NCBI GenBank assembly: GCA_964442615.1
Contig: CAYUAG010000001.1
Span: forward strand, 464-64,463
DNA: 64,000 nt
Direction of reading: 5' to 3'
Source: an uncultured bacterium
Lineage (GTDB): Bacteria > Zhuqueibacterota > QNDG01 > CAYUAG01
Part shown: piece after piece, positions 1-64,000 of the stretch
How the letters are laid out: each line of letters starts with the position of its first letter
Numbering within the stretch: position 1 is the first letter of the stretch
The notes under the pieces: model-generated
What the model saw: only the letters and a program-made list of their open reading frames with translations
What the model was told of the DNA's origin: nothing
The model's database searches: none
Position numbers and translations under genes: made by a program

Positions 1-2235
1 TACAGGCCATGCTATCAAATTGGCAAGAATAATCCATCGGATTAGTGTGCCGGATAATAATAAGGTCACGCTGCCTGTGGAAGCACCCATAACCTTGCGT
101 ATACCAATCTCCTTTGTTTTGACTTCAGCCATAAATGCCGCCAATCCCAGAATACCCAAAGAAGCGACAAATATGGAGAGCGCTGAGAATATTATAAAGA
201 TGTTCTGCATCTTCCTTTCCCGCTCATAAAGTTGTTGAATGCGTTCATCGAGGAAATTAAATTCAAATTGCTCACCGGGAAATGTGTTCTCCTAGGTGTT
301 CCGGAGGTACGTTAGGGATTCCCGGATATCGCCTGGTTTGACTCGAACTGATATCGTGTTAATCCATTCAAAATTTAATATCAAAGCCATAGGTTCCACT
401 ATCGTATGCATGGACTTGAGGTGAAAATTTTTTACCACACCCACGACCCGGCCTATGTCGCCCCTGCCATACACCAGTTCCTTTCCGACTGCTTCATCGG
501 GTGTCCAGCCAATACGACGTACTGCTGCTTCATTCAATATAAGTGTCCCGGAGGTATCAGAACTGAAATTTCTGGAAAAGGTGCGTCCCTTTTGCATCTC
601 CATCCGGTATGTCTCAACAAAATCGTGATCCGCACCGAGAATAAGCATGCTGATGGTTTCTTCGGAATTCAGTCGAGTCTGAAAACCAGTCGTGCTGAAA
701 AAAGTTTCCCCTGGTACATCTGAAGATCTGGCAACCGAAAGAACCTGTGGATTCTTTAATAATTCAGTACGATAGACTTCATAATTCTGAGCCATTTCTC
801 GGCTTTGAACAGAGACCAGTACAATATTTTCTTTTTCAAAACCTAAAGACCGGTTCTGGATGTATTGCATTTGTCTGTACACTGTAAACATCCCGATAAT
901 TAACGCAATAGAAATGCCGAATTGAATAATCACCATGTTTCTTTTGAAGCCTGATCTTCCTTTACCCGAAACAGGAGTGCCTCGTAAAATATCTGCTGGT
1001 TCGTATCGCGTTAATTGAAAAGCGGGATAGATACCAGCAAGAAAACCAACGATAAGCGTTGTCACGATTAAAATGCAGATATTTTTTATTTGAAACAGAT
1101 AAGAGAGTGATAGACTCTCATGAAAGATTCGTTCATAGGCTGGTATCAGCAGTATATCTAAAACAAGGGCTAACAGTAAGGCAAGGAAGGCTAAAAGCAT
1201 GGATTCCTGAATGAACTGTCCCCTGAGCTGCATGAGCCCCGCACCCACGGTTTTACGCAGACTGACTTCCCTGGCCCGTTTGCTGGACCTGGCTGTTGAG
1301 AGATTCACAAAATTAATGCAGGCGATTATAAGGATGAGTAAAGCAACCGAAGAGAATATATAAACAGATGCTATGTTTCCTCCTGCCTCAATCTCCCAAT
1401 TTTCACTGGGATTAAGATGAATACTGGTAATAGGGAAAAGATTCATCTTCAGCACTTCATGAATACCGAATCCCTGGGCCAATAGATCCCCGTAATGGGC
1501 TTCAAGATGACGAGTGACAAATGTTTTTAATTTACTCTCAAGGCTTGATCTCGAAGTGCCTTTCTGAGCCAGGACATAGGTGTATAGATAGTTACTTCTC
1601 CAACTGGTAAACCTGTCTTCCGGATAGGAAGAAATTGACATCAGCATATCGAAATGGATATGGGAGTTTTCCGGCACCTCTTTCAGAATGCCTGTCACTT
1701 TAAAATCCACTGGTTCTCCATTGAATTCAAGATTGAGGGATTTACCAATAACATTTTCGGTACCCAAAAATTTTAATGCCTTCTCTCGCGTGAGCACCAC
1801 TGTTTTCGGTTCGGTTAGTGCTGTCTGTTCATCACCCTCCTCCAGATCGAAATCGAAAATGTCGAAGATGGCGTTATCCACTGCAAAAAGTTCCTGTCGA
1901 TGATTGAAATTATTTTGATCCTTGATGTTTGTTACTCTTCGCCATACGCGTGTTGCATTTTCAATTTCAGAATAATCATCAATTAATGCCTGTTTGTATT
2001 GTCCACCAACGATAGGCCAACGGCTGTAAACATTATCACGGAACAGTTCCCGTTCAATGCGATAAATCCGTTGAGCATTATTATGGAAGCGGTCATAACT
2101 GGATTCTCTCTGTACCCAGAGACTGATGATGGTACAAATGGCCAGCCCGATAGCCAGACCGAAAAGATTTATGAAAGAAAATAATTTGTTTCTGACGAAA
2201 TGACGATAGGCAATTTTTAAATAATTTTTAAACAT
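1..2235 (-). pseudogene. MacB/FtsX-family ABC transporter permease, interrupted by an in-frame TAG (292..294); the C-terminal end runs off the left edge
   Basis: The 647-aa ORF 292..2235 has the N-terminal TM, MacB-type periplasmic domain and first FtsX TM bundle. It is paralogous to ORF 2751..5144 (both start MFKNYLKIA.R). Hand translation of the minus strand below 292 continues in the same frame: ENTFPGEQFEFNFLDERIQQLYE...KTKEIGIRKVMGAS...IRWIILANLIAWPV. This aligns to the C-terminal FtsX domain of the paralog. Confidence 0.75.
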
Positions 2236-2278
2236 GATTTCTCTCCTTAGAGCGTTCAGATTTCAGCATTCAGCTTCC

Positions 2279-2345
2279 GTGAAACGTCAAATGTGAAAAG
2301 TATAGGGGGTATGGGCTGTTTGACTTCTCACATTTGACATCTCAC
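2279..2345 (-). repeat. Intercistronic hairpin (GTGARA/GTCAAA word family), copy B
   Basis: Arm 2279..2300 (gtgaaacgtcaaatgtgaaaag) pairs with arm 2324..2345 (cttctcacatttgacatctcac). That gives 19 Watson-Crick pairs. The 3 remaining positions are A.C/C.A on the plus strand but U.G/G.U on the minus (mRNA) strand. The loop is 23 nt. Confidence 0.8.
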
Positions 2346-2384
2346 TTTTTCAATCTCCATTGTTCATTGATCACAGAACAATGA

Positions 2385-2663
2385 TCATTGTTGATTAACT
2401 GCCATTACCGTTTTTTTACGAAACATGATGGGAATATTGGTGTCGGAAGGGGCTCCGATATTGATGAGCTCCCAGTTTTTATCATATTCTCTTATCACTC
2501 GTCTGAGAATATCAACTCTTTCTTCTGTATCTGGCTCTTTACTCTCCCATTCTACAATCTCAACCCGGTATTTCAAGGTTCTTTTTTTTCCATTAATCTT
2601 TACATCAATTTCGATATTTTGTTTGGCTTCAAGACTGGGAATTTGGAGAACAACTTCTCGCAT
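2385..2663 (-). CDS. Hypothetical small protein (92 aa), family not recognised
   Basis: ORF with a strong SD: the minus strand reads AAGGAGGctaacATG. It lies between two hairpin repeats, between the two permease genes. Confidence 0.55.
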   Translation of the reverse strand: MREVVLQIPSLEAKQNIEIDVKINGKKRTLKYRVEIVEWESKEPDTEERVDILRRVIREYDKNWELINIGAPSDTNIPIMFRKKTVMAVNQQ

Positions 2664-2692
2664 GTTAGCCTCCTTTTTATATTTTTAGTGAT

Positions 2693-2747
2693 CAGCCTTC
2701 AGTAGTCAGTAGTCAGCTTACTCAACCCCTCTGAATGCTGACGGCTG
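2693..2747 (-). repeat. Intercistronic imperfect hairpin (TCAGC/TCAGT word flavour)
   Basis: cagccttcagtagtcagtagtcag (2693..2716) pairs with ctgaatgctgacggctg (2731..2747). About 14 of 17 positions pair, and the word tagtcag is duplicated in one arm. Confidence 0.5.
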
Positions 2748-2750
2748 TTT

Positions 2751-5144
2751 TCATTCATACCTCAAACTCTCCACTGGATTGGCCCGGGCGGCTTTAAACG
2801 CTTGATACCAAACGGTCAGTAGAGCAACACACAAAGCGATAAGACCGGAAAGCAGAAAACTCACCACACCAATGTTGACCTGGTAGGCATAAGAGATCAG
2901 TACTTGTTTCATTAGAAAGTAGCCAAGCGGCCAGGCAATAAGGTTAGCAATCAGTACCCAGCGTATAAATTCCTGACTGAGAAGTAAAATTAGCTTTGAT
3001 ACAGGTGCGCCTAATACTTTCCGAACACCTATTTCCTTGGTTCTTCGCTCTATCATGAAAGATGACAGTCCGAAAAGTCCCAGGCAGGATATGACAATAG
3101 CCAACAGTGTAAAGGTGTTAAAAATCTGGCTGGCCTTCACTTCTTTGGCATACAGCTGGTCGTAGGTTTCATCCACAAAGTGAAACTCAAAAGGCGAAAT
3201 GGGATTAACGGATTTCCACACGTTTCTAACAGCAGCGATACCCTTAGTGATTTTTCCGGATTGTATTCTAATCAGCACGATTCCGCCACTGGTGGCATGG
3301 GACATGTCTGTTATAAAAAAGATCCTGTTATTGATTTTTTGATGGAGTGATTGAAAATTGGCATCCTTAGCTATCCCAATGATTTTCGTAAGGCGGTCAT
3401 CGGAAAGTTTAAACCATTTCCCCAGGGGTGATTCCAGTCCCATGTCCCGGATTGCTGATTGGTTCAGGATCACACTCTCTCTGGCATCCGAGGATATCTC
3501 TTCTGAGAAAGTTCGACCCTCTACAATATCGAGTCCAAGTGTCTTGAAAAAATCATACCCCACACCTGAAAGTACTAGATCGAGATGACGCTCCCGTTTT
3601 GGATCTCTGCCTTCCCATTCCCAGCCCGCTCCTCTCCAGGTATCTGTTAAACCCATGTATTGGGCAGATACAGAAACGATCTCAGGATGGGTGAGCAGTT
3701 CATTTTTCATGGTTTTGTATTGAGTGCCCACATTCTCCTTAATAGGCAGATAAATGACATTTTTTTTGTTGAATCCCAGGTTTTGGTTTTGAATATAATG
3801 AAATTGTTTATAGATGATCAAGGTTCCGAAAATGAGTAGGATGGATATAGCGAATTGAAAAACAACCAATATTTTCCGGAATAGAGATCCACGCTTATCG
3901 GATAATTGAGAGCCCCGAAATAAAACCAGAGGCTTAAATCCCGAGAGAAAAAAAGCGGGATAACATCCTGAGAGAAGTCCAGTTATAATAATTATAACTG
4001 CAAAACCTGTCAGAAAAGAAATATCGAGAGGATTTATTCTGAGTGATTTATCAGCCAGTTGATTGAAATAGGGGAGCAAAACCATGACCAGACCTAAAGC
4101 AATCAAACCGGCAATGAGTGTGAAAACCATTGATTCAGCAAAAAATTGCCGTACCAATTGAATACGATGGGCTCCTATAGTTTTTCTCATGCCAATTTCT
4201 TTTGATCGGAGAGCGGATCGGGCCGTAGACAGATTCATGAAATTTACACACGCAATGGCCAATACAAAACCGGCAATCACAGAGAACAGTAATACCATCT
4301 TTCGGTCACCTAAAATGCGCCATTGGATATTCCAATCCCGGGCAGTTAAATACACGTCCGACAGCGGTTGAAGCCAAAATGTAAGCCCCTTGGATATCTG
4401 CCAGCACTCATTACGTTTGCCGATTTCGGTCATTTTTTTTCCAAGTAATTGAAGGTCGCTGTTCTCCCAGAGGAGCACATAAGTGGTAAAGTTGAAAGCA
4501 TTCCAGGAGGTACCATAATTATAGGTCCATTCACCCATGTCCTCCATGAATGTAAAGGAACTCACAAAGTCAAATTGCAGGTGTGAATTTCTGGGGATAT
4601 CCTGAATCACACCGGTTATGGTAACCGGACGTCCCTCAACCAGTATTGTCTTACCCATGGGATCTTCATTTCCAAAATATTTACACCCAAAGGATTCCGT
4701 GATGACCATATCCGCAGGATTCTGAAAGGCTGATTCCAAATCACCTTTGATGAAGGGAAAAGTGAAAATCTCAAACAGGGATGGATCGGCCATAATGCCT
4801 TTTTCTTCATAAAAACGGGTATCCTTATATTTAAATACTAGTCGTGCATGGGAGGCAACCCGAGCCGCATGGACAATTTCAGGGAGTTCTTTTTGCATTG
4901 CGGGAGCCAGCGGTGCCGGGGTGATTTCCAGACCCTCCCATCCATTCCTCTTCCAGTCGCTCACCACGCGATAGATGTGATCTTTTTTTTCATGGAATTG
5001 ATCAAAGCTAAGTTCGTCTTGAACCCAGATTAGGATAAAGATACAGACAGCTATTCCTACTCCCAAACCCAGGATATTGATAAAGGAATAGCCTTTGTGC
5101 CGCAGGAGGTTTCTTAAAGCAATTTTCAGATAATTTTTGAACAT
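2751..5144 (-). CDS. MacB/FtsX-family ABC transporter permease (797 aa)
   Basis: Full-length ORF with N-terminal TM, a large periplasmic domain and two FtsX-type TM bundles. It has the RTKEIGVRKVLGA and earlier SKEIGMRKTIGA motifs typical of MacB-like permeases. Confidence 0.9.
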   Translation of the reverse strand: MFKNYLKIALRNLLRHKGYSFINILGLGVGIAVCIFILIWVQDELSFDQFHEKKDHIYRVVSDWKRNGWEGLEITPAPLAPAMQKELPEIVHAARVASHARLVFKYKDTRFYEEKGIMADPSLFEIFTFPFIKGDLESAFQNPADMVITESFGCKYFGNEDPMGKTILVEGRPVTITGVIQDIPRNSHLQFDFVSSFTFMEDMGEWTYNYGTSWNAFNFTTYVLLWENSDLQLLGKKMTEIGKRNECWQISKGLTFWLQPLSDVYLTARDWNIQWRILGDRKMVLLFSVIAGFVLAIACVNFMNLSTARSALRSKEIGMRKTIGAHRIQLVRQFFAESMVFTLIAGLIALGLVMVLLPYFNQLADKSLRINPLDISFLTGFAVIIIITGLLSGCYPAFFLSGFKPLVLFRGSQLSDKRGSLFRKILVVFQFAISILLIFGTLIIYKQFHYIQNQNLGFNKKNVIYLPIKENVGTQYKTMKNELLTHPEIVSVSAQYMGLTDTWRGAGWEWEGRDPKRERHLDLVLSGVGYDFFKTLGLDIVEGRTFSEEISSDARESVILNQSAIRDMGLESPLGKWFKLSDDRLTKIIGIAKDANFQSLHQKINNRIFFITDMSHATSGGIVLIRIQSGKITKGIAAVRNVWKSVNPISPFEFHFVDETYDQLYAKEVKASQIFNTFTLLAIVISCLGLFGLSSFMIERRTKEIGVRKVLGAPVSKLILLLSQEFIRWVLIANLIAWPLGYFLMKQVLISYAYQVNIGVVSFLLSGLIALCVALLTVWYQAFKAARANPVESLRYE

Positions 5145-5198
5145 ATTTTTTCCCTCATTAGCTCTCAGCTTTCAGCATTTAGCGGGCAGCTTTATTTA

Positions 5199-5273
5199 GT
5201 GAAATGTCAAACGTGAGACGTGAGAAGGATGGTAGCAGATGGGTCGTTTGACTTCTCACTTTTCACATTTCAT
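5199..5273 (-). repeat. Intercistronic hairpin (GTGARA/GTCAAA word family), copy A
   Basis: Arms 5199..5227 and 5245..5273 pair at about 22 of 29 positions in one register. Alternative perfect 8-bp registers exist (gtcaaacg/cgtttgac and gtgagaag/cttctcac). The core atgggtcgtttgacttctcac (5239..5259) is nearly identical to 2311..2331. Confidence 0.7.
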
Positions 5274-5279
5274 CATTGA

Positions 5280-5951
5280 TCATTCCTCCTTCTCAATCCA
5301 CCCATCCTTCAAATGGATAATCCGGTTTCCATATTTTGCTTTTTCCTCGGAATGGGTAACCTGGAGGATGGTCATGCCTTCCTCTTTGTTTAATTTTTTT
5401 AAAAGCTCCATAATTTCTTTTCCCTGCTGGGAGTTAAGATTCCCGGTAGGCTCATCCGCCAGTAAAAGGTTTGGCCGGATAATCAAGGCCCGGGCTACAG
5501 CAGTCAACTGCTGCTGACCTCCAGAGAGCTGATTAGGGAAGAGATTTTTTTTAGCAACAATATTGAATCGGTCCAGCACCTCTGCTACCAATCCTTTTCT
5601 TTCCGAAGTTTTAACTTTTTTATATAACAGAGGAGTCTCCAGATTTTCATATACGGTCATCTCATCAATAAGATGGTACTGCTGAAAAATGAATCCTATA
5701 TGCTGATGATGAAGACCGGTTCGCTGTTTTTCTTTTAAGGAATGGACAGGCTCATCAAAAAAATAGTATTCACCTTCTGAGGCAGTATCCAGCATACCCA
5801 GAATATATAAAAGTGTTGATTTTCCTGCACCTGACGGACCCATTATAGTGATAAACTCACCTTCCTTAATATCCAGATTGATTTGTCGTAAAACAAAGGT
5901 TTTAATAAATTTATTAGAATAATATTTGGTAATATCTCTTAATTTAATCAT
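5280..5951 (-). CDS. ABC transporter ATP-binding protein (MacB/LolD-like)
   Basis: Walker A GPSGAGKST, signature LSGGQQQ, Walker [14 protein letters not shown]-loop VTHS. Confidence 0.95.
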   Translation of the reverse strand: MIKLRDITKYYSNKFIKTFVLRQINLDIKEGEFITIMGPSGAGKSTLLYILGMLDTASEGEYYFFDEPVHSLKEKQRTGLHHQHIGFIFQQYHLIDEMTVYENLETPLLYKKVKTSERKGLVAEVLDRFNIVAKKNLFPNQLSGGQQQLTAVARALIIRPNLLLADEPTGNLNSQQGKEIMELLKKLNKEEGMTILQVTHSEEKAKYGNRIIHLKDGWIEKEE

Positions 5952-5966
5952 CTTTTACCTCAATTT

Positions 5967-6185
5967 TTATTTTTTTGATGTTACTTTAAATAAAACAGCT
6001 CCCAGATATCCAGATTCGTTTATTTCAGCTATGTATAAACCAGGTTGATAGTGAGCTTTTGTTTTTAATTTTGTTTCTGATAGAGTATTTAATAGACTTG
6101 CAGGTGTAAAAGAACCCTCAGTACTGCTTAACAGTAATCTTTGATGGTTTTTTACAAGTCCGGTTAATACATTTTTTAAGGTCAT
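5967..6185 (-). CDS. Hypothetical small protein (72 aa)
   Basis: ORF preceded on the minus strand by AAAGGAGaaatcaccATG. It ends 15 nt before the next ATPase gene. No family recognised. Confidence 0.4.
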   Translation of the reverse strand: MTLKNVLTGLVKNHQRLLLSSTEGSFTPASLLNTLSETKLKTKAHYQPGLYIAEINESGYLGAVLFKVTSKK

Positions 6186-6251
6186 GGTGATTTCTCCTTT
6201 ATGGTCGGGTGATTACATTGTTTTACAAATTTTAATTTTTTTTTGACCTTT

Positions 6252-6370
6252 AATGTCATAAGTGAAATGTGAGATGTGAGAAGTGAGAGATTTGCACTTC
6301 CCATTCAACTGAACTGGATCTTCTTGGATTTACTTTTTTTACATTTCATGTCTGACATTTCACTTCTCAC
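6252..6370 (-). repeat. Intercistronic hairpin (GTGARA word family), copy C
   Basis: aagtgaaatgtgagatgtgagaagtgagag (left arm) pairs with acatttcatgtctgacatttcacttctcac (right arm). There is an 11-bp perfect block plus about 10 of 15 further positions. The loop is about 50 nt. Confidence 0.6.
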
Positions 6371-7060
6371 TTATACATGAAATTTATCTTTGAAATTCTC
6401 AGTTACAATATGCCCATCAAAAAGATGAATCAATCTTTGGGCATAATCTGCATAGGCTGGTGAGTGGGTTACCATAAGAATCGTAGTTCCTTCTTTATGA
6501 AGATCAGTTACCAATTTCATAACTTCTTCTCCATGGGAGGAATCCAGGTTTCCGGTCGGTTCATCAGCAAGTATAAGTTTGGGGTCGCTGACAATTGCTC
6601 TGCTTACCGCTACCCGTTGCTGCTGTCCCCCGGAGAGCTGCTGAGGAAAGTGGCTTCTTCGGTGCATCATTTTCATTCTTTCTAGGACATTATGTACTTT
6701 TTTCTTTCTTTCTGAAGCTGAAACTCCAAGATAGAGAAGAGGAAGTTCAACATTTTCATACACAGTGAGTTCATCGATGAGGTTAAAACTCTGGAATACA
6801 AATCCGATGTTGTTTTTCCTCAGATTGGCCCGTTTTCTCTCATTATATCCGGATATTTCCTCTCCCAGAAAATGGTATTCCCCTTCTGTCGGATTGTCCA
6901 GCATTCCCAACACATTCAGAAGTGTGGATTTGCCGCATCCCGAGGGTCCCATAATGGATACAAATTCGCCCTCTTTGATCTCAAGATTCACATTATTCAA
7001 AGCAGTTGTTTCTACTTCTTCAGTCAGGTATACTTTTTTTAAGTTTTTGGTTTTAATCAT
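6371..7060 (-). CDS. ABC transporter ATP-binding protein (MacB/LolD-like), paralog of 5280..5951
   Basis: Walker [10 protein letters not shown], signature LSGGQQQR, Walker [13 protein letters not shown]-loop VTHS. Confidence 0.95.
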
Positions 7061-7132
7061 TTTGTGATCCTTTCATTTATTATTAATTTTATATGATTTA
7101 TATTGTGAAACGTCAAAAGTTATAAGTCAAAA

Positions 7133-7611
7133 GTCAAATGTCAAACGTGAGAAAAAACCGTAACACCTCATTATATAGTACTTTTTATTAGTTTTGAAAG
7201 TGAAGCAAAAAGATGATTCATTTGTTTACTAATTTTATCTAAATCTTCCTGTCTACAATAGGTTAAATCAAGTGCAATTTCTAATTGTGTATCCAGTTCC
7301 GCTAATGATGATCTTGAAATTTCATAAAACCTTCTCCGTTCATTGCTGGAACTTCTTGCTGAGCCCTCTGCGATATTCGAAGGAATGGAAACAGCGCTTC
7401 TCCTGATTTGTGAAATTAAATTGTACATTTCTTTTGTTGGAAATTTTTCAGTTAATTCATATATTTTTATGACAAACTCCATTGCTAACTTCCAAACCTT
7501 TAATTTTTTATGTTTTAATTCGAGCATCTCATCTCCTGTAAAAACATTTTTCTGTTTTTGTTTATATACTTGCTGTCTTTTACCACTCACTTCTCACATC
7601 TCACATTTGAC
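7133..7611 (-). repeat. Inverted-repeat stem (arms 7133..7157 and 7587..7611) enclosing the four-helix-bundle ORF
   Basis: Hand alignment of gtcaaatgtcaaacgtgagaaaaaa against the reverse complement of 7587..7611 (gtcaaatgtgagatgtgagaagtga) covers 25 positions. There are 19 Watson-Crick pairs and 2 mismatches. The other 4 positions are U.G/G.U only on the minus strand. Confidence 0.6.
7171..7527 (-). CDS. Four-helix-bundle protein (23S rRNA intervening-sequence protein / Avd-like family)
   Basis: The motif KFPTKEMYNLISQIRRSAVSIPSNIAEGSARSSSNERRRFYEISRSSLAELDTQLEIA is characteristic of this family. The start is placed at MLELKHKKLKVW (7527), which has AGGAGAtgagATG upstream. The track's longer ORF (to 7590) would read through the repeat arm. 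Confidence 0.8.
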   Translation of the reverse strand: MLELKHKKLKVWKLAMEFVIKIYELTEKFPTKEMYNLISQIRRSAVSIPSNIAEGSARSSSNERRRFYEISRSSLAELDTQLEIALDLTYCRQEDLDKISKQMNHLFASLSKLIKSTI

Positions 7612-7614
7612 CTT

Positions 7615-8865
7615 TTACTTCAAAATCAACTTATCAACATCCCCGAAAGTGTCATAAGAAGAGGTGATAACTTTATCACCAGGTTTCAGTCCTTCCAAAA
7701 CAGTAAATACTTCCGGGTTTTTCCGCCCTAGCCGGAGGGGATGTTTTACAGCAAATGATTCTGATTCATCCAGAATGTATACCCATTGACCTCCTGTAGT
7801 TTGGTAAAATCCCCCTTGAGGAAGAAGAATTGCTTCTTCTAGATTCCCAAGTTCAAGTCGAATATGTAAAGTTTGACCTCTGCGAATTCCTTCAGCTAAT
7901 TCGTTTAGAAAAACCAGATCAACATCAAAGCGTCCTTCGCTGACTTCTGGAAAAACCTTGTTAACTTTAAGCTTATATGTGTTTCCTGCAAAGGAAAAAC
8001 TTCCGTATTTCCCTTCTTCCACTCTGGCAATGTAGTGCTCATCAATCTCACACCTGACTTTTAAACTGTCAAGTACATCAATACGACCCAGTGATTCTCC
8101 GCGACTTTTGGTAGAGCCAATCTCAGCATCCAGAGATGTAAGCATGCCGTCAATAGGAGTTCGAATGGTTAAAGCTTCCTCTCTTTTTTGAACAATGGTC
8201 AAATTCTTTTCCATTTGTGCAACAGATAATTCCAGCTGTTTTATTTGATTTTCTCTAAACAAGGAGTCCTGTTGCATAGATTCAAGAGTAAGTTCCTTAG
8301 ATTTCAGGGAATATTCATACTCATCTTTTATTAATTCATATTCTTCTTTGGATATAAGATTTTGTTCATAAAGCTTTTGTGCTCTTTTGTATTCTCTTTC
8401 TTGTTTTAGGAGATTAAATTTAATTTCTATGAGTTGTCTTTTAAGCAGTAATTTATTTTGTTCCATATAAAGACGAGTGGAACGTAAATCATTAGCAGCC
8501 CTGTTCACCTGGGCTTGATTGTTTAATATGGTCAGAAGTAGATTTGTATTGGACATTCTTACAATGGGATCACCTTTTTTCACCGATGTACCTGCTTCGA
8601 TAATTCTTTCTTCCACTACACCTCCTTCCGTGGCGCTCAGAGTATATCTTTTAATAGGAACAACTGTACCCTGAGTTGGAATATATTCCTGGAATTCGCC
8701 TTTATAAACGGTTGATATAGTAATTCTTTCAGTATTTATATTATATTTAGAACTTTTATCTCCAAATATAATCATATAGAGAATCAAGAGAAAAAATGCG
8801 GAGGGTATGACGACCTTTGCTATGTTTTTTAAGGTAAACCGTTTTTTTTCAATTTTTTTATCCAT
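7615..8865 (-). CDS. HlyD-family periplasmic adaptor (membrane fusion protein) of the ABC efflux system
   Basis: N-terminal TM anchor, long coiled-coil segment (QLELSVAQMEKNL...), then barrel-sandwich and beta-barrel regions. It is the first gene of the operon with the ABC ATPases and MacB-like permeases. Confidence 0.85.
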   Translation of the reverse strand: MDKKIEKKRFTLKNIAKVVIPSAFFLLILYMIIFGDKSSKYNINTERITISTVYKGEFQEYIPTQGTVVPIKRYTLSATEGGVVEERIIEAGTSVKKGDPIVRMSNTNLLLTILNNQAQVNRAANDLRSTRLYMEQNKLLLKRQLIEIKFNLLKQEREYKRAQKLYEQNLISKEEYELIKDEYEYSLKSKELTLESMQQDSLFRENQIKQLELSVAQMEKNLTIVQKREEALTIRTPIDGMLTSLDAEIGSTKSRGESLGRIDVLDSLKVRCEIDEHYIARVEEGKYGSFSFAGNTYKLKVNKVFPEVSEGRFDVDLVFLNELAEGIRRGQTLHIRLELGNLEEAILLPQGGFYQTTGGQWVYILDESESFAVKHPLRLGRKNPEVFTVLEGLKPGDKVITSSYDTFGDVDKLILK

Positions 8866-8918
8866 TCATTTCTCCCATAAAAATTGTGAACTTATAATTA
8901 TTTTCTCACTCTTTATTA

Positions 8919-8934
8919 CGCAAGAAGCATACCA
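8919..8934 (-). promoter_or_regulatory. Candidate sigma-54 (-24/-12) promoter of the efflux operon
   Basis: The minus strand reads TGGTATGCTTCTTGCG. GG and GC have the canonical TGGCAC-N5-TTGC spacing. It lies about 55-70 nt upstream of the HlyD start codon and faces away from a sigma-54 activator gene. Confidence 0.6.
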
Positions 8935-8970
8935 TTATTGTTTTTATTGAATTTATCGTTATATGCTAAA

Positions 8971-9026
8971 CACCAACTTTAATAATGTGTGCGCTGACAT
9001 TACAGTTGGTGTACGTATTCGTACAC
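8971..9026. promoter_or_regulatory. Palindromic sites, candidate enhancer (UAS) for the sigma-54 activator
   Basis: caccaact (8971..8978) and agttggtg (9004..9011) form a perfect 8-bp inverted repeat. gtgtacg-tatt-cgtacac (9009..9026) is a perfect 7-bp inverted repeat. Both lie about 40-110 nt upstream of the -24/-12 element. Confidence 0.4.
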
Positions 9027-9178
9027 TTTAATAAGGTTGAAGTAACTTTATGACTTAGTTTTCAGAGGAACATAGTATTGCAGAATTATCGGTACAATGA
9101 TTGCTATAAAGTAGTTGAATTTGTTGATTACAGAGTGTATCTTTTAATATAGTTTCATAAAAAATGGATAACTAGTTA

Positions 9179-10555
9179 ATGAGTGAAAAGATTGGTAAAA
9201 TTCTTTTTATCGATGATAATGAGGATATACTGCAGGCTGCTCGGCTCTTTTTAAGACAGCATATGGCTGTTGTCCATACTGAGAAGAATCCAGAAATGAT
9301 TCCTTCCCTACTTAAACATGAGGATTATGATGTCATATTACTGGACATGAATTTTACTCAGGATGTTACCAGCGGTAAAGAGGGTTTTCTGTGGCTGGAG
9401 AAGATACTTGAAATTGATCCCTGGGCAGTTGTTGTTATGATAACAGCCTATGGAGATGTTGAGATGGCTGTACGTGCCATTAAAGCTGGAGCAATAGATT
9501 TTGTCTTGAAACCTTGGCACAATGAAAAGCTGCTTGCAACTATCTCAGCAGCTGTGAAATTAAGGCATTCCCGTACCGAACTTGATAGTCTACGTTCTCT
9601 TCAAAAACAATTGAGCGCAGACATGGATCAACCTTTCCATGATTTCATTGGCCAAAGTCCAGCTATGGAAGATGTATTTAAAACCATAAGAAAAGTAGCA
9701 AAAACAGATGCCAATGTTCTTATTCTGGGAGAAAATGGAACTGGCAAGGAGTTGGTTGCCAGGGCACTCCACCGGGAATCAAAACGGTGTAATAAAGTAT
9801 TTATCAGTGTGGATATGGGAGCTATTAGTGAAACTTTGTTTGAAAGTGAACTATTTGGTCATGTAAAGGGTGCTTTTACTGATGCCAAGTCAGATAGGGC
9901 TGGTCGTTTTGAAGTAGCCTCTGGGGGCACTCTTTTTCTTGATGAAATTGGAAATCTATCCAAGACTCTTCAAAGTAAACTTCTTACTGTATTGGAAAAC
10001 AGAAAAGTAATACGGTTGGGTTCACATAAACCAATTTCAATTGATATACGTCTTGTTTGTGCTACTAATAAATCCATTAGTGAAATGGTTACCAGGCAGG
10101 AGTTCAGACAGGATTTGCTGTATCGGATAAATACAGTGGAAATAAATCTACCCCCACTTCGTCACCGGAGAGAGGATATTCTACTGCTTGCAGAACATTT
10201 TTTAAAGATTTACTGCGAAAAGTATGATATGCTACCCAAAAAAATAAATAGTGAGACAAGAAGAAAAATGGAACAATATAAATGGCCTGGAAATGTAAGG
10301 GAACTGCAGCATGCTATTGAAAGAGCAGTTATAATGAGTGAGAATAAGACCTTGAAACCCTCTGATATCCTGCTTTCTATACCCAACAGTAAGAGTGAGG
10401 AATTATCTCTGGATAACTTAAAAATTGAAGAGATTGAGAAATTAGCTATTCAAAGATCGATTAAAAAATACAAAGGCAACATTTCAAGAGCTGCCAAGGA
10501 ATTAGGATTGACCAGGATTTCTCTCTATCGTAGACTGGAGAAATATGGAATATAA
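9179..10555 (+). CDS. Sigma-54-dependent response regulator (NtrC family: REC, AAA+, Fis-type HTH)
   Basis: REC domain (DDNEDIL...LLDMNF), Walker A GENGTGKE, GAFTDA (a GAFTGA variant), ESELFGH, and C-terminal HTH ISRAAKELGLTRISLYRRLEKYGI. Confidence 0.95.
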   Translation: MSEKIGKILFIDDNEDILQAARLFLRQHMAVVHTEKNPEMIPSLLKHEDYDVILLDMNFTQDVTSGKEGFLWLEKILEIDPWAVVVMITAYGDVEMAVRAIKAGAIDFVLKPWHNEKLLATISAAVKLRHSRTELDSLRSLQKQLSADMDQPFHDFIGQSPAMEDVFKTIRKVAKTDANVLILGENGTGKELVARALHRESKRCNKVFISVDMGAISETLFESELFGHVKGAFTDAKSDRAGRFEVASGGTLFLDEIGNLSKTLQSKLLTVLENRKVIRLGSHKPISIDIRLVCATNKSISEMVTRQEFRQDLLYRINTVEINLPPLRHRREDILLLAEHFLKIYCEKYDMLPKKINSETRRKMEQYKWPGNVRELQHAIERAVIMSENKTLKPSDILLSIPNSKSEELSLDNLKIEEIEKLAIQRSIKKYKGNISRAAKELGLTRISLYRRLEKYGI

Positions 10556-11942
10556 ATATTTTAAAACATTTTTAGTCATACGGGTACTCAGCCTTTGTCT
10601 TTTTATTTGGATATTTTTTTTATTACTTTTCAAAACAGGGAATTATATATTTGTTGGTTTAATTGGATTTTTAATTTTTTACCAAACCTATAGCCTTATC
10701 CATTATGTAGAAAAGACAAATAGAGAGCTCGCCCGTTTTCTGGATGCCATACGATATGAAGATTTTTCCTGTTCTTTTAAGCAAAGTGGAAAAAAATCAA
10801 CATTCAATATACTTTCTCGAGCGTTCTCAGGTATTATTGATGAAATAAAGAGATACCGAACTAAAACAGAAGAGCATTACCAATATTTACAAACAGTAGT
10901 TCAGCATATCGGTATAGGTATTATTTCTTTTCAGCAGGATGGAAAAGTAGGATTTATTAATAGTGCAGCTTTAAAACTGTTAGGCTTAAGCAAATTGAAA
11001 AATATTCATGATCTCAAAGAGTTAGAACCCAGCTTTACAGATATTCTTATTAAGTTAGAAAATGGTGAACACATACTTGTTCCGCTTTATATCGCTTCAA
11101 AAAATTTTTTGTTTTCAATTCATACCACCAAATTCCGCATGCAGGGAAAAAAGATAACATTAATATCAATACAAGATATAAAAATACAGTTAGAACAGGA
11201 ACGCGCAGCCAAGGAACTGGAGGTTGCTCATCAGGTACAAACTGAACTCTTGCCTAAAGATCATCCTAATATCCCTAATATTGATATAGCTGGATTCTGT
11301 AAGCCCGCTCAGGAAATAGGGGGTGACTATTATGATTATATTTCAATTGATTCTGATAAAATTGGTATTGTCATTGCCGATGTTTCAGGAAAAGGGCTCC
11401 CTGCTGCAATCTACATGACTTTAACCAAAGGTATTCTTCAATCAAAAGCAGAGGAAATTAGCTCACCTAAAGCTGTGTTAACAAAAGTCAATAGATTGCT
11501 TTATCAATCACTATGGCGTGATTCTTTTGTTACCATGTTTTATGGTGTGCTTAATGTAAAAAATAACAAGTTTATCTATGCCCGAGCAGGTCATAATCCT
11601 CCCATCCATCTAAACAGTAAAAATGATTCATTCTCATTTCTGGAATCAAAAGGAATTGCTTTAGGTTTGACAGATGAAAGAGAGTTCACAAAAACAATTG
11701 AAGAAAAACAGTGCGATTTAAATTCAAATGATTTGATTGTTTTGTATACGGATGGTTTTACTGAAGCAATGGATAAGAATAGTAATGTATTTGGGGAAAA
11801 AAGATTGTTTGATTTAATTTTAAATAACCGGGATAAAACCTGTGAAGAATTGATAAAAATTATTTACAAGGAAGTCAGTCTATTCACCGGGGAATATCTT
11901 GAACATGATGATATGACCATGGTCTCAGTTAAAATAGCTTAA
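10545..11942 (+). CDS. Membrane sensor with C-terminal PP2C/SpoIIE-type serine phosphatase domain
   Basis: Two N-terminal TM helices and a PAS-like region, then GGDYYDY...IADVSGKGLPAAIYM...YTDGFTEA...HDDMTMV. The start overlaps the regulator's stop by 11 nt. Confidence 0.85.
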   Translation: MEYKYFKTFLVIRVLSLCLFIWIFFLLLFKTGNYIFVGLIGFLIFYQTYSLIHYVEKTNRELARFLDAIRYEDFSCSFKQSGKKSTFNILSRAFSGIIDEIKRYRTKTEEHYQYLQTVVQHIGIGIISFQQDGKVGFINSAALKLLGLSKLKNIHDLKELEPSFTDILIKLENGEHILVPLYIASKNFLFSIHTTKFRMQGKKITLISIQDIKIQLEQERAAKELEVAHQVQTELLPKDHPNIPNIDIAGFCKPAQEIGGDYYDYISIDSDKIGIVIADVSGKGLPAAIYMTLTKGILQSKAEEISSPKAVLTKVNRLLYQSLWRDSFVTMFYGVLNVKNNKFIYARAGHNPPIHLNSKNDSFSFLESKGIALGLTDEREFTKTIEEKQCDLNSNDLIVLYTDGFTEAMDKNSNVFGEKRLFDLILNNRDKTCEELIKIIYKEVSLFTGEYLEHDDMTMVSVKIA

Positions 11943-11951
11943 TTAGTATAT

Positions 11952-13304
11952 ATGATTTTTAAAAAATTTCAAATTAATTGTATTTTAAGAGTTTTAATTT
12001 TATCCCTTAGCATATTTTTGTTTGTATATTTAGTTTTTCAGGTAAATCAATATCTGATAGCTGTGTTTGTTGGCAGTATCATTTTGTATCAAATATATTC
12101 TCTTATCCGTTACATTGAAAAAACTAACTATTATCTGATACGATTTTTTGAAGCTGTCAAATATGAAGATTTTTCTCAATCTTTTTCAGGACTGGGTTTA
12201 GGGAAATCATTCGATGAATTGAAAAGATCTTTTAAAGATGTTTTGGAGAAATTTCAACAAACACGTATGGAAAAAGAGGAGCATTTCCGCCGCCTTCAGA
12301 TTGTACTCAATCATATAGGAACAGGATTGCTTTCTTTTCAGGAGGATGGTAGAGTAGATTTGATAAACAATGCTGCTAAACGGTTGTTTCATATGCCACA
12401 TCTGAGGAATATATGTGACCTGTTTACTTTAAGCGAAGATCTCGTTAAGACCTTGATGAATTCGAAACCTGGGGATAAAACCCTGATTAAAGTACATAAT
12501 AAGGATGAGGTGCTCAATTTAAATATTTATTCCACCGAGTTCATACTGAGTAAGAAGTGCTATAAGTTAATTTCCATCCAGAATATTCAAAGTGAATTGG
12601 AAGAGAAGGAAATGGAAGCCTGGCAGAACCTGATCAGGGTACTCACCCATGAAATTATGAATTCAGTAACACCCATTTCCTCTCTGGCCTCAACTGTTAA
12701 TAGTATGTTGATTCAACAATCAGAGAATATACCTAGTAATCAAAATAAATCTATTTCAATAGAAGATATTCAAGCAGCTGTCCAGACTATTGAAAAACGA
12801 AGTGAGGGACTCATTCAGTTTGTGAAGTCGTATAGAAAATTGACACACATCCCTAAACCCGATTTTCAGATTATCTCAGTTTTCTCTTTATTTAAACGTA
12901 TTGAACAGCTTATGGGAACTGATATCAAGAAAAATAGAATACAGTTTATTAAACAAATAAATCCTGAAACTCTTGAACTAACAGCAGACCCGGCTCTTAT
13001 AGAACAGAGTCTAATCAACTTGATGATTAATTCTATGGATGCTCTACACACTGTTAACAAGCCGAAAATCACGCTTAATGCTCAATTAGATGGTAGAAGC
13101 CGAACTATTATTCAAGTCATAGACAATGGCCCTGGAATAGATCCCAATGTTCAAGACCGCATCTTTATTCCTTTCTTTACAACTAAGAAAAAAGGTTCAG
13201 GAATAGGTTTAAGTCTATGCCGTCAGATTATGCGTATACACAAAGGAACTATCAGCATTGATTCAAAACCCAATAGTGCAACCATGATTACTTTAAGATT
13301 TTAA
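11952..13304 (+). CDS. Sensor histidine kinase (2TM, PAS-like, HisKA, HATPase_c)
   Basis: H-box LTHEIMNSVTPI, N-box LINLMINSMDA, G1 DNGPGI, G2 GSGIGLSL. The N-terminal ~200 aa are paralogous to the preceding PP2C sensor. Confidence 0.9.
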   Translation: MIFKKFQINCILRVLILSLSIFLFVYLVFQVNQYLIAVFVGSIILYQIYSLIRYIEKTNYYLIRFFEAVKYEDFSQSFSGLGLGKSFDELKRSFKDVLEKFQQTRMEKEEHFRRLQIVLNHIGTGLLSFQEDGRVDLINNAAKRLFHMPHLRNICDLFTLSEDLVKTLMNSKPGDKTLIKVHNKDEVLNLNIYSTEFILSKKCYKLISIQNIQSELEEKEMEAWQNLIRVLTHEIMNSVTPISSLASTVNSMLIQQSENIPSNQNKSISIEDIQAAVQTIEKRSEGLIQFVKSYRKLTHIPKPDFQIISVFSLFKRIEQLMGTDIKKNRIQFIKQINPETLELTADPALIEQSLINLMINSMDALHTVNKPKITLNAQLDGRSRTIIQVIDNGPGIDPNVQDRIFIPFFTTKKKGSGIGLSLCRQIMRIHKGTISIDSKPNSATMITLRF

Positions 13305-13469
13305 TTTCAAAAAATTTATAATTTTAATACTTGATATTTTAAAAAATGATAATTAGATTATTAATAATTAATAGAATTTTTATTTTGTAAGCATATTATG
13401 ACATGTAATAGTTAAGATTAAATAGGAAATCATTTTTTGACAATTTCCAGATATTGGTGGAGTTTTCTT

Positions 13470-14789
13470 ATGTTTTATAAGCCACTACGTGTTTTAATTT
13501 TTCTTATTTGTTTATTATCTGCATGTGCTTTTATAAGTAACGACAGTTACTACAAATTGGGTAGAGATTCTTTAGAAAATCAGGAATATGATGCAGCCAT
13601 CCAAGCATTTTCCAGGCAGCTTGAACAAAATAATAATGATTTGAGAAGTATTCGTGAGTTGGGGATAGCGTATTATAAAAAAGGAGAATTAAAGATTGCT
13701 TCCAGACTTTTGTTAAACTATATTCAGAAAAAACCATATGATGGTAGAGGTTTATTGTATTTAGCTTCTGTTTATGAAAGGATGAATGATTTTTCTAAAG
13801 CAATTTATGTATACAAAAGATTTAGTGAGGGCATATCAATAAAGGATGATATTGATATAATTAATGTTCATATTCAGAATTTATATAGAAAAAAAGTGAG
13901 AGCAAAGACAAGAATATTATTAAAGAATGATTCACTTAAGGTCCCTATTGCATCACAAAATAGAATAGTTGTACTAAATTTTTTGTATGCAGGTAAGAAT
14001 CCACTTTTAAAACCTATTAATAAAGGTATAACTGATTTAATGATTTCAGATATGAGAAAACTGAAGGTGTTTAACATTGTTGATAGAATTGAAATGCAGG
14101 AATTGGTTTCTAAGATGGATTTTGGAGAATTTGGATATTTTAATAATGATAAGTGCTTGCAGATCGCAAAACTTCTGGGAGCCTCTATTCTGATCAAGGG
14201 AGTGTACAATGATATTGAGCATAAGAGGGTAACCACAGAAGTGAATATTTTGAAGGTTGATAGTGAAGAAATAATAACTGTTGAAAAAGTTGAGGGAAAT
14301 TTTGCTGATATAACTTATTTGGAAAAAATTTTATTGTATAGAATTTTAAAAAAATTGGGAATAACAATTACAAAAGAAAAATGGGATTCTGTTAGCAAAT
14401 TGCCTACAAAGAACTTTCTTGCTTTTGTTATGTATAGTGCAGGTCTTGATTATGAAAATAAAGGATTTTATGAAAAAGCAGCCCAATGTTTTGAAGTAGC
14501 GGTGAAGCTTGATGCTCATTTTTTTCAAGCAGTGAATGGTAAAAGAAGAAATGAGCTTAACCTTCTACTGAAAAGTAATATATTTGAAATTGAGGAGATG
14601 GCAAATAGAAGCATAGAGGTTAAAGAGCACATCTACCATCCTCAAACCCAGGAATATATGGGAGATATTGCCGATAAGCTTAACTCTTCTTTTTTACAGG
14701 GATTAGATTCCCGAAAACCTCTTCAGGATGGAGTTCAGACTAATTTCGGTCAATCTGCAATTATAACCATTCAGATTGTTCACCAATAG
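13470..14789 (+). CDS. TPR-repeat lipoprotein with a TolB_N/CsgG-like middle domain (putative)
   Basis: Start moved to the ATG giving MFYKPLRVLIFLICLLSAC (lipobox LLSAC). TPR-like repeats follow (AIQAFSRQL..., GIAYYKKGELKIA, ASVYERMNDFSKAIYVY). RIVVLNFLYAG...ITDLMISDM...IVDRIEMQEL...IAKLLGASILIKGVY resembles the TolB_N/LpoB/CsgG-type fold. Confidence 0.55.
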   Translation: MFYKPLRVLIFLICLLSACAFISNDSYYKLGRDSLENQEYDAAIQAFSRQLEQNNNDLRSIRELGIAYYKKGELKIASRLLLNYIQKKPYDGRGLLYLASVYERMNDFSKAIYVYKRFSEGISIKDDIDIINVHIQNLYRKKVRAKTRILLKNDSLKVPIASQNRIVVLNFLYAGKNPLLKPINKGITDLMISDMRKLKVFNIVDRIEMQELVSKMDFGEFGYFNNDKCLQIAKLLGASILIKGVYNDIEHKRVTTEVNILKVDSEEIITVEKVEGNFADITYLEKILLYRILKKLGITITKEKWDSVSKLPTKNFLAFVMYSAGLDYENKGFYEKAAQCFEVAVKLDAHFFQAVNGKRRNELNLLLKSNIFEIEEMANRSIEVKEHIYHPQTQEYMGDIADKLNSSFLQGLDSRKPLQDGVQTNFGQSAIITIQIVHQ

Positions 14790-14800
14790 TTGAGTTTTCT

Positions 14801-15898
14801 ATGGCTAGAAGAATATTTTTATCCCTCTATTTTTGGTCAATTTTTTTTCTCACCAGCATGTGCTTCAGTCAGGTATTTCAGCAGAAGAGTTCCATGAATT
14901 TTGGAGCAGAATTTTCCTGTCAGATTTGGAAAGCCGGAAAGGATAAAATTTCCGAATTTACTTTCCCTGTTATGTATATATATCCATTAAATAAAAAATG
15001 TCAGTTATATTCAATTTGTACTCCTCTGTATTCAACCCTATCTACAGGATTCAACTATCATTTAAGTTCAATTTCAGATATTAAACTGGGAGGTAAGTTA
15101 TTTATTTTAAACAACCGCTGGACTCTAACCTTTGGTCTTAATTTTCCTTTGGGTAGGAATAGATTGAACAGTAAAGAGAGACAAACTGCACAAGTACTTG
15201 CCATTCCTGCCTTTAATTTCAGAGCTCCAGATCCTGGGCAGGGTTTTAATATTCAGGTTGGAATTTGTAGTGCTAGGAGGTTTGACAATTTTCTTATAGG
15301 TTGGGGAGTGGGTGTTATTCTAAGAGGAGGATATAATCCTTTTTTTGAAAGCTCTGGTATCTATAATCCGGGAGATGAGCTGTGTGTTAATATTGGTGTT
15401 AAGGCAGGAGGCTGGAAGGGCGATCTTCTCTTTATAGCTAATGGTAGTGATACTTGGGAGTCAAAAAGACATCTTAAACCTGGTAACAGAATTATTATGC
15501 AGCTTCAATATTTTCAGCAAATTAATAGGATGAATTTCACTTTTATAATTATTAATAGAATTAAAACAAAAGATACCTTGTTTTCAGATTCGGTTGTACT
15601 TCCTCAAAAGATTGTAGCTAACAGTGGTCAGTTTGAGATCAGGAGTATATTGGGATTCGAACTTTTAAATGGGAATTTACTCAGGGGAATTTTTAATATC
15701 AAACATTGTTCTAACTCCCAATTTGATACAGGGGGGGCTTCAATGATTGGGATTGGTATAGGGGGAGATTTCAAAATATTCCCTAATCTCTGGTATAGAG
15801 GTGAAGTTAGTTATTTTGCAGGTAATATACTTATAAATGATAGAAAAGTTAATGCTAATGGTTTTGATTTAAGGGGCGGTATTGAAATAAATTTTTAA
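14801..15898 (+). CDS. Putative outer-membrane beta-barrel protein (365 aa), family not recognised
   Basis: Signal peptide, alternating beta-strand-like pattern, Gly/aromatic-rich strands and a C-terminal ...GGIEINF. It starts 11 nt after the upstream gene. Confidence 0.5.
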   Translation: MARRIFLSLYFWSIFFLTSMCFSQVFQQKSSMNFGAEFSCQIWKAGKDKISEFTFPVMYIYPLNKKCQLYSICTPLYSTLSTGFNYHLSSISDIKLGGKLFILNNRWTLTFGLNFPLGRNRLNSKERQTAQVLAIPAFNFRAPDPGQGFNIQVGICSARRFDNFLIGWGVGVILRGGYNPFFESSGIYNPGDELCVNIGVKAGGWKGDLLFIANGSDTWESKRHLKPGNRIIMQLQYFQQINRMNFTFIIINRIKTKDTLFSDSVVLPQKIVANSGQFEIRSILGFELLNGNLLRGIFNIKHCSNSQFDTGGASMIGIGIGGDFKIFPNLWYRGEVSYFAGNILINDRKVNANGFDLRGGIEINF

Positions 15899-15909
15899 AG
15901 AGTTGATCT

Positions 15910-16473
15910 ATGAAGTGTTTGATACATTATATAATATCAATAATAATTTTTTTTATTGTGAGCTGTAATTTTATTTTGCTGGAGCCGGTTACAGAGGATT
16001 TTACAATAGGCTTATATTTTAATTTTCCTGAGGAAAGTGAAACATTAGATGTTACAACAGGTACTAATCCTTCTCCTCAATTTTCTCTCTATAAACAGAA
16101 TCAGAAAAATGCTGACAATAAATTACATGCAGCAGCTGTTGATGTATCTGAATATCTTACTGATTCCCTTTTCAGGCAGAGTAGAGGATTTTCCAGGTAT
16201 GATAGTCTGGATACAACCAATTCAGGGATATACTGGTCTAAAAGAGAAAAGGAGATAAGAAAATATTTTTATATTGAATCTTGTGTAGATATTAGGTATG
16301 ATACATCTGAAACACATACTGAAACCACCTTAAGCGGTGTTAAAGGACTGAATTGGATTGTAGCTGTAGTGGAAGAGAATGATTCAATAAGATATCATGG
16401 CTTTAGTACTATTAAAGCAATTTCAGGAGCGACAGTCGTCGATACTTTAGAGATGGTACGGTACAGTCAATAA
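15910..16473 (+). CDS. Putative lipoprotein (187 aa), uncharacterised
   Basis: Signal peptide with lipobox FIVSC. It starts 11 nt after the upstream gene. Confidence 0.5.
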   Translation: MKCLIHYIISIIIFFIVSCNFILLEPVTEDFTIGLYFNFPEESETLDVTTGTNPSPQFSLYKQNQKNADNKLHAAAVDVSEYLTDSLFRQSRGFSRYDSLDTTNSGIYWSKREKEIRKYFYIESCVDIRYDTSETHTETTLSGVKGLNWIVAVVEENDSIRYHGFSTIKAISGATVVDTLEMVRYSQ

Positions 16474-16594
16474 ATAAAATTTTTATCCTGAAACTATGTA
16501 AGAATTTATAAAATTAGATATATAGAAAGATAGAAGATAGAATAACAGTTTTAATATTAGTTGTCATGGTATAAAGAAAGGTTGTTTGATCATT

Positions 16595-18220
16595 ATGAAA
16601 AAAATATTTTTGATGATGTTCAGTATTTCTTTTTTAATGAGAAATATTGGGTATTCTCAGCAGATATCAGAACAGTCAATAAAATATAAACCTCATGATT
16701 GGATAAGTTAACCGGTAATGCGATTTGTAACGTCCATTGATCAAGGAGATGAATATATTTATTTTGGTACAACTAGAGGAATATGCAGATATAATCTTTA
16801 TAAGGAAGAATGGGGAAATCCATTTACCCGAAGTAATGGAATGAAGAGCGACAGGATTTTTATTGTATTTTATGATTTCATTGCAGGAAATTTATGGTGT
16901 TTAACAGATCAAGGATTGAGTTATCGGCTTTCGACTACTGGAGAGTGGTATAATGTAGGTTTTCCTGCCAATATCAGAGGAGGCATAAGTGCCATAGGAA
17001 GCAGTGAGAATTATATATGGCTTAAAAAAGGAGAGATTTACTATAAAGGAGATAGATTCGGCACTATATTTACTAGATCAAATGAAGAGAGTGCTTTTCA
17101 GGATAATGTCCGCTGGAGTAGTGCGGGTGCAGTTGATTCACTTCCTTATTTTTTTATGAATAATGAAGAATACATATTTGATCCGGAAGGTTATATCAAA
17201 CGTCTTGATTTGCGAAAATATCGTATAGCTTATGCATTTAAAGATAATTTCCGTTCAATATGGATAGGTACAGATGGACTGGGATGTGGAGTAGGAGATA
17301 TTAGAACAGAACGTTTGAGCCTTCTTCCTTTTGGGCTTTATCACTCTGATGTTCAGACAATGACCTGGGATGGTTTCACCATGTGGATTGGAGGTCACAG
17401 CGGCAGAAACAGGGGAGGAATTACCAGGTGGAATCAAAAAGAGAATAGCTGGGAATATTTTGAAGCTCTCTATTTGAGTGAGTTAAGAAGTGATAATGTT
17501 AATGATATATTAGTTGAGAAGGATACTTCTTTAGTTTGGTTTGCTACAGATGATGGTTTGGGGTGTTATAATAAACTGAGAGATACATGGAAAGTATATG
17601 ATGTGTTTGATAATCTTTGGGATGATTATATAACTTCTCTGGCTCAAACAGGTGATATACTTTGGATCGGTACGGCTGCAGGGATTAATAGAATGCAGGA
17701 AGGCATAATAAAAAAGGCGGACATACGATCTCTTAGCAAGAGAATGATTTATCGTTTAGCAAGTGATGGCAAAAATCTCTGGGCTGGAACAGATAGGGGA
17801 AAATATTTCTTTAATGGTGAAAACAGTAGATGGGATTTTATTAAAGGCGCTTCAAATGTGTTGAGTGTAGATATTAAAGCCATTGATATTTATAATAGAG
17901 AAGTTTGGTTTGCTGGTAATGGGGGAGTGGAGATGTATGATATAAAGAATAAAAAATGGCAGGGATATACTTCTGAACATTATCCAGTTTTTGTTGAGAT
18001 TAACTCTATACTTAATACAGAAGATATTGTATGGATGGCTTCTGAAAGAGGTTTGATTAAATATATAAAGAAAGAGAATCGCTGGCGTCGTTTTACTATA
18101 AAGGATGGATTATTACATAATTCGATAAAATGGATTGTTCCAGATGGGGATTATATTTGGCTTGGTACTCCCTCTGGAATCACACGTTTTTACTGGAATG
18201 CTCCTTATAGGATTGATTAA
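16595..18220 (+). pseudogene. Secreted beta-propeller protein (two-component-regulator-propeller / Reg_prop-type repeats), split by an in-frame TAA at 16709..16711
   Basis: ATG at 16595 gives MKKIFLMMFSISFLMRNIGYSQQISEQSIKYKPHDWIS, then TAA. PVMRFVTSIDQGDEYIYFGTTRGICRYN... follows in the same frame. Repeats include IWIGTDGLG, LWIGTAAGINR, LWAGTDRGKYFF, VWFAGNGGVEMYD and IWLGTPSGITRFY. Confidence 0.7.
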
Positions 18221-18485
18221 TAGGTCTCCTGAATTTATTGAGTAATCTCAGGAGCACCAAGAAAGTAGAAAAGAAGTAAGGTAATATTTATTGTCTATAG
18301 GGTAGAATTGTTAATAAGAAAATTTTTTTGAAATAAAAAAGTTAAATTTTTTACATTTTTTCAGTCCATGCCCTTGACAGACCGTATTTTTTTTTGCACA
18401 TTATATTATTAGTTCTGTAAATGATCAAACATAATGGAGAATAATAAGGTAAAGAAAGATAATAAGAAACGGGTGATAAATTTAT

Positions 18486-19334
18486 ATGGCAAAGAAAAAA
18501 GATGATCGAGCCCAACAAACACTTGATCAGTATTTTAAAGAAATTGGTGAAGTATCTTTACTGAAGCCTGAAGAAGAGATTGAACTAACCAAACGTATTA
18601 AGAAAAATGACCAAAAGGCTATGGAAAAATTGGTCCAGGCAAATCTTCGTTTTGTGGTTAGTGTGGCAAAAGAGTATCAACATCAGGGACTTTTTCTGAG
18701 TGATTTAATAAGTGAGGGAAATATTGGTTTGATTAAAGCTGCTAAACGATTTGATGAAACCAGAGGATTTAAATTTATTTCTTATGCAGTTTGGTGGATA
18801 CGTCAATCTATACTACAGTCTCTTGCAGAACATTCAAGAGTTGTAAGACTTCCTTTAAATAAAGTTGGAGTATTAAATAAAATTGGGCGTGTACATGAAA
18901 AGCTGGAAAAAAAATTAGAAAGAAAACCCAATACTCAGGAAGTGGCTGAATTTATGGAAATGAATGGACGTGATGTGTATGAGACTTTAAAAATGTCAGG
19001 CAGACATCTTTCTCTTGAAGCTCCACTTAATGAGGAGGATGGTAACAGATTGGTAGATGTTCTTCAAAACAGTGGACAACCTTTACCTGATGATGTTTTA
19101 AATAGTGATTCATTAAAAATTGAGATAGAAGATGTGTTAAATACTCTTTCTGAAAAAGAGGCAAAAGTCATAAAACTTTATTATGGACTTGAAGGTGAGA
19201 GACCGTTAACTCTGGAAGAGATAGGAGAGGTTTTTAATTTGACCAGGGAGAGGGTCAGACAAATAAAAAAGAAGGCGATTCGCAGGCTTCGACATGCTTC
19301 CCGAAGTCAGTATTTACGAAAATATCTTGATTAA
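18486..19334 (+). CDS. rpoD: RNA polymerase sigma-70 family factor, RpoD/SigA-like (short FCB type)
   Basis: Regions 1.2 to 4 are recognisable: LVQANLRFVVSVAKEY, EGNIGLIKAAKRFD, FISYAVWWIRQSI, LTLEEIGEVFNLTRERVRQIKKKAIRRLR. Confidence 0.8.
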   Translation: MAKKKDDRAQQTLDQYFKEIGEVSLLKPEEEIELTKRIKKNDQKAMEKLVQANLRFVVSVAKEYQHQGLFLSDLISEGNIGLIKAAKRFDETRGFKFISYAVWWIRQSILQSLAEHSRVVRLPLNKVGVLNKIGRVHEKLEKKLERKPNTQEVAEFMEMNGRDVYETLKMSGRHLSLEAPLNEEDGNRLVDVLQNSGQPLPDDVLNSDSLKIEIEDVLNTLSEKEAKVIKLYYGLEGERPLTLEEIGEVFNLTRERVRQIKKKAIRRLRHASRSQYLRKYLD

Positions 19335-19391
19335 TTTTAAATGTATGGATTTAGAGTATAATTCAGTGAAATTAATAAATGAGGTTTACTT

Positions 19392-19430
19392 AAGAAGGTA
19401 ACTTTTTCATAAAAAGTTACCTTCTTTTAA
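19392..19430 (+). terminator. Rho-independent terminator after the sigma factor gene
   Basis: Perfect 16-bp stem aagaaggtaacttttt / aaaaagttaccttctt with a 3-nt loop and a T-rich 3' side. Confidence 0.8.
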
Positions 19431-19606
19431 TAGTATAGATTCATATTTTATCAAAAATAGGGAAAAGATCACAGAACAAGTAGAATAATTCAACAGATGT
19501 TTAGAAAATTTTATATTCAGGGATAGAGCTTAGTGGTTTTTTACGGGTGGAAGTTGAAAAATTTTATGGTTTTATAAAATCGATTTATAAAAAAGCATTA
19601 CAATAA

Positions 19607-21169
19607 ATGAGGAAAAAAATGAAAAGAATACTGTTTTTGATATTGGTTTTACTAGTTTTAGGGAATACAATAGTATTTCCCTGTTCCACTATCATTGTTG
19701 GTAAAAAGGCAAGTATTGATGGCACGGTTCTTTTTGGACATAATGAAGATGACGGTGGAAGAAGGGTGGTAAATGTGTGGAGAGTTCCCAGAATCACCTA
19801 TAAACCTGGAGAGGTGGTTATACTAAAGGGAGGAGCTGAAATTCCTCAGGTGGAACAAACCTGGTCTTTATTATGGTTTCAGGTAAATGATCTCCCTTTT
19901 TCAGATTATTATCTAAATGAATGGGGAGTTGCTGTAGCCAGTGATGCCTGTGCTTCCAGGGAGGATCAAAAAGAATTAACCGATGGTGGTATTGGATTTA
20001 TGCTTAGACGAATTGTAGCAGAAAGGGCAAAATCAGCACGAGAGGGAGTTGAAATTGCAGGAAAATTGCTTGATACTTATGGCTATAATTCCTCAGGAAG
20101 AACCCTGATAATCTGTGATTCTCAGGAAGGATGGATACTTTCAATTGTGGGGGGGAAACATTGGGTTGCTCAGAGAGTGCCGGATGATGGTGTAGTTTTT
20201 GTTCCTAACACCTATATTATAAGAGAAGTTGATTTTGATGATCAAAGAAATTTTATAGTATCCAGTAATGATGTCCGTGATTATGCTATAAAGAGAGGAT
20301 GGTATAATCCCCAGAGTGGAGATTCATTTGATTTTGCCTACTCTTATATGCGAGTCCCTTCTCCTAATGGAAATTTTGTCAAACGCGGTTATGATACTCG
20401 TCAGTGGCGGGCACAGCAATTAATTAGTGGTAAGACAATTTCAATTGAAGAAGCAAAGAAAAGCGGACTTCCTTTTACAGTTAAACCCAAGAAAAGGATG
20501 GCTGTATCAGATATAATGGATATTCTTCGTGACCATAATGAAGGAACAATATACGCACCAGTAACAGAAAAAGTACTATCAGGGATTACAAATCAAATTA
20601 CCGGAGCATTGCCAAATAATTTTGTTGTTAATCCTAATGGGACCAGAGAAAGAACAATATGTACAATCACAACCATACATTCAACAGTTGTTCAGTATAG
20701 AAATAACCTGTTTGAAAATATCGGTTGTGTACTCTGGACATGCTTTGGCCGTCCTGATTTCAATGTGTATGTTCCCTGGTATGGGTGTATTACTGATATT
20801 CCTAAAGAATATTCCAACACTCCAGGAATCGATGATCCTGGCAAAGCATTGAAACACCATTTTAATCCTGTTCCCGGAACCTTTGAATACGATCCTGGTG
20901 CAGCTTTTTGGATTATTAATGATTTAGAGAACTTAGCTGATGCTCACTATTCTGAAGCTTCAGAGATAATAAAACCTGTATTATTGGAATTTGAAAAGTA
21001 TCAATTTCAGATTCAAAAACAGATAGAAAAAATAGCTTTGAACCTCTATAAAAAGAATCAGAAATTAGCAGTTGAGTATTTAACTGAATATACCAAATCC
21101 AGGACTGGTAAATCTTTAAGAATAACAAAAAGACTAACTGATACATTAAAGACGAAATTCTATCATTGA
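19607..21169 (+). CDS. Peptidase family C69 dipeptidase (secreted/periplasmic)
   Basis: Signal peptide, then CSTIIVGKKASIDGTVLFGHNED. An N-terminal nucleophile Cys after the signal cleavage site is typical of C69. Confidence 0.8.
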   Translation: MRKKMKRILFLILVLLVLGNTIVFPCSTIIVGKKASIDGTVLFGHNEDDGGRRVVNVWRVPRITYKPGEVVILKGGAEIPQVEQTWSLLWFQVNDLPFSDYYLNEWGVAVASDACASREDQKELTDGGIGFMLRRIVAERAKSAREGVEIAGKLLDTYGYNSSGRTLIICDSQEGWILSIVGGKHWVAQRVPDDGVVFVPNTYIIREVDFDDQRNFIVSSNDVRDYAIKRGWYNPQSGDSFDFAYSYMRVPSPNGNFVKRGYDTRQWRAQQLISGKTISIEEAKKSGLPFTVKPKKRMAVSDIMDILRDHNEGTIYAPVTEKVLSGITNQITGALPNNFVVNPNGTRERTICTITTIHSTVVQYRNNLFENIGCVLWTCFGRPDFNVYVPWYGCITDIPKEYSNTPGIDDPGKALKHHFNPVPGTFEYDPGAAFWIINDLENLADAHYSEASEIIKPVLLEFEKYQFQIQKQIEKIALNLYKKNQKLAVEYLTEYTKSRTGKSLRITKRLTDTLKTKFYH

Positions 21170-21319
21170 TCAGATTATTATCAGAAATGAATTATATTTT
21201 TAGGATATTGACTAGTTAAGGGCCTTTTTTTATTTTATTCTCCTGAGCCTGATCAAAAAATTAACTAAACTAATTGAGAAACACATTTAGTGTAAACTCA
21301 CTAAAGATATATAATTTTA

Positions 21320-21352
21320 TGGTGTTTTTTTAGTGAAAACACCATTTTTTTT
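21320..21352 (+). terminator. Rho-independent terminator
   Basis: Stem tggtgtttt / aaaacacca with a 7-nt loop, followed by T8. Confidence 0.8.
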
Positions 21353-21453
21353 GGTAACCTCTAAACTTTTTTAATTGAAATCAATTCAAGGAATTGGTAC
21401 ATTTCAGAAAAAAATTTTGATTATTAATTTAGGCAACAAATAAAAAGGTATTA

Positions 21454-22800
21454 ATGTTCTGGAAAAGTAAAGACAGTATTCAGAAAAAGAAAATGTTAAT
21501 TGGATTGATATCACTTGCTTTACCAGTGGTAGTTTCAAATCTGTTTATGATGATTTTTGAGATAGTTGATATGTTCTGGGTGGGGAGATTGGGTAAAAGA
21601 GCAGTTGCAGCACTTAGCACCGGAAGTTTTTTTGTCTGGATGATAAGAGCATTAGCCTTAACTATTGCAATAGGGGCATTGGCAATGGTAGCAAGAAGAA
21701 GTGGAGAGAAAAATAGAAAAGCCTTACTGGAAACAGCTGGATATGCATTGGTGGTTTCTATTTTTTTTACTGTTATCTTACTTCTGATTCTTTTTCCCGT
21801 TTCTTTTCGGGTGTTTTACTGGTTAGGATTGGATACAGATATTGCTCTACTTTCTAAAGAGTATATAATAATTTTCCTGAGTGGTCTTTTTTTTGTTAAT
21901 GTGATGGTAACTAGTGAGCATATTCTGCGAGGTATTGGTAATACCGTAAAACCTATGCTTGTGACTGGTTTTTCCCTTGCTTTAAATATAGTTTTGGATC
22001 CAGTTTTTATTTTTTATTACGACTTGGGATTACCAGGAGCAGCAGTTGCAACAATTTTATCACAATTTATTGGATGCGTTTTAATGCTTGGAATGCTTTT
22101 TAAATATTTTCCCGAGAAAAATTTTTTTAAAATGAAGATTAATAAGAGATTATCAGTAAATTATCTAGTCAAGATGGCTAGAATTGGATTACCAGTTTCT
22201 TTCAGCGGAGCCATGTTTTCAGTAATATACTTAATTCTTACTGGTATTCTGGCTACCTTTGGAAGTGAACCAATTGCTGCCCTGGGTATAGGACATAGAA
22301 TAGAAGCCTTTCCATATTTTTTTGCTCTGGGATTTTCCAGAGCAACGAGTACCATTGTGGGTCAAAATTTAGGTGCAGGTAATCCGGAAAGAGCAAGAGT
22401 TTCAGTATTAGTGTCCCTTCAAGTTGTATCAGCTGTACTACTGATAGTTTCTTTTGGATTCTATTTTTTTTCTCCCCAATTGTATTCAATTTTTATTTCA
22501 AATGCTGAAGTTATCAGTTATGGTGAACAATATTTGAAAATCATAGCTATATTTGAAGTATTTCTGGCATTTGAAGTGATCCTGGAAGGAGCATTTTCTG
22601 GGGCTGGAGATACAAAGCCACCTTTTTTGATTATTTTTACCTTTACTTTTTTGAGGATACCGCTTTCCTATTTACTTGGTATATATTTTAATTTAGGTAC
22701 AGATGGAGTGTGGTTTGTCATTAGTGTTACTACATTTTTAAAAGGGATTTCACTCTACTACTGGTTTAGTAAAAATAGATGGATGAGTAAAAAAGTTTAA
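21454..22800 (+). CDS. MATE family efflux transporter
   Basis: 448 aa and about 12 TM segments, with an N-terminal LALPVVVSNLFMMIFEIVDMFWVGRLG pattern typical of MATE/NorM proteins. Confidence 0.85.
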   Translation: MFWKSKDSIQKKKMLIGLISLALPVVVSNLFMMIFEIVDMFWVGRLGKRAVAALSTGSFFVWMIRALALTIAIGALAMVARRSGEKNRKALLETAGYALVVSIFFTVILLLILFPVSFRVFYWLGLDTDIALLSKEYIIIFLSGLFFVNVMVTSEHILRGIGNTVKPMLVTGFSLALNIVLDPVFIFYYDLGLPGAAVATILSQFIGCVLMLGMLFKYFPEKNFFKMKINKRLSVNYLVKMARIGLPVSFSGAMFSVIYLILTGILATFGSEPIAALGIGHRIEAFPYFFALGFSRATSTIVGQNLGAGNPERARVSVLVSLQVVSAVLLIVSFGFYFFSPQLYSIFISNAEVISYGEQYLKIIAIFEVFLAFEVILEGAFSGAGDTKPPFLIIFTFTFLRIPLSYLLGIYFNLGTDGVWFVISVTTFLKGISLYYWFSKNRWMSKKV

Positions 22801-22814
22801 TTTTTTATTATTTG

Positions 22815-22843
22815 TTGACATATTGAAGAATATTTATTATTAT
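22815..22843 (+). promoter_or_regulatory. Sigma-70-type promoter (TTGACA-N17-TATTAT)
   Basis: TTGACA at 22815..22820, a 17-nt spacer and TATTAT at 22838..22843, about 10 nt upstream of the HDOD gene start. Confidence 0.55.
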
Positions 22844-22852
22844 TTTTATTAA

Positions 22853-23719
22853 ATGACAAAATTGCCACCAATAAAAATTAACCAGGAAACTTTTTTTAAA
22901 AAAAATTTTACTTTACCTCCTCTCCCTTCTGTAGTGAACCGCATGCAAGAGATTATACAATCTGAAGATGTCAATATAAAAGAAGTTTCACGATTATTAA
23001 ATGAGGATCCTGCTTTAGCAGTTCGTGTTTTAAGAGTTTTTAACTCTGATGAGTATACCTTTCCTAAGAGAATTGTGGATATTAGTTTTGCAGTTGCATA
23101 TTTGGGGATCAATGAGGTTTATAGAATCGTTTTACCTTATGCTGTAGTTAAAACTTTGGATATTAAAGATAGAACATCTTTCGATATAATTTGGAAACAT
23201 TCTGTTTATACTGCGTTATGTGTACGATATCTTGCTAAAAAGTATGAACCATTGTTATCTCCGGATATACTATGGTCAGCAGCTCTATTGCATGATATTG
23301 GTAAGTTTGTATATTTAAAGTTTTTTCCAAAGCACTATAAAGCCATTTATAAAATAAAGAGAGAGAAGAGATACTTTTTTTGTGAAGCTGAGGAAGAATT
23401 ATCCTTACCTTCCAGCTCCTATTTTGGAGTTCTTCTTTGTGAACACTGGCAACTTTCTAAGAAAATAAAAATGGTTTGTAAATCACATAGTATTAAGGAG
23501 TTGGTAAAAATAAAAAAAGAAAATTCTGTTCGTGCTTTTATTAAAATTGTGACTCTTGGAAATTTAATGGCTATTCTTGCAAAAAATACCCTTGAGGAGA
23601 GAAACAAGGAGTGTATCGTAAAATTGACATGTAAGGAACTGGATTGTTCCAAATCTGATTTTTTAGTTTTGATGGGTGATATATATGATTTGGAATACAA
23701 GGTAGATATGTTTTTATAA
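22853..23719 (+). CDS. HDOD domain-containing protein
   Basis: LPPLPSVVNRMQEIIQSEDVNIKEVSRLLNEDPALAVRVLRVFNS and AALLHDIGK are typical of HDOD signalling proteins. Confidence 0.8.
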   Translation: MTKLPPIKINQETFFKKNFTLPPLPSVVNRMQEIIQSEDVNIKEVSRLLNEDPALAVRVLRVFNSDEYTFPKRIVDISFAVAYLGINEVYRIVLPYAVVKTLDIKDRTSFDIIWKHSVYTALCVRYLAKKYEPLLSPDILWSAALLHDIGKFVYLKFFPKHYKAIYKIKREKRYFFCEAEEELSLPSSSYFGVLLCEHWQLSKKIKMVCKSHSIKELVKIKKENSVRAFIKIVTLGNLMAILAKNTLEERNKECIVKLTCKELDCSKSDFLVLMGDIYDLEYKVDMFL

Positions 23720-23741
23720 TTTATTTTTTGGAGTGTAAAGA

Positions 23742-24959
23742 ATGGCAAATCTACTTTTAAAAGATTTAAATCAAGTTTATGGGAGTGAGACTAGAGAAGA
23801 AAAGATAAAGTTGAGTATTTTTATTGAGGATGGATTTATTAAGTATATTTTACCTTTTGGTGAAATACTTCTGAAGGTTCATAAAGAAAAAATTCGAAAC
23901 ACCAAAATTATTAACTGTAGTAATATGATCGCATTACCTGGATATGTGGATTCCCATACACATCTGTTATTTTATGGAACAAGGGAGAATGAACTTTACA
24001 TGCGAGCTGAAGGTAGATCTTATTTGGAGATTTTACAAAAGGGAGGAGGGATTTATAATACTGTTGCGGCAGTAAGGGCAGCTTCTGAAGACGAGCTTTT
24101 AAAAAATGGATTGAAATATCTCAATAGAGCATTAATGTCTGGCATAACAACAATTGAAATAAAATCAGGGTATGGACTTGATTATGAAAATGAAAAAAAG
24201 ATGCTGAAGGTAATAAATCAGCTTAATGATCTTCATCCTGTGGATATAATACCAAGTTTTCTTGTGCATTTGGTTCCTAAAGGAGTGGATAGAAAAAAAT
24301 ATATTGATCTTGTTTGTGAAAAGATGATACCAGAGTTTAAACAATATACTGATTGGATTGATATATTTGTTGAAAAAGATGTATTCAATATTAAAGAGAG
24401 TGAAAAGATTTTAAAAAAGGCCTTAAACAGTGGTTATCATGCCTGTCTGCATACCAATCAGATTAGTGATATAGGAGGCGTTAAGCTGGCTACAGAGCTT
24501 GGAGTAAGACATATTGATCATTTAGAGGTATTATCTGCAAGAGATGCTCAAAGAATAATTGATGATGAGAGTCTTTATTCTGTATTCTTACCAGGTGCCG
24601 AGATGTTTGTTTTTTCAGAAAATATTGGTCAGATAAAACAGCTTTTAGAAATTCCTGAGCGTATAGTTCTTTCCACAGATTTTAATCCGGGATCTTCACC
24701 AGTTCTTTCTCCAATATTTATTCAATCTCTGGCACTTCTTAGATACCGTATTGGGAATCCATCCTTACTTGTAGATTTTTTTACTGTTAATCCTGCTAAA
24801 ATGTTGTTTCTGGATGATAGAGGAATATTACAATCTGGCAAACGTGGAGATGTTTTTTGTCTTGAACTGGATAATTTTAGGCAGATTCCATATTTAGGAA
24901 ACATGAAAATAAAAAGTTTGGTTATTAAATCTGGAGAAGCTATAACAGATTTGGTTTGA
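23742..24959 (+). CDS. hutI: Imidazolonepropionase-like amidohydrolase
   Basis: GYVDSHTHLLF metal-binding motif, length and layout (YLEILQKGGGI, HTNQ..., DHLE, STDFNPGSS) match HutI. Confidence 0.8.
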   Translation: MANLLLKDLNQVYGSETREEKIKLSIFIEDGFIKYILPFGEILLKVHKEKIRNTKIINCSNMIALPGYVDSHTHLLFYGTRENELYMRAEGRSYLEILQKGGGIYNTVAAVRAASEDELLKNGLKYLNRALMSGITTIEIKSGYGLDYENEKKMLKVINQLNDLHPVDIIPSFLVHLVPKGVDRKKYIDLVCEKMIPEFKQYTDWIDIFVEKDVFNIKESEKILKKALNSGYHACLHTNQISDIGGVKLATELGVRHIDHLEVLSARDAQRIIDDESLYSVFLPGAEMFVFSENIGQIKQLLEIPERIVLSTDFNPGSSPVLSPIFIQSLALLRYRIGNPSLLVDFFTVNPAKMLFLDDRGILQSGKRGDVFCLELDNFRQIPYLGNMKIKSLVIKSGEAITDLV

Positions 24960-25023
24960 TTGTATTAATAGTTCCATATTAAATTTATAATTGTGAAATT
25001 TGAAAAAAAATTTAAAAAAACAC

Positions 25024-25052
25024 TTGACAAACTCTTAAAAATTATATATACT
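25024..25052 (+). promoter_or_regulatory. Sigma-70-type promoter (TTGACA-N17-TATACT) of the SusC/SusD operon
   Basis: TTGACA at 25024..25029, a 17-nt spacer and TATACT at 25047..25052. This implies a leader of about 340 nt. Confidence 0.65.
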
Positions 25053-25190
25053 ATGTATACTCTAAATTTAATGTAGATAAAATAGTCAGCAATGGATGGA
25101 AATGATAGAAAAATTACTATTATATTCCTGAAATGAAAAGTGATTTGTTTTTAAGGAATGTTTCATATCTTAATAAATTATAATTTTTTA

Positions 25191-25336
25191 ATGATTAAAA
25201 GGAGGTGATAAGATAAAAATATTTATTGTTATTATGCAGGAGGTGATGAAGGGATTTAAGAGTTTTAATGAGTAATTATATGGAAAGGAGGTGAAGTGAT
25301 AAAGATTTTTAGGTTCATATATGTGGTGATCAAAAG
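25191..25336 (+). repeat. Degenerate tandem units in the SusC leader, each carrying a near-full complement of the 16S rRNA 3' tail
   Basis: AAGGAGGTGAT (25199..25209), AGGAGGTGAT (25238..25247), AAGGAGGTGA (25285..25294) and a degenerate GGTGATC (25324..25330). Each unit begins with ATG (25191, 25234, 25280, 25321). Spacing is about 38-47 nt. Confidence 0.7.
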
Positions 25337-25398
25337 AAAAGATTGGAATGGGTATTTTGTTTGAGTTATTTATTATCAAAGAAAAAGGAGTTGAGAAA

Positions 25399-28300
25399 AT
25401 GAAAAAAATAGTAAATATTTTTACAATCATTACATTAGTTTTGACAGCGGGTTGCTTATTTGCTCAGCAGGTTACAATTAGTGGTTCTGTAATAGATGCA
25501 ACAACAGGTGAGCCTCTTTCATTTGCTAATGTATCAGTAGAAGGAAAACAAGTAGGTGCTGCTACAGATGAAGATGGATATTTTGCATTTACTATGTCCT
25601 TGACTGAAGAGGTTAAATTAATAGTAAGTTATATGGGTTATAAAAAGCAGGAGCTTATTTTACAGCCTGGAGATCCGCGTTTGACTACAGATCTTTTATT
25701 TGAACTGGAACCCGATGTAATTGGACTTGAGAAGATAGTAGTTACAGCCTTGGGTATAACCAAAGAAGAGAAAGCCATAGGATATGCCCAGCAATCAATA
25801 GGATCTGATGAATTGACAGAAGTAGGCGAACCAAATATTGTAAGTAATTTATCCGGGAAGGCAGCTGGAGTGCAAGTTATAAATTCTACAGGTACAATAG
25901 GTTCTTCCGCCAGAATACAGATCCGTGGGATTAGTTCATTAACCGGGGATAACCAGCCCTTGTTTGTGGTTGATGGAGTACCTATTGATAATACCTCCAG
26001 AAATATTGGCCCATATGGTCAATCAGTTGATTTCGGAAATGCTGCTGCAGATATAAGTCCTAATGATATCAAAAGCATAAACATATTAAAAGGTGCAAAT
26101 GCTGCTGCTTTGTATGGTAGCAGAGCTCTTAATGGGGTAGTAGAAATTACAACTAAAACTGGAAAAGGTGCTGGTTTAATACAGAAAAGAGGTCTTGGAA
26201 TTTCTTATACTAATCATCTTACTTTCAGGGTGTATAATCCTATATATAAATTTCAGGATAAATACGGACAAGGCTCTTGGTTTGATTTTACCTATGGAGA
26301 CGGTAATGGCGGAGGCTATTATGATAATGTAGATGAAAGCTATGGACCCCCCTTAGACGGATATCGGTCTGATGAGTACCAAGAATTGTATGGTGATCAT
26401 CCTTATATCCAGATTCAGGGACCAGGAGAACCTCTACTTGTTCCCCAATTTGATTCACCACTTCCGGATGGAACTATAGATCCTAGTGTTAACAGTTTAG
26501 AGCGTACACCAACTCCCTGGATATCTCATCCTGACAATGTTAAGAATTTTTTCGAAACCGGATTTTCCCATCAACATAATGTTTCTGTTTACGGAGGAAG
26601 TCGGGGAGCAAATTTCCGTATTTCTTATACCTATCAAGATGATAAGGGAATAATTCCCAATACCGATCGGTTAAGAAATTCAATATATCTAAGTGGTAAT
26701 ATACAGGTAAATCCAAAGCTGTCTATATCAGGTGTAGCGAATTATATAAATACTGCAAGTGATAATCTAAGTGGTAATGGATATTCTACCACTAGTCCCA
26801 TGCAGCAGTTTACCAGCTGGTTTGGTCGCCAGGTAGATCTTTCCTGGCTTAAAGATAATCTTGAATCCCCTGATGGTACTCCCTATAGATGGAATTATTC
26901 ATATCATGATAATCCTTACTGGACTGCGTATAAAAATACAAATTCAATGTACAGGCACCGGATATTTGGTCATATTGATGTAGATTATAAATTTAACGAT
27001 TGGATAAGTTTAACTGCTCGAGGCGGCACCGACGTTTACACAGAAAATAGAAAATATATAAGAGCAAAATTTTCCAATGACTTTCCAGATGGACGATTGA
27101 ATGATAACAATGACGTTACCAGAGAAACTAACTTTGATGTATTTGTAAGAGCAAATCGATCCCTTACTGACGATATTTCTGTAAATGCTCTGGTTGGGGC
27201 AAATTACAGGTCAAATCGTTATACATACCAGCAGACATATGTTGATGGATTGATCATTCCTGACTTATACGCAGTTAGCAATGCCAGTGTAACGCCTACT
27301 ACTGATACATATTTGCAAGAATCAGTACATAATAGTATCTACGGACGCCTTTCTGCTGGATACAAAGATTATCTCTTTCTGGAGGCTACTGGAAGAAATG
27401 ATTGGTCTTCTTGCCTGCCTGAAGATAATAGAACTTATTTTTATCCATCTGTAACTACTTCTTTTCTTTTTTCCGAATTTTTTGATATAGATCCAAAAGA
27501 TTTATTTGGAAAAATAAGAGCAAGCTGGGCAAAAGTAGGTAACACAGCTAATCCATATTCATTAATTACTACCTATTATTCTCAGGAAACGTTTATGGGT
27601 AAAGCAAATTTATCTTATGCCAATACCATGGCCAATGCAGACTTAAAGCCTGAAGAGAAGACCAGTATTGAATTAGGAACTGATTTGAAATTCTATAATA
27701 ATCGTGTTGGTTTATCTTTTACCTGGTATAAAGAAAACACCATAAATCAGATTATGGATGTTTCTGTTTCAGGAGCCAGTGGCTTTACCAGAAAATGGAT
27801 CAATGCTGGAGAAATTCAAAATACAGGTATCGAAATATTATTACATGGCACTCCTTTAGAAAAAGAAAAATTCAGATGGGATATTGATGTTAACTGGGCT
27901 CAAAATAACAATGAAGTAATTAAACTGTATGGAGATGTTAAATCTCTGGAACTCTGGCGGGCTGCCTGGGATCTAAAAGTTCTTGCCCGGGAAGGGGAAC
28001 CATGGGGCCAGTTATATGGATGGCCAACAACAATGCATAAGGGTAAACCAGTTGTTTATTCTACTGGTTATTATGCAGGTTGTGGACAGACAACTGGTAT
28101 TCCAGAAGTGTTGGGTAATGTTATACCGGATTGGACAGGCGGAGTCAGAAATACTTTTCGATATGGGGATTTTTCTCTCAGCGCTCTTATAGATATGAGC
28201 ATGGGTGGAGATGTTTTTAGTATAACTAATAATTTTGGATGGGAAGCAGGAACCTTGATTGAGTCAGTAGAGGGTTATGATTATAAAAATGGAAATAAGA

Positions 28301-28719
28301 CTTATAAAGCCACACCAGTAACTGGTAATGATATGAGAATAGATGGTGTGCTTGTCGATGGGTATAAATTGCAAGACGATGGTTCCTATGTAAAGAATGA
28401 TATTGTTGCTGATTACAGAGCCTGGGCTTGGGCCTTTTGGCCGTCTGTAGGAGGTCATGATTTATCCATATTCGATGCTAGCTGGGTAAAATTGCGCAGT
28501 GTGATTCTATCCTATCGAATTCCTAAAAAATTTGTATCAAGATTTGGCTTAATGGGTGCAACAGTCAGCCTTGAAGGCAGGAATCTGCTTATTCTTTACA
28601 AAAATGTTCCCAATATAGATCCTGAAACATCCTATTCCGCAAGTATTGTACAGGGTATTGAGATGAATCAATTACCAAATACCAGAATATTTGGTATGGG
28701 TCTTAAGCTTGATCTATAA
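25399..28719 (+). CDS. SusC/RagA-family TonB-dependent outer-membrane transporter
   Basis: Start placed at MKKIVNIF (SD AAAGGAG 8 nt upstream). Signal peptide, CarboxypepD_reg-like domain (VTISGSVIDATTGEPLSFANVSVEG), plug (NILKGANAAALYGSRALNGVVEITTK) and a large barrel. Confidence 0.9.
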   Translation: MKKIVNIFTIITLVLTAGCLFAQQVTISGSVIDATTGEPLSFANVSVEGKQVGAATDEDGYFAFTMSLTEEVKLIVSYMGYKKQELILQPGDPRLTTDLLFELEPDVIGLEKIVVTALGITKEEKAIGYAQQSIGSDELTEVGEPNIVSNLSGKAAGVQVINSTGTIGSSARIQIRGISSLTGDNQPLFVVDGVPIDNTSRNIGPYGQSVDFGNAAADISPNDIKSINILKGANAAALYGSRALNGVVEITTKTGKGAGLIQKRGLGISYTNHLTFRVYNPIYKFQDKYGQGSWFDFTYGDGNGGGYYDNVDESYGPPLDGYRSDEYQELYGDHPYIQIQGPGEPLLVPQFDSPLPDGTIDPSVNSLERTPTPWISHPDNVKNFFETGFSHQHNVSVYGGSRGANFRISYTYQDDKGIIPNTDRLRNSIYLSGNIQVNPKLSISGVANYINTASDNLSGNGYSTTSPMQQFTSWFGRQVDLSWLKDNLESPDGTPYRWNYSYHDNPYWTAYKNTNSMYRHRIFGHIDVDYKFNDWISLTARGGTDVYTENRKYIRAKFSNDFPDGRLNDNNDVTRETNFDVFVRANRSLTDDISVNALVGANYRSNRYTYQQTYVDGLIIPDLYAVSNASVTPTTDTYLQESVHNSIYGRLSAGYKDYLFLEATGRNDWSSCLPEDNRTYFYPSVTTSFLFSEFFDIDPKDLFGKIRASWAKVGNTANPYSLITTYYSQETFMGKANLSYANTMANADLKPEEKTSIELGTDLKFYNNRVGLSFTWYKENTINQIMDVSVSGASGFTRKWINAGEIQNTGIEILLHGTPLEKEKFRWDIDVNWAQNNNEVIKLYGDVKSLELWRAAWDLKVLAREGEPWGQLYGWPTTMHKGKPVVYSTGYYAGCGQTTGIPEVLGNVIPDWTGGVRNTFRYGDFSLSALIDMSMGGDVFSITNNFGWEAGTLIESVEGYDYKNGNKTYKATPVTGNDMRIDGVLVDGYKLQDDGSYVKNDIVADYRAWAWAFWPSVGGHDLSIFDASWVKLRSVILSYRIPKKFVSRFGLMGATVSLEGRNLLILYKNVPNIDPETSYSASIVQGIEMNQLPNTRIFGMGLKLDL

Positions 28720-28768
28720 ATGAGTACAATAAAAAAGTATAATCTGAAATAATGAAAGGGAGTAGACA

Positions 28769-30349
28769 ATGAAAAACAATAAAATTAAAATAGTATTATT
28801 TGGTGTTTTAGTCCTGCTGTTTTTATCCTCTTCCTGTACCGAAGATTTTAGTACTATAAATACAAACCCAAATGAGCCATCAGATGTTCCTGCTGTTAAC
28901 ATTCTGGTTTACGCTAGCTATTGGGGAATATGGCGGGAACTGGGTGATGGCTGGATGAACCATACTTATCTTGGCGGCTGGTCTCAGTTATTTACTAAGA
29001 TTCAGTATGTTGATGAAGATAGATATTTATTTAGAGGCACTAATATAAATGATGTTTGGAATAGAACATACGAAAGAGAATTAAAGGACCTTCAGATAGT
29101 TATCAAAAAGGCACAGGATAAAGGATTTGCATCACTTGAGGCAGCAGCCAGAATTATGAAAGCATATTTTTTCCAGAGAACCACTGATCTATTTGGTGAT
29201 GTACCCTATTCAGAAGCTCTTGCTGGTGATACTGAAGGTGAATTAACCCCCAAATATGACACTCAACAGTCTATTTATACTGATTTAATCAGTGAACTTA
29301 AGGCAGCTGATAATATACTTGCCACTGCAGATGCAGGCCAATTACCTAATGGTGATGTTATCTATGGTGGAGACATTACAGGCTGGAGAAAGTTTGCAGG
29401 TTCTTTATTAGCGAGAATTTATATGCGTATGTCAGGAGTGGATGCAGCTACAGCCCAGGCTGGTATAGAAGCAGTGTATGCTGCTGGTAATTACATTCAG
29501 AGTAACGCTGACAATGCTACCTTGGCTGTGGATGGAACAAAGCCCTATAGAAATGGACTTATGGAGTGTCTGTCAACCCGTACGGATCAGGGATCAAGCA
29601 GAACCATGATTGATTTGCTGATAGAGAGAAATGACCCCAGACTTCCCATCTATGCTCAGGATATTGATGATAATTATGGTACAGGTGATTATGATGGTCC
29701 GGATGATGTTTTTGTAGGATGGATAAATGGAAGTACAACAAATCCCAATTTTGGTGAAGTATCCCTTCTGGGAGTTCCTATTGCTTATGATGCTTACAGA
29801 GCATATCAAATTTTGACCTATGCAGAAACATGTTTTCTATTTGCTGAAGCTGCTTTAAACGGATGGAATGTTGGAGATGATGCTCAGACCTGGTATGAAG
29901 CAGGTATAACAGCATCCTTAGAGCAGTGGTCTGCTTTGGCTCTGGCTTCACCAATGGCAGGTTTTGCAGCAGACGCTGCTACCATTACTCAAGCAGAAAT
30001 TGATGCCTACTTAGATGAAGATATGGTTAAATGGGATGCAAGTAAAGGTAAGGAACTGGTATTAACCCAAAGATGGCTTGCTTTAATGCCTAATGGTCCA
30101 CAGGCTTTCTCTCTGGTTAGAAGAACCGGTTATCCTGCGGTCATTGAATCCTATGAATTGCCAGGTACTCCCTATCCTGGATTAGGTGTACCTCTTCGCT
30201 TCCCATATCCTACTGATGAAGAAGCAAGAAATGGTGATAATTTAGCAACAGCCAGTGCAGGTATACATGATGATATGTTTGGTAAACCAGTATGGTGGGA
30301 TGTTAGAACCACAAAAGCAGATGGTAGTGCTCGACCAGGAATTAATTAA
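28769..30349 (+). CDS. SusD/RagB-family nutrient-binding outer-membrane lipoprotein
   Basis: Lipobox LSSSC. Its size and its position immediately downstream of SusC fit. It has helical TPR-like content typical of SusD-like proteins. Confidence 0.75.
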   Translation: MKNNKIKIVLFGVLVLLFLSSSCTEDFSTINTNPNEPSDVPAVNILVYASYWGIWRELGDGWMNHTYLGGWSQLFTKIQYVDEDRYLFRGTNINDVWNRTYERELKDLQIVIKKAQDKGFASLEAAARIMKAYFFQRTTDLFGDVPYSEALAGDTEGELTPKYDTQQSIYTDLISELKAADNILATADAGQLPNGDVIYGGDITGWRKFAGSLLARIYMRMSGVDAATAQAGIEAVYAAGNYIQSNADNATLAVDGTKPYRNGLMECLSTRTDQGSSRTMIDLLIERNDPRLPIYAQDIDDNYGTGDYDGPDDVFVGWINGSTTNPNFGEVSLLGVPIAYDAYRAYQILTYAETCFLFAEAALNGWNVGDDAQTWYEAGITASLEQWSALALASPMAGFAADAATITQAEIDAYLDEDMVKWDASKGKELVLTQRWLALMPNGPQAFSLVRRTGYPAVIESYELPGTPYPGLGVPLRFPYPTDEEARNGDNLATASAGIHDDMFGKPVWWDVRTTKADGSARPGIN

Positions 30350-30388
30350 TTCAGTCTTAATTTTTTCTAAATAAGACGCAGTTTTAAA

Positions 30389-30431
30389 ATCAGCAGAAGT
30401 TTTTGTGTTATGACTTCTGCTGATTTTTTTA
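30389..30431 (+). terminator. Rho-independent terminator after SusD
   Basis: Stem atcagcagaagt / acttctgctgat (12 bp, perfect) with a 12-nt loop, followed by T7. Confidence 0.85.
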
Positions 30432-30911
30432 TTTTTTCATTTAAGTCCATTTTGAAATTTAACCTGTCTTCACCAAAAATAAAAAATAAATTAATATTTT
30501 AATAAATTATACCATTTTAATTTAAATTTTATAACTACAGATTTTTTTATTTTTCCATGACTGTTTTTTAAATTATTTTCAGGTCTTGTTTGATAGCTGA
30601 CTAAATAAATAAGTGACAGTTTCTTTTGGTTTTATCTAGTTATAGAAAGATAGGTATGGTCTCAGGCACAGATTTCATAATCCTAACAGTCTGCTTAACC
30701 TGACAGAGCTTTTTGTACTAGAGGATGAGTTTTTTTTATGGATAATGTCTATTTAAGAAAAAAATCCTTAAGGCCAAGAGGAGCCCTACTATCTGAGCCT
30801 CTGTAACTATGCAATAATATTTTTAAATGAGACTCATTGATTATAAATTTTGAGTTGATTGAAAGGTTTTAAAAAAAGTATATTAAAATTACACTTGTCA
30901 GAATATTAAAA

Positions 30912-31079
30912 AACCTGCAACCCAACTTTTACTATGCAAGAACTCGTCCAGAAAGGGTGGGTACCCTCCTATACGCTTTTTGTGTCTCTATAACCTTTAG
31001 AGCTTGCAATCCACGCTAGAGCCGAGTTCCCTATTTATAAGTGTTAGCTCTTCATAGTTTCCAGTTGAGGCTGCAGGTT
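30912..31079 (+). ncRNA. Candidate structured small RNA (long closed helix with internal loops; 6S-like shape; identity unknown)
   Basis: The 5' end aacctgcaacccaact pairs with the 3' end agttgaggctgcaggtt (15 bp, one mismatch, one bulge). The helix continues with actatg/catagt and aaga.c/g.tctt. Internal hairpins include agggt-gggt-accct and ctcta-N7-tagag. A possible promoter TTGATT-N18-TATATT lies at 30855..30884. The strand is tentative. Confidence 0.3.
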
Positions 31080-31264
31080 ATTTATAAGATTTCTTATTTT
31101 AATTTGGTAATTTATTTTTTAAAAGTCAAGAGAAGATTTTTTTTGTTAAAAAATAGTTGATTTTTATTGAGAAATTAAGTAATCTTATAAAACAAGTAAA
31201 TTTTTAAAAATATAAGTTTTTTTGAATTTGATTTACAAAAACAATCTGTAAAGAGGTAAAAGTA

Positions 31265-32578
31265 ATGTTTACAATTTTTAAAAAAATATTTTTAAATCTA
31301 AATTTAAATAATATTTTTAGTAAAACTGTTTTATTATTGATAATGATGAATAGTGCTCTATTTGCTTCTCAAGTCGAAGTGATAACAATTGATGGGCCTA
31401 TCACACCAGTAATTTTAAAATATATTAGAGATAGTATTAATCATGCAGAAAATAATAATGCAGAATGTTTAATTATTAAAATGGATACTCCAGGTGGATT
31501 AATGGAATCAACATTTTCAATTGACAAAAAAATACTTAATGCAGAAATTCCTGTTGTTGTTTACATTGCTCCAAGTGGGGGTCGGGCTGCCTCTGCTGGA
31601 GTTTATATTACATATTCTTCTCATATTGCTGCCATGGCCCCAAGTACGAATATAGGTTCTGCTCATCCAGTAACAATGCAGGGAAGAGGTGACTCTTCCC
31701 AAGTTATGATGGAGAAGATTACAAATGATGCTGTTGCCCACATCAAAGGACTGGCAGAAAAACAAGGTAGAAATATAGAGTGGGCTATTGAGGCAGTAGA
31801 AAAGAGTGTATCAATTACTGCCAGTGAGGCTTTGGAAAAGGGTGTTGTTGAAATCATTGCTGATGATTTAGATGATTTAATAAATCAGCTTGAGGGTAGA
31901 AGGATTACTGTAAATAAAAGAGAGGTAGTTTTATCTGTAAAAAATTCTAAAATTGAGAATATTCCAATGAGCTGGCAATATAAGATATTGGATAAAATCG
32001 CGAATCCAAATATTGCCTATCTTTTAATGCTGGCAGGAATTATGGGAATTTTCTTTGAGCTGCAGAATCCGGGAGCTTTATTCCCAGGAATTTTGGGAGG
32101 AATATCATTAATTCTCGCCTTTTTTGCTATGCAGGTACTGCCTATTAATGCAGCAGGTATTCTTTTAATCATATTAGCAATTGTATTTTTTATACTTGAA
32201 ATAAATATCCCAAGTTTTGGTTTATTAACAATTGGAGGAGTAGTATCAATGATTTTAGGATCTTTAATGCTTTTCAAATCACCAGATATTAATGTTTCTC
32301 TTTGGATTATCATACCCAGTGTTTTGTTTATGGCTTTGTTTTTTCTTTTTGCTGTAAGTATGGGACTTTATGCCCAAAAGCGTAAAGCAGTAACAGGACA
32401 GCAAGGAATTATTGGAGAAAAAGGAGTTGTAGTGAAAATGCTAAATCCTGTAGGACAGGTAGAAGTCCATGGTGAAATTTGGAAAGCTGAAAGTAAGGAA
32501 AATTTAAAAAGAGGTGTTAAAGTAGAAGTTACTGGTGTAGATGGTTTGAAAATTGAAGTACGTCAGTTAAAAAAATAA
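31265..32578 (+). CDS. NfeD-family membrane-bound ClpP-class serine protease
   Basis: N-terminal ClpP-like domain (IIKMDTPGGL...SGGRAASAGVYI...APSTNIGSAHPV), a multi-TM middle region and a C-terminal OB-fold NfeD domain (VEVHGEIWKAES...VKVEVTGVDGLKIEV). Confidence 0.85.
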   Translation: MFTIFKKIFLNLNLNNIFSKTVLLLIMMNSALFASQVEVITIDGPITPVILKYIRDSINHAENNNAECLIIKMDTPGGLMESTFSIDKKILNAEIPVVVYIAPSGGRAASAGVYITYSSHIAAMAPSTNIGSAHPVTMQGRGDSSQVMMEKITNDAVAHIKGLAEKQGRNIEWAIEAVEKSVSITASEALEKGVVEIIADDLDDLINQLEGRRITVNKREVVLSVKNSKIENIPMSWQYKILDKIANPNIAYLLMLAGIMGIFFELQNPGALFPGILGGISLILAFFAMQVLPINAAGILLIILAIVFFILEINIPSFGLLTIGGVVSMILGSLMLFKSPDINVSLWIIIPSVLFMALFFLFAVSMGLYAQKRKAVTGQQGIIGEKGVVVKMLNPVGQVEVHGEIWKAESKENLKRGVKVEVTGVDGLKIEVRQLKK

Positions 32579-32595
32579 ATTAAAAGGAGGTTACT

Positions 32596-33348
32596 ATGTC
32601 TGGAGGAGCTGTATTATTAATTATACTTGTATTTTTTGTTTTAGCAAGTGCAATAAGGATTTTAAAAGAGTATGAACGCGGAGTTATATTTAGATTGGGT
32701 CGTATGATTGGAGCAAGAGGACCTGGTTTAATATTAATTATTCCTGTTATTGATCGAGTAGTAAAAGTAAGTTTGAGAACAATTGTCATGGATGTCCCAC
32801 CCCAGGATGTTATAACTAAGGATAATGTATCTGTTAAAGTAAATGCAGTTATATATTTTCGAGTCATGGATGCTGGAAAAGCAATTGTTGAAGTACAGGA
32901 TTATCTTTATGCTACATCTCAACTTGCCCAGACTACCTTACGATCAGTTCTTGGTCAATTTGAACTTGATGGTCTTCTTTCCGAAAGGGAGAAAATTAAT
33001 GCTGAGTTGCAGCAAATATTGGATAAGCATACTGATCCCTGGGGAATAAAAGTATCACTTGTAGAGGTAAAGCATATTGATCTACCGGAAGCGATGAAGC
33101 GAGCAATAGCGCGTCAGGCAGAAGCTGAGAGAGAGAGAAGAGCAAAGGTTATACATGCAAAAGGTGAATTGCAGGCTGCTGATCATCTTTCACAAGCAGC
33201 GGAAAAATTGCAGAAGCAGCCGGCTTCTATACAATTGCGATTTTTACAGACATTAGTAGAGATTGCAGCAGAAAATAATTCTACCACTATCTTCCCAGTT
33301 CCAATAGATTTATTGCAAAATTATATTGAGGGGAAAATCAAAGCATAG
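32596..33348 (+). CDS. SPFH/Band-7 (stomatin-like) protein
   Basis: [15 protein letters not shown]...[23 protein letters not shown]...[10 protein letters not shown]...[18 protein letters not shown]. This is the classic partner of the upstream NfeD. Confidence 0.9.
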
Positions 33349-33393
33349 AAATAGGGGAGTGATTAATATTACATTTTAAAGGAGATTTGTACT

Positions 33394-33771
33394 ATGACCA
33401 TAGTAGGGCGACGGTTGCGTTCCGGAGTTGAATGGGGATTTTTCTATGGTATTATAACTTGGCTTTTAGCTACAGGTATAACTAATGATTACTCAAATCT
33501 GGCAGTATGGTCCATAATTCTTACAAGAACATTAATGGGAGCACTTATAGTACTCATACAAATTAACCTTATTTGGTGGATTAAGGCAGGATTAATTGGA
33601 TTGGTATATAATATAATTATGGGGATTGTAATTGCAGTTCTGGGTTATGGATGGAATCCCTGGTTTTGGCCTCTTGTGATTTCTGGGATTATAATTGCAA
33701 TTCTTATTGAACTTGCATTGCATATTAAATATGATAGATCTTCCCTCAATGAGGATGAACATCAGAAATAA
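33394..33771 (+). CDS. Small integral membrane protein (125 aa), uncharacterised
   Basis: About 4 predicted TM helices, with SD AAAGGAG upstream. Confidence 0.5.
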   Translation: MTIVGRRLRSGVEWGFFYGIITWLLATGITNDYSNLAVWSIILTRTLMGALIVLIQINLIWWIKAGLIGLVYNIIMGIVIAVLGYGWNPWFWPLVISGIIIAILIELALHIKYDRSSLNEDEHQK

Positions 33772-33795
33772 GAATAATTTAGTCAGGAGGTTTTT

Positions 33796-34914
33796 TTGAC
33801 ATTTCAAGTACATCCTATTCAGACAAAAAGGGATTTAGAAAAATTTATCAAATTTCCCTATAATTTATATAAAAATAATTCCTTTTGGGTGGCTCCCCTT
33901 TTATATGAGGAAAAGAAAAAGTATACCAAACGATCAAATCCAATGTTAGAAAATTGTGATTATCAACATTTTCTGCTTTTTAAAGATGGCAATCCTGCTG
34001 GAAGAATAAGTGCCTTTATTAATCAGTTTGCCAATGAAAATTGGGAGGAAAAAAGAGGATTGTTTGGCTCTTATGAATGTATAAATAATAATGAAGGAGC
34101 AAAACTTTTATTCCAGTTTGCTTATGAGTGGTTAAAAGAAAAAGGGGTAAAAGTTATGCAGGGACCATGGGGATTTTCTCAGGAGTGTGGATTATTAATT
34201 GATAATTTCGATTCTTCTCCCATGGTCATGTCTCCTTATAATCCTTCGTATTATCCTGGTCAATTTGAATTTTTTGGTTTTAAAAAAACAAAAGATGTAT
34301 TTGTGTATAAAATTGAAGAGGGTTATTCTTATAAACTCCCTCAGAAATATAGTCAGGTTGCAATAAGGATCGCGGAAAGGTATGGAGTTACGGTTCGATC
34401 AGTTGATATAAAAAATATGAAAGAAGAGACAAGATTGCTGGTCAGGATTGCTAATGAATCAACCAGGGATAATTGGGGATATATGATGGTTTCCGAAAAA
34501 GAGGCTGATCATCTGGCTGAATCACTTAAGTTAATTGTGGATCCGGATATTATCATGCTGGCGGAAGTTAAGGGTAAACCTATAGGATATATGATTGTTT
34601 TGCCTGATATAAATATTCTTTTAAAAAAATTAAAGGGTAAACTCTTTCCCCTGGGATTATTCAAACTTAAATTTGGAATCAGTAATATTCGTGATTATAG
34701 GATTTGGGGATTAGGTATTCTTCCTGAATATCGTCGAAAAGCTGTGGATGTATTGTTTTATAATAAGCTTTATGAAGTTTTGGCTCCCAAAAATCCCCGT
34801 TGTGTGGAAGCAAATTATGTGCTGGAAGATAACATGATCATGAATAATCCTATAAAAAAGCTGGGTTTTACCAAAGCCAAAACCTATCGAGTTTATGAGA
34901 AAGCAATTCAGTAA
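33796..34914 (+). CDS. Putative GNAT-like acyl-CoA N-acyltransferase family protein (uncertain)
   Basis: 372-aa ORF with a TTG start and AGGAGGT upstream. The overall pattern (FPYNLYKNNSFWVAPL..., C-terminal GLGILPEYRRKAVD) resembles an uncharacterised GNAT-fold family. Assignment is from memory only. Confidence 0.4.
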   Translation: MTFQVHPIQTKRDLEKFIKFPYNLYKNNSFWVAPLLYEEKKKYTKRSNPMLENCDYQHFLLFKDGNPAGRISAFINQFANENWEEKRGLFGSYECINNNEGAKLLFQFAYEWLKEKGVKVMQGPWGFSQECGLLIDNFDSSPMVMSPYNPSYYPGQFEFFGFKKTKDVFVYKIEEGYSYKLPQKYSQVAIRIAERYGVTVRSVDIKNMKEETRLLVRIANESTRDNWGYMMVSEKEADHLAESLKLIVDPDIIMLAEVKGKPIGYMIVLPDINILLKKLKGKLFPLGLFKLKFGISNIRDYRIWGLGILPEYRRKAVDVLFYNKLYEVLAPKNPRCVEANYVLEDNMIMNNPIKKLGFTKAKTYRVYEKAIQ

Positions 34915-35066
34915 ATGAAATCACAGGTATAGGTCAGAATACCTGAAATGATTTTCAAACAAGGATTAACGATTTTAGATTTATTAATCTAAAAAATTAA
35001 TCATATATCGCTAATATTTGATCCTTATTCTTAAAGCTTATATTTTTATGTTTACCGGAAAAATAG

Positions 35067-38000
35067 ATGCTTACAGTTTATAAATCATCTGCCGGTTCAG
35101 GTAAAACCTTTACCCTGGTTAAGGAATACTTAGGTATTTGTCTTTCCACTCCCTCTGATTTCTCAAAGATTTTGGCAATTACATTTACCAATAAAGCTTC
35201 TGCAGAAATGAAAGAAAGGATTATTGCCAGCATTCATCAGTTTTTAAATGAAGGAAACAATGAAATAATTGATGAATTGATTGAAGCAAGAGGTCTGAAT
35301 AAATCTGTAGTTCAGCAGAAGTGCGAAAATCTTCGTGGTTTACTTCTGCATTCTTATTCAAAATTCAGTGTAATGACAATAGACAGTTTTATTAGTCGAG
35401 TGGTAAAAACATTTGCCTATGATCTGGATATGCCACTTAAGTTTGAAGTTGAACTAGATACTGATTATATGTTTAATGAGATTATTGAGAATTTATTAGC
35501 TACTGCTGATAAGGACAATTTTGTTGGTGATATACTCACCCAATTTTCACTTTCTAAAATATATAGTTCTGGTTCCTGGCATCTAGATAATGAATTAAAG
35601 AAGATTGGTAAAGTAACTTTTAATGAAAAATATATTGAACCGGTGCTTGAAATATCAAGTGATCAATATGATGATGATTTCTGGAAAGAACTGATTAATG
35701 AGCTTGAAAAAGAGGTCAGCAGATTCAGGAAAAGAGTAAACTCGCTGGCTGCAAGAGCGTTGGAAATAATAGAAAAAAATGGTCTGACTATTGATGATTT
35801 TTCTCATAAAAAAAGTGGTCCTGCAGGAGCATTAGAAAACTATAAATATGCTTCTACACTGGATGATTTTGAGATAAAAAAAAGATTAGAAAGAGGTGAA
35901 TGGGTAACAAAAAAATATGAGCAGCAAAATCCAGAAAAATTCATTAAGATACAAAAAGTCCTTGAGCAGGGAGTAAGGGACTATTCTCATGAGTTAATTA
36001 AATACATTAAAAATAACCAAGTTGAATTTACTTCCAATTATCTTGTCCTTAAAAATATATATTCTGAAGCTTTAATAAAAAAATTTCTTGATTTAACCAA
36101 AGCATTTAAAAAAGATACCAATAAAATTCCTTTACTGGATTTCAGCTTAAAGGTGGCGGAAATCATAAAAAAAGAATCAGTGCCATTTCTATACTGGAGA
36201 CTGGGTGATACCTTTCGTCATATCATGATAGATGAGTTCCAGGATACTTCTTTTCTTCAATGGATAAATCTTTTACCTCTTTTTGAAGAATCTTTATCTA
36301 CAGGTAATTTTAATATGGTGGTTGGCGATGGAAAACAGGCTATTTATAGATGGAGAGCCGGTGATGTAAGGATAATGGAAAAGGAGATCAAAGAGGAATT
36401 TAAGAGTAATATACAAACAAAGATTTTACAGAATAATTTTCGGAGTGCAAAAGAAATTGTTTGTTTCAATAATGAATTATTTTCAAATATCAAAGAAAAA
36501 TTGGATATAGATGATGATGAATTATTGGATAGAATTTATTCTGAAAAGTTTATCCAGCAGAATCCTGTTACATTGCGAGAAGGGTATATTAAAATTGTTG
36601 GATTATCTTTAAAAAAACATAAAAAAGAAAAGAGGAATGAAATAAAACTTCAGCAGCTTTCAGAAGAGATCCAGGGTATTCTAAATGAACATACGGGGTA
36701 TGACTATGGCGATATAGCAGTACTAGTGAGAAAGAATAAAGAATGTGATGCAGTTGCTCAGTATTTATCAGAACAGGAAATACCGGTAATGTCACCGGAT
36801 TCTTTTTTATTAAAAACCTCTTCTGCAGTAAGATTTCTAATTAGTGCATTAGAATATATTTCCCGAGATGATCATATTGCTCTTTTAAATATGTGGCTTT
36901 TTAGAGGCAACGATCCCGGAGAGTTTAAATGTAATAATAGTAATTATATTGATAGTAACTATATTGAACAAGAGTTATCCCCAGAATTCAGAGAAAAAAA
37001 ATTAGTACTATATCACCTTCCAGTTTATGAAACAGTAGAAGAAATTATCCGAATTTTTAATTTAAATAAGGATAATCCAGGGTATCTTCAGGGTTTTTTG
37101 GAAGTGGTCTTTGATTATTCCGGAAAATTTGATAGCGATATACACGGTTTTCTTGAATGGTGGGATGAATACAATGATTCGGAAAAGACTACTTTACCAA
37201 TGACAGAACCTAAAAATGCTGTTAGAATATCCACAATTCATAAAGCCAAAGGACTTGAATTTCCCATTGTTTTTCTCCCCTTTGATTGGAAAATGTTTGA
37301 GACTTCTTCTGGTTACAAGCAACATATGCTCTGGGTAAAGAGTGATAAAATCGGAAAGGAAATGCAGGATTTTCCCTTCCTGGTTGATGTACAAAAAGAT
37401 ATGGAGGACTCTATTTTTAAGGAGGACTATGAAGAAGAAAAAAAAATGAGCATACTGGACAGTATCAATTTGCTGTATGTAGCTTTGACCAGAGCTCGAG
37501 ACAGACTGTATATTCTTTTTGAAACCGGCAATACTTCCAATAGTAACACCAGTGCAGGTTTAATAGAACAAAGTGTAAAAGAAATGGATCTGAATAGAAT
37601 ATCACAAATCTGGACTAAAGGGAAACCTGAAGAAAAGGAGAAACCGGAAAAGAAATGTAAACCTGATTTATTAGAAAATATATCTACCCATTCCTGGAGG
37701 CATAAAATCGCAGTCAGGAAACGTTCACATGATCTATGGACATTGAAGGGTAAGGAGCAAAATAAAAAAGTTGAATGGGGAATTTTGATGCATTCTATTC
37801 TTTCGGAAATCAGAACTGTTAATGATATTGATCAAGCTGTTGAAGATAAATACAGAGAAGGTCATCTTTCTTTGCCGGAGAAGAAAAAGATAAGAAGGAA
37901 TATACGGGGATTAATGAAACTTGAATATACTCAAGGTACAGTTGAGGATTGGTTTCAGCCGCAGCTGAAAATAATGAATGAACAGTCAATAATCACCCAA

Positions 38001-38195
38001 GAACAGGAATATCGACCTGATAGGGTGATAATTGACAAAAACAGAATTATTATCGTTGATTATAAAACAGGAGTTAAAGAGTCTGAGCATGCTGTGCAGT
38101 TGGCCAGATACAGCACTCTTTTAGAAAAAATGGGATATAAAAATATTGAAAAATATATTCTCTATCTTAATGCCGGTTTAGTTGAGGAGGTTTAG
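35067..38195 (+). CDS. UvrD/Rep-type helicase with C-terminal PD-(D/E)XK nuclease (AddA/RecB-like)
   Basis: Walker A SAGSGKTF, motif IMIDEFQDTS, VGDGKQAIYRWRAGD, TIHKAKGLEF, and a C-terminal nuclease motif RPDRVII...IIIVDYKTG. Confidence 0.85.
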   Translation: MLTVYKSSAGSGKTFTLVKEYLGICLSTPSDFSKILAITFTNKASAEMKERIIASIHQFLNEGNNEIIDELIEARGLNKSVVQQKCENLRGLLLHSYSKFSVMTIDSFISRVVKTFAYDLDMPLKFEVELDTDYMFNEIIENLLATADKDNFVGDILTQFSLSKIYSSGSWHLDNELKKIGKVTFNEKYIEPVLEISSDQYDDDFWKELINELEKEVSRFRKRVNSLAARALEIIEKNGLTIDDFSHKKSGPAGALENYKYASTLDDFEIKKRLERGEWVTKKYEQQNPEKFIKIQKVLEQGVRDYSHELIKYIKNNQVEFTSNYLVLKNIYSEALIKKFLDLTKAFKKDTNKIPLLDFSLKVAEIIKKESVPFLYWRLGDTFRHIMIDEFQDTSFLQWINLLPLFEESLSTGNFNMVVGDGKQAIYRWRAGDVRIMEKEIKEEFKSNIQTKILQNNFRSAKEIVCFNNELFSNIKEKLDIDDDELLDRIYSEKFIQQNPVTLREGYIKIVGLSLKKHKKEKRNEIKLQQLSEEIQGILNEHTGYDYGDIAVLVRKNKECDAVAQYLSEQEIPVMSPDSFLLKTSSAVRFLISALEYISRDDHIALLNMWLFRGNDPGEFKCNNSNYIDSNYIEQELSPEFREKKLVLYHLPVYETVEEIIRIFNLNKDNPGYLQGFLEVVFDYSGKFDSDIHGFLEWWDEYNDSEKTTLPMTEPKNAVRISTIHKAKGLEFPIVFLPFDWKMFETSSGYKQHMLWVKSDKIGKEMQDFPFLVDVQKDMEDSIFKEDYEEEKKMSILDSINLLYVALTRARDRLYILFETGNTSNSNTSAGLIEQSVKEMDLNRISQIWTKGKPEEKEKPEKKCKPDLLENISTHSWRHKIAVRKRSHDLWTLKGKEQNKKVEWGILMHSILSEIRTVNDIDQAVEDKYREGHLSLPEKKKIRRNIRGLMKLEYTQGTVEDWFQPQLKIMNEQSIITQEQEYRPDRVIIDKNRIIIVDYKTGVKESEHAVQLARYSTLLEKMGYKNIEKYILYLNAGLVEEV

Positions 38196-40946
38196 GTGGA
38201 GTTCCTGGCAAAAGTTGTTGAAGAGCTATCATATAAAAATAAAGATTTTAGTAATTATGTGATAGTCACTCCCAATCGCAGAGCAGGATTATTTATTAAA
38301 AAATATATTCAAAACAATGAGAGAATCAATAAACCATGCTGGTTACCTGAGCTTCATTCAATAAAAGATTTTATTGCTGTTATTTCACAATTATATTTAA
38401 TGGATAATCTTTCTTTGGTGTTCAGGCTGTATCCTGTATACAAGGAATGTTTTGAGCATCCGAAAAGTTTTGATAAATTTTATCAATGGGGAAGGGTTGT
38501 TATTTCGGATTTCAATGAAATTGATCTTTATCTAGTTGATCAGAACAAACTGTTTACATCTCTTCGGCAGATTAGCAGCCTGGATAAAGAGTTTGAAAGA
38601 GGTGGTTTGGTGATTAAGAACTTTATCCAGTTTTCTGAAAACCTGGAGCAACTTTATTCTAAGTTTACTGAGGGTTTGCTGGAAGATAAGCAAGCCTATT
38701 ATGGCTTGGCTCTGCGTGAAATAGTTGTAAATTTTAAGCTTTCCTGGTTTGATCAATGGGATAAGGTGGTTTTTGCAGGATTTAATGCTCTTTCCTATGC
38801 AGAGCAGACCTTAATGGAGAAATTAGCAGAACAAGGAAAGGCTGAAATATTTTGGGATATTGATAGATATTTTTTTCTAGATAAAAAACAAGAAGCAGGT
38901 TATTTTTTCAGAAAAAATCCTTTGATTGAAAATAAAAATCAGGTTAAGTGGATAACTGATGATCTCTTGACTGCTCATAAGAATATCGAGATAATCGGCA
39001 CTGCCGGCCGAGTTGCACAAACTAAGGTGGCAGCTAAGTTTTTACAAAATGATATACAATTAAAAAATGAAACAGCTGTAGTACTACCGGATGAGTCGCT
39101 TCTTTTTCCTTTGCTGCATTCTCTTCCTGACAATATAAATCAGATAAATGTCACTATGGGATATCCGCTGAAAAATACCAGTCTTTTTCATCTTTTAAAT
39201 GCGATAATCGATCTTCAAAACAATAAAGAATCTTCTGAAAATGGTTTTAATTTTTTGTATCGGGATGTACGCACCATACTCCTGCATTCTTATGTCTTGA
39301 CTATGGATAGGAAAACTGTTAGTCAGTTTTTACAGGAATGTTTAGAAAAAAACAGAGTATTAGTGCATGAACAAGAATTAAACATTTTTACTGCAAACAT
39401 CAGTTATATTTTTACTCCCATTTCTTCTCTGGATTTATTCATCCGATATTTTAGAAATATATTAGAGAATATAGTCAATACCATGAAAGATAAAGAAGGA
39501 TTTTCGCTTGAAATTGAATATATGTATTATTTTTATACTCAACTTCAAAAGATACAGGATATTATTATTGAGTTCAATATTGAGTTGGGTTTACCTACTT
39601 TTTGGAATCTTTTTAAAGCTGTTATTGAGGCTGCTTCTGTACCCTTTTTGGGAGAGCCTTTGCAAGGACTTCAGATTATGGGATTACTGGAAACAAGAGC
39701 TCTGGATTTTAAAAATATCTACATTCTTTCTGTAAATGAGGGAATTCTTCCTGCCAGTATAGCCAAAGATAGCTTTTTACCTAATGATGTGAGAAATTAT
39801 TATGGAATGGTTACTCATGAACATGAAGATTCAATTTATGCTTACAATTTTTATCGGCTGCTTAAACGAGCAGAATCAATAAAGATTTTTTATAATACAG
39901 AAAGTGATGAATTTGGCAAAGGAGAAAAGAGCAGGTTTATTGAACAATTACTTCGTGAATACAGTAACAAAAATGTGAATGCAGATATCAAAGAAAAGAT
40001 AATTAATATAAAAGCTGCCTACCAGCTCCCTGATACATTATCTATAGAAAAAAACAGTACTACCATTGAAAAACTGATAAATATGGATTATTCTCCTACC
40101 AGACTGCAAACCTTTGTTGATTGTTCTTTGAAGTTTTATTTAAAATATATTCTTGAAATCGATCAACATAAAGAGGTAATGGAGTCAGCAGATGAAAGAG
40201 TGTTTGGAATCATTATTCATAAGATCCTGGAGAGATTATATCAGCCTTTGACTGGTAAGACATTATCAGAAAAAAATATTGAAATATTAAAAGAACAGTA
40301 TGAAATGGTATGTGAACAAGTATATCAGGAGATCATGGGTAATGTTGATATAAAAAAGGGCAGAAATTTCATTTATTGCTCTATAATAAAATCTCTGATA
40401 GAGAAATATCTGAATAACGAAACCAGTGATAAGAGAGTCATCAGAAGTGAGGCTAATATTACAAGAAATTTGAGGATTGATAATAGGATGGTAAAATTAT
40501 ATGGGAAAATTGACCGTATTGAAAAGAATTCGACTTTCACAGATATTATTGATTTTAAGACCGGAGACACTAAATCTCTTAAGTTTACATTCCAAAATAA
40601 TTATAATTCAGAAAATTTGATTGAATATCTCCGGAAAAATGATCAGATTCTACAGCTTATTTGTTATTACTATCTGGTTGTAGGAACAGAGTATATTAAT
40701 ACAAACACTGAATACAGACTGGGTATTTATAGTTTTAGAAACCAGCACAAGAAAGACAAAATACAGTATTTAAAAAGAGATAGAAACAAAGACTATCATT
40801 TTAAGGGAAGAAGAGAGGTTGGTAAGTGTATTACTGTTTTAAAATATATTTTTACCGAGATCTTTAACACTGAAAAATTTTTTGAGCAGACAGAGGATAA
40901 GTCAAAATGCGAATATTGTCCTTATGTTGAGATTTGTGGACGTTGA
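38196..40946 (+). CDS. PD-(D/E)XK nuclease family protein, AddB-like partner with Fe-S cysteines
   Basis: GTG start abutting the addA-like stop. Nuclease motif GKIDRIE...IIDFKTGD. Cys pattern FVDCSLKFY...CEYCPYVEIC (C-x2-C-x5-C), as in AddB-type Fe-S nucleases. Confidence 0.75.
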   Translation: MEFLAKVVEELSYKNKDFSNYVIVTPNRRAGLFIKKYIQNNERINKPCWLPELHSIKDFIAVISQLYLMDNLSLVFRLYPVYKECFEHPKSFDKFYQWGRVVISDFNEIDLYLVDQNKLFTSLRQISSLDKEFERGGLVIKNFIQFSENLEQLYSKFTEGLLEDKQAYYGLALREIVVNFKLSWFDQWDKVVFAGFNALSYAEQTLMEKLAEQGKAEIFWDIDRYFFLDKKQEAGYFFRKNPLIENKNQVKWITDDLLTAHKNIEIIGTAGRVAQTKVAAKFLQNDIQLKNETAVVLPDESLLFPLLHSLPDNINQINVTMGYPLKNTSLFHLLNAIIDLQNNKESSENGFNFLYRDVRTILLHSYVLTMDRKTVSQFLQECLEKNRVLVHEQELNIFTANISYIFTPISSLDLFIRYFRNILENIVNTMKDKEGFSLEIEYMYYFYTQLQKIQDIIIEFNIELGLPTFWNLFKAVIEAASVPFLGEPLQGLQIMGLLETRALDFKNIYILSVNEGILPASIAKDSFLPNDVRNYYGMVTHEHEDSIYAYNFYRLLKRAESIKIFYNTESDEFGKGEKSRFIEQLLREYSNKNVNADIKEKIINIKAAYQLPDTLSIEKNSTTIEKLINMDYSPTRLQTFVDCSLKFYLKYILEIDQHKEVMESADERVFGIIIHKILERLYQPLTGKTLSEKNIEILKEQYEMVCEQVYQEIMGNVDIKKGRNFIYCSIIKSLIEKYLNNETSDKRVIRSEANITRNLRIDNRMVKLYGKIDRIEKNSTFTDIIDFKTGDTKSLKFTFQNNYNSENLIEYLRKNDQILQLICYYYLVVGTEYINTNTEYRLGIYSFRNQHKKDKIQYLKRDRNKDYHFKGRREVGKCITVLKYIFTEIFNTEKFFEQTEDKSKCEYCPYVEICGR

Positions 40947-41222
40947 TAATCAGGCTGCTTTAACTGGATTTTATGAATATAATTTTTGGAAAGTCAGCAT
41001 TGTTAATAAATCCTGACAGAATTTTAATCCCAATCAAGGATGTAAAATTACACCTGATGGTATTCATTCAGGTTGTAATAAACAATTCCAACCATGTATT
41101 TTGGGATTTATTTGGATTAAGAATGATTTTTTATAAGTAGCTTTTTAACAATTTTATACATTTTTTCAAATAATTGGTTTACATAGTATTGTATGGATTG
41201 TTGTATTTTATTGAATCTAATT

Positions 41223-41259
41223 AAAAAACCCGGTCTCAAAAATTGAGTCCGGGTTTTTT
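41223..41259. terminator. Bidirectional Rho-independent terminator between convergent genes
   Basis: A6-cccggtctcaa-aaa-ttgagtccggg-T6. The stem is 5+5 bp with one central mismatch. Confidence 0.8.
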
Positions 41260-41278
41260 AATGGTATTTAATAATTTT

Positions 41279-42781
41279 TTAAAGATTTATTTGAGCGCCT
41301 GCTGTAATTACAAAGGCATTAAATTTATAGCTTCCAGCGTAATTATCAGCTATTCCTGTAGCAAAATCAAATTCATATGAATCGACTTCTTTATCGGAAA
41401 AAATTACATATTCACCTGCAAGATTAAAATTTATTTTCCCCAGATTCAGTCCGAATCCACCAGTAATGACGTGACGGCGATTGGGATCAGGAATGGTTGG
41501 GGACATGGTTTCATCTGGAACAGGCGAGCCAACTGTATAGTAACCAGCGCGCAGGGCGAATTTGGGAGAAAGCACATATTCAACTCCTCCACCTATCTCT
41601 ATAGTATTTTTCCAGTCTTGTTCCAATTCAAGATTGTCACTGCCCTCAACTTCAACCTCAATCACATCCCAGGTTGCCCATTGGGTCCAGGAGAAATCTG
41701 CCACAAAAGTCAGCTGGTCTGTTGCTTTATAAGCAAAACCAGCTCCGGCAGTAATGGGCAGAGGAAGATCAGCTGTAACATCAGAGGTTGTTGGGATATT
41801 CATACCGCTGAAAAGAGCGAGTAAACCTTGTTTTGTAGCAGTTCCTGTAGGATCTTGTTCGCTGGCATAGGCAGCATCTGGTACAGCATTGAGAGTTGCA
41901 TATTTAGCAGCATCACCGTGCATAATAATTATCTGTTTATTATCACCAGAGAGTTTTAAATCGGAATTGTAACGAAGTGATATTCCAATAGAGAGTTTGT
42001 CATCGGCCTGATAATGGATTCCTACATTAGCTCCGTATGCTGAGCCTGATCCAGACAGGTTATTTTCTAAAACAAGTCTGTACTGATCAAGAGTGAGCGC
42101 TGGTAAAGTTATTCCACTTTGTGCAAAAGCTGCTGTTAAGTATGCCCAACTTGCAGCCGCAGGATTAAAGGTCAGTTTAACCATATCCAGATCCATTTTA
42201 CCCCAGATGTAGCTCAGTCCTAAACCAATAGAGAGTTTGTCTGATATTTTATATGCAATAGTTGGCTGAATATTGATTACCTGATGATCACTAAAACTTT
42301 CTTTATCCTTAGAAATGCCAGTTGTATTACCATAAGAAGCAGGTAAATTAATTAAGTCCCACTCGGATCCGAGGCCGAAGGGTGCGTAAATACCCAGTCC
42401 AAAGGTTAATTTTTCAGATGATTTGTAAAGTATACCCAAAGATGGTACAAAGAAGTTTTGAGCAGTGGCGTCAACTTGGTTTAAATCCATTCCGGAAAAG
42501 GGAAATGCTGTAAGGAAATAATCATTAGCAGTATATGAACCACGAGGCATTATTAAACCATTTGATATTCCAATAGTCCATTTTCCATTCAATTGAGTCA
42601 ATCCTGCTGGATTAAAAAAGAGTGCACTCCAGTCATCTGCTAAACCCCGAAAACAGCTACCCATGGCTGTGGAACGTGCACCAACGGTTCCTATTTGAGT
42701 ACCATTACTAGCAGAAACCGGATTGTTAAGGATGAGAATTAACACAAAAAATAAAACGACTGAAATAGTTTTTTTAACCAT
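41279..42781 (-). CDS. Outer-membrane transport protein of the OMPP1/FadL/TodX family (a PorV-like role cannot be excluded)
   Basis: Signal peptide, then GARSTAMGSCFRGLADDWSALFFNPAGL (FadL-family N-terminal hatch motif) and a beta-barrel pattern to the C-terminus. Confidence 0.75.
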   Translation of the reverse strand: MVKKTISVVLFFVLILILNNPVSASNGTQIGTVGARSTAMGSCFRGLADDWSALFFNPAGLTQLNGKWTIGISNGLIMPRGSYTANDYFLTAFPFSGMDLNQVDATAQNFFVPSLGILYKSSEKLTFGLGIYAPFGLGSEWDLINLPASYGNTTGISKDKESFSDHQVINIQPTIAYKISDKLSIGLGLSYIWGKMDLDMVKLTFNPAAASWAYLTAAFAQSGITLPALTLDQYRLVLENNLSGSGSAYGANVGIHYQADDKLSIGISLRYNSDLKLSGDNKQIIIMHGDAAKYATLNAVPDAAYASEQDPTGTATKQGLLALFSGMNIPTTSDVTADLPLPITAGAGFAYKATDQLTFVADFSWTQWATWDVIEVEVEGSDNLELEQDWKNTIEIGGGVEYVLSPKFALRAGYYTVGSPVPDETMSPTIPDPNRRHVITGGFGLNLGKINFNLAGEYVIFSDKEVDSYEFDFATGIADNYAGSYKFNAFVITAGAQINL

Positions 42782-42889
42782 ATTTCCTCCTCATTTAGTT
42801 TGGAATAATTATTAATTGTTTAATGAAATAATTCATTTTATAAAATAATTAATATTCCTTATGTTGAAACTTGAAATTATAATGTGGTT

Positions 42890-42918
42890 AATATAATATA
42901 AATTATTCAATTTGTCAA
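42890..42918 (-). promoter_or_regulatory. Sigma-70-type promoter (TTGACA-N17-TATATT) for the FadL-like gene
   Basis: The minus strand reads TTGACAaattgaataatttatatTATATT. Confidence 0.55.
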
Positions 42919-43010
42919 CAATTTATTAATTAATTCTTCTGAATGATTCTCTTTTTTATTAATAATTACTATTAGTATTAAAGGGATTAGTGAAATTTTT
43001 TAAAAATACT

Positions 43011-43039
43011 TGACAAGGGGGAGGAAATTTTGTATATTT
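43011..43039 (+). promoter_or_regulatory. Sigma-70-type promoter (TTGACA-N17-TATATT)
   Basis: TTGACA at 43011..43016, a 17-nt spacer and TATATT at 43034..43039. It is divergent from the FadL-like promoter. Confidence 0.65.
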
Positions 43040-43091
43040 ACTTTGAAATTAAAAGTACTTTTTATTATTAATAACTTTGAAGGAGAGTATA

Positions 43092-43694
43092 ATGACTAAC
43101 AATCAAATTCAACAAGAACTTTCAATTATCAAAACAATGATTAAAAAAACAAGAAAGGAAACTGCTGAATCCGGTCACTTCCTAATTTCAATAGGAATAT
43201 CTTCAATGCTCGCTGTTTTTATCATCAATCGGCTGGAAATATTTGGCTTAAATATTTTGGTCATTCCAGTGTTAATTTTATTGTTAATGGCAAACGGTAT
43301 TATTGGATATATAACTGTGGGAAAGAAAACAAAAAGGGAAAAGGTGAAATCATATCCCAAAACTATCTGCTACAACATATGGTTTGCCTGTGTTATACCT
43401 ACAGTGATGATCGTTTTTCTTTTTCCTCTTTTAAAATTTTATCCATGGCATTTAACGCCTGTTTTTGTATCAATGATAATGGGTATTGCGGTTTTCTCAA
43501 CCGGTATTATTTTTGAATCGAAATTTATTATCTGGAGCAGTATCATTTGGTGGGTAGGGGCTGTAGTTATGAGCTTTGTAAAAGATACACCTCGTATGTG
43601 GATAATGATTACCATTATATTTATTGGTTGGGTCATTCCAGGATTGATACTGAACAAACAATACAAGCAGAGGAGTAGAACAAATGGATCATGA
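43092..43694 (+). CDS. Integral membrane protein (about 200 aa), uncharacterised
   Basis: Start placed at the ATG after GAAGGAGAG. There are about 6 TM helices after a short cytoplasmic N-terminus. Confidence 0.55.
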   Translation: MTNNQIQQELSIIKTMIKKTRKETAESGHFLISIGISSMLAVFIINRLEIFGLNILVIPVLILLLMANGIIGYITVGKKTKREKVKSYPKTICYNIWFACVIPTVMIVFLFPLLKFYPWHLTPVFVSMIMGIAVFSTGIIFESKFIIWSSIIWWVGAVVMSFVKDTPRMWIMITIIFIGWVIPGLILNKQYKQRSRTNGS

Positions 43695-43995
43695 AAAAAT
43701 TTTGAAGTTGGATCCCATTATCCATTCTCCCACTAGATTGGCCATCCTTTCGGTTTTAATTTCAGTTGAGAATGCTAATTTTACCTTTTTAAAAGAATCT
43801 ATTAAAACTACAGATGGTAATTTAAGTACCCATTTATCCAAGTTGGAAGAGTCTGGTTATATCACTATTAAAAAAATGTTCAAAGGTAAAAAACCCCAAA
43901 CCACTTGTACCATTACCCTTAAAGGTAGAGAGGCATTTGAAAACTATTTGGATCAATTAGAGATGATTGTACAGATGCAAAGAAAAATTAAATAA
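43684..43995 (+). CDS. Winged-helix transcriptional regulator (HTH_34-like)
   Basis: LDPIIHSPTRLAILSVL...FTFLKESIKTTDGNLSTHLSKLEESGYITIKK...KPQTTCTITLKGREAFENY matches the HTH_34 winged-helix pattern. It overlaps the upstream membrane-protein gene by 11 nt. Confidence 0.7.
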   Translation: MDHEKILKLDPIIHSPTRLAILSVLISVENANFTFLKESIKTTDGNLSTHLSKLEESGYITIKKMFKGKKPQTTCTITLKGREAFENYLDQLEMIVQMQRKIK

Positions 43996-44238
43996 AAAGC
44001 TTAATTTAAATGTAAAAATTCATCTCAAACTTATTTAAATTTTAAAGATGAAATCATGCATGAAACAAAAATTATAGAAGAAAACTCATTATGAAATGAT
44101 ACTCTCTTTTCGTCTGCTACTTTTTTTAACAAACTATAGATTCTCTTTTCAACCATGGATTTGATTGATCAAAAAAGTGTTTTTAAAAACTTCACTACTA
44201 AGTAAACTGTGAGAAGTCAAATTAATTGGGAGGCCTAT

Positions 44239-45153
44239 ATGAAAGTTAAATCAATAATTAAATTTGGAATAAAGATTGTTTTTTTGACCTTAGTAATGTT
44301 TATTCTTTTTTTTGTTGGAACAATACTTTTTGGTTTTCAAGCAGATTCATCACAAATAACACCGAACGAAACAGGGGCTGCTCATGAACAAGTAATGGCA
44401 GCTTTTTCATTATTGTTAGTGTGTTTGATTGATGTTATAATTTTATTATATCTAATAATGCGCTCGCGTTTTACTGGAATAGGTCTCATACTAGTAGTTA
44501 CTGTTATTTATTATGGTGTTAAGACATTATTATCACAAATAGAATCTTGGTACTTTTTGACAAATATTACAGCAGAAATGCTTCTGAACTTGTTTTTGAT
44601 AACTGTTCCTACAGCTCTTCTTTTCCCACCAATAGCTGTGTTTATATTGGGTAAATTTAAGAAAGGCACATTTTCTAAAGAGGATCAAAACACACAATTG
44701 GCTATGCCGGTCCGAAAATGGATCTGGAAAATAGCATTTCTGGTAATTTTAGTTTATCCTCTACTTTATTTTGTGTTCGGGTATTTTATTGCCTGGAAGA
44801 ATCCTGAAGTGTGTGCTTTCTATGGTGGAACCGATCCTGGTAATTTTTTTGCTCATCTATCAAATTTATTTAGTGAGCATAATTGGATTTATATCTTCCA
44901 AGTATTTCGTGGTTTATTATGGGTAGGTATAGCGATATTAGTAATTAAATCCATGAAAGGTCGCACATGGGAAATTGGTTTATTTATTGCATTGTTATTT
45001 TCATTATTGATGAACAATGTTCATTTACTCCCAAATCCTTTGATGCCATCTTCAGTTCGATTAATCCATTTTATTGAAACAGCCTCTTCCAATTTTATCT
45101 GGGGTTGGTTAATTGTCGGATTATTGATTTGGCATCCTAAGCGAAAAATTTAA
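44239..45153 (+). CDS. Integral membrane protein (about 300 aa), uncharacterised
   Basis: Start placed at the ATG after GGGAGGcctat. It is a multi-TM protein. No family recognised. Confidence 0.5.
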   Translation: MKVKSIIKFGIKIVFLTLVMFILFFVGTILFGFQADSSQITPNETGAAHEQVMAAFSLLLVCLIDVIILLYLIMRSRFTGIGLILVVTVIYYGVKTLLSQIESWYFLTNITAEMLLNLFLITVPTALLFPPIAVFILGKFKKGTFSKEDQNTQLAMPVRKWIWKIAFLVILVYPLLYFVFGYFIAWKNPEVCAFYGGTDPGNFFAHLSNLFSEHNWIYIFQVFRGLLWVGIAILVIKSMKGRTWEIGLFIALLFSLLMNNVHLLPNPLMPSSVRLIHFIETASSNFIWGWLIVGLLIWHPKRKI

Positions 45154-45357
45154 ATAATTAAAAGTTACAAATAGGCAAAAACATATAGTATTAATATTTT
45201 ACTCTCTATAATAATTACTATTCTCTAAATTTAAAAGAAAGCAATCTTATCATTTTTAAACGAAAAATATTTATTTTCAGTAAATCAAATAATTAAAATT
45301 GTTAGCATGATCTTTATTGAGTAGTTACAATAATTATTCAATAAAGATTTTTTTTAC

Positions 45358-45386
45358 TTGACACGGTAAAAAAAAAATATTAAGTT
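45358..45386 (+). promoter_or_regulatory. Sigma-70-type promoter candidate (TTGACA-N17-TAAGTT) of the dtxR-feoAB operon
   Basis: TTGACA at 45358..45363, a 17-nt spacer and TAAGTT at 45381..45386. Confidence 0.45.
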
Positions 45387-45417
45387 AGTTTACATAAACT
45401 TTGTTAATATAAACTAA
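45385..45417. promoter_or_regulatory. Candidate metalloregulator operator (15-bp imperfect inverted repeat)
   Basis: TTAGTTTACATAAAC-ttt-GTTAATATAAACTAA, with 13 of 15 complementary positions. It overlaps the -10 element and the transcription start region, directly upstream of the DtxR-family gene. Confidence 0.5.
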
Positions 45418-45429
45418 CTAAGGTATAAA

Positions 45430-45819
45430 ATGGATATTAATTTATCACAAAATATGGAAGATTATCTTGAAACTATTTATTTGATTCAACAGGATAAAGG
45501 AAGTGTTCGAGTAAAAGATATTGCTGAGAAAATGAAGTATTCCATGCCCAGTGTATCAAGTGCGGTAAAAAATCTTCATAATAAGGGATTAGTAAATCAT
45601 TATCGCTATAACTTTGTTGAATTAACTCTATCAGGGATTCAAGTAGCTGAAAAAGTATTTGAACGACATTCTGTTTTAAAGAGTTTTTTATCAGAAGTTT
45701 TAGGAATTGAACCAGAGATTGCAGAAAAAGATGCCTGCTTAATGGAACATGTAATTAGTCAGACCACTTTTAAAGAGCTAAAAAAATTTATGAGTTTAAA
45801 GGAGAATAGAGTTGATTAA
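45430..45819 (+). CDS. DtxR/MntR-family metal-dependent transcriptional regulator
   Basis: MEDYLETIYLIQQDKGSVRVKDIAEKMKYSMPSVSSAVKNLHNKGLV is the DtxR-type HTH. The dimerisation region has ...CLMEHVIS. Confidence 0.85.
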   Translation: MDINLSQNMEDYLETIYLIQQDKGSVRVKDIAEKMKYSMPSVSSAVKNLHNKGLVNHYRYNFVELTLSGIQVAEKVFERHSVLKSFLSEVLGIEPEIAEKDACLMEHVISQTTFKELKKFMSLKENRVD

Positions 45820-46066
45820 AAACTATACTAATACTCTGGATAAGGTACAGATAAATCAAATTGTGATTGTCGAAAGTATACATGGTGGTTATGGTGTACG
45901 CAACAGACTGAATACAATGGGTATTCACAGAGGAGACAAACTAACTGTGAAAAGGAGTGGAATTATGAAAGGACCAATTTTGATAAATGTTCATGGAATG
46001 GATGTAGCTATAGGACGGGGTATGGCAAGGAAGGTTGTTGTTTCTTTTCAGGGTGAGAATAAATAA
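45812..46066 (+). CDS. feoA: FeoA family protein
   Basis: 84 aa with an SH3-like FeoA pattern (LDKVQINQIVIVESIHGG...RLNTMGIHRGDKLTV), located between the DtxR-like gene and feoB. Confidence 0.8.
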   Translation: MIKNYTNTLDKVQINQIVIVESIHGGYGVRNRLNTMGIHRGDKLTVKRSGIMKGPILINVHGMDVAIGRGMARKVVVSFQGENK

Positions 46067-46072
46067 TAATTT

Positions 46073-46206
46073 TCAGCTTAATGAGTGATTGTTAGAGGAA
46101 AGTTGTCAAGAAATCAAAAATCAGATGATAGAAGATAGTTTTGGATTGAATGGAGGGGAGCTCACTACTAACATCTATCCTCTAACTTTTAATACTAAAA
46201 GCTGAA
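46073..46206 (+). repeat. Long imperfect hairpin in the feoA-feoB intercistronic gap
   Basis: ttcagctt...gttagagga (46073..46099) pairs with tcctctaac...aagctgaa (46179..46206). There are perfect 8-bp and 9-bp blocks. The interior contains the stuttered word gatagaagatag. Confidence 0.6.
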
Positions 46207-46227
46207 TTAGAGTAGAGAGAAAAATAT

Positions 46228-48195
46228 ATGACACTAGAAAGAAAAAGAGTAAATAACATTTCAAAATCTAATAATATAACTATAGTTTTAGTTGGACAAC
46301 CTAATTGTGGAAAAAGTACAATTTTTAATGAAGTGGCAGGATATAAATCTATTGCTTCAAATTTCCCTGGTGCTACAGTTGAATATACTTATACGCGGGT
46401 ACGGATAGAATCCTGTGTTTGTAATATTGTAGATCTTCCTGGTATTTATTCTCTTACCTCAAATGATGATATGTCAAAAGATACTCAGAAATATCTACTT
46501 AATGAACCAATTGATGTAATGATAAATGTATTGGATAGTTCCCTTTTATCTAGGAGCTTGGAGTTTACACTTCAGCTTATGGAACTGGAAATTCCCATGA
46601 TTCTTTGTTTAAATATGATAGATGAGGCTGAAAGAAAAGGTATTGAAATTGATAAAAGAAAACTTTCGAGTCATTTAGGAATTTCTGTAGTTACAACTAT
46701 TGCTTCAAAGGGTAAGGGAGTATCTGAACTACTTAGCCAAGCATTAGAGACTGCTCATAAAGGCAGACTGCCTTTCCATATAAAAGGGCATAGGGATGTG
46801 GAAAATAGAATTGAGGAAATGATACATATACTGGGTGATACCTTGGACCCGGATAGCAAATTTTCGAAACATCTTGTAGCAACCCGGTTAATGGAGAGAA
46901 ATGAGTATTTTGAACAAAATATTAAAAAGAGATATCCTAAACTCATCAGAAACATTGAGCGCTATAGAAAAGAAATTGAGCAAATACATGGTACAACATC
47001 TGATGAGGTGGTTAATGCAGAAAGGCATAGTCTTTCAATGTCTATTTATGAAAAAGTGACTCGATTGAAAAAGGCACATATTGACTGGCGGGATAGAATA
47101 GATGAAGTGTTGATGCATAATTTTTGGGGATATTTTTTTTTGATTGCAATACTTTTAATTTTTTTTAATATCGTTTTTAAATTTGGGGCTGTGCTTGAGG
47201 CACCTTTAGTTGCTTTTTTTGATAAGATTGCATCCTGGACTTATAACTATTCTGGTGCTGGTTCTTTATTTTCAGTAATTATAAAAGGAGCAGTTCAAGG
47301 TATTGGAGGTGGAATAGGGATAGTTTTACCGTATTTATTCCCTTTTTTAATTGGTCTTGCCTTTTTAGAGGATATTGGCTATCTTCCCAGAGTAGCTTTT
47401 TTGATGGATGGTTTTATGCATAGGATAGGACTGCATGGGAAATCAGTGATTCCTGCAATTTTAGGATATGGATGTAATGTTCCTGCAGTTATGGCTTCCA
47501 GGATTATTGAATCACCCAGAGATAGATTTATCACTGCCATGATATCAACAATGGTACCTTGTGCAGCCCGTATGACCATAATCATGGGAATAGCAGGGTA
47601 TTATCTTGGCGGTACCTATGTATTAATTATATATTTATTGAATATGATTATTATAGGAATTAGTGGTGCGGTTATGAAACGTTTACTTCCTGAAATCACT
47701 CCGGGATTAATGCTTGAGATACCAGTTTACAAAGTACCACGTCTTAAAGTTCTTTTAATGAAGACTTGGCTTCGCTTAAAAGATTTTATTGTGATAGCCT
47801 GGCCTCTACTTATAGCAGGAAGTGCAGTTTTAGCTTTAATAGAATATTTTAATTTTTCAGGGATATTAAACAATGTTTTATCTCCTTTAACTGGTTTATT
47901 AGGACTTCCTTCAAAAGTTGGAGTTACATTGATTTTTGGTGTTCTCAGAAAGGAGCTCTCAATGTTAATGCTTGTACAGGCCTTTGGTACCAGTGAATTA
48001 AGTAGTGTGATGAGTGCTGGTCAGATGTTTGTATTTACAATATTTGTAGTTTTTTATATTCCCTGTGTGGCAACCATTGGGGCTCTCTGGAAGCAGGTTC
48101 GAGCAAAAAAGACTTTAGTAATAATTGTTTTAACAATAGTTATAGCTCTTATTTTAGGAATTTTGGCAAGAGGAGTGTCATATATTCTTTGGTAA
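46228..48195 (+). CDS. feoB: Ferrous iron transporter FeoB
   Basis: N-terminal G-domain (GQPNCGKST, DLPG, NMID) followed by the polytopic FeoB membrane domain. Confidence 0.95.
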   Translation: MTLERKRVNNISKSNNITIVLVGQPNCGKSTIFNEVAGYKSIASNFPGATVEYTYTRVRIESCVCNIVDLPGIYSLTSNDDMSKDTQKYLLNEPIDVMINVLDSSLLSRSLEFTLQLMELEIPMILCLNMIDEAERKGIEIDKRKLSSHLGISVVTTIASKGKGVSELLSQALETAHKGRLPFHIKGHRDVENRIEEMIHILGDTLDPDSKFSKHLVATRLMERNEYFEQNIKKRYPKLIRNIERYRKEIEQIHGTTSDEVVNAERHSLSMSIYEKVTRLKKAHIDWRDRIDEVLMHNFWGYFFLIAILLIFFNIVFKFGAVLEAPLVAFFDKIASWTYNYSGAGSLFSVIIKGAVQGIGGGIGIVLPYLFPFLIGLAFLEDIGYLPRVAFLMDGFMHRIGLHGKSVIPAILGYGCNVPAVMASRIIESPRDRFITAMISTMVPCAARMTIIMGIAGYYLGGTYVLIIYLLNMIIIGISGAVMKRLLPEITPGLMLEIPVYKVPRLKVLLMKTWLRLKDFIVIAWPLLIAGSAVLALIEYFNFSGILNNVLSPLTGLLGLPSKVGVTLIFGVLRKELSMLMLVQAFGTSELSSVMSAGQMFVFTIFVVFYIPCVATIGALWKQVRAKKTLVIIVLTIVIALILGILARGVSYILW

Positions 48196-48379
48196 AAAAT
48201 AGTTATTACATCATTTACATACTCTTCATTAACCTTGTGGTTTAGATTATAAAATATATTGATAAAAACATATAAGAATCCTTAGAGAATGAAGAAATTA
48301 GTAACAATTAATATGGTATTTGAGACTCAATCACATTATGTCATTTTTTACACTACGGAATGAAATTCTGGGGGATAAC

Positions 48380-49390
48380 ATGAAAGAGGCAAGACTTTAT
48401 CATAAAAAGAAAGACAATAGTGTAGAGTGTGTTACCTGTGCACATAGATGTAAAATAAAAACAGGTAGACGAGGTATATGTGGTGTCAGAGAGAATAGAG
48501 AAGGAACCCTCTATTCTCTGGTGTATGGGAAAACAATTGCTGCTAATACTGATCCCATTGAAAAGAAACCTTTATTTCATTTTTTACCTGGGACCCTTTC
48601 ATTTTCTATTGCAACCGCAGGATGTAATATGCATTGTAAACATTGTCAGAATGCTGATATTTCTCAGATGCCGAGAGAGATTGGCAGAATAGTGGGGCAG
48701 AATTTTTTACCTGAACAGATTGTCCAAACCGCCTTAAAAAATAAATGCAAAACAATTGCCTATACCTATACTGAACCTTCAATATTCTGGGATTATGCCT
48801 ATGATACAGCAAAACTGGCGCACGAGAAGGAGTTAAAAAATGTATTTGTAACAAATGGTTATTTTTCTGAGGAATCTTTCAAAGAGATATCAGAGTATAT
48901 GGATGGGGCAAATGTTGATTTGAAGTCATTTAATAATGAAACCTATAAAAAAATATGTGGTGCAAACTTAAAACCAGTACTGGATACTATTGAGAGAATG
49001 AAGGTCTCTGGTGTCTGGGTAGAGGTAACTACTCTTTTAATTCCGGATTTGAATGATTCCAAAGAGGAGTTAGAAAAGATAGCAAAATTTATAAAAGAGT
49101 GTGATTCTGCTATTCCCTGGCATGTCAGCCGTTTTTATCCCACTTACAAAATGCTTGATAAACCCCCAACACCTGTGAATTCAATATGGAGAGCTATGGA
49201 GATAGGATATGAGGCTGGGTTACATTTTGTGTATGCAGGTAATGTAAGGGGTGATCAGGGAGAAAACACATTTTGTCATTCATGTGGAGCCTGTCTTATC
49301 CGAAGAATTGGATTTGAAGTTACTGATAATGTAATCAGAGATGGAAAATGTCCTGAATGCGAAACTGTAATTGAAGGAGTGTGGAATTAA
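48380..49390 (+). CDS. AmmeMemoRadiSam-system radical SAM enzyme (AmrS-like)
   Basis: N-terminal CVTCAHRCKI...GICG zinc-ribbon-like segment, radical SAM motif CNMHCKHCQN and C-terminal CHSCGA...CPEC. Start placed at MKEARLYH. Confidence 0.8.
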   Translation: MKEARLYHKKKDNSVECVTCAHRCKIKTGRRGICGVRENREGTLYSLVYGKTIAANTDPIEKKPLFHFLPGTLSFSIATAGCNMHCKHCQNADISQMPREIGRIVGQNFLPEQIVQTALKNKCKTIAYTYTEPSIFWDYAYDTAKLAHEKELKNVFVTNGYFSEESFKEISEYMDGANVDLKSFNNETYKKICGANLKPVLDTIERMKVSGVWVEVTTLLIPDLNDSKEELEKIAKFIKECDSAIPWHVSRFYPTYKMLDKPPTPVNSIWRAMEIGYEAGLHFVYAGNVRGDQGENTFCHSCGACLIRRIGFEVTDNVIRDGKCPECETVIEGVWN

Positions 49391-49494
49391 AAATTGATTT
49401 TTTAAAAGTTGATAAGTTAGTATTGTTAGAACCTTCTGTAGTTAATTAGTAACTCAGTCAAGGAAATGTAGGACGCCTATAGAAAAGGGGATTT

Positions 49495-50691
49495 ATGATA
49501 CAACCAAAAGTATTTTACCGAGAACTGGATATGATTCTTTCCAAAATAAGGGAAGAGAAATCTCATGATAATTTTTTCTTTACAATTTTAAATGAAATAC
49601 ATGAAAAATTTGGAGAATCGCTGAATATTATTAACAGCCATATCTATGAGAAAAGAGGGGATGATTATATACTAGTTGATTCTATTAATAAAGAATCAGT
49701 TAGTATAAAGAAAAGAATTCCCATTAATAGTGAGACCATAAAACAGATATCAAGGAATGGATGTATGATTTATGATAAACTGCTTTATATCAAAGATTTT
49801 GATTTTGGAATTGATTATGAAAAAATTACTCCAGCAGCTATTTATGTACACACACCAGTTAAGAGATGGATATTTATTTTTGAATTGAGTATGGGGTGGA
49901 GTTATGAGGAGATAACTTTGTTTCTAAATGCTCTGCGAACTGCTCTTAACTACAGATTATTTTCTCAAATGATGGAAAGTGATATAAAGAGAGCAGAACA
50001 GATACAGAAAAGTCTTCTACCAAGGGAAGTACCGAATTATAAAGGTTTTGATATATATGGTCATTCTCAGCCTGCAGAATATGTTGGTGGTGATTTTTTT
50101 GAATATTTTTATTTTAGTGAACATAACTTTGGTGTCAGTATAGGCGATGCGAGCGGACACGGTTTACCTGCAGCTCTCCTGGTAAGGGATGTAGTTGTGG
50201 GATTGCGCATGGGTTTGACAGAAGAGATGCGGCTGGTATATACTATTAGAAAATTAAACAAAGTTATTCAAAAAAGTACTTACGCTACAAGTTTTGTTTC
50301 CCTTTTTGTTGGTGAGATTGAGAATGGTGATCATTTGTTTTATGTAAATGCCGGGCATCCTCCACCTTTTGTTGTTTCCGGAGATAAAGTTAATAACTTA
50401 GAGGCAACAGGAATAACCTTAGGATTTATGCCAGAAATTGAGCTACAGCGTAATTTTTTACTTTTAGAAAAAAAATCATTACTGGTTTTGTATACTGATG
50501 GTTTAGTTGAACGGGAAGGAGAATCAGGAGAACAGTTTGGAGAGGAAAGATTACAGCACACAGTTATAAAAAATCAAGATAAGAGTGCAGAGGAGATAGT
50601 ACAACTAATTTTTAAAGAAGTTTTTGAGTTTGGGAATAAGAAAAACTGGAATGATGATGTTACCTTAGTAGTTATGAAAAAAATTGAATAA
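49495..50691 (+). CDS. PP2C/SpoIIE-family serine phosphatase with an N-terminal GAF-like sensory region
   Basis: AEQIQKSLLP...GGDFFEYF...IGDASGHGLPAALL...YTDGLVE...NDDVTLVVMK. Confidence 0.8.
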   Translation: MIQPKVFYRELDMILSKIREEKSHDNFFFTILNEIHEKFGESLNIINSHIYEKRGDDYILVDSINKESVSIKKRIPINSETIKQISRNGCMIYDKLLYIKDFDFGIDYEKITPAAIYVHTPVKRWIFIFELSMGWSYEEITLFLNALRTALNYRLFSQMMESDIKRAEQIQKSLLPREVPNYKGFDIYGHSQPAEYVGGDFFEYFYFSEHNFGVSIGDASGHGLPAALLVRDVVVGLRMGLTEEMRLVYTIRKLNKVIQKSTYATSFVSLFVGEIENGDHLFYVNAGHPPPFVVSGDKVNNLEATGITLGFMPEIELQRNFLLLEKKSLLVLYTDGLVEREGESGEQFGEERLQHTVIKNQDKSAEEIVQLIFKEVFEFGNKKNWNDDVTLVVMKKIE

Positions 50692-50700
50692 TTTTTTTTC

Positions 50701-50729
50701 TTGCATATTTCAAGTAAAATAAATATACT
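50701..50729 (+). promoter_or_regulatory. Sigma-70-type promoter candidate (TTGCAT-N17-TATACT)
   Basis: TTGCAT at 50701..50706, a 17-nt spacer and TATACT at 50724..50729. Confidence 0.5.
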
Positions 50730-50759
50730 ATAAAAAATATTATTACTTAAGAGATTATT

Positions 50760-51074
50760 ATGAATAAGAAAGTATTTATTATAAATATAATCATTTTTCT
50801 GCTATTTTGTAGTTGTTCCTTATTTAAGACTGATAATACAAACTCAGCAATTAAGGGTAGAGTTTATATTACTGGAAATGAACCTTTTACCCGCCTTGCC
50901 TTGGAAGATAAAAAAGGGAGAATTTTTTATCTTACCTGTGATGAGAAGGTGAAAAAGGAACTTTGGAAATTTCAGGGTAAAGCAGTATTGATTTATTATA
51001 CCGAAATTCTAAGAAATAAAGCTGGAAAATTTATTAAAGTAATTAAATATGAGCTTATTGATAAGGAGAAATAA
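50760..51074 (+). CDS. Small lipoprotein (104 aa), uncharacterised
   Basis: Lipobox LLFCSC. It ends 1 nt before the metalloprotease start codon. Confidence 0.5.
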   Translation: MNKKVFIINIIIFLLFCSCSLFKTDNTNSAIKGRVYITGNEPFTRLALEDKKGRIFYLTCDEKVKKELWKFQGKAVLIYYTEILRNKAGKFIKVIKYELIDKEK

Positions 51075-51075
51075 G

Positions 51076-53343
51076 ATGAAAAAGGATTATTATTTATTAG
51101 GATTTTTGTTTTTTCTTTTAATGACTGTCTTAGTAAATGCTCAGGATAAAACGATGTTTAAGAAAGCAGAATTGGCAAAAGAAAGTGTTCTCCTAAAAAA
51201 AGAATTACAAGCAATACCCGGTTCCTTTGTTTTGTATGAGCAAGAAAGGAAATTAGCAGAATATATTAAAAATCATCCTGAAATTATGGAAAAGCAAAAA
51301 CTGCATAAAAGCTATGCCTGGAATTTTCAAGTAGGAGATACCCGTACCTGGTGGGCAACCAATATGCGTACCATGACTGAGTATGAAGTAGAGTCAACTT
51401 GTCGGGCAGTGGGAGAGTACTGTTATGTATTTGTTCAGGATTCACAGTGGGTAGATGGAGAAAACAGCAGAGTAAATCAAGCAGCGGTTGATTCCATAAA
51501 GAAGTATTTTGACTCCTGTACTCCTATAGATCCGAATAAAGGAATTTATGAGATAGATGTGGAAACATTCGGTACTCCTCCTGATTTTGATAATGATCCT
51601 AAAATAATAATTTTAGTTTTGGATATTCAGGATGCTTTTGCTGCTGGAAGTGGTTGGGTTGGAGGTTATTTCTATTCTTTAAACCAATATGCAGATGGAA
51701 CATTTTCGGGACGGAGAAGTAATGAGGCAGAAATTTACTATATTGATTCGGATCCTACTGATTTAAATGATAGCAGCGGATTAACTGATGCTTTGAGTAC
51801 AACTGCTCATGAGTTTCAGCATATGATACACTGGGGAAAAGATAATGATGAATTAACCTTTGTTGATGAGGGATGTGCTACTGCTGCTGAAGTGGTATGC
51901 GGATTTTCAATATATTCCCAGGGATATTTTACTAGTAATCCTAATAGATATCTTTTTGAATGGGCTGGGAGTAGCAGTGAGGAGGTCTTTCAAGATTATG
52001 CCCGTTCTGCCCGCTGGACAGTTTATTTAGATGAACAATTCCCTAATAACTATTTACATAAGCTTGTGGCAGAATCTAAAAATGGTATAGATGGTATTGA
52101 TGAAGCTTTAAAATCTTATACTCCTTCTACATCCAGAAGATTTCTTGATATTTTTGAAGACTGGTGTGTGGCAAATTATCTTAATGATAAAACTGTAGAT
52201 AATACCTATGGGTATGATTATTCTCCCCTACCTGCGGTTGATCCGGAAAATACGTATATAGATCCGAATGTTTCTACCATCCAGGATACAGTACAAAATT
52301 TAGCAGCCCAGTATATATGTTTCAAGGGAGGAAGAGACCTTTCCATTACCTTTAATACTTTATCTTCAAGTTTGGTAGTAAAAGCTTTAAAAATTGGGAG
52401 TACTGTTGTGGATGATGTCCCCTTAAATTCAGAATATACTGTTCCTGATTTTGGCACTACTTATTCTGAAGTAACCTTTGTGGTGATAAATAAAAATGAT
52501 TTTTCAGATGCAATATATACCTACACTGCTTCGGGAAAAGCATCCCAGGAAGCTCAGGAGATAGCCTATGATGATGGAATACCAGAAGGATATCTATCAT
52601 TATCTGTTGGTGATACAATTGCAGTGGTTTTTGAGGGGCTGATAGGCACAACTCTTGACAGTGTATGGATTGCATTTAGAAGAGCTGGTACAATAACCAT
52701 GGGAATTAATAGTTACTCTGCTATGAGTTTGTTAGGGCAGGAAATAATATCACCTATTCAAGTACAATGTGCAACTGAGACTTCTACTCCTTATCCTGTT
52801 CCCTATGAAAACTGGGTAACAGTGGATTTAACCTCCTACACTATTGATGCAGGTTCTGACTATGTTATCTGGTTTGAAGTGACTAATTCCGATGCACCAG
52901 CAGTTATGCTTAGCAGTGAATCTGATAATGGTGATTACCATAGTTATACTTATTCACATGATCATGGGAAATGGGTTATATATGGTGATGGGCAAGGGAA
53001 TATTTATAATTATTTAGTTCATTCCTATTTAGGGATATCTACAGCAGTGGATAATGATGAATCATTATCAAATATCCCTAATGAGTATTCTTTATCTCAG
53101 AACTGTCCCAATCCCTTTAATCCGGTAACAACCATAAAATATGGATTACCAAAATCAGGACATGTTAATTTAGTAGTTTATGACATTAGGGGAAGAGAAG
53201 TGATGCATCTCATTGATGAAGTCAAGAGAGCAGGATTTCATTCAATTGATTTTGATGGTTCCCGATTTGCAAATGGATTGTATTTTTATCGTTTAAAGAG
53301 CGAGAACTTCCAGAAAATAAGAAAGATGATGATCATTAAATAG
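51076..53343 (+). CDS. Secreted HExxH zinc metalloprotease with a T9SS C-terminal sorting domain
   Basis: Start at MKKDYYLLGFLFFLL (signal peptide). Zinc motif TAHEFQHMIHW. The C-terminus is NCPNPFNPVTTIKYGLPKSGHVNLVVYDIRGREV...GLYFYRLKSENFQKIRKMMIIK (TIGR04183-like). Confidence 0.75.
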   Translation: MKKDYYLLGFLFFLLMTVLVNAQDKTMFKKAELAKESVLLKKELQAIPGSFVLYEQERKLAEYIKNHPEIMEKQKLHKSYAWNFQVGDTRTWWATNMRTMTEYEVESTCRAVGEYCYVFVQDSQWVDGENSRVNQAAVDSIKKYFDSCTPIDPNKGIYEIDVETFGTPPDFDNDPKIIILVLDIQDAFAAGSGWVGGYFYSLNQYADGTFSGRRSNEAEIYYIDSDPTDLNDSSGLTDALSTTAHEFQHMIHWGKDNDELTFVDEGCATAAEVVCGFSIYSQGYFTSNPNRYLFEWAGSSSEEVFQDYARSARWTVYLDEQFPNNYLHKLVAESKNGIDGIDEALKSYTPSTSRRFLDIFEDWCVANYLNDKTVDNTYGYDYSPLPAVDPENTYIDPNVSTIQDTVQNLAAQYICFKGGRDLSITFNTLSSSLVVKALKIGSTVVDDVPLNSEYTVPDFGTTYSEVTFVVINKNDFSDAIYTYTASGKASQEAQEIAYDDGIPEGYLSLSVGDTIAVVFEGLIGTTLDSVWIAFRRAGTITMGINSYSAMSLLGQEIISPIQVQCATETSTPYPVPYENWVTVDLTSYTIDAGSDYVIWFEVTNSDAPAVMLSSESDNGDYHSYTYSHDHGKWVIYGDGQGNIYNYLVHSYLGISTAVDNDESLSNIPNEYSLSQNCPNPFNPVTTIKYGLPKSGHVNLVVYDIRGREVMHLIDEVKRAGFHSIDFDGSRFANGLYFYRLKSENFQKIRKMMIIK

Positions 53344-53378
53344 AGTTGATTTTTTTGTCGTGTTTAGCTTGGATTATT

Positions 53379-53536
53379 CATAAATAATTGCCACTAAGGT
53401 ACTAAGGTCACAAAGAAACTAATGAATAAAAAAAATTATTGTTAAGATTATTTTATTATTTATCATTAAACATCATAAATTCATATTTTACTGATATTTA
53501 GTTTCTTTGAGCCTTGGTGGCTATGATTTATTCAGG
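53379..53536 (+). repeat. Long imperfect hairpin with a stuttered word (ACTAAGGT doubled in one arm)
   Basis: cataaataattgccactaaggtactaaggtcacaaagaaactaa pairs with ttagtttctttgagccttggtggctatgatttattcagg. A 12-bp perfect block (caaagaaactaa) adjoins the loop. The loop is about 75 nt. Confidence 0.6.
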
Positions 53537-53559
53537 TTAGAAAAGTTTATTCATAGGCT

Positions 53560-53740
53560 GAGAATTAATTGCTACTGAGGGTCAATGTGACTTTGTTGAT
53601 AGAAGTTAGAGAATTTTTAACTATAACTAGTAGATAACTTTATTTTTTATATCTCTGAATCTAACTTCTAACTTCTAACTTCTAACTTCTAACTTCTAAC
53701 CTCTAACCTCCAATAACTTAGCAGCAATAATTCATTAATA
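53560..53740 (+). repeat. Second long imperfect hairpin; its 3' arm contains the heptamer array
   Basis: gaattaattgctactgag pairs with cttagcagcaataattc, and gatagaagttagaga pairs with the ctaacttct words. Confidence 0.5.
53661..53709 (+). repeat. Tandem heptamer repeat (CTAACTT x5, CTAACCT x2)
   Basis: Read directly from the sequence: 7 contiguous 7-nt units. Confidence 0.95.
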
Positions 53741-53761
53741 TTCCAGGATAATTATAGATAG

Positions 53762-54791
53762 ATGAGTATTGCAAGTAGAAAATCTGATCATATTAAAATA
53801 TGCTTGAATGAAGAAGTACAATTTAAAAATAAAACCACTGGATTTGAAGAGTATGATTTTATTCACTGTGCTCTGCCGGAAATGGAATTAAAGGATATTG
53901 ATACTGAAATAGAAATCTTCGGAAGAATTCTCTCATTTCCATTTTTTATAGGGGCTATCACCGGGGGATGGGAGGGTGCATTTGAAATAAACAAATCCCT
54001 TGCTCAGGTGTGTAAAAGAGAGGGAATCGGTTTAGAGGGTGGAAGCCAGAGAAGTATACTTGAAAATGAGAGATATATTGATTCCTACAGAATAATACGA
54101 AAAGAAGCTCCTCATTCATTAGTGATTGGCAATATTGGAGCTGTTCAGACAGTTCAATACCAGAATATTGATGAATTAAAGAGACTTGTAGATGTTATTC
54201 AAGCTGATGCACTCACTGTTTATCTCAATCCTTTACAGGAAGTATTACAATCGTCAAAAGAAGTTAATTTTAAAGGTGTTTTAGAGGGAATTGAAAGACT
54301 GGTGCGTTCTTTAGAAGTTCCCTTGATAGTTAAAGAAGTTGGATCTGGTATATCCACCCAGGTTGCACAAAAACTTGCAGATGTGGGAGTAAAGTATATC
54401 AATATTGCAGGTGCAGGAGGAACATCTTGGGCTGGAGTAGAATCATTTAGGAACAGAAGTGATTTGGCAGAGAGGTTTTGGGATTGGGGAATACCCACGG
54501 CAAAAAGTATTACCATGGTAAAAAAGGTTAAGGTCGTTAACATTATTGCTTCAGGAGGAGTAGCAAATGGACTTGATATGGCAAAAGCATTAGCTCTTGG
54601 TTCCAGAGTGCGGTAGTTCTGCTTTACCCATACTAAAGATATTACATAAAAAGGATAATATGGGAGTTATAAAGATAATTAGACAGTGGAGAAAAGAATT
54701 AAAAATTGCCATGCTTTTAACTGGGAGTAGTAATGTAAATGAGATTATGCGTAAAGGAGTTTTGGAATATATTGGTAATAGATGTGTCTAA
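53762..54791 (+). pseudogene. fni: Type 2 isopentenyl-diphosphate delta-isomerase (IDI-2), frameshifted near 54605
   Basis: ORF 53762..54616 matches IDI-2 through ...IIASGGVANGLDMAKALALGS. The expected continuation ECGSSALPILKIL...WRKELKIAMLLTGSSNVNEI is in the +1 frame (ORF 54597..54791). Removing one nucleotide around 54605 restores a colinear protein. Confidence 0.8.
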
Positions 54792-55060
54792 TCTAAAAAT
54801 TAATAATTACATGAATTTAACTAATTTTATAATTAATAAATTCAATAAAATCAATTTGTGATTAATCTTCCTTTTTGATTGGCGCCATAGATAAATAAAT
54901 ATTAAAACTGAGGTGGAGTCATTTATGCTGTAATAATTGAAAAGATTGACAGATAGTTAGAAAGTTTTTGCATATCTAGGGCAAATGAAAATTCCTAGAA
55001 ACTTGTGTGACTATATAGATGAGATTATATTCAGGTTTTAAATAAAAAAGGATACATTAA

Positions 55061-56035
55061 TTGTTTAATGAAAATATTAGTAAATATATAAAAAAAGTAG
55101 AGCATGAGATTGAAAAAATATTTTTTGATCGAAAACCAGACATTCTTTATTTACCCATGTATTATTTACTTACAGCTGGGGGTAAGAGGATCAGACCTAT
55201 TCTGCTGATTTTTAGTTGTGGAGCAGTTGGTGGTAAGGTTGAAGATTGTATCAATGCAGCAGTAGCAGTAGAGTTACTTCATACCTTTACTCTTGTTCAT
55301 GATGATATAATGGACAAGGATGAGCTTCGTAGAGGGATGAAGACAGTTCATAAGAAATGGGATGATTCCACAGCAATATTAGCTGGAGATGGTCTGGTCA
55401 CCATTGCCTATCAAACTCTTTTAAAAACAAGAAGTAATAAGATCAAAGAGATTATAGAATGTTTTACTAATGGTCTATTAATTTTATGTGAAGGTCAGGC
55501 TTTGGATAAAGAATATGAAGAAAAAGATAATGTTACTTTGAAACAGTATGAGGATATGATTGAACGCAAAACTGCCAAGTTGATAGAAGTCTCTTGTTTA
55601 ATTGGAGGGATGATCGGTAAAGCGACTGCATATGAGATGGATAAATTACAAAAATTTTCATTTTCCCTTGGAAAAGCATTCCAAATCCAGGATGATCTTT
55701 TAGATGTAATGTCCCATAAAGATATTGCAGGAAAACCTGTTGGCAGTGATATACTGGCAAAAAAAAAGACATATTTAACAATTCATTTTCTTAAGAATTG
55801 TAAACCCAAGGATGGGAATGCATTTATTGCTATTTGGGGAAAAAAGAAAATTTTAAAATCGGATATTCAAAATATTAAAGAGTTTTTTGTTAAATCAGGA
55901 ACAATTTCAGCTGCAAAAAAAGAAGTAGATAGATTGATTAAAGAATCGATAAATAATCTACATTGTTTGAATAATTCAGAAATGAGAGATCGGTTAGAAA
56001 CAGTAGTCCAGAAAATAAAGAAAAGAAATTCATAA
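55061..56035 (+). CDS. Polyprenyl diphosphate synthase (FPP/GGPP synthase family)
   Basis: First DDxxD motif LVHDDIMD, second FQIQDDLLD, GKRIRP near the N-terminus. TTG start. Confidence 0.9.
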   Translation: MFNENISKYIKKVEHEIEKIFFDRKPDILYLPMYYLLTAGGKRIRPILLIFSCGAVGGKVEDCINAAVAVELLHTFTLVHDDIMDKDELRRGMKTVHKKWDDSTAILAGDGLVTIAYQTLLKTRSNKIKEIIECFTNGLLILCEGQALDKEYEEKDNVTLKQYEDMIERKTAKLIEVSCLIGGMIGKATAYEMDKLQKFSFSLGKAFQIQDDLLDVMSHKDIAGKPVGSDILAKKKTYLTIHFLKNCKPKDGNAFIAIWGKKKILKSDIQNIKEFFVKSGTISAAKKEVDRLIKESINNLHCLNNSEMRDRLETVVQKIKKRNS

Positions 56036-56376
56036 GAAATAATTAATTCATATATTATAGAGTGGTCTATAAAAAGAAAAAATATCAGAGAGTATTCAAA
56101 GTAACATAAGTGTATGTAGTGGTTTAAATTATTTTTTATTATTACCTTGTGATTTTTTTATTTTTTTTTAATCATCTGAGGTTTTTTTTAAATTAAATTT
56201 TTTGAACTCCACCAAGGAAAAATTTACAGAACTTGTGAGAATCTACAAACTGTAATAAAAAAAGATCCCTTGCTATCTTGAAAGATTTATTAATGTATGT
56301 ATTAAATATGCTGGATTTGTTAGTGTTACAACAATATGGGAATTATTTTATAATATAACGTTTTTTAAATGCCTTC

Positions 56377-56405
56377 TTGAATTATTATTAAATATTTAGT
56401 ATATT
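56377..56405 (+). promoter_or_regulatory. Sigma-70-type promoter candidate (TTGAAT-N17-TATATT)
   Basis: TTGAAT at 56377..56382, a 17-nt spacer and TATATT at 56400..56405, about 20 nt upstream of ptsH. Confidence 0.5.
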
Positions 56406-56426
56406 AATAAATTTAAGAGGTTATAG

Positions 56427-56693
56427 ATGATAGAAGAAATGTTGGTCATTAAAAATGAAATGGGACTTCATGCCAGGCCTTCTGCAGTTTTTGTAGAGAT
56501 TGCCTCCCAGTATGAATCTGATATTATAGTTGGCAAAGAAGGTCTGGAAGTAAATGGTAAAAGTATAATGGGTTTACTTATGCTTGCTGCAGAAAAAGGG
56601 AGTAAGATTCTTTTAAGAGTCAATGGTGAAGATGAAAAATCTGCATTTAATGAATTGAAGAAATTTTTAGATGGAAAATGTAATGAGGATTAA
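56427..56693 (+). CDS. ptsH: HPr phosphocarrier protein
   Basis: GLHARPSA with His15 and KSIMG with Ser46. 88 aa. Confidence 0.9.
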   Translation: MIEEMLVIKNEMGLHARPSAVFVEIASQYESDIIVGKEGLEVNGKSIMGLLMLAAEKGSKILLRVNGEDEKSAFNELKKFLDGKCNED

Positions 56694-56697
56694 TTGA

Positions 56698-57762
56698 GTG
56701 ATTGATGAAAAGACAATAAAAAAAGTTGATAAGAGCGGGATGTTAAAAAATATCACCGAATTCCCCCAACAATTACAACGTGGATGGAATATTGGTATTA
56801 AGGGATCAATTTCATTGAAATTATCAGATATTAACTCAATTGTATTTAGTGGTATGGGGGGATCTGCCATTGCTGGTGATTTGGTAAAAAGGATTGTAAA
56901 AGAAATCCCTGTACCATTTGTTGTTAATAGAAGTTATACAGTTCCTTATTTTACTAATTCTAAGACACTTTTTATTGCTTCCAGTTATTCTGGAAATACT
57001 GAAGAAACCTTATCAGCACTGAAAAAAGCAATTAAACAGAGATGTTATATAATCTGTATTACATCAGGAGGTAAAGTTGAATCCATGGGACGGGATAATT
57101 GTTTCTCGGTTTATCTTATGGAGAAAGGGTATCAACCCAGAGCTGCCTTAGGTTTCAGCCTTGGTATAGTTATTTCAGTTTTAAATAAGATTGGATTTAA
57201 AACAATTTCTGAAAAAGATATTGATAAAACAGCTCTTTTTTTAAAAGATAAAATTAAAGAGTGGAAAGAATTTTCTAGTAGTAAAAATGTACCACTGAAA
57301 CTTGCTGAGAAAATAAAGGGGAAAATTCCTCTGATCTATGGTTCTGTTGATACCTGTAATGCAGTTGCACTTCGCTGGAAGACGCAGTTTAATGAAAATA
57401 GTAAAACTCATGCTTTCTCCCAACCATTCTCAGAGATGAATCATAATGAAATAGTGGGATGGGAAGTTCTTCCCGCCACCCAAATTTTTTTTTCACATCT
57501 TTGTGCTATTTTTCTCAGAACTAAAGAGGATTTTAATAGAAATTTTTACCGTATGGATATAACAAAATCACTGATAGGTGAAGCGGGTGTTGATATTATA
57601 GACATTGAAGCTCAGGGATTTTCACTCTTCAGCAGATTGATGTATCTGGTATTACTGGGAGATATTATTAGTTTTTATTTAGCTGTTTTATACGGTGTTG
57701 ATCCAACAGAGATCAAAAAAATTAATGTATTGAAAAAGGAATTAAATAAAAAAAGGAGTTGA
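56698..57762 (+). CDS. Bifunctional phosphoglucose/phosphomannose isomerase (SIS-domain, archaeal-type PGI/PMI)
   Basis: [22 protein letters not shown] and a C-terminal PGI/PMI domain pattern (NENSKTHAF...[11 protein letters not shown]). Confidence 0.75.
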
Positions 57763-57763
57763 A

Positions 57764-58900
57764 ATGGGAATAAAATATTTTTCCTCAGAATCTGTAACTG
57801 AAGGTCATCCTGATAAGATGTGTGATCAGATTTCAGATGCTATTCTTGATGCAGCAATCAAGGATGATCCTTACAGTCGGGTAGCATGTGAAACATTTAT
57901 AACCACAGGTATGGTGCTTGTTGGTGGAGAAATAACAACTGAAACCTATGTTGATGTACCAGGGCTTTTACGAAAAATAATTCATGATATTGGTTATACA
58001 AATCCTCACTTTGGATTTGACTATGAAAGCTGTGCAATATTGAATACAATTCAGGAACAATCACCTGATATTGCCTTGGGAGTAGATCAACAGGGTGCTG
58101 GAGATCAGGGATTGATGTTTGGTTATGCAATAAATGAGACAAAGGAGTTAATGCCTCTTCCCATAGATTTAGCTCATAAGTTAACAAAAAGATTATCTCA
58201 AGTTAGAAGAAATGGTATTATCTCATACTTAAGACCAGATGGAAAGAGTGAAGTAACTATAATGTATGACAATGACAAACCGTTAAAAGTTACCTCTGTA
58301 ATTATAGCCGCTCAGCATGATCCTGAACCATCTATGGATACAATACGGAATGATATTATTAAACATGTAATTAAACCTGTGATTCCGGATGATTTATTTG
58401 ATGAGAATGATATCAAATACTATATTAATCCAACTGGAAGATTTGTTCGTGGTGGCCCTCATGGTGATACAGGGTTAACCGGAAGGAAGATCATAGTTGA
58501 TACCTATGGTGGACGTGGTAGTCATGGTGGGGGAGCATTTTCCGGTAAAGATCCAACTAAGGTTGACAGATCTGCCTCATATGCAGCACGCTGGGTTGCT
58601 AAAAATATTGTTGCAGCTGATCTTGCTAAAGAGTGTGAAGTACAGTTAGCTTATGCAATTGGTGTAAAAGAACCTATTTCCATCTATATAGATACTTTTG
58701 GAACCGGGAAAGTATCAGATGACGAACTAGTAAAAAAAGTAAACAAAGTTTTTGATTTAACCCCTGCAGGTATGATTGAAGCCCTTGATCTGCGAAAACC
58801 AAAGTATCAAAAAACCGCTGTTTTTGGACATTTTGGACGTAATGAACCAGAATTCCTTTGGGAAAAGACTAATCGTATTGAGGAGTTGTTAAAAGCTTAA
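57764..58900 (+). CDS. metK: S-adenosylmethionine synthetase
   Basis: [51 protein letters not shown]. Confidence 0.97.
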
Positions 58901-58920
58901 AAGTTTATAGGAGTGGATAT

Positions 58921-60180
58921 ATGGATCATGATATTAAAGATATTAATTTAGCAACTGAAGGTAAAAGGCGTATTGAGTGGGCTGATCGAAATATGCCTGT
59001 TCTTGGATTGATAAGAAACAGATTCGATAAGGAGAAACCATTAAAAGGTAAATGTATGTCTTGTTGTCTTCATGTAACTGCAGAAACAGCAAATCTTGTC
59101 AGGACACTCAAGGCAGGTGGTGCAGATATTATGCTTGTTGCATCAAACCCTCTCTCAACTCAGGATGATGTAGCAGCTTCTTTGGTTAAAGATTATAATA
59201 TTAAAGTTCAGGCAATATGCGGTGAAAATAAAGAGACCTATTATAAACATATAAGAGCAGCCATAGAGCATAAACCTGTGGTTACCATGGATGATGGGGC
59301 TGATCTTATTTCTACAATCCATTTTGAATATGGTGAACAGGCAAAAGAAATTTTAGGAAGTATGGAGGAGACTACAACAGGCGTAATCCGTCTGCGGGCC
59401 ATGGAGAAGGATGGAGCCTTGAGGATACCTGTTATAGCTGTTAATGATGCAAAAACAAAAAATTTATTTGATAATAGATATGGAACAGGACAGTCTACTG
59501 TAGACGGAATAATTAGAGCAACTGATATTTTACTGGCAGGAAAGACAGTTGTTGTTGCAGGGTATGGATGGTGCGGAAGAGGATTTGCCATGCGCTGCAG
59601 AGGAATGGGATCCAATATTGTTATAACAGAAGTAGATTCAATCAAAGCAATAGAAGCTGCAATGGATGGATTCAGAGTTATGCCCATGATAGAGGCTGCA
59701 AAGATAGGAGATCTTTTTTGTACCTTAACAGGTAATATAAATGTGATAAGGAAAGAACATTTTAAACTGATGAAGGATGGAGTTTATGTGGCAAATTCTG
59801 GTCATTTTAATGTAGAGATTGATATAAAAACACTTAAGAAGATGGCAAAAGAAGAGAGAAAAGGGGTAAGAAATTTTGTTGATGGTTATGTTATGCCTGA
59901 TGGGAGAGTTATTTATCTTCTTGCAGAAGGTAGACTTATTAATCTGGCTGCTGCAGAAGGGCATCCTGCTGGAGTTATGGATATGAGCTTTTCTACCCAG
60001 GCTTTGATGGCGGAATGGGTTGTTAAGAATTCTGATTCTCTTCAGCCTAAAGTATATAATGTTACTGAAGAAATTGAAGAACAAGTGGCAAAACTAAAAT
60101 TGGAATCAATGGATATAGATATTGATGAACTTACTGAAGAACAGAAAAAGTATCTATCTTCCTGGGAGATCGGAACTTAA
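58921..60180 (+). CDS. ahcY: Adenosylhomocysteinase
   Basis: EETTTGV, NDA.TK..FDN.YG, the NAD-binding GYGWCGRG motif and the C-terminal part are typical of AhcY. Confidence 0.97.
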   Translation: MDHDIKDINLATEGKRRIEWADRNMPVLGLIRNRFDKEKPLKGKCMSCCLHVTAETANLVRTLKAGGADIMLVASNPLSTQDDVAASLVKDYNIKVQAICGENKETYYKHIRAAIEHKPVVTMDDGADLISTIHFEYGEQAKEILGSMEETTTGVIRLRAMEKDGALRIPVIAVNDAKTKNLFDNRYGTGQSTVDGIIRATDILLAGKTVVVAGYGWCGRGFAMRCRGMGSNIVITEVDSIKAIEAAMDGFRVMPMIEAAKIGDLFCTLTGNINVIRKEHFKLMKDGVYVANSGHFNVEIDIKTLKKMAKEERKGVRNFVDGYVMPDGRVIYLLAEGRLINLAAAEGHPAGVMDMSFSTQALMAEWVVKNSDSLQPKVYNVTEEIEEQVAKLKLESMDIDIDELTEEQKKYLSSWEIGT

Positions 60181-60234
60181 TTCATGTAATATTCATTAAC
60201 CACCTAAAGATGTAAAAAAATAATTATAAATGTA

Positions 60235-60307
60235 GACAGGATTGACAGGATTTATGAATTGTTACATATAATTTTGTAAATCCAGTTGATTCTGTCAATT
60301 TTTTTTT
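60235..60307 (+). terminator. Long-stem Rho-independent terminator after ahcY (stuttered word GACAGGAT)
   Basis: gacaggattgacaggattta pairs with taaatccagttgattctgtc. There are 16 Watson-Crick pairs, 3 G.U pairs (valid on the plus-strand RNA) and 1 mismatch. A T-run follows (60299..60307). Confidence 0.75.
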
Positions 60308-60364
60308 ATCTTAACGTTTTTTGTATTTTTAAATCAGACTTTTATAATATTTAGTGAGTAAAAA

Positions 60365-61219
60365 ATGAAGATAGTTCCTTTAGCTGCAGAATCAATGGGT
60401 AGCCGTTCAATGGCGACATTTATTGAAGCCAAAAAAATGTCCATAATCATTGACCCGGGAGCAGGATTAGGTAAGCTTCGTTTGGGTTATAAACCACATT
60501 CTCTGGAAAAGTGGATTTTGGAAAAACATCTTGAACGAATATATCTTTATATAAACAAAGCTGATGTTGTTATAATTTCTCATTTTCATTTTAATCATTA
60601 TATTTTTAATATACCTAATCTGTATAAAGGAAAGATTCTTTTGGTAAAAAATCCTAATAGTATGATAGGTATCAGTCAAAGAAATCAGGCCTTTGAATTT
60701 TTGAATTTTATTAGGAATTTACCAAAGGATATTATTTATGTTGATGATAGAATTTATAAGTTTGAAGATTTAAAACTAAAGTTTTCAAAACCAGTAAGAC
60801 ACAGTGGTGATGAGGATAGTGGATATGTTATTATGGTTTGTCTTAAAGAAAAGGATGAGGAATTTTTATTTATACCTGATATAGAGGTGTTCACTGATGA
60901 TGTGCTTAAATGGATTATTGATAAAAATGCTCTGGATATTATTTATACAGATGGTCCAGCAACCTATTTTTATGAGGATATTGAAAGATCAAAAGTTATC
61001 AATAATTATATCGATTCATTTAGAAGTATAATAAGAAAAACTAATATTTCAAAAATAATTATTGACCACCATATATTAAGAGATTTAAATTGGATGGAAA
61101 AAATAAAACCATTTTTGAAATTTGCCCAAAGAAAAGGGATTACAATTCAAACCGCAGCAGAATTTCGGGGAGATAAGAATAATGTTCTGGAAGCGCGACG
61201 AGATGAATTATATAAATAA
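60365..61219 (+). CDS. MBL-fold protein resembling the mostly archaeal UPF0282 family (uncertain)
   Basis: MKIVPLAAESMGSRSMATFIEAKKMSIIIDPGAGLG...VVIISHFHFNHY...IIDHHILRD. Assigned from memory of the UPF0282 pattern. The HxHxDH motif is degenerate. Confidence 0.55.
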   Translation: MKIVPLAAESMGSRSMATFIEAKKMSIIIDPGAGLGKLRLGYKPHSLEKWILEKHLERIYLYINKADVVIISHFHFNHYIFNIPNLYKGKILLVKNPNSMIGISQRNQAFEFLNFIRNLPKDIIYVDDRIYKFEDLKLKFSKPVRHSGDEDSGYVIMVCLKEKDEEFLFIPDIEVFTDDVLKWIIDKNALDIIYTDGPATYFYEDIERSKVINNYIDSFRSIIRKTNISKIIIDHHILRDLNWMEKIKPFLKFAQRKGITIQTAAEFRGDKNNVLEARRDELYK

Positions 61220-61230
61220 AATTTTATGAT

Positions 61231-62073
61231 ATGATCAATCAATATAAAAGACACGATGTGTTTAAATGCAAGCATGATGCTCATAGGAGTTTTAATGGCA
61301 GAGTCTCGGTATTTCATGTAATGTATGAGAAACAGTGTTATCCTGAGGGGTGTATTAATATTATCTGGCATTGTATTCTTAAAGAAAAAGGAAAGAAGTG
61401 TATTAAGGGATATAATTATGTGGGAAGAGAATGCAAAGGTTGTACCTATTATAGGGATGAAAAAGTTCATCTGCAACCTGAACTTCTTATAAACAACCAT
61501 GAATACAAGCAATTTTTAGATGATCTGGAAGATTTTGAGGATTGGTTGATTTCTTTAAAAAATAAGAAACTTAGTATAAGAGGGGAGATAATGTCAGTTA
61601 AACCCTGGTTTGAAGAGATTATTTTACCTAATCAAAAACAAAGAAGATTGAGAGGATATCTTTTAGTTTTAAAGGAAAATTTTATAGGAATTACCTCTTT
61701 TAAAGATTTAATTTATGTACGTCTTTCAGAAAAGATGATGAAAAGATTTAGTTTTACTCCCCAAATGCTGATTGAATTTTTTGGGGAAATAATAGTTGAT
61801 AGAGGGAGGATTATTATTAAGAAACCTCATAGGATAGAGGTTATAAAAGAAGCAACTGAAGAAACATGGAATAGGGATAGAGCTTTAGTCGCTGTGAAAA
61901 CCGCTACTAAGTTTAAACAACAGATTGATAAATGCTGGGAATGTCCCTGGGGATGTTTGGCAGATGTTAGAGATTATAGAGAAAACAAGAAAAATTTTTA
62001 CAGAAATATGTTTTGTTTAAAAGGTGTATCTAATTGGCAGGATTGTTATATTAAATCTTTTGAGTTGTTATAG
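61231..62073 (+). CDS. Cys-rich hypothetical protein (280 aa)
   Basis: The ORF starts 11 nt after the previous stop codon. Cys clusters: CKHDAH, CYPEGC, HC, CIKG...GRECKGCTYY, CWECPWGC. No family recognised. Confidence 0.5.
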   Translation: MINQYKRHDVFKCKHDAHRSFNGRVSVFHVMYEKQCYPEGCINIIWHCILKEKGKKCIKGYNYVGRECKGCTYYRDEKVHLQPELLINNHEYKQFLDDLEDFEDWLISLKNKKLSIRGEIMSVKPWFEEIILPNQKQRRLRGYLLVLKENFIGITSFKDLIYVRLSEKMMKRFSFTPQMLIEFFGEIIVDRGRIIIKKPHRIEVIKEATEETWNRDRALVAVKTATKFKQQIDKCWECPWGCLADVRDYRENKKNFYRNMFCLKGVSNWQDCYIKSFELL

Positions 62074-62193
62074 TGATAAATTATTATAGAGAATTTTTTC
62101 TATTAATTTTAGATTTTTAATAATACAAAGCTAAAGTAAGTAGGTAGGTATAGCCAAGAAAAATTTAGCAGTAGTAGCACATTTCACTAGTAA

Positions 62194-63762
62194 CTATTTC
62201 AGCAGGATCATTTTCTTTATATCAGTAAAATTACCTATTTGCATTCTGTAAAAATATATTCCTGATGATATTTGAGAACCTTCAAGTCGTATAGAATGTT
62301 TTCCAGTCTGATAAAAACTATCAGTACAGGTCATGATTTTTTCTCCTCTAAGGTTATACATTTTTATTTTTACCCAGGATGGTTTGTTTATACTGAATTG
62401 AAATGTAGTGGCAGCATTAAATGGATTGGGGAAGTTTTGATGCAGTTTATAATCATTTACTTTTACTTTACTGTTTTTAATCCCTGAGTCCTTGGTGATT
62501 TTCCAAACATGAACCAGAGGTTTGTCATTATCTGCCCCCCTTTCCATAATAAACAAATGGTTTCTTTTTCTGTCGTAACCGACTGATGAAATCCGGTATA
62601 ACTGCTGTAGGGAATCTATATTGAACAGATAGGAATCAATATTCAGAGAATCATAGGGCTGAGGATACCAGGTATCGGAAGTTCCGTGAGCAACATTAAT
62701 TAACTCTTTGGGATTAAAAAAGAGAATCTGGGCTTTAAACTTTTTACACCACCATCCTCTTTGACTGTGTGGATCATCAGGATAGGGCTCCTCCCAAAGA
62801 CTTCCATCAGGGAGACCATACCAACACTTTCCCATTCCCTTGGTACCAACAAATATTACTGCAGAACTGTTACCGCAGGTGAGCCAGGCACCTCCGATCC
62901 ATTCATCAGCTTCTTTAAAATGATTCATTTGCATACTATCACTTGTTACAATATGCTGATTACCTATCTGCTGGAAGCCGTATAACATAAGGGGAATTAC
63001 ATCTTCAATTGTGTCACCTTTTGCCAAGGTTTCCTGATAGGGATTGTAAGCAAATAGAGCTGGTCCCATACCGCTCCAGAGACCATCTCGAAACCTCCCG
63101 GAAGCAAGTCGCATCCCAGTTCCAATTTGTTCAGCTTCTGGTTCAGGTATCTCGAAAATATAATCATTAGACACATAGTTTGAATAGTTACTGAAATACC
63201 AACCTCCTTTAGATTGGAGTTTTGAGAGATCCAAGCCGCACATCATATGAGATGGATTCCTCTCATTCTCCTGAAAATGCTGTCCCCAGCAGAGATGGAG
63301 TCTGCCATCATTCTGATTATTCTGAAGTGGAAGATATTCCATTCCTACTCTGATTATTTCATAAAAGAGTTCATAACCTTTACCATCCTGAAACAAATCT
63401 AAACGCACATTATTGAAATCCTGAAGAGTCACAGCTGTATTTAGTTCCTCTAGATTGTTACATTCTGAAATAATTGGAACTGGAATACTGATTTCAGATA
63501 CATACATGTTCCAGTCATGTCCCACTCCGTAAAGAGATCCTGGATAACCATCTTCACCTCCTGCAGGATCACCTTTGGAATTATAGGTCATGGCACTTCC
63601 TCCCCAGTTCCAGCCATGTTCATAGGGAGATGTATCGGGTAATCGAAAAGCACCCTGATACTCAAGATTTTCAGAATTAATAAGCTGACTAAAACTTGGA
63701 ATAGAAAGTGACATGATACATGTATGAATTAATATTAAAAAGTTAAAATATAAAATTTTCAT
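62194..63762 (-). CDS. Secreted protein of unknown function with a T9SS C-terminal sorting domain
   Basis: Signal peptide. The C-terminus is LHQNFPNPFNAATTFQFSINKPSWVKIKMYNLRGEKI...GIYFYRMQIGNFTDIKKMILLK (TIGR04183-like). Confidence 0.7.
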   Translation of the reverse strand: MKILYFNFLILIHTCIMSLSIPSFSQLINSENLEYQGAFRLPDTSPYEHGWNWGGSAMTYNSKGDPAGGEDGYPGSLYGVGHDWNMYVSEISIPVPIISECNNLEELNTAVTLQDFNNVRLDLFQDGKGYELFYEIIRVGMEYLPLQNNQNDGRLHLCWGQHFQENERNPSHMMCGLDLSKLQSKGGWYFSNYSNYVSNDYIFEIPEPEAEQIGTGMRLASGRFRDGLWSGMGPALFAYNPYQETLAKGDTIEDVIPLMLYGFQQIGNQHIVTSDSMQMNHFKEADEWIGGAWLTCGNSSAVIFVGTKGMGKCWYGLPDGSLWEEPYPDDPHSQRGWWCKKFKAQILFFNPKELINVAHGTSDTWYPQPYDSLNIDSYLFNIDSLQQLYRISSVGYDRKRNHLFIMERGADNDKPLVHVWKITKDSGIKNSKVKVNDYKLHQNFPNPFNAATTFQFSINKPSWVKIKMYNLRGEKIMTCTDSFYQTGKHSIRLEGSQISSGIYFYRMQIGNFTDIKKMILLK

Positions 63763-64000
63763 GATTTACCTTCTTCTGCTAGTTAAAAAATTACCATTTT
63801 TAGGTAATTATAAGATAGTATATGTTACAAATGTTTGTTTTTCAAAAAATCATAACATCCACATTATATTTTCTGATAATTGTAATGCAATATACATACC
63901 AAAAATTTTAATAGGTAAAAGATTTTATACAAGCATCTTCATTTAATAGAAAAAAATAAAAAAATTATTTTATTATACTTGACATTTTATAATTTTATTA

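Follow-up and report, generated by a model that had tools for sequence, protein, structure and literature searches.

The intercistronic gaps of an efflux operon in the window (the whole stretch of DNA that was analysed, 64,000 nucleotides) have probably been colonised by selfish elements of the intervening-sequence (IVS) type that vary between strains, rather than being the seat of conserved operon regulators. The inventory comprises one complete cassette, in which a gene for an S23p/IVP protein lies between two inverted arms, four gene-less hairpins made of the GTSARA words (one lying just outside the window), one hairpin of a second word family, and two half-arrays (Table 1).

The operon is divergent from a sigma-54 activator gene (9179-10555), and its three permease paralogues, the third of which lies beyond window position 1, are mutually only 32% identical. 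Rfam covariance models gave no match in the gaps, the sole gathering-level hit in the window being a 6S RNA at 30908-31082. No rRNA was found in the window, and the cassette sits between the genes for HlyD and an ABC ATPase, not in helix 25 or 45 of a 23S rRNA. Intrinsic terminators (GC-rich stem plus U tract) and internal sigma-70 promoters were considered for the gaps and rejected, as nothing rose above chance; no terminator-like site was seen in any operon gap, and the sequences 3' of the stems read GGAAGC, TAAATA and similar.

Table 1 Genes and repeat elements of the efflux operon and its surroundings (positions are those of the window)
Feature	Position	Strand	Remarks
Second permease	292-2235	minus	
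Unpaired second-family array	2251-2276	minus	sense GCTGAAT GCTGAAA TCTGAAC
Gene-less GTSARA hairpin	2279-2345	minus	upstream of permease 292-2235; 23-bp helix in sense RNA
92-aa ORF	2385-2663	minus	
Second-family hairpin	2693-2747	minus	TCAGC 5' arm; CTGACTA CTGACTA CTGAAGG CTGA 3' arm, which matches the arm of the type-B cassette of L235/L236
MacB/FtsX permease	2751-5144	minus	
Unpaired second-family array	5160-5185	minus	sense GCTAAAT GCTGAAA GCTGAGA; just upstream of the permease ribosome-binding site
Gene-less GTSARA hairpin	5199-5273	minus	upstream of permease 2751-5144; core GTGAGAAGTCARACRRCCCAT common to 2279-2345 and the L001 copy
ABC ATPase	5280-5951	minus	
72-aa ORF	5967-6185	minus	
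Gene-less GTSARA hairpin	6252-6370	minus	arms ~30 nt, 56 nt between them; starts directly after the ATPase stop codon
ABC ATPase	6371-7060	minus	
Cassette 3' arm	7104-7153	minus	sense TTCTCAC GTTTGAC ATTTGAC TTTTGAC ...; partner is 7585-7620, across the gene
Cargo gene S23p/IVP	7171-7527	minus	"23S rRNA intervening-sequence protein", four-helix bundle, 118 aa from the likely start, ATG at 7527 (listed ORF 7171-7590, from GTG); PF05635, TIGR02436, PDB 2GSC
Cassette 5' arm	7585-7620	minus	mRNA sense AAGTAAAAGGTCAAATGTGAGATGTGAGAAGTGAG; starts at the HlyD stop codon (7615-7617)
HlyD	7615-8865	minus	
Sigma-54-type -24/-12 promoter-like site	8919-8934	minus	TGGTATGCTTCTTGCG; ~55 nt upstream of the HlyD start; context only
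Cousin array	53660-53707		(TCTAACT)x6.9, complement of GTTAGA
Further GTSARA hairpin	just beyond window position 1		upstream of the third permease (L001 5455-5555)

The original prediction placed an inverted repeat in all gaps but one. Repeats do exist at the places indicated, but the gaps 7061-7170 and 7591-7614 contain no hairpin of their own: an arm in one pairs with an arm in the other across the gene that separates them. The arms proposed there (7133-7157 and 7587-7611) also extend further: the 3' arm reaches about 7104, and the 5' arm ends at 7620 and overlaps the HlyD stop codon. The pair 7104-7153/7585-7620 is the terminal inverted repeat of an IVP cassette and not a gap hairpin. Within it, 30 nt (7124-7153/7591-7620) are 83% complementary, and the arms are paired in the MFE and centroid RNA folds alike. 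The enclosed protein matches PF05635 (E=6.9e-38; score 129.6 bits, family cut-off 33.8), TIGR02436 (E=3.8e-36), and PDB 2GSC (XCC0516; E=3.9e-30); the small "cistron" 7171-7590 encodes the cargo of the repeat family, a point that the original prediction had missed, and stands outside the efflux pathway. Weak matches to bAvd (PF22296, E=8e-4) and NF033474 (E=1.6e-5) lie far below the family cut-offs; Avd, the accessory protein of DGRs, has in common with IVP its fold class, a pentameric four-helix bundle (2GSC).

The cassette has the orientation of the operon, and the insert follows directly on the stop codon of the upstream gene. A comparison of filled and empty sites, made for this junction only, revealed no target-site duplication. 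No transposase was seen near the cassette within the 64 kb, nor did a reverse transcriptase or a pair of template and variable repeats come to notice in passing near the operon. The case for mobility therefore draws only on presence, absence, and replacement.

All operon arms are made up of 7-nt words (TRF period 7), and the hairpin units, 70-120 nt long, are internally periodic. The pattern GTSARAN x4 occurs four times in the 64 kb, each time inside the operon (0.00 expected from 100 shuffles), and clusters of at least three GTSARA words per 40 nt are likewise confined to it, in agreement with the earlier observation that the GTGARA flavour of word is not seen elsewhere in the window. The near-identical 21-mers at 2311-2331 and 5239-5259 agree at 19 of 21 positions, and the view that they belong to one repeat family and are not chance palindromes holds. 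A real family it is, but not a single one: there are two word families, and the copy at 2693-2747 belongs to the TCAGC/CTGA family, as do the unpaired GCTGAAN arrays at 2251-2276 and 5160-5185, which come after the hairpins. Inverted-repeat arms were delimited at 2279-2301/2323-2345 and 6255-6286/6341-6374. Three gaps fold more stably than shuffled sequences, namely 2236-2384 (z -4.9), 6186-6370 (z -3.2), and 2664-2750 (z -2.7); the fold of gap 5145-5279 alone was indistinguishable from shuffles (z -1.4 to -1.5).

The hairpins upstream of the three permease paralogues have a 21-nt core in common. We rejected the idea that they are relics of gene duplication, as the proteins are 32% identical and the hairpin core is nearly identical; this disparity suggests recent spread or homogenisation of the permease-upstream hairpins. 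Covariation among seven such hairpins was weak (score 0.204 against 0.157, reached by 7 of 500 shuffles) and leaves room for a degree of selection on pairing.

The content of the gaps differs among related operons, most clearly at the HlyD-ATPase junction. A type-A cassette, with GTSARA arms, is found there in the window, in L241/L242/L237, in L244, and in L245, with IVP proteins 81-64% identical and differing word counts. In L235/L236, whose ATPase is 96-97% identical, the same junction holds a type-B cassette, with TCAGC/GCTGA arms and an IVP only 41% identical, while in L230, L238, L239, and L240 (ATPase 92-95% identical) it is empty, at 36-59 nt. The more distant orthologous operons L234, L244, and L203 have gaps of 2-34 nt, and L231 has no heptamer hairpins. 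Word number and order also change quickly between relatives: in L241 the 3' arm has nine words and the 5' arm four, and L238 retains only a direct GTGARA x4 array. Since the gaps of close relatives are empty, of another flavour, or filled by another cassette, and those of distant operons are short, we consider the hairpins dispensable and subject to fast turnover; their absence from the more distant orthologous operons indicates that the operon does not need them. The notion of hairpins built into the operon is contradicted by these relatives. Two cassette types and empty sites at one orthologous junction of near-identical strains make the question of what an IVS is testable outside the ribosome. 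It should be noted that this presence, absence, and replacement could also have arisen if strains exchanged alleles through homologous recombination. Moreover, the closest IVP homologues all occupy this same HlyD-ATPase site, so the cassette may be old there, vertically inherited, with losses rather than gains. The window (type-A cassette, type-A hairpins) and L235/L236 (both type B) suggested that the flavour of gene-less hairpins follows that of the neighbouring cassette, which is contradicted by L242/L237, where a type-A cassette stands beside a type-B hairpin.

A survey of homologous IVP loci covered 79 copies, namely the window's own and the 78 with sufficient flanking sequence among 80 loci of GTDB species representatives, which belong to many phyla. 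Flanking inverted repeats were significant around 60 of the 79 genes. They were also found around 4 of 72 control ORFs, at least two (probably three) of which are IVP paralogues, leaving about 1 in 72. In 46 of the 60 cassettes the arms have a 7-nt period, the rest having periods of 8 nt (13 cases) or 9 nt (one case), and G exceeds C in 57 of the 5' arms. The upstream neighbour was co-oriented with the IVP gene in 50 of 58 cases, and in 33 of these 50 the 5' arm starts no more than ~12 nt from the neighbour's stop codon. IVP genes across phyla have one architecture: inverted arrays of 7-8-nt words, of which the 5' arm is rich in G, follow directly on the stop codon of a gene in the same orientation. 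A crude motif search of the 80 homologous loci found no conserved 23S motifs. Other surveyed loci (for example L161, L174, L175, L193, and L195) also contain gene-less hairpins, whose words equal or resemble those of the cassette; their polarity relative to flanking genes in other genomes was the same in five cases and opposite in two, which are very few. Word flavour was not found to track IVP phylogeny beyond a weak correlation (Spearman -0.145; 6 of 2000 permutations). GTSARA words nevertheless persist in relatives whose IVP is no more than 63-65% identical (L122, L244, and L245), and the best IVP match in the scan of the genome collection was 63% identical. Stop codons in all three frames, considered as the cause of polarity and period, amount to a tendency only (22 of 60 5' arms, ~5 expected), and the type-B elements, with their stop-rich array on the 3' side, speak against that explanation.

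The hairpins had first been interpreted as functional at the RNA level, through processing, stability, or decoupling; on this reading they would be purpose-built cis-regulatory RNAs that set the stoichiometry of ATPases, permeases, and small proteins. Nearly every gap is indeed occupied, in one common orientation relative to transcription; L230 and L238 keep hairpins at the same permease-upstream positions; and among the seven copies mentioned above about 90% of cells are paired and three pairs carry compensatory changes. The uninterrupted helix that had been predicted, with 22 bp, for copy 2279-2345 does form, with 23 bp, and on the minus (mRNA) strand only. Yet this strand-specific wobble compensation is a property of that single copy: of the remaining three local hairpins, two have the better fold in antisense (-33.2 against -27.7 kcal/mol for gap 5145-5279; -43.9 against -30.3 kcal/mol for gap 6186-6370), the sense-RNA stems of 5199-5273 and 6252-6370 being interrupted and weaker, and the same is true of four of the five hairpin-bearing gaps of the close relative L230. 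Antisense folding of equal or better quality had been named beforehand as a refuting outcome. Nor is there an excess of G.U over A.C in the stems of the 60 homologous cassettes (79 and 96, respectively, on the sense strand). Wobble asymmetry was accordingly rejected as evidence of RNA-level function. With ribosome-binding sites outside the stems, gap content swapped wholesale between strains of almost identical ATPase, and orthologous operons that have only short gaps without hairpins (L234, L244, and L203), we regard a regulatory design as distinctly unlikely.

REP/BIME units are short (20-40 nt) palindromes with a conserved head, found in genomes that encode their cognate RAYT transposase. 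The window elements resemble these and MITEs in being short, imperfect, strain-variable palindromes of intercistronic gaps, but their arms are 7-nt periodic, no target-site duplication or RAYT was seen (64 kb), and the full-length form bears a non-transposase cargo. It is very unlikely, in our view, that the gene-less hairpins are ordinary repeats of this sort, moved by a transposase elsewhere in the genome and having merely common low-complexity words with an unrelated IVP cassette. The word G1 T2 S3 A4 R5 A6 N7 and the 5'-G-rich polarity are common to the cassette arms and all gene-less GTSARA copies, hairpins elsewhere have the words of the nearby IVP cassette (the five example loci given above), the cassette junction shows no duplication, and the gaps have no intrinsic-terminator-like site. 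These points have to be set against the polymorphic presence of palindromes within the operon, the uncoupled flavours of L242/L237, and the viral contigs, which contain at least 120 stretches with GTSARA x4, mostly plain direct heptamer microsatellites, and no IVP gene. The arrays might also be slippage-prone simple-sequence repeats, that is, contingency loci whose copy number tunes downstream expression, with hairpins arising incidentally. Word number and order do vary among close strains (L241 and L238), Coxiella strains differ by one heptamer (PMC4990558), and TAACTGA-type arrays lie upstream of start codons in other phyla (PMC4679880); however, the pairing of the two arrays as inverted copies greatly exceeds chance and goes specifically with IVP genes, and the arrays lie upstream of ribosome-binding sites, neither within coding frames nor amid promoter elements, which makes slippage a highly improbable account.

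The colonisation by IVS-type elements that we favour has its closest parallels in rRNA. ORF-less IVSs of 23S rRNA (Salmonella, Yersinia, and Campylobacter) are extended hairpins of ~90-150 nt that are excised by RNase III and coexist evolutionarily with ORF-bearing IVSs; the gene-less hairpins of the window are of similar size and are likened to them by build, although those lie in rRNA and are not known to have heptamer periodicity. S23p-encoding 23S rRNA IVSs occur in Leptospira and Brucella as well as in Coxiella. The IVS in helix 45 of the Coxiella burnetii 23S rRNA combines an S23p ORF with a terminal stem of 28 bp and, at its 5' end, tandem heptamers that vary between strains; it is cleaved in vitro by RNase III at the first repeat, has no promoter of its own, and is regarded as selfish (PMC4990558). 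The window cassette has the same protein family in its loop, a terminal stem of ~28-30 bp, strain-variable terminal heptamers, and no promoter; it differs in that its host transcript is a protein-coding operon, entered after a stop codon rather than at the tip of an rRNA helix, and in that several gene-less copies accompany it in neighbouring gaps.

By analogy with these rRNA systems, processing of the RNase III type is the most plausible fate of the stems. The operon's sigma-54 promoter would drive passive transcription of the elements, the cargo gene being promoter-less, and the arms of the elements would pair in the RNA as stems of ~16-30 bp, some with internal loops. An insert folded out of the way in this manner could leave the stop codon before it and the ribosome-binding site after it close together and free. 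Cutting of the stems by RNase III, as in rRNA IVSs, would then set free either the mRNA for IVP or a short loop, and would divide the polycistronic transcript. Cassette arms may have given rise to the gene-less hairpins, against which the viral heptamer arrays count. For annotation, such long intercistronic hairpins should not be read as operon-specific regulators, and a small "cistron" enclosed by them should be read as cargo.

A much broader interpretation may be offered tentatively, although we think it unlikely to hold as a whole. S23p/IVP genes with inverted heptamer arrays might be widespread, unrecognised autonomous intercistronic cassettes, of which the classical 23S IVS would be one special case, targeting sites right after the stop codons of transcribed genes. 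Their period of 7 or 8 nt, not a multiple of three, would give stops in all three frames, and the heptamers could be a recognition code for a pentameric, Avd-like IVP ring that might enlist, in trans, a nuclease or a reverse transcriptase, spreading cassettes and gene-less hairpins. If true, this would provide the first function for the IVP family and a new mobility mechanism. To our knowledge, PF05635/TIGR02436 is a very large family of solved structure with no known function, and IVSs have been unexplained since 1990; the literature searched yielded no earlier description of IVP cassettes outside rRNA.

Finally, the arrays at 2251-2276, 5160-5185, and 2699-2716 (CTGACTA) recall the TAACTGA direct repeats, intergenic heptamers described in Beggiatoaceae, Cyanobacteria, and Bacteroidetes (MacGregor 2015, PMC4679880). 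Both are intergenic, CTGA-core heptamers in forward orientation just upstream of start codons, both are missing from the same intergenic region in close relatives, and both change by indels in 7-nt steps. The layout fits, but the words are GCTGAAN and CTGACTA, not TAACTGA. The TAACTGA repeats are described as direct, with hardly any inverted partners and no link to IVP genes (PMC4679880), whereas the window arrays are mostly paired as hairpins.

The eight genes that run from the HlyD-type membrane-fusion protein to the second permease (Table) form a single minus-strand operon. An inverted-repeat search recovered all the repeats that the original prediction had placed in its gaps, and all of their arms are composed of 7-nt words, either GTSARA words (type A) or TCAGC/GCTGA words (type B). 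The pattern GTSARAN x4 has four matches in the 64 kb, all within the operon, with none expected, and no word clusters occur elsewhere in the window, as had been proposed. Also confirmed were the near-identical pair of 21-mers and the helix of the copy at 2279-2345, which is uninterrupted on the sense strand; these repeats are real and far beyond chance. A JGI contig (L001), which shares 5,286 bases with the window at 99.98% identity, runs beyond window position 1 and carries a fifth GTSARA copy, ahead of a third permease gene. The core GTGAGAAGTCARACRRCCCAT is common to the three permease-upstream hairpins. Since the three permeases are mutually only 32% identical, relics of gene duplication were ruled out as the origin of these hairpins. 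No terminator-like sites were found in any operon gap, and the ribosome-binding sites of the downstream genes fall outside the stems.

Genes and word elements of the efflux operon (window positions unless L001 is given)
Feature	Position	Strand	Basis or detail
HlyD-type membrane-fusion protein	7615-8865	-	ORF and profile calls
118-139-aa ORF, IVP	7171-7590	-	ORF and profile calls
ABC ATPase	6371-7060	-	ORF and profile calls
72-aa ORF	5967-6185	-	ORF call
Second ABC ATPase	5280-5951	-	ORF and profile calls
MacB/FtsX permease	2751-5144	-	ORF and profile calls
92-aa ORF	2385-2663	-	ORF call
Second permease	292-2235	-	ORF and profile calls
Sigma-54-type -24/-12 site	8919-8934		Upstream of HlyD gene
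Sigma-54 activator gene	9179-10555		Divergent from operon
Type A, cassette arms	about 7104-7153 and 7585-7620	-	GTSARA words
Type A gene-less hairpin	6252-6370	-	GTSARA words
Type A gene-less hairpin	5199-5273	-	GTSARA words
Type A gene-less hairpin	2279-2345	-	GTSARA words
Type A gene-less hairpin	L001 5455-5555		GTSARA words
Type B hairpin	2693-2747	-	TCAGC in 5' arm, GCTGA/CTGA in 3' arm
Type B unpaired array	2251-2276	-	
Type B unpaired array	5160-5185	-	

The ORF at 7171-7590 matches PF05635 (E=6.9e-38) and TIGR02436 (E=3.8e-36) in profile searches, as well as PDB 2GSC, XCC0516 (E=3.9e-30). By sequence similarity, it is a '23S rRNA intervening-sequence protein' (IVP), also called four-helix-bundle protein, and its start is likely the ATG at 7527. 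The segments 7133-7157 and 7587-7611, taken originally for one more gap hairpin, are instead a terminal inverted repeat that brackets this gene, and the arm at 7585-7620 begins at the HlyD stop codon. In sense-RNA folding of the entire cassette, the arms paired in both the MFE and centroid structures, giving a stem of roughly 30 bp that closes the gene. What had been overlooked is that the repeats belong to a cassette of the 23S rRNA intervening-sequence (IVS) type, with a cargo gene inside the operon.

Neither the 92-aa nor the 72-aa ORF matches a Pfam or NCBIfam family. Both are conserved partners of this operon type in relatives (contigs L230, L236, and L238); the 92-aa ORF is also present in a relative with 54% G+C (L203) and is called at the matching position of a 29.6-kb JGI contig. 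Both look like genuine small genes and not like repeat cargo. The second permease looks broken near 290, where its ORF stops (647 aa) at a CCTAGG motif, and the next stretch downstream is called separately as a 127-aa FtsX piece (window 1-2235, around 285-295). The same break sequence is found in the independent contig L001, while the L230 orthologue is intact (790 aa); a pseudogene or a programmed event is possible.

The cassette architecture is general. We collected 80 loci with IVP relatives (43-63% identity) from species-representative genomes of GTDB that span many phyla, among them Bacteroidota, Planctomycetota, Nitrospirota, Desulfobacterota, Patescibacteria, and Proteobacteria; 78 of them had enough flank and, with the window's own copy, gave 79 testable genes. 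A flanking inverted repeat beyond every shuffle control was found for 60 of the 79, versus 4 of 72 random control ORFs of 100-160 aa from the same loci; two at least, and probably three, of these four hits are themselves additional IVP paralogues. The arm word varies from genome to genome among the 60 cassettes, with a periodicity of 7 nt in 46, 8 nt in 13, and 9 nt in 1, so that periods divisible by three are almost missing. G outnumbers C in the 5' arm of 57/60, and the upstream neighbor is co-oriented with the IVP gene in 50/58; in 33 of these 50, the 5' arm starts within about 12 nt of the neighbor's stop codon. Stop codons in all three frames occur in 22 of the 60 5' arms (about 5 expected from composition) and in 10 of the 60 3' arms (loci L122-L201 and the window). 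The loci also hold gene-less hairpins of identical or related words. At one of them (L137, 5684-6742), a pair of inverted heptamer arrays surrounds a 136-aa ORF that is PIN/VapC-like by eye from its N-terminal sequence; such arrays may bracket cargo besides IVP.

Contigs of relatives, obtained via homologues of the ATPase at 6371-7060 and of the IVP, revealed turnover of the elements. The HlyD C-terminus is identical across all seven HlyD-to-ATPase junctions compared, and the junction exists in three states. A type-A cassette is found in the window, in L241/L242/L237 (ATPase 96-97% and IVP 81% identical to those of the window), L244 (81% and 65%), and L245 (80% and 64%), with differing word order and number (in L241, for example, four words make up the 5' arm but nine the 3' arm). 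A type-B cassette, whose IVP is only 41% identical to that of the window, occupies it in L235 (ATPase 97%) and L236 (96%). The junction is empty in L230 (59-nt gap, ATPase 95%), L238/L239 (36 nt, 94%), and L240 (36 nt, 92%). The inserts begin at the first base past the stop codon, with no target duplication visible. Similarly, the gap between the ATPase and the 72-aa ORF is filled by a type-A hairpin in the window but by one of type B in L230, L235, L236, and L237/L242; L238 has no more than a direct GTGARA x4 array there, and in L240 the gap measures 25 nt. L230 also differs in the gap that separates the 72-aa gene from the second ATPase: in place of the window's 15 nt it has an unrelated insert of 186 nt (11054-11239), which is structured (about -45 kcal/mol on either strand) and free of heptamer words. 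In orthologous operons that are more distant, heptamer hairpins are missing or the gaps are very short: L231 (ATPase 86%), L234 (85%, gaps of 2-23 nt), L244 (32-34 nt), and L203 (14 nt). The operon therefore does not need the elements, which are lineage-restricted and change quickly; the adjoining genes remain 92-97% identical between relatives. Homologous recombination between strains could, by allele exchange, yield part of this polymorphism. The type-A cassette may be old at the HlyD-to-ATPase site, because the nearest IVP homologues all sit there. In L244, a HicA/HicB-like toxin-antitoxin pair lies between the small ORF and the permease (8211-8619) and an AbiEii gene follows the permease (11276-11977); gaps of this operon type draw other selfish modules too.

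The window cassette shares its architecture with the Coxiella burnetii 23S rRNA IVS, which holds an S23p ORF closed by a 28-bp terminal-inverted-repeat stem, has two or three tandem heptamers (GACAGAT) at its 5' end depending on the strain, and is cleaved in vitro at the first repeat by both Coxiella and E. coli RNase III (PMC4990558). That IVS is in rRNA helix 45, whereas the window cassette is in an mRNA operon. No earlier description of non-rRNA IVP cassettes was found in the literature searched, where the cross-phylum architecture appears undescribed. Closest among published accounts are the TAACTGA heptamer direct repeats that precede start codons in Beggiatoaceae, Cyanobacteria, and Bacteroidetes (PMC4679880); the type B words resemble these repeats.

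We consider it probable that these are selfish elements of the IVS type. They are co-oriented with the operon and would ride on host transcription, and their paired arms would fold the insert aside, leaving the flanking cistrons functionally adjacent. By analogy with rRNA IVSs, RNase III might cut the stems, for which we see roughly an even chance; such cuts would set free the IVP message or a short loop and divide the operon mRNA into segments. Cassette arms would be the ancestors of the gene-less hairpins.

A domesticated regulatory role of the hairpins is improbable to us. The original prediction had argued for an RNA-level function from strand-specific wobble pairing. It is partly right on what becomes of the RNA, but the wobble argument beneath it fails. 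The sense strand folds better in gap 2236-2384 (free energy sense/antisense, -46.6/-40.0), but the antisense strand does in 5145-5279 (-27.7/-33.2) and 6186-6370 (-30.3/-43.9), as well as in four of the five hairpin-bearing gaps of L230. The sense-strand non-Watson-Crick positions of the 60 cassette stems comprise 79 G.U, 96 A.C, and 107 other mismatches; G.U does not exceed A.C, and these stems give no hint of selection that tolerates wobble pairs in the sense transcript. Across seven aligned permease-upstream hairpins there are 17 consensus pairs; pairing holds in 90% of cells, and compensatory changes are seen at three of the pairs. The covariation score of 0.204 is only modestly above that of shuffles (0.157; 7/500 reach 0.204), a weak signal that fits RNA pairing, DNA pairing, or word reuse alike. 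The strand-specific features are two: the elements run in the direction of transcription, and their 5' arm is rich in G. In cassettes, both would be explained by a promoter-less gene having to be expressed.

Outside the operon, the word TCTAACT is tandemly repeated 6.9 times at 53660-53707, in the long gap preceding the ORF at 53762-54616, and complementary GTTAGA words are scattered upstream of it (53536, 53604). Because the word is one base off GTGAGA, 53536-53713 may be a decayed plus-strand element of the same kind. Arrays of GTSARAN x4 were also seen in at least 120 viral-contig stretches of IMG/VR (L002-L121), mostly as plain direct heptamer microsatellites (e.g., GGTCAGA, AGTGAAA, and CCTTTGA) and in some cases with up to 13 words in about 330 nt; no IVP-like ORF was found in the DNA of the stretches listed. 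The sole Rfam gathering-level match in the window is a 6S RNA (RF00013, 53.3 bits, E=8.7e-8) at 30908-31082 on the minus strand. An IVP homologue with 66% identity is present in 'candidate division KSB1 bacterium 4572_119'.

Follow-up and report, generated by a model that had tools for sequence, protein, structure and literature searches.

A four-helix-bundle gene in the loop of a heptamer-repeat stem within an export operon: a probable counterpart of rRNA intervening sequences in an mRNA spacer

Four-helix-bundle genes of the family PF05635 are found in intervening sequences (IVS) of 23S rRNA. In the window (the whole 64-kb stretch of DNA analysed here), a gene of this family lies in a spacer of a protein-coding operon, bracketed by inverted arrays of tandem heptamers, and arrays of the same build flank family members in many phyla. 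We consider it probable that the region from ~7104 to 7621 is an IVS-type, and probably mobile, cassette in the operon's mRNA spacer, which by analogy with the rRNA elements would be processed by RNase III.

Results

A four-helix-bundle gene between an adaptor gene and an ABC ATPase gene

The export operon is encoded on the minus strand and consists, in order of transcription, of a HlyD/RND-type adaptor gene, a 118-aa ORF, ATPase 1, a 72-aa ORF, ATPase 2, permease 1, a 92-aa ORF and permease 2 (Table 1). This layout bears out the earlier note on this DNA, which had placed the 118-aa gene between the HlyD gene and the first ABC ATPase gene. The genes around the 118-aa ORF are of transporter and two-component types only. 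A location of the cassette in an rRNA helix is ruled out by the adaptor and ABC ATPase flanks and by the lack of an Rfam match in positions 1-10000, where a scan at E ≤ 1 returned only two chance matches, both to eukaryotic families. When positions 5100-9200 were scanned, no terminator was found within the cassette spacer, and promoter-like sites did not exceed the shuffle expectation.

Table 1. Features of the export operon, the cassette and the gene-less hairpins, listed in the direction of transcription
Feature	Position	Strand	Basis or remark
HlyD/RND-type periplasmic adaptor gene	7615..8865	(-)	upstream host gene, outside cassette
5' arm of stem	7591..7620	(-)	inverted-repeat search, fold; begins at HlyD stop codon (7615-7617)
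Shine-Dalgarno-like AGGAG	7533..7537	(-)	5 nt upstream of ATG 7527; read from sequence
Four-helix-bundle gene, 118 aa, ATG start (PF05635 / TIGR02436)	7171..7527	(-)	profile matches
3' arm of stem	7124..7153	(-)	inverted-repeat search, fold
MacB/LolD-type ABC ATPase 1 gene	6371..7060	(-)	downstream host gene, outside cassette
Hairpin H3, gene-less	6253..6378	(-)	spacer after ATPase 1; overlaps ATPase stop codon; loop ~53 nt
72-aa ORF	5967..6185	(-)	between ATPase 1 and ATPase 2
ABC ATPase 2 gene	5280..5951	(-)	
Hairpin H2, gene-less	5203..5277	(-)	spacer between ATPase 2 and permease 1
ADOP-type permease 1 gene	2751..5144	(-)	
92-aa ORF	2385..2663	(-)	between permease 1 and permease 2
Hairpin H1, gene-less	2279..2345	(-)	spacer before permease 2
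Permease 2 gene	292..2235	(-)	

Profile searches confirmed the family that had been proposed for the 118-aa protein. Both PF05635 (E 4.5e-38; 130.2 bits, cut-off 33.8) and TIGR02436 (E 2.3e-36; 124.3 bits, cut-off 24) match above their cut-offs, and residues 7-111 align to positions 1-105 of the 106 in the PF05635 profile. The pentameric four-helix-bundle protein XCC0516 (PDB 2GSC) is matched over residues 5-115 (E 3.9e-30), which points to kinship between the two proteins. A motif of the form GxxRxxxSxxxNxxE has been given for the family (PMC3936711). The 118-aa protein, which reads QIRRSAVSIPSNIAEG, contains RxxxSxxxNxxEG; R43, S47, N51, E54 and G55 are invariant in a 25-sequence alignment, and the leading glycine of the motif is Q in this subgroup. 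Its nearest relatives come from Balneolaceae, Fodinibius, Ignavibacteria and similar metagenome bins.

The exact 118-aa protein has no database record; the public gene call is a 139-aa form that starts at GTG 7590, inside the 5' arm. Since homologues are 117-119 aa long and AGGAG lies 5 nt before ATG 7527, the 118-aa start is the better one, and the public call is probably too long, running into the upstream repeat array. The stem does not sequester the AGGAG, which falls within the loop. Compared with a syntenic homologue of 81% amino acid identity, dN/dS is 0.15, indicating that the ORF is a functional gene under purifying selection.

The flanking heptamer arrays form the stem

Arms at 7587..7611 and 7133..7157 had been described as pairing through 19 Watson-Crick pairs and 4 G.U pairs with 2 mismatches. 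We count exactly these, and the register extends to 30 positions. This best register (7591-7620 with 7124-7153) has 25 Watson-Crick pairs, 3 G.U pairs and 2 mismatches, and the duplex energy of the arms is -39.7 kcal/mol. The stem, which is predicted to close a 437-nt loop, was found in both the MFE and the centroid fold of the 536-nt RNA. Joined by a short artificial loop, the arms have a folding energy of -36.1 kcal/mol (z = -6.3), which none of 200 shuffles equalled. For the fold of the complete 536-nt RNA, z is only -1.56. The exceptional part is therefore the arms, not the whole region.

The 5' array (~7580-7621) is G-rich and C-poor and is made of the words GTCAAAT, GTGAGAT and GTGAGAA. 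The 3' array (~7104-7157) is made of the complementary words TCTCACG, TTTGACA and TTTGACT and has more units than the 5' arm. When lags 4 to 12 were scanned for periodicity across the entire window, clusters appeared at lag 7 only; there are five of them, four in the transporter operon and one at 53653-53720.

Arms that are simple repeats, in a region whose overall fold is unexceptional, could be read as chance complementarity of a low-complexity spacer with no biological meaning. This reading is already refuted: no shuffle matched the arm duplex, the same architecture is present in other words in a syntenic relative, and the family-wide pattern described below is set against control genes.

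Gene-less hairpins fill the other spacers of the operon

Three gene-less hairpins (H1, H2 and H3), built from the same heptamer words, take up the operon's remaining spacers. GTGAGA, GTCAAA, GTGAAA and their complements are common to the cassette arms and all three hairpins, and clusters of these words occur in the 64 kb at these four places only, in agreement with the earlier note, which had assigned the stem and the neighbouring empty hairpins to one family of words. H1 has 23 contiguous pairs (-32.7 kcal/mol, z = -6.9). H1-H3 fit the description of STRR-type intergenic heptamer hairpins, and they may be either ORF-less relatives of the cassette or the same repeat system without cargo.

A hairpin in every spacer of the operon also suits the main rival to the cassette reading, namely that the hairpins came first: STRR-type hairpins of the host would set mRNA stability or relative expression, and the four-helix-bundle gene would be a passenger that landed by chance in one of their loops or was captured there. 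Cargo-free STRR hairpins (hupS/hupL) and GGGAATC arrays near upstream stop codons (PMC2670836; PMC4692102) provide precedents. We regard this account as rather unlikely, for reasons that come from the relatives of the operon and of the gene.

Arms and gene turn over together at the orthologous spacer

In the closest relative (81% amino acid identity), the gene is at the same place between arms of the same type with differently arranged words, and the fold retains the long-range stem. Four independent assemblies of this lineage have the gene in one orientation. We compared the adaptor-ATPase spacer in 80 more distant operons. Some spacers are tight (~20-60 nt), some hold a gene-less heptamer hairpin (L086, L089, L132, L138, L141, L144), and others hold an intact family member, either in the same orientation (L108, L125, L134, L143, L149) or in the opposite one (L105-L119, L130, L131, L139, L151). 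No relative but the closest keeps the gene in synteny; distant operons have no gene, gene-less hairpins or unrelated members.

Two comparisons are informative as to what is exchanged. Between L143 and L127/L128, whose adaptors are 94% identical, everything differs from the adaptor stop codon to ~25 nt before the ATPase start, arms included. Between L108 and L139 (adaptors 82% identical), the gene, its orientation and the arm words differ, and the sequence just upstream of the ATPase gene is conserved. These comparisons indicate that the arms travel with the gene and that the spacer has been hit repeatedly. They also bear on the view that the hairpins came first. Gene-less heptamer hairpins at the same place in relatives' orthologous spacers are in its favor, but arms that change along with the gene between close relatives are not what a passenger gene in a resident hairpin would predict.

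Array copy number varies between loci with 98%-identical adaptors. Arrays that grow and shrink like slippage-prone DNA, together with both gene orientations at the same spacer in related operons, would be consistent with an element acting at the DNA level, with the arrays as inversion substrates or as sites of cruciform or ssDNA hairpins and with RNA pairing incidental. However, the plus- and minus-strand genes found in the orthologous spacer differ from each other (59% vs 40% identity to the query) and are not inverted copies, so an invertible segment is rejected. The single orientation in the four assemblies of this lineage and the absence of a recombinase gene nearby also argue against a DNA-level element, as does the fact that the rRNA members of the family are proven RNase III substrates. 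We consider such an element improbable.

Inverted heptamer arrays flank family members in many phyla

To see how far this architecture extends, 80 loci with PF05635-family members were fetched from many phyla, and 75 of the genes were scored by the best pairing of the 150 nt upstream with the 150 nt downstream; 301 other ORFs of the same loci served as controls. Pairing was scored by local alignment; RNAduplex energy, which tolerates large internal loops, proved too permissive. The median score was 37 for family genes and 24 for controls (Mann-Whitney p = 1e-16), and 34 of the 75 family genes (45%) exceeded the control 95th percentile, a threshold that 5% of controls exceed by definition. Three of the top-scoring controls proved to be further family members. 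About half of the family members fall below the threshold, several of them with weak or mis-framed arms on inspection; the figure of 45% is a lower bound, since arms are visible by eye in several low-scoring loci. Similarity between the two flanks was greater in inverted than in direct orientation in 56 loci and the reverse in 13 (p = 5e-8).

Three results concern the earlier note's reading most directly: other family members also have flanking inverted repeats, the gene is not a syntenic fixture of orthologous operons, and the arms fold in a thermodynamic model. All three support it.

Nearly everywhere, the arms consist of tandem heptamers whose words vary by lineage (GGCGGCG, AGATGCC, GTACCAA, ATAGAGA, GTATTGA, AGTGGTT, CGTGAAA and others). 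Seven is the only enriched period, present in 33 of 154 family flanks, compared to at most 6 at any other lag. No word is conserved among 36 consensus units, giving no universal heptamer consensus. GTGA occurs in 7 of the 36, compared to ~6% of random heptamers, in loci that are not independent of one another. Stop codons are not enriched in the consensus heptamers (44%, with 44% expected), and no correlation was found between the words of the arms and the similarity of the proteins (Mantel p = 0.30).

The geometry is also regular. The median distance is 49 nt from the arm to the start codon and 11 nt from the stop codon to the arm, with 36 pairs; the cassette of the window, at 52 nt, 7 nt and 37 pairs, is typical in this respect. 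Of 71 family genes, 55 (77%) are flanked on both sides by genes on their own strand, i.e. they lie inside operons. In 11 of 35 loci, compared to 1.6 expected, the 6-mers of the arms recur in additional arrays at other places in the 6-kb locus, so the same-word empty hairpins of the window generalise. Together with the words shared within the operon, this supports the earlier suggestion of a single element that has empty and ORF-bearing versions.

The upstream arm has more G than C in 33 of 35 loci. Only two antisense cases are informative (L005 and L039), and in both the polarity of the arms follows the ORF. As most cassettes run in the same direction as their hosts, polarity could in principle be set by the host transcript instead. 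Polarity weighs against both alternatives: a symmetric DNA structure leaves it unexplained, and a G-rich arm upstream of the ORF, in both clear antisense cases as well, is not expected if the gene is a passenger in a host hairpin. The conserved arm-ORF geometry and the presence of arms in 45% of the family, against the 5% of controls set by definition, are further difficulties for the latter. In its favor, heptamer arrays are also enriched around control genes, specifically with period 7 (18 of 364 flanks).

One result favors the DNA level. No RNA wobble signature was detected, as non-Watson-Crick arm positions on the sense strand are G.U in 56 cases and A.C in 85. Without an excess of G.U over A.C, complementarity looks maintained at the DNA level and not by RNA-level selection alone.

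In Xanthomonadales loci, the space between accB and accC is occupied by a family member with adjoining GGGAAT-type repeats. These repeats are on both sides in one locus (L042) and upstream only in two (L067 and L029), and they may be among the convergent pairs counted in an earlier survey (PMC4692102).

GxxExxY genes are a second cargo

One high-scoring control encodes a GxxExxY protein (TIGR04256, E 6e-46), of a family unrelated to the four-helix bundle, yet it has the same kind of stem. This gene lies between histidine kinase and response regulator genes and is bracketed by CGCAGAG-type heptamer arrays. Related GxxExxY genes lie between cyanophycinase and cyanophycin synthetase genes and between two methyltransferase genes, and the cassettes have the same termini, ACCGCAGAG...CTCTGCGGT, in all three host contexts. 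A 50%-identical GxxExxY gene on a viral contig has different heptamer arms. Of the loci added to the first, one came from the viral-contig scan and the others from exact look-ups, and the independent contexts are few. Of the evidence gathered here, this recurrence of one cassette in three contexts speaks most strongly for dispersal as a unit, and we take it as a hint of such dispersal. Identical termini in different hosts are also difficult to reconcile with hairpins that preceded their cargo.

Discussion

Relationship to 23S rRNA intervening sequences

The closest parallel to the cassette is the ORF-bearing 23S IVS of Leptospira, Coxiella burnetii and others. In the C. burnetii IVS, inverted repeats at the ends pair into a 28-bp stem, two or three tandem GACAGAT heptamers (the number varies between strains) lie upstream of the S23p ORF, and RNase III cuts at the first heptamer repeat (PMC4990558). 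The excised RNA is rapidly degraded and S23p protein is probably not made (PMC4990558), so excision need not serve expression of the ORF. The rRNA elements and the cassette share the protein family (PF05635, S23p), an ORF in the loop of a long stem made of terminal inverted repeats, a 5' stem portion containing tandem heptamers whose copy number varies between strains, and an element that is co-oriented with, and dependent on, the host transcript. The ORF-in-a-stem layout that the earlier note had likened to rRNA IVS is thus borne out, including heptamers in the stem of the Coxiella element (PMC4990558). Since a conserved-23S-motif search placed none of the fetched loci inside 23S rRNA, the side-by-side comparison rests on the Coxiella paper.

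The two differ in several respects. The site here is an intercistronic mRNA spacer and not an rRNA helix, so cleavage would split the operon transcript instead of fragmenting 23S rRNA. RNase III excision has been demonstrated for the rRNA elements and is only expected here. The Coxiella ORF seems to be decaying and untranslated, whereas purifying selection acts on the ORF described here, and its loop contains a good ribosome-binding site. PF05635 genes have also been reported from cas loci and, in CPR bacteria, from insertions in rRNA.

Relationship to other repeats and stems

Heptamer repeats without cargo have been described several times. Cyanobacterial STRR are hairpins of 7-bp repeats between cistrons, for example hupS and hupL (PMC2670836); convergent inverted GGGAATC arrays lie near upstream stop codons in Xanthomonas (PMC4692102); and TAACTGA arrays are known from Beggiatoaceae, cyanobacteria and Bacteroidetes (PMC4679880). 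All were described as repeats of unknown function. As in the cassettes, 7-bp units are arranged in tandem, often as convergent pairs able to form stem-loops, and STRR-type repeats lie between co-oriented genes, near the upstream stop codon, and change length quickly. Unlike those repeats, for which the reports mention neither cargo nor a link to four-helix-bundle or GxxExxY genes, the arrays described here bracket a gene. STRR proper are further distinguished by a cyanobacterial host and named consensus units; the words here are GTGAGAN and GTCAAAN.

The four-helix-bundle fold is distantly related to that of Avd, the accessory protein of diversity-generating retroelements (DGRs). Matches to Avd profiles are weak and below cut-off (NF033474, E 1e-5, 25.7 bits vs 80; PF22296, E 5e-4, 20.9 bits vs 40), and neither a reverse transcriptase nor template/variable repeats were found near the 118-aa gene. 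On these grounds a DGR component is ruled out.

MITEs and REP/BIME palindromes are also short intergenic inverted repeats that recur in operon spacers, and some are ORF-less derivatives of a gene-bearing parent. The arms of the cassette differ in being heptamer-periodic and lineage-specific in sequence, not dispersed near-identical copies, and neither a target-site duplication nor a partner transposase was found in the 64-kb window.

Intercistronic stems processed by RNase III are known from T7 early mRNAs, rnc-era and rpsO-pnp. Like these, the cassette places a long duplex between cistrons, and cleavage would be expected to uncouple the upstream and downstream messages. The known cases are local hairpins with small loops, whereas the loop here is a whole gene, 437 nt.

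How the cassette may work

The cassette as we read it consists, in order, of a G-rich heptamer array, a leader of ~50 nt with a ribosome-binding site, the four-helix-bundle ORF, ~10 nt and the complementary array. With no terminator and no better-than-chance promoter signal, it would be transcribed with the operon. The arrays would then pair in the transcript to give a duplex of ~30 bp, with the whole ORF in the loop. A duplex of this predicted length would be a textbook RNase III substrate, and RNase III is expected to cut it by analogy with the rRNA elements. Cleavage would set the loop with its ORF free, and the adaptor and ATPase cistrons would end up on separate fragments, both still translatable, which could explain how an insertion inside an essential transcription unit is tolerated.

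At operon spacers, the arms and gene would be gained, replaced and lost together. Inspection of the cassette borders revealed no evident target-site duplication, and no transposase, integrase or recombinase gene was found in the cassette neighborhood in the 64-kb window. The case for mobility is therefore made from comparative patterns. Any role of the protein in the element would likewise be putative. As to the functional tie between protein and stem that the earlier note considered, arm words do not follow protein similarity, and genes of the unrelated GxxExxY family are held in stems of the same kind.

Implications

In the literature covered, mostly outside subscription journals, we found no report that connects inverted heptamer arrays with GxxExxY genes or with family members outside rRNA. 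We read the element as one of the rRNA-IVS type that occupies a protein-coding operon, and the family-wide regularity that accompanies it appears to be undescribed.

A broader model is possible, though we hold it only tentatively. A single class of hairpin cassette, spread across bacteria, may carry PF05635 and GxxExxY (PF13366) genes as its cargo; it would colonise transcribed spacers, in rRNA helices and in operons alike, and would make or maintain its own arrays. The intergenic heptamer excess (STRR, GGGAATC and gene-less hairpins) would then be, to a considerable extent, the footprint of this class or its ORF-less derivatives. A pentameric nucleic-acid-binding ring and a PD-(D/E)XK nuclease would act as mobility or maintenance factors, without a recognised transposase.

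The architecture ties together three separate puzzles: the purpose of the IVS ORF, the four-helix-bundle and GxxExxY genes found in many copies scattered through operons of many phyla, and the intergenic heptamer excess. It also explains start codons annotated too far upstream, inside an arm, of which the public 139-aa call is an example. For the genes themselves it offers a testable model, in which a gene in the loop of an RNase III-cleavable stem is able to reside within essential transcription units. The cassettes would, if cleavage is confirmed, be widespread, unannotated processing sites of operon mRNAs and a new kind of small selfish element.

Heptamer arrays and cassettes in other lineages

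Inverted heptamer cassettes like that of the window also hold GxxExxY genes (TIGR04256 / PF13366). GxxExxY cassettes with identical termini, ACCGCAGAG...CTCTGCGGT, are found at a kinase/regulator pair, in the spacer between cyanophycinase and cyanophycin synthetase, and between methyltransferase genes, which are three different host contexts.

Four-helix-bundle genes are likewise accompanied by arrays elsewhere. At a deltaproteobacterial locus (L048), CGTGAAG-type heptamer arrays form inverted pairs that enclose the four-helix-bundle gene, a response-regulator gene and a large sensor gene. Since these arrays bracket three genes, arrays of one word family can occupy several spacers per locus. 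In Xanthomonas, Luteimonas and Pseudoxanthomonas (L067, L029 and L042), the accB-accC interval holds a four-helix-bundle gene, and the crystallised XCC0516 may be that same gene. GGGAAT-type heptamer repeats lie on both sides of this gene in L042, and only upstream of it in L067 and L029. The repeats resemble the quadruplex-forming SSRs described in Xanthomonas (PMC4692102).

Coordinates of arrays, cassettes, spacer inserts and small ORFs (positions within the window or within each fetched locus)
Feature	Sequence	Position	Strand	Details
GxxExxY cassette	L044	1146-1547		
GxxExxY cassettes	L166, L172, L177	~1201-1620		
GxxExxY cassettes	L176, L165			
CGTGAAG-type arrays	L048	~200-650 and 3350-5900		inverted pairs
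Adaptor-ATPase spacer insert	L142	3833-4537		234-aa secreted-looking protein
Adaptor-ATPase spacer insert	L111	3745-4546		500-800 nt range, as L129; short ORFs only
Adaptor-ATPase spacer insert	L129	2201-2671		500-800 nt range, as L111; short ORFs only
72-aa ORF	window	5967-6185	minus	strong ribosome-binding site AAAGGAG
92-aa ORF	window	2385-2663	minus	strong ribosome-binding site
Second heptamer word family	window	~2255-2290, 5150-5195, 2699-2730	minus	GCTGAAT, GCTGAAA, GCTGAGA; CTGACTA
(TCTAACT) x 6.9 array	window	within 53603-53720		97% identity; spacer upstream of gene starting at 53762

Further arrays and small ORFs in the window

A second heptamer word family adjoins H1 and H2, two of the gene-less hairpins of the transporter operon, and also lies upstream of the 92-aa ORF. 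This family is similar to the AGCTGNN arrays around antisense four-helix-bundle genes in marine relatives (L105-L119, L130, L139 and L151). Together with the second-family array, H1 and H2 have the appearance of paralogues that may have been duplicated with the pair of permease genes. Outside the transporter operon, the window has a single period-7 array, (TCTAACT), with a short complementary partner, AGAAGTTAGAGA, ~45 nt upstream.

The 72-aa ORF comes immediately after the gene-less hairpin H3 and immediately before ATPase 2. It had no match in Pfam or NCBIfam, and none of 80 orthologous operons encodes a homologue; it could be either a further small inserted gene or a non-gene. The 92-aa ORF is also without a family match; counterparts with 30-37% identity adjoin the permease gene in several orthologous operons (L087, L088, L110, L124 and L133), and it looks like an uncharacterised small component of such ABC export operons.

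Start codon of the four-helix-bundle gene

In the public record (P0001), the window's four-helix-bundle protein has 139 aa and begins at GTG 7590, within the 5' arm, and so includes an extra region (7528-7590). ATG 7527 is the start better supported by homologues and by the ribosome-binding site. Calling starts within the flanking arrays may be a systematic, family-wide annotation error.

The adaptor-ATPase spacer as an insertion site

Three orthologous operons carry other inserts in the spacer between the adaptor and ATPase genes, one with a secreted-looking protein and two with short ORFs only. This spacer is a general insertion hot spot. A motif, AAGAC...CTTACAAA...TTTTTAA, precedes the ATPase start by ~60-90 nt in L105-L139, and is kept in these marine relatives irrespective of the spacer insert. 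This motif may act as an internal promoter or as a signal for translation, which would free the downstream genes from the cassette.

Follow-up and report, generated by a model that had tools for sequence, protein, structure and literature searches.

A sensor module shared by a PP2C phosphatase and a histidine kinase in a predicted sigma-54-dependent exporter circuit

Two neighbouring genes of an uncultured bacterium encode proteins that share an N-terminal membrane sensor module and differ in their outputs, a PP2C phosphatase in one and a histidine kinase in the other. We analyzed them within a 64-kb window, meaning the whole stretch of DNA studied. In our preferred reading, which we hold with roughly even confidence, the locus is a sigma-54-dependent two-component circuit controlling a divergent MacB/FtsX-type tripartite ABC exporter, with a phosphatase-type second reader of the same input. 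The features are as follows.

292 to 2235, minus strand: MacB/FtsX-type ABC permease, distal operon gene (Pfam MacB_PCD 5e-33, FtsX 6e-16)
2751 to 5144, minus strand: duplicated MacB/FtsX-type (ADOP-like) ABC permease, 797 aa (NCBIfam TIGR03434 ADOP 2.5e-97, below cut-off)
5280 to 5951, minus strand: ABC ATPase, MacB/LolD/DevA-like (NCBIfam DarD 2e-74 and LolD 7e-61, both below cut-off)
6371 to 7060, minus strand: second ABC ATPase (Pfam ABC_tran 3e-37)
7171 to 7590, minus strand: four-helix-bundle '23S rRNA IVP'/Avd-like gene (Pfam PF05635 7e-38)
7615 to 8865, minus strand: periplasmic adaptor (membrane-fusion protein), first operon gene (Pfam HlyD_D23, HlyD_3)
8920 to 8934, minus strand: sigma-54-type -24/-12 promoter element TGGTATGCTTCTTGC, 53 nt ahead of the adaptor's ATG start codon
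8988 to 9026, minus strand: putative enhancer (UAS), palindrome plus second TGT...ACA site
9090 to 9104, plus strand: tentative second GG-N10-GC element CGGTACAATGATTGC, 73 nt ahead of the regulator's ATG start codon
9179 to 10555, plus strand: regulator gene, NtrC-family sigma-54 activator, 458 aa (Pfam and NCBIfam domains)
10545 to 11942, plus strand: PP2C gene
10545 to 11198, plus strand: sensor module of the PP2C protein, aa 1-218 (AlphaFold2 model, PDB profile matches, paralogy)
11199 to 11942, plus strand: helical linker (aa 213-235) and RsbU/SpoIIE-type PPM domain (aa 246-465) (Pfam SpoIIE, Foldseek)
11952 to 13304, plus strand: kinase gene
11952 to 12602, plus strand: sensor module of the kinase, aa 1-217 (AlphaFold2 model; secondary-structure order as in the PP2C protein)
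12603 to 13304, plus strand: kinase core with signalling helix, DHp and CA domain (HATPase_c, motifs, AlphaFold2 model)

The regulator gene and the divergent exporter operon

The three plus-strand ORFs of the initial annotation (9179-10555, 10545-11942 and 11952-13304) were found where it had placed them. It had named the first a sigma-54 activator in an operon with the other two. This ORF has a REC-AAA+-HTH_8 architecture, with Pfam matches to Response_reg (1e-19), Sigma54_activat (PF00158, 3e-68), AAA_lid_14 and HTH_8. The phospho-acceptor D56 (motif ILLD56MN) is kept in related loci, and the AAA+ domain has the Walker A motif GENGTGKE. The sigma-54 contact loop reads GAFTDA in place of the canonical GAFTGA, and did so in 10/10 loci examined, a deviation that counts against the preferred reading. 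The 11-nt overlap of the PP2C gene with the regulator stop is also real (10545-10555) and kept in relatives. The motif ATGGnnTATAA overlaps the regulator stop as the PP2C start in PP2C-bearing loci and as the kinase start in two others (L094 and L095). The PP2C gene thus lies, with the same 11-nt overlap, in the slot that the kinase gene has in the two-gene form, and the overlap is the ancestral regulator/kinase junction, inherited by the PP2C gene and not specific to it. The adjacent PP2C and kinase genes are probably co-translated.

The adaptor encoded first in the divergent operon scored 143.7 with the NCBIfam model TIGR01730 RND_mfp (cut-off 94.9). The second ABC ATPase is 77% identical to its counterpart in locus L001, and related loci hold permeases equivalent to the duplicated one. 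The '23S rRNA IVP'/Avd-like gene has an equivalent position in four loci (L085, L089, L090 and L091); though embedded in the exporter operon, it may be functionally foreign to it.

Of 47 loci whose adaptor and regulator genes diverge, 45 have the promoter pattern TGG[CT]A[CT]-N5-TTG, in most cases as TGGCACATTTATTGC. The putative enhancer consists of a perfect palindrome, GTGTACG-AATA-CGTACAC (9009-9026), followed by an imperfect TGT...ACA site (8988-9004). The 64-kb window has a single match to the pattern GTNCG-N4-CGNAC, which is also present in 38/47 related intergenic regions, usually 87-92 nt upstream of the -24 element (here 90 nt), against a background of 15 matches in 1.1 Mb. These elements give the His-Asp branch a predicted target, namely the operon of the divergent ABC exporter, which would be reached via the conserved enhancer and sigma-54 promoter. 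The passages available to us of a published survey describe sigma-54 promoters as enriched upstream of FtsX-type ABC permeases, including, in Bacteroidota and further phyla, those of the COG0577 type, as here; these passages report promoter enrichment only and hold neither the enhancer palindrome, nor the regulator/kinase pair, nor the PP2C variant (PMC12316311). The tentative GG-N10-GC element before the regulator has a match, TGGTATAATGATTGCA, at the equivalent place in L090 and is absent from some loci; it might conceivably permit autoregulation.

One sensor module with two outputs

The initial annotation had called the N-termini of the PP2C protein and the kinase paralogous and quoted two peptide pairs, both of which are found in the proteins. 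BLASTP with compositional adjustment bore out the paralogy, aligning the two from residue 1 with 90/245 identities (37%), 60% positives and E=1e-49, and found no further significant segment between them beyond this N-terminal alignment. The collinear stretch covers ~217 residues with zero indels. In the AlphaFold2 model of the PP2C protein (mean pLDDT 83), TM1 (3-30) and a 3-residue loop are followed by TM2 (34-52), which continues into HAMP-like helices (53-70 and 85-110) and a PAS domain (112-212). PDB profiles matched this PAS domain to its cytoplasmic counterparts in WalK, DcuS and CitA, and Pfam gave a weak match to PAS_8 (residues 114-154). Both models have helices at 2-31 and 34-71, a loop of 2-3 residues and no periplasmic or extracytoplasmic domain, and their helices and strands are equivalent position by position to residue 211 and divergent thereafter. 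Hence the earlier description of the module as "2TM-PAS" holds for the two TM helices and the PAS domain and is incomplete, since a HAMP-like region lies between them.

At 41 sensor positions, TM and HAMP regions included, the same residue is at least 85% conserved in both 111 PP2C-type and 119 kinase-type homologues. Comparing these two sets, we found no position before residue 220 that was conserved but different between the families, and all 7 such positions lie at residue 221 or beyond. The exchange point between the outputs is the helical linker after the PAS domain. "Same input, two outputs" is therefore well supported; that the signal itself is the same is suggested by the shared conserved residues, not by a ligand. 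No conserved sensor residue is family-specific, in keeping with the proposal that a single kind of signal feeds a His-Asp relay as well as a Ser/Thr-phosphate branch. Among the best 150 cluster representatives, the outputs fused to this sensor module were kinase (97) and PP2C (11) only. We give practically no credence to the view that the similarity reflects generic TM/PAS composition or that the PP2C gene is a decaying, functionless duplicate. The first 50 residues are indeed low-complexity and hydrophobic, the one point in its favour, but generic composition is refuted by an E-value of 1e-49 reached despite compositional adjustment, by the 41 shared positions and by the lack of indels. Decay is likewise refuted by a full-length family of ~465 aa with 40-80% identity across phyla and intact catalytic motifs.

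The C-terminal SpoIIE/PP2C domain proposed for ORF 10545..11942 was recovered by Pfam (SpoIIE, PF07228, 7e-46, residues 270-464, 157 bits against a cut-off of 25) and by Foldseek, whose best matches to the PPM domain were SpoIIE, RssB, SiaA and Rv1364c (RsbU domain), with E about 1e-13. A check on the catalytic metal-binding Asp residues found all of them, D261 (GGDYYD), D279 (DVSGKG), D403 (TDG) and D455/D456, invariant in 113 sequences. By these residues the domain is predicted to be catalytically intact, and their invariance indicates selection for phosphatase activity.

Of the HisKA-HATPase end assigned to ORF 11952..13304, the HATPase part matched Pfam HATPase_c (PF02518, 1.5e-19), while no match to the Pfam HisKA model was reported; the H-box (THEIMNSVTP) is nevertheless present, with H233 invariant in 101 homologues. 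For the DHp region the AlphaFold2 model has long helices at 213-257 and 270-298, and the N, G1, F and G2 boxes follow as NLMINS at 356, DNGPGI at 391, FIPFF at 405 and GSGIGL at 415. The AtoS, ZraS and NtrB-type NCBIfam models align to residues 116-449 with scores below their cut-offs.

Proposed wiring and the target of the phosphatase

We propose that a membrane-associated or cytoplasmic cue would be read by both dimeric sensors; it is possibly tied to exporter state or load, as with transporter-coupled intramembrane-sensing kinases. The kinase would set the phospho-Asp level of the regulator, which would bind the palindrome and open the sigma-54 promoter in front of the pump genes. Travelling along the coiled-coil linker, the same cue would also switch the PPM dimer, which would then dephosphorylate a phospho-Ser/Thr protein encoded outside the locus, most probably a STAS-type anti-anti-sigma or related switch protein, and so tie the induction of the pump to a broader response. 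The least secure step is the identity of this substrate. PPM phosphatases, kinases and GGDEF cyclases have been described as driven by shared sensory domains via crossing helical linkers (PMC12143880), and the locus offers an instance from nature of the exchangeable sensor toolkit that has been proposed.

The initial annotation saw no STAS/anti-sigma partner-switching genes, and our searches agreed: ~51 non-overlapping ORFs of the 64-kb window contained no STAS, RsbW-like (HATPase_c_2) or Ser/Thr kinase domain, and the conserved neighbourhood of 8 related loci contained no STAS or RsbW-like gene. Nor was a Ser/Thr kinase gene among the conserved neighbours, and this lack of a linked substrate candidate counts against the preferred reading. 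As isolated observations, locus L002 has a STAS gene 4 kb away, and a single RsbW-like gene was seen near the PP2C gene of L091. The latter locus, with its PP2C gene but neither regulator nor kinase, is a point for a substrate outside the operon.

The tight retention of the PP2C gene between regulator and kinase in several phyla would fit equally well with a role inside the module, where the protein would dephosphorylate the sigma-54 activator, the kinase or a pump component at Ser/Thr and both outputs would meet on pump expression or activity. The probable translational coupling of the gene at this position speaks for such convergence. So does L091, in which the PP2C gene has kept its place beside the pump operon with its enhancer/promoter even without an adjacent regulator and kinase. 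Receiver domains are Ser/Thr-phosphorylated in other bacteria (CovR, WalR), which provides a precedent. We nonetheless consider convergence unlikely: neither the locus nor the 64-kb window encodes a Ser/Thr kinase, no Ser/Thr position in either the regulator or the kinase sets PP2C-bearing loci apart (the sole candidate, regulator T60, tracks phylogeny), and the PP2C gene appears to have been lost several times from circuits that are otherwise complete. Aminicenantes, moreover, have full-length orphan PP2C copies that work unlinked, without regulator, kinase or pump nearby, and these argue mildly against an obligatory in-operon target.

The PP2C protein might instead modulate by association, heterodimerising with the kinase via TM-HAMP-PAS or competing for a partner such as the permease, with catalysis secondary. 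The sensors are collinear, all residues conserved at family level are common to both, TM and HAMP included, and their genes are neighbours; transporter-coupled intramembrane-sensing kinases offer a precedent in BceS/BceAB, as far as the part of that report available to us goes (bioRxiv 10.1101/2020.02.28.969956). Yet the catalytic residues are invariant, the orphan copies exist, and PP2C and kinase sensors are no closer within one genome (44% identity) than between genomes (42 +/- 5%), and we regard association as quite improbable.

Distribution and comparison with known systems

In its common form, the circuit comprises a regulator-kinase pair (RR-HK) and, transcribed in the opposite direction, the operon of a MacB/FtsX-type ABC exporter. 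In one sample we counted 69 RR-HK loci against 6 with the PP2C gene (RR-PP2C-HK), and the divergent adaptor gene was present in 34/45 loci with sufficient flank. The survey found the three-gene arrangement kept well outside this genome, in several phyla: Ignavibacteria (Ignavibacteriales, Melioribacteraceae), Calditrichia, KSB1 and their relatives, further MAGs among them, have RR-PP2C-HK beside a divergent adaptor-ATPase-permease cluster. RR-PP2C-HK is a less frequent but conserved version of a circuit that is common in bacteria. PP2C-type sensors mostly group together, away from the sensors of their cognate kinases, and the PP2C gene appears to be an accessory that was repeatedly lost; a single old origin with several losses is provisional because the neighbour-joining trees are weakly resolved. 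The variant may have arisen by tandem duplication of the kinase gene, the upstream copy retaining the regulator junction and exchanging its kinase core for a PPM domain.

RsbU and RsbP of Bacillus subtilis, Chlamydia RsbU and HAMP-PPM proteins likewise place an RsbU/SpoIIE-type PPM domain after a helical linker and N-terminal sensory domains such as PAS and HAMP (PMC12143880). The catalytic Asp set is intact in RsbU/RsbP-type phosphatases as in the PP2C protein, and Chlamydia RsbU is described, in the part of the source available to us, as membrane-anchored too (PMC4552016). Unlike these, the PP2C protein has no STAS/RsbW partner nearby and no periplasmic domain, and its gene lies inside a two-component operon beside the gene of a kinase that shares its sensor module. 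SiaA of the Pseudomonas aeruginosa SiaABCD network also combines a membrane anchor, HAMP and PP2C, and its PP2C structure (6k4e) was among the best Foldseek matches (TM-score 0.84, normalised on the target). SiaA is encoded with the kinase SiaB, the substrate SiaC and the cyclase SiaD, whereas the PP2C gene studied here has no linked kinase or substrate of this kind; its protein has a PAS domain in addition, and the genes on either side encode a sigma-54 regulator and a histidine kinase.

AtoS/AtoC, ZraS/ZraR and NtrY/NtrX likewise pair a REC-AAA+-HTH_8 activator with a TM-(HAMP)-PAS-DHp-CA kinase and gave the best NCBIfam alignments for both proteins; homologous kinases carry the JGI name 'NtrY'. 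None of the scores comes near its equivalog cut-off (AtoC 379 against 714, NtrX 297 against 600, AtoS 135 against 646), and membership is therefore ruled out for all three. The present pair also differs from them in its predicted ABC exporter target and the inserted PP2C paralogue. Bce-type modules share a kinase with two TM helices, a near-absent external loop and no periplasmic sensor, and they too place it beside an FtsX-type ABC transporter as the induction target, here a predicted one. In contrast to Bce-type modules, the regulator is of the NtrC/sigma-54 type, not OmpR-type, the kinase has HAMP and PAS, and the pump has a periplasmic adaptor and duplicated MacB_PCD/FtsX permeases in place of a BceB-type permease.

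Two paralogous sensors with different outputs

We analyzed three consecutive genes encoding a regulator (an NtrC-family sigma-54 activator), a PP2C protein, and a histidine kinase.

Table. Genes of the operon (window positions)
9179-10555, +, ORF1, regulator: 458 aa; Response_reg, Sigma54_activat (3e-68), AAA_lid_14, and HTH_8
10545-11942, +, ORF2, PP2C protein: 465 aa; SpoIIE/PP2C (7e-46, residues 270-464) and a weak PAS_8 match
11952-13304, +, ORF3, kinase: 450 aa; HATPase_c; H-box THEIMN with H233; N, G1, F, and G2 boxes

ORF2 overlaps the stop codon of ORF1 by 11 nt. BLASTP aligned the ORF2 and ORF3 products from residue 1 in each over 245 residues (37% identity, E=1e-49) and returned no further significant segment. 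ORF positions, domain matches, and BLASTP thus bear out the initial annotation, which had correctly described the coordinates, the paralogous N-termini, the PP2C and kinase C-termini, and the 11-nt overlap. The sigma-54 contact loop of the regulator (residues 231-236) reads GAFTDA, the canonical sequence being GAFTGA, and the same loop was present in 10 of 10 related regulators examined, with or without a PP2C gene.

AlphaFold2 models of the PP2C protein (mean pLDDT 83, 113-sequence alignment) and the kinase (mean pLDDT 78, 101 sequences) have an identical order of elements, with matching residue numbers up to a linker helix after the PAS domain.

Table. Elements of the AlphaFold2 models (residues)
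about 2-30, both proteins: helix, TM1
2-3 residues, both proteins: turn between TM1 and TM2
34-70, both proteins: helix, TM2 continuing into the first HAMP-like helix
71-84, both proteins: connector with a strongly conserved DFSxxF motif, poorly predicted
85-121, both proteins: second helix, after the connector
125-211, both proteins: PAS fold
from 213, both proteins: long helix
246-464, PP2C protein only: PPM domain
213-257 and 270-298, kinase: DHp
306-449, kinase: CA

Searched against the PDB, a profile of the sensor module, the N-terminal ~217 residues common to both proteins, matched the WalK, DcuS, and CitA PAS domains, all cytoplasmic. From the models and these matches, the module is predicted to be a 2TM, HAMP-like, and PAS unit without a periplasmic domain, and the modeled point of output exchange is the signaling helix immediately C-terminal to PAS.

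The PPM domain is nearest in sequence and fold to those of Pseudomonas aeruginosa RssB, Rv1364c, SpoIIE, and SiaA. Full-length homologues (~465 aa) with 40-80% identity came from sources including Ignavibacteriales, Calditrichia, KSB1, Aminicenantes, and Acidobacteriota, and the metal-binding residues D261 (in GGDYYD), D279 (DVSGKG), D403 (TDG), and D455/D456 are invariant among 113 aligned members. On sequence evidence, the full-length family and these invariant residues rule out gene decay as well as a pseudo-phosphatase like E. coli RssB.

We then built a joint alignment of the first 245 residues from 111 PP2C-type and 119 kinase-type homologues. Within residues 1-217, 41 positions carry the same residue under the same number in both families, each with conservation of at least 85%, and this stretch is free of indels. 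Before residue 220, there is no position that is conserved within each family yet differs between them; the seven positions of that kind are all found from residue 221 onward, past the exchange point. Hence, both sensor families are constrained alike, and these alignments are the best available support for one input design with two outputs. An exhaustive search with the sensor profile of 1.84 billion representatives yielded 891 proteins at E<=1e-30; it was used instead of a word-indexed protein search, which had returned only fragments without Pfam domains. The best 150 of 3169 matches included 97 full-length kinases and 11 full-length PP2C proteins, and no third output type.

It has recently been proposed that sensory domains are swapped modularly between kinases, PPM phosphatases, and cyclases via a dimeric helical linker, the examples cited being domain types shared between different organisms (PMC12143880). 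The operon provides a natural matched pair, in which a histidine kinase and a PPM phosphatase follow the same TM-HAMP-PAS input, both attached at one linker position. Such a pair within one operon, with hundreds of orthologous kinase/PP2C pairs, makes the proposal directly testable. In the literature searched, we found no description of neighboring paralogues in a single operon that join one sensor module to the two outputs, of cross-phylum conservation of the regulator-PP2C-kinase arrangement, or of its presence in a sigma-54 pump circuit, and no report of a PP2C acting on a sigma-54 activator.

A divergent exporter operon as the predicted target

Divergent from the regulator gene lies an operon encoding an adaptor, ABC ATPases, and MacB/FtsX-type permeases. 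The nine intergenic regions that we examined first, taken in the direction of the adaptor gene, all have in common a palindrome and a GG-N10-(G/T)C element.

Table. Elements of the intergenic region in the window
9009-9026: palindrome GTGTACG-AATA-CGTACAC, from sequence comparison
8988-9004: second TGT...ACA site, after the palindrome
8920-8934: promoter element TGGTATGCTTCTTGC, 53 nt before the adaptor ATG
9090-9104: second GG-N10-GC element, upstream of the regulator gene, tentatively conserved

The palindrome core GTNCG-N4-CGNAC occurs once in the 64-kb window, against a background of 15 matches in 1.1 Mb of unrelated loci. Of 47 loci in which adaptor and regulator genes diverge, 45 contain TGG[CT]A[CT]-N5-TTG, in most cases as the textbook TGGCACATTTATTGC. 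The palindrome is found in 38 of the 47, at a distance of 87-92 nt upstream from the -24 element in nearly all cases. Judged by sequence, the combination is characteristic of an enhancer with a sigma-54 promoter, and from its conservation before the adaptor gene we infer that the pump operon is the probable target of the regulator. A scan of the operon for sigma-70 promoters and terminators gave nothing above chance. A recent computational report describes an enrichment of sigma-54 promoters upstream of FtsX-type ABC permeases (PMC12316311).

The individual parts are all of familiar types: an NtrC-family activator, a HisKA-type kinase, an RsbU/SpoIIE-type PPM, and a MacB/FtsX tripartite exporter. 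The regulator-kinase pair is not an equivalog of AtoSC, ZraSR, or NtrYX, as every score was far below cut-off. As in BceS/BceAB, a kinase without a periplasmic domain adjoins an FtsX-type pump, but the regulator is of a different type. The regulator, the kinase, the putative enhancer palindrome, and the predicted sigma-54 promoter are defined parts of a circuit that is widespread in the FCB group and neighboring phyla and would control MacB/FtsX-type pumps, which are candidates for antimicrobial or peptide export.

Several other features of the exporter operon were observed. A gene for a PF05635 '23S rRNA intervening-sequence protein'/Avd-like four-helix bundle (7171-7590, -) lies within it. 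Such a gene is found between adaptor and ATPase in five loci of different lineages (the window, L085 3088-3570, L089 4607-4966, L090 273-629, and L091 7942-8301), and between the PP2C and kinase genes in the KSB1 locus L087 (3277-3636); it may be a functional operon member or a recurrent insertion. A 72-aa ORF without family match (5967-6185, -) separates two ABC ATPase genes. The distal permease ORF (292-2235, -) encodes 647 aa with one detected FtsX domain, shorter than the ~800-aa duplicated permeases of related loci, and the 500-bp stretch before it holds only an unsupported opposite-strand ORF (2388-2705, +). This region may represent a truncated or frameshifted second permease.

Distribution and history of the PP2C gene

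The three-gene arrangement divergent from adaptor, ATPase(s), and MacB/FtsX permease(s) is present in several lineages.

Table. Related loci with the regulator-PP2C-kinase arrangement
L001, Ignavibacteriales CP065001: with divergent pump
L003 and L004, Melioribacteraceae and Ignavibacteria MAGs: with divergent pump
L083, 279-kb JGI contig: with divergent pump
L085, Calditrichia: with divergent pump
L089, MAG: with divergent pump
L090, 80%-identical relative of the window: with divergent pump
L087, KSB1: contig begins at the regulator

The nearest relatives are metagenome contigs with ~80% identity, followed by Ignavibacteria and Calditrichia with ~45-50%. In Aminicenantes (L002, L088) the full-length PP2C protein is an orphan, and in L091 the PP2C gene is divergent from a pump operon, without regulator or kinase and with an RsbW-like gene close by. 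A contig scan with the full-length PP2C alignment was informative only for L003 and L004; its patterns fell in the PPM domain and retrieved mostly unrelated SpoIIE-domain genes. A metagenome scan seeded with the sensor module identified 80 loci, 69 with the two-gene regulator-kinase form and 6 with a PP2C gene between the two. A divergent adaptor gene was present in 34 of the 45 loci having >2 kb upstream of the regulator, and the Bacteroidota locus L094 has the complete two-gene form with the pump.

In L094 and L095, which lack PP2C, the kinase start ATGGnnTATAG/A overlaps the regulator stop (after ...EKYG[LIV]) by 11 nt; where a PP2C gene is present, it is this gene that has the overlapping start. 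The simplest history, read from these junctions, would be a tandem duplication of the kinase gene in which the upstream copy retained the junction and swapped DHp-CA for a PPM domain. PP2C-type sensors mostly group together, apart from the sensors of their cognate kinases, in a weakly resolved neighbor-joining tree. PP2C-bearing loci are dispersed among PP2C-less ones in the regulator tree, also weakly resolved, suggesting one old gain of the PP2C gene and several losses. The identity between PP2C and kinase sensors is 44% within the same genome and 42 +/- 5% between different genomes, no higher in the former case than in the latter; this comparison gave no signal of gene conversion, concerted evolution, or pairwise co-evolution of the two sensors within genomes.

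Two further gene groups were noted in the related loci. Many Ignavibacteria and Bacteroidota MAG loci (L032, L036, L038, L042, L045, L055, L058, L071, L081) carry 2-4 tandem SpoIIE-domain genes at a spacing of ~2.6 kb; their products are large PP2C proteins with several domains and no relation to the present sensor. In two Ignavibacteria loci (L001 6169-6369, -, and the corresponding stretch of L004), regulator gene and enhancer are separated by a conserved ~66-aa ORF that has two CxxC pairs and resembles a zinc ribbon; this ORF is absent from the window.

Possible roles of the phosphatase

STAS-type switch proteins are the normal substrates of RsbU/SpoIIE-type PPMs that have sensory N-termini. 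A published account likewise names them as such (PMC12143880). The ~51 ORFs of the window include no STAS, RsbW-like, or Ser/Thr kinase gene, and none is a conserved neighbor; judged from the locus alone, there is no partner-switching system. The most likely reading, to which we give about an even chance, is that the PP2C protein is a second, independent reader of the kinase's cue and that its catalytic output passes to an unlinked phospho-Ser/Thr switch protein, by which pump induction would be tied to a broader response. This reading is supported by the usual substrates of the family, the Aminicenantes orphans, and repeated losses of the gene from circuits that are otherwise complete. The missing periplasmic domain and the neighboring FtsX-type pump give the kinase a likeness to transporter-coupled intramembrane-sensing kinases; the PAS domain could alternatively bind a cytoplasmic ligand.

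Tight gene linkage, and L091 with its PP2C gene beside a pump operon without regulator or kinase, would fit a phosphatase acting within the module, on the regulator, kinase, or pump, but the linked genes include no Ser/Thr kinase, and no Ser/Thr site specific to PP2C-bearing loci emerged. At regulator position 60 (T60), which follows D56 by four residues, Thr is found in all 11 PP2C-bearing loci and in 15 of 61 PP2C-less loci; Ala60 marks a few large clades in the regulator tree, and we rejected this lead as phylogenetic. The D96/E96 difference in the kinase between PP2C-bearing and PP2C-less loci is a conservative change. Action within the module is unlikely; if it did take place, two phosphorylation chemistries would be combined in an unusual way. 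We are equally doubtful of a version in which the PP2C paralogue is an integral third component, sitting with the kinase on the MacB-type permease and following the same conformational cue, and erases Ser/Thr phosphate on the activator, kinase, or pump, so that both chemistries converge through one sensor design. Less probable still is that the PP2C protein modulates the kinase by heterodimerization or competes for a shared partner such as the permease: interface residues are common to both proteins, but the catalytic residues are invariant and the sensors show no co-evolution.

The window encodes a second SpoIIE/PP2C-domain protein (49495-50691, +; 398 aa, SpoIIE 3.5e-40), whose N-terminal 200 residues have no Pfam match; the genome therefore has more than one RsbU-type phosphatase. 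The gene is followed by a 104-aa ORF without match (50760-51074, +). No STAS-like partner was detected for this gene or the following ORF, and STAS or RsbW genes adjoin neither phosphatase of the window. A 282-aa sigma-70 family protein with regions 1.2, 2, 3, and 4 is encoded 5 kb downstream of the kinase (18486-19334, +), and we found no link between it and the PP2C protein; in size it agrees with the short primary sigma factors known from the Bacteroidota group. The source belongs to the FCB group (Bacteroidota/Ignavibacteriota-like), as indicated by a G+C content of 33%, a SusC/SusD-like pair, and two proteins that carry type IX secretion C-terminal sorting domains (25348-30349, 51049-53343, 62194-63762).

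Follow-up and report, generated by a model that had tools for sequence, protein, structure and literature searches.

Background

Shine-Dalgarno (SD) sequences that stand upstream of a gene without initiating its translation have long been known from one Bacillus toxin gene, and lately they have been found to be both common and important in Escherichia coli. The Bacillus element is the STAB-SD of cry3A in Bacillus thuringiensis (GAAAGGAGG), which lies ~125 nt upstream of the start codon of an mRNA whose promoter is at -558 and which, when bound by a 30S subunit, blocks RNase J1 (Agaisse & Lereclus 1996; RNase J1 link, Mathy et al. 2007; both reviewed in PMC4113751). Additional upstream SDs, up to three of them, are reported for many other cry genes (PMC12970973). 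For E. coli, 30S-seq has revealed hundreds of upstream RBSs (uRBSs), many of them SD-like and some more than 100 nt upstream, which bind 30S with no need of initiator tRNA, supplement the true SD, sometimes occur several to an mRNA, and include examples in focA and skp; the upstream SD of focA, at -213, is one to which 30S binds independently of this tRNA, and expression drops ~10-fold when it is mutated (bioRxiv 10.1101/2025.04.04.647229).

Further 5' UTR elements are known to hold ribosomes or their subunits away from, or without, productive initiation. The standby sites of the MS2 coat gene and the tisB +42 mRNA capture a 30S subunit ~100 nt 5' of the RBS (PMC7708055, PMC5934652). SDs stabilise the ompA, lacZ and ermC mRNAs without translation, with ribosomes obstructing the scanning of RNase E (PMC7509114), and SDs longer than 6 nt have been found to be worse at initiation (PMC2176067).

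In this study we examine the leader of a susC gene within a 64 kb stretch of DNA, referred to throughout as the window, and conclude that three motifs in this leader are probably non-initiating upstream Shine-Dalgarno elements of the susCD mRNA. The likeness to the STAB-SD of cry3A is that both are SD-like, 16S-complementary sequences of a 5' UTR and that neither has a role in initiation, a statement that in the present case follows from sequence criteria only. They differ in that the susC leaders have two to three tandem copies with 10–13 nt of complementarity, phased to the ATG; in that the host here, an uncultured diderm, belongs to the FCB group (with SusC/SusD and type IX secretion) and not to the Firmicutes; and in that the cry3A element stabilises its mRNA, whereas the susC motifs are known from sequence alone. 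With the uRBSs of E. coli they have in common a strong and conserved SD-like motif far up the 5' UTR that lacks a functional start codon: the susC motifs lie more than 35 nt upstream (-89 to -198) in 12 leaders, with no usable start. For E. coli, however, it has been demonstrated that 30S binds and that expression responds, while for susC both are proposed, and the susC motifs exceed the 5–7 nt that the E. coli study calls strong and form a phased tandem module recurring in the leaders of orthologous and paralogous transporter genes.

The proximal susC motif, ~90–110 nt upstream, is placed much as the standby sites are, but those are unstructured tracts or pseudoknot-dependent elements instead of SD complements, and they serve RBSs locked in structure, whereas the RBS of susC is not consistently sequestered. 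Protection of an abundant envelope-protein mRNA against 5'-end-dependent decay by non-productive binding of ribosomes or 30S subunits, as in the 5' UTR stabilisers of E. coli ompA and of B. subtilis ermC, gsiB and aprE (PMC7509114), is proposed here too; in the ompA/ermC type, however, protection comes from the SD of the gene itself or from a ribosome stalled on a leader peptide, while the susC motifs would be separate upstream decoys. The element is of a kind already known (STAB-SD/upstream SD) and reveals no new principle. What is distinctive here, judging from the leaders compared, is the tandem copies, the extended complementarity, the conserved phasing and the reuse on a paralogous transporter gene. 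The locus provides comparative evidence for selection on such sites beyond model organisms, and because its motifs lend themselves to mutation one by one, the leader offers a small natural construct for telling mRNA protection apart from ribosome loading. It also carries a caution for annotation, in that very strong SD matches in a leader need not mark genes.

Results and Discussion

Organization of the susC leader

The features of the locus, in window coordinates, are the following.

25024..25052, + strand: sigma-70-type promoter, TTGACA-17-TATACT, matching 11 of 12 consensus positions (promoter scan)
25059..25398, + strand: putative untranslated susC leader, ~340 nt, inferred extent
25197..25209, + strand: upstream SD 1, AAAAGGAGGTGAT, its GGAGG 198 nt 5' of the ATG
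25238..25247, + strand: upstream SD 2, AGGAGGTGAT, its GGAGG 160 nt 5' of the ATG
25283..25294, + strand: upstream SD 3, GAAAGGAGGTGA, the proximal copy, its GGAGG 112 nt 5' of the ATG
25324..25330, + strand: GGTGATC, a degenerate fourth motif in an earlier description, outside the element
25384..25390, + strand: genuine susC RBS, AAAGGAG, with 8-nt spacing to the start codon
25399..25401, + strand: susC start codon, ATG
25399..28719, + strand: gene for a SusC/RagA-type TonB-dependent outer-membrane transporter (Pfam CarbopepD_reg_2 and Plug)
28769..30349, + strand: gene for a SusD-like lipoprotein (Pfam SusD-like_2, 2.8e-86)

A first-pass annotation of this DNA had located the motifs, the RBS and the ATG, and all of its coordinates proved correct on checking against the sequence; the promoter that it proposed is likewise borne out by the consensus match given above. 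We infer that the leader is transcribed from this TTGACA promoter, with a transcription start near 25059. No terminator was predicted in the window leader, and no promoter was found just 5' of SD 1, where the TATAAT at 25179–25184 lacks an acceptable -35 box and went unreported in the scan. SD 1 includes AAGGAGGTGAT at 25199–25209, and SD 3 includes AAGGAGGTGA at 25285–25294. The same annotation counted three to four motifs in the array, of which three stand; the fourth, GGTGATC, reads GGTCTAA in the related leader L094 and is missing among the strong anti-SD sites. The susC ATG is followed by a signal peptide (MKKIVNIFTIITLVLTAGCLFAQQ).

Complementarity to the 16S rRNA 3' end

Duplex energies were computed for every 16-nt segment of the window, on both strands, against the canonical 16S tail 5'-GAUCACCUCCUUUCU-3', a calculation that the first-pass annotation had recommended. 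The strongest site in the window, at -22.1 kcal/mol (rank 1), is SD 3; SD 1 follows at -19.5 kcal/mol (rank 2 on the + strand) and SD 2 is at -17.7 kcal/mol (rank 4 on the + strand), so the earlier description of the motifs as extended anti-SD complements, which here span 10–13 nt, agrees with the predicted energies. By comparison, among the RBS regions of 46 window genes the median energy against the anti-SD is -7 kcal/mol and the best is -13.4 kcal/mol, and the true susC RBS, which reads AAAGGAGTT, is a weaker anti-SD complement than the copies upstream of it. The word AGGAGGTGA occurs four times on the two strands of the 64 kb, against 0.44 expected, and three of these four occurrences fall within 95 nt of one another in the susC leader; the fourth is at 63554 on the minus strand, within a coding region.

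Docking of 30S subunits at the motifs presupposes a 16S 3' end with CCUCC / ACCUCCUU, for which the usage of RBSs serves here as the guide. Bacteroidota, a nearby phylum, have largely given up SD-led initiation. In the window, pairing with the anti-SD is stronger for the regions upstream of the 46 genes than for background sequence (p = 8e-7), and on account of this enrichment it is very likely that the organism uses SD-led initiation and that the tail of its 16S rRNA has the canonical CCUCC. The 64 kb window itself holds no 16S rRNA or tRNA genes.

Conservation and phasing among relatives

Orthologous SusC loci were recovered from metagenome and MAG contigs. The SusC orthologues form a clade with 62–75% protein identity, the next relatives falling to 49%; the ten leaders compared with that of the window belong to proteins of 62–80% identity. 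One to three copies of GGAGG(T/C)G stand 5' of the true RBS in 11 orthologous leaders (the window, L011, L014, L094, L179, L175, L174 (= L098), L099, L009, L012 and L180) and in one paralogous leader (L174b), compared with 0.02–0.06 copies apiece in shuffled leaders. Every leader copy is on the sense strand, which argues for a role at the level of RNA over one at the level of DNA. At eight orthologous and paralogous loci the leader motifs were again the top-ranked anti-SD sites. The RBS and ATG of susC are kept in all orthologues, and all orthologous leaders retain CTTGACAA with a TATxxT -10 box after it, the paralogous leader having TTGATT; in all 11 orthologous motif-bearing leaders a TTGACA-type promoter lies 330–620 nt before the ATG.

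The motifs are conserved within leaders that otherwise have diverged considerably. An alignment of eight leaders has a mean identity of 51%, and its only invariant blocks are the proximal A(A/G)GGAGGTG, the RBS and the ATG; similarly, no 8-mer is shared by six or more of seven independent leaders apart from the AGGAGGTG family, the word CTTGACAA of the promoter and a T-run. The consensus over 19 motif instances is GAAAGGAGGTGAT, with GGAGG-G invariant and the T present in 18 of 19, and all of its positions are complementary to the 16S 3' tail (17 of the instances are in leaders, and the other two, at -607 in L174 and -331 in L176, are in upstream ClpX/ClpP coding sequence). As for the individual copies in the window, SD 3 is the best conserved of the three, SD 1 is kept in L011, L014 and L094, and SD 2 is retained as AGGAGGTGTT in L011 and L014 and has decayed to CAGGAAGTAC in L094.

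The position of the motifs relative to the start codon is also conserved. In most leaders they precede the ATG by ~92 and ~150 nt: the proximal GGAGG is 89–95 nt from the ATG in seven leaders and 105–111 nt in the AT-rich group to which the window belongs, and the distal GGAGG is at 142–152 nt, with L180 departing from the pattern in that its strongest motif is out of phase, 283 nt before the ATG. The distance from promoter to motif, in contrast, varies from ~140 to 500 nt. By this comparison the motifs are under purifying conservation and are phased. In L174 a second gene, for a paralogous TonB receptor, bears the same module, and the two leaders of this locus, when compared with each other, share only the promoter, a hairpin (see below), the two motifs and the RBS.

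The distribution of the motifs is narrow. An orthologue subgroup (L176 and L177/L178) has short leaders without motifs and a different N-terminus, and because of these motif-free leaders the element is taken to be dispensable for the transporter as such, an add-on. Between -400 and +90 the 8-mer was found in none of 91 SusC loci outside the clade (from Bacteroidota, Gemmatimonadota and others), and across 1.2 Mb of fetched loci motif pairs are confined to the clade, two seeming exceptions being coding sequence or a true RBS. The idea that such motifs are a general property of SusC leaders was rejected on these two results.

Alternative explanations

It is improbable that the motifs are the RBSs of small upstream ORFs, whether leader peptides or start-stop elements, whose translation regulates susC. 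Several instances do have an NTG next to them, as in the window, where SD 3 has a GTG at +4 that opens a 22-aa ORF, in L175, where the motif at -150 has an ATG at +5 and an 8-aa ORF, in L174, where the motif at -93 is followed by ATG-TAA, and in the window's group, where motif 2 is followed by (A/T)TG AAG GGx TTT. Yet no NTG occurs within 14 nt in 8 of the 22 instances (nor is there a start codon in this span after SD 1), and the rest mostly have a spacing of 2–4 nt, which is sub-functional; the sole start codon near SD 2, 2 nt past its GGAGG, is too close to function. The ORFs that follow the motifs are 1–33 aa long, have no conservation as peptides, are lost in close relatives and are shifted in frame between relatives, a 1-nt indel being enough to change the frame between the window and L011. 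The GTG at 25296 after SD 3, which the first-pass annotation had allowed as a possible start, is missing in L014 and L094. That annotation also had the repeated units each open with ATG, where L011, L014 and L094 have ATA, ATC or ATT, and it drew attention to mini-ORFs ending in AGG AGG TGA, the ATG of which is gone in all three relatives. Since no conserved small ORF with a functionally spaced RBS was found, and none of any kind is conserved in the leader on either strand, a regulatory leader of the leader-peptide or uORF type was rejected. The general interpretation offered earlier, of leader sites that hold 30S subunits and are unused for initiation, remains plausible in view of the lack of a conserved start codon or ORF after the motifs; its further suggestions of mini-ORFs, elongation pausing and antisense transcription are rejected. 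SD-induced pausing requires an ORF spanning the motifs, and none is conserved, while for antisense transcripts carrying anti-SD mimics the sole promoter-like site on the minus strand (25302–25275) has hexamers that are not kept in L011, and the antisense reading frame of 80 aa is interrupted both in L011 and in L094. We give equally little credence to the motifs being one strand of a cis-acting RNA switch that pairs with CU-rich, anti-SD-like segments, perhaps together with the upstream terminator-like hairpin described below, and so controls readthrough or access to the RBS. Such segments exist near the 5' ends of several leaders (CACCCCTCCTT in L175, TATCTCCTGA in L174, TAACTCCCG in L174b and GGCTCCTGAA in L099), L175 and the proximal motif of L174 surpass shuffles in cis pairing (p ~0.01–0.09), and the GC-richer leaders have a strong hairpin with a U-run 45–75 nt before the distal motif. 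However, any CCUCC-like segment is absent from the leaders of the window's group, 12 of 16 motifs have no intramolecular duplex that surpasses those of shuffled leaders, and the cis duplexes, at -6 to -14.5 kcal/mol, are always much weaker than the duplex with 16S. Whole-leader folds were not more stable than shuffles for the window (z = -0.13) or another leader (z = +0.25), with a z of -1.8 for L012, and no structure common to the proximal motif and the RBS was found across the leaders. The susC RBS has a high predicted probability of being unpaired in the window and in L175, and a low one is confined to L009 and L099, so that with no shared structure the leader does not qualify as a classical ribosome standby site. 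A known structured cis-regulatory RNA was rejected as well, there being no match to an Rfam covariance model: at gathering thresholds the window has only 6S RNA, outside the leader, and with Rfam 15 at E<=10 the leaders of the window and L012 gave only noise.

The motifs might instead bind another factor in trans, such as a CsrA-like GGA-binding protein, an sRNA with a CU-rich seed or a DNA regulator that recognizes direct repeats, a possibility that we consider unlikely. The classical layout of a CsrA target has several GGA sites in the leader, one of them over the true SD, and the susC leader likewise has multiple GGA sites, including at the true SD; the GC-richer leaders have further purine-rich GGAG/GGGGA tracts upstream, and the motifs are direct repeats with a fairly regular spacing of 38–60 nt. 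A site with a GGA core, however, does not predict that 12–13 conserved positions should each match the 16S tail, nor that GGAGGTG should be kept by 18 of the 19 instances, a set with 17 in leaders, and the strictly sense orientation of the leader copies speaks against a DNA regulator. No consistent presentation of the GGA sites in hairpins of the CsrA type was seen, and there is no CsrA gene among the annotated proteins of the 64 kb window, which is a small sample of the genome, while 16S rRNA is the only partner sure to be present and is abundant. Very little weight can be given to the last alternative, that tandem duplications of the susC RBS and initial codons left the motifs behind as neutral relics devoid of function. 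Over 23 nt, copies 1 and 3 are 78–83% identical to the true RBS region, and 25300–25318 resembles 25412–25430. Relics would be expected to decay, yet an 8–12-mer is invariant amid flanks of 51% identity, the motifs are phased in position and kept in the paralogous leader, and the copies surpass the true RBS as anti-SD complements. No tandem array was found by TRF across the motifs, where repetition is limited to the SD-like cores, and an origin by tandem repetition was rejected for this reason. The simplest partner that explains the motifs is most likely the 16S rRNA 3' end, given the 12–13 conserved positions, the strict sense orientation and the lack of usable start codons.

A proposed model of 30S docking

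As non-initiating upstream SD elements, the motifs would each form 10–13 bp with the 16S rRNA 3' end, which is single-stranded (5'-GAUCACCUCCUUUC-3'). Stable docking of 30S subunits without initiation is suggested by two properties of the motifs, namely a predicted helix far beyond those of nearby RBSs and the lack of a usable start codon, and the reduced efficiency of SDs longer than 6 nt in initiation fits a holding role for sites of 10–13 nt. Both the binding of 30S at the motifs and the resulting change in expression are read from these properties, and the docked subunits would be expected to raise susCD expression by one or both of two routes. By the first, which is the STAB-SD mechanism, a docked 30S would be a roadblock that shields the leader and the downstream mRNA from decay dependent on the 5' end, be it by an RNase J-type exonuclease or by scanning RNase E. 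By the second, the uRBS/standby mechanism, subunits would be kept ~90–150 nt upstream and passed to the ordinary RBS.

Either route, protection or loading, would fit the sequence. That the distance to the ATG is conserved while the distance to the promoter is variable points, if anything, to motifs that act together with the true initiation region. A STAB-SD role would require proximity to the 5' end, and because the promoter distance is long and variable this role would have to assume a processing step.

An upstream hairpin and a possible regulatory module

The GC-richer leaders (L009, L099, L175, L174, L174b, L012 and L180) contain a strong, terminator-like composite hairpin with an outer stem of CCATCAA/TTGATGG or a variant and a predicted stability of -14 to -23 kcal/mol. 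It is preceded by the purine-rich GGAG/GGGGA tracts mentioned above and followed by a U-run 195–226 nt before the ATG, which places the U-run 45–75 nt upstream of the distal motif. The AT-rich group of the window has only a weak hairpin (25098–25128). In scans of L009 and L175 no conserved promoter emerged 3' of the hairpin. The hairpin may be an attenuator that acts together with the motifs.

It is mainly this hairpin that keeps alive a more elaborate regulatory reading, which we regard as doubtful and put forward tentatively: a lineage-specific, post-transcriptional module for outer-membrane transporter genes in which the occupancy of unusually strong SDs by free 30S subunits gates expression. 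Its parts may be a strong promoter, the terminator-like hairpin (in the GC-richer relatives), two to three of these phased SDs at ~92 and ~150 nt, and an ordinary RBS. If such gating were true, the sites would exceed passive stabilisers and the synthesis of a nutrient importer would be coupled to the idle 30S pool or to attenuator readthrough; its signature would be the conserved phasing relative to the ATG together with the recurrence of the module before the gene for a second TonB receptor.

The susCD genes and their host

The two genes downstream of the leader are a SusC/RagA–SusD pair by their Pfam domains, by the NCBI name SusC/RagA carried by the SusC orthologue P0014, and by synteny, and they probably form one operon; the pair is kept in every orthologous locus that reaches far enough. 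The window contains SusC/SusD genes, type IX secretion cargo and PorV/PorZ-like proteins, and the source bacterium is placed in the FCB group on this basis. Gene callers mis-start SusC at this locus, and the exact SusC protein with the start at 25399 is not on record. The best named match for MetK is from candidate division KSB1, with 72% identity.

The susC start codon and the terminator-like hairpin

Public gene calls (JGI, locus L001) begin the SusC protein at the ATG at 25348, giving a product of 1123 amino acids. The ATG at 25399 is preceded by a proper RBS and followed immediately by the signal peptide, and it is also where alignment with the orthologues begins. The 1123-aa version probably extends too far upstream.

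25348-25398, plus strand: probable over-extension of the SusC call
25098-25128, plus strand: weak hairpin in the window leader, corresponding to the terminator-like hairpin of the GC-richer leaders
L009 9761-9815: terminator-like hairpin and U-run, also found in L099, L175, L174 (both leaders), L012 and L180
L174 15245-15755: leader module of a paralogous TonB-dependent receptor gene

In the orthologous leaders of higher GC content there is a strong composite hairpin that resembles a terminator (-14 to -23 kcal/mol), with a U-run 195-226 nt before the ATG, and purine-rich tracts (GGAG/GGGGA) lie upstream of it. This hairpin may be an attenuator placed 5' of the SD-like motifs. Only a weak hairpin is found in the AT-rich group, which includes the window.

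The same leader module as in the orthologous leader precedes a second, paralogous TonB-dependent receptor gene on the L174 contig, where a TTGATT-17-TATAAT promoter is followed by AAGGAGGTGA motifs situated 151 and 95 nt upstream of the start codon, along with an RBS and the hairpin with its U-run. The upstream SD motifs are absent from the short leaders of one orthologue subgroup (L176 1171-1291; L177 105-313), and the SusC proteins of this subgroup differ in their N-terminal region.

Other features of the window

5277-5292, minus strand: GAAGGAGGAATGATCA, a strong anti-SD complement (predicted -17.3 kcal/mol)
7171-7590, minus strand: 23S rRNA intervening-sequence protein gene
16718-18220, plus strand: PorZ-like protein gene
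30908-31082, minus strand: 6S (SsrS) RNA gene (Rfam RF00013; 53.3 bits, gathering score 46.4)
41279-42781, minus strand: PorV/FadL-like protein gene
51049-53343, plus strand, and 62194-63762, minus strand: genes for two proteins with type IX secretion C-terminal sorting domains

The GAAGGAGGAATGATCA site may be another non-initiating SD. It lies at the 3' end of an unannotated 223-aa gene (5280-5951), its GGAGG is followed by an ATG after only 1 nt, and the start of an ADOP-family permease (5144) lies ~135 nt downstream.

The sorting-domain, PorZ-like, PorV/FadL-like and 23S intervening-sequence proteins help to assign the bacterium to the FCB group. The 6S RNA gene sits between the SusD and NfeD genes.
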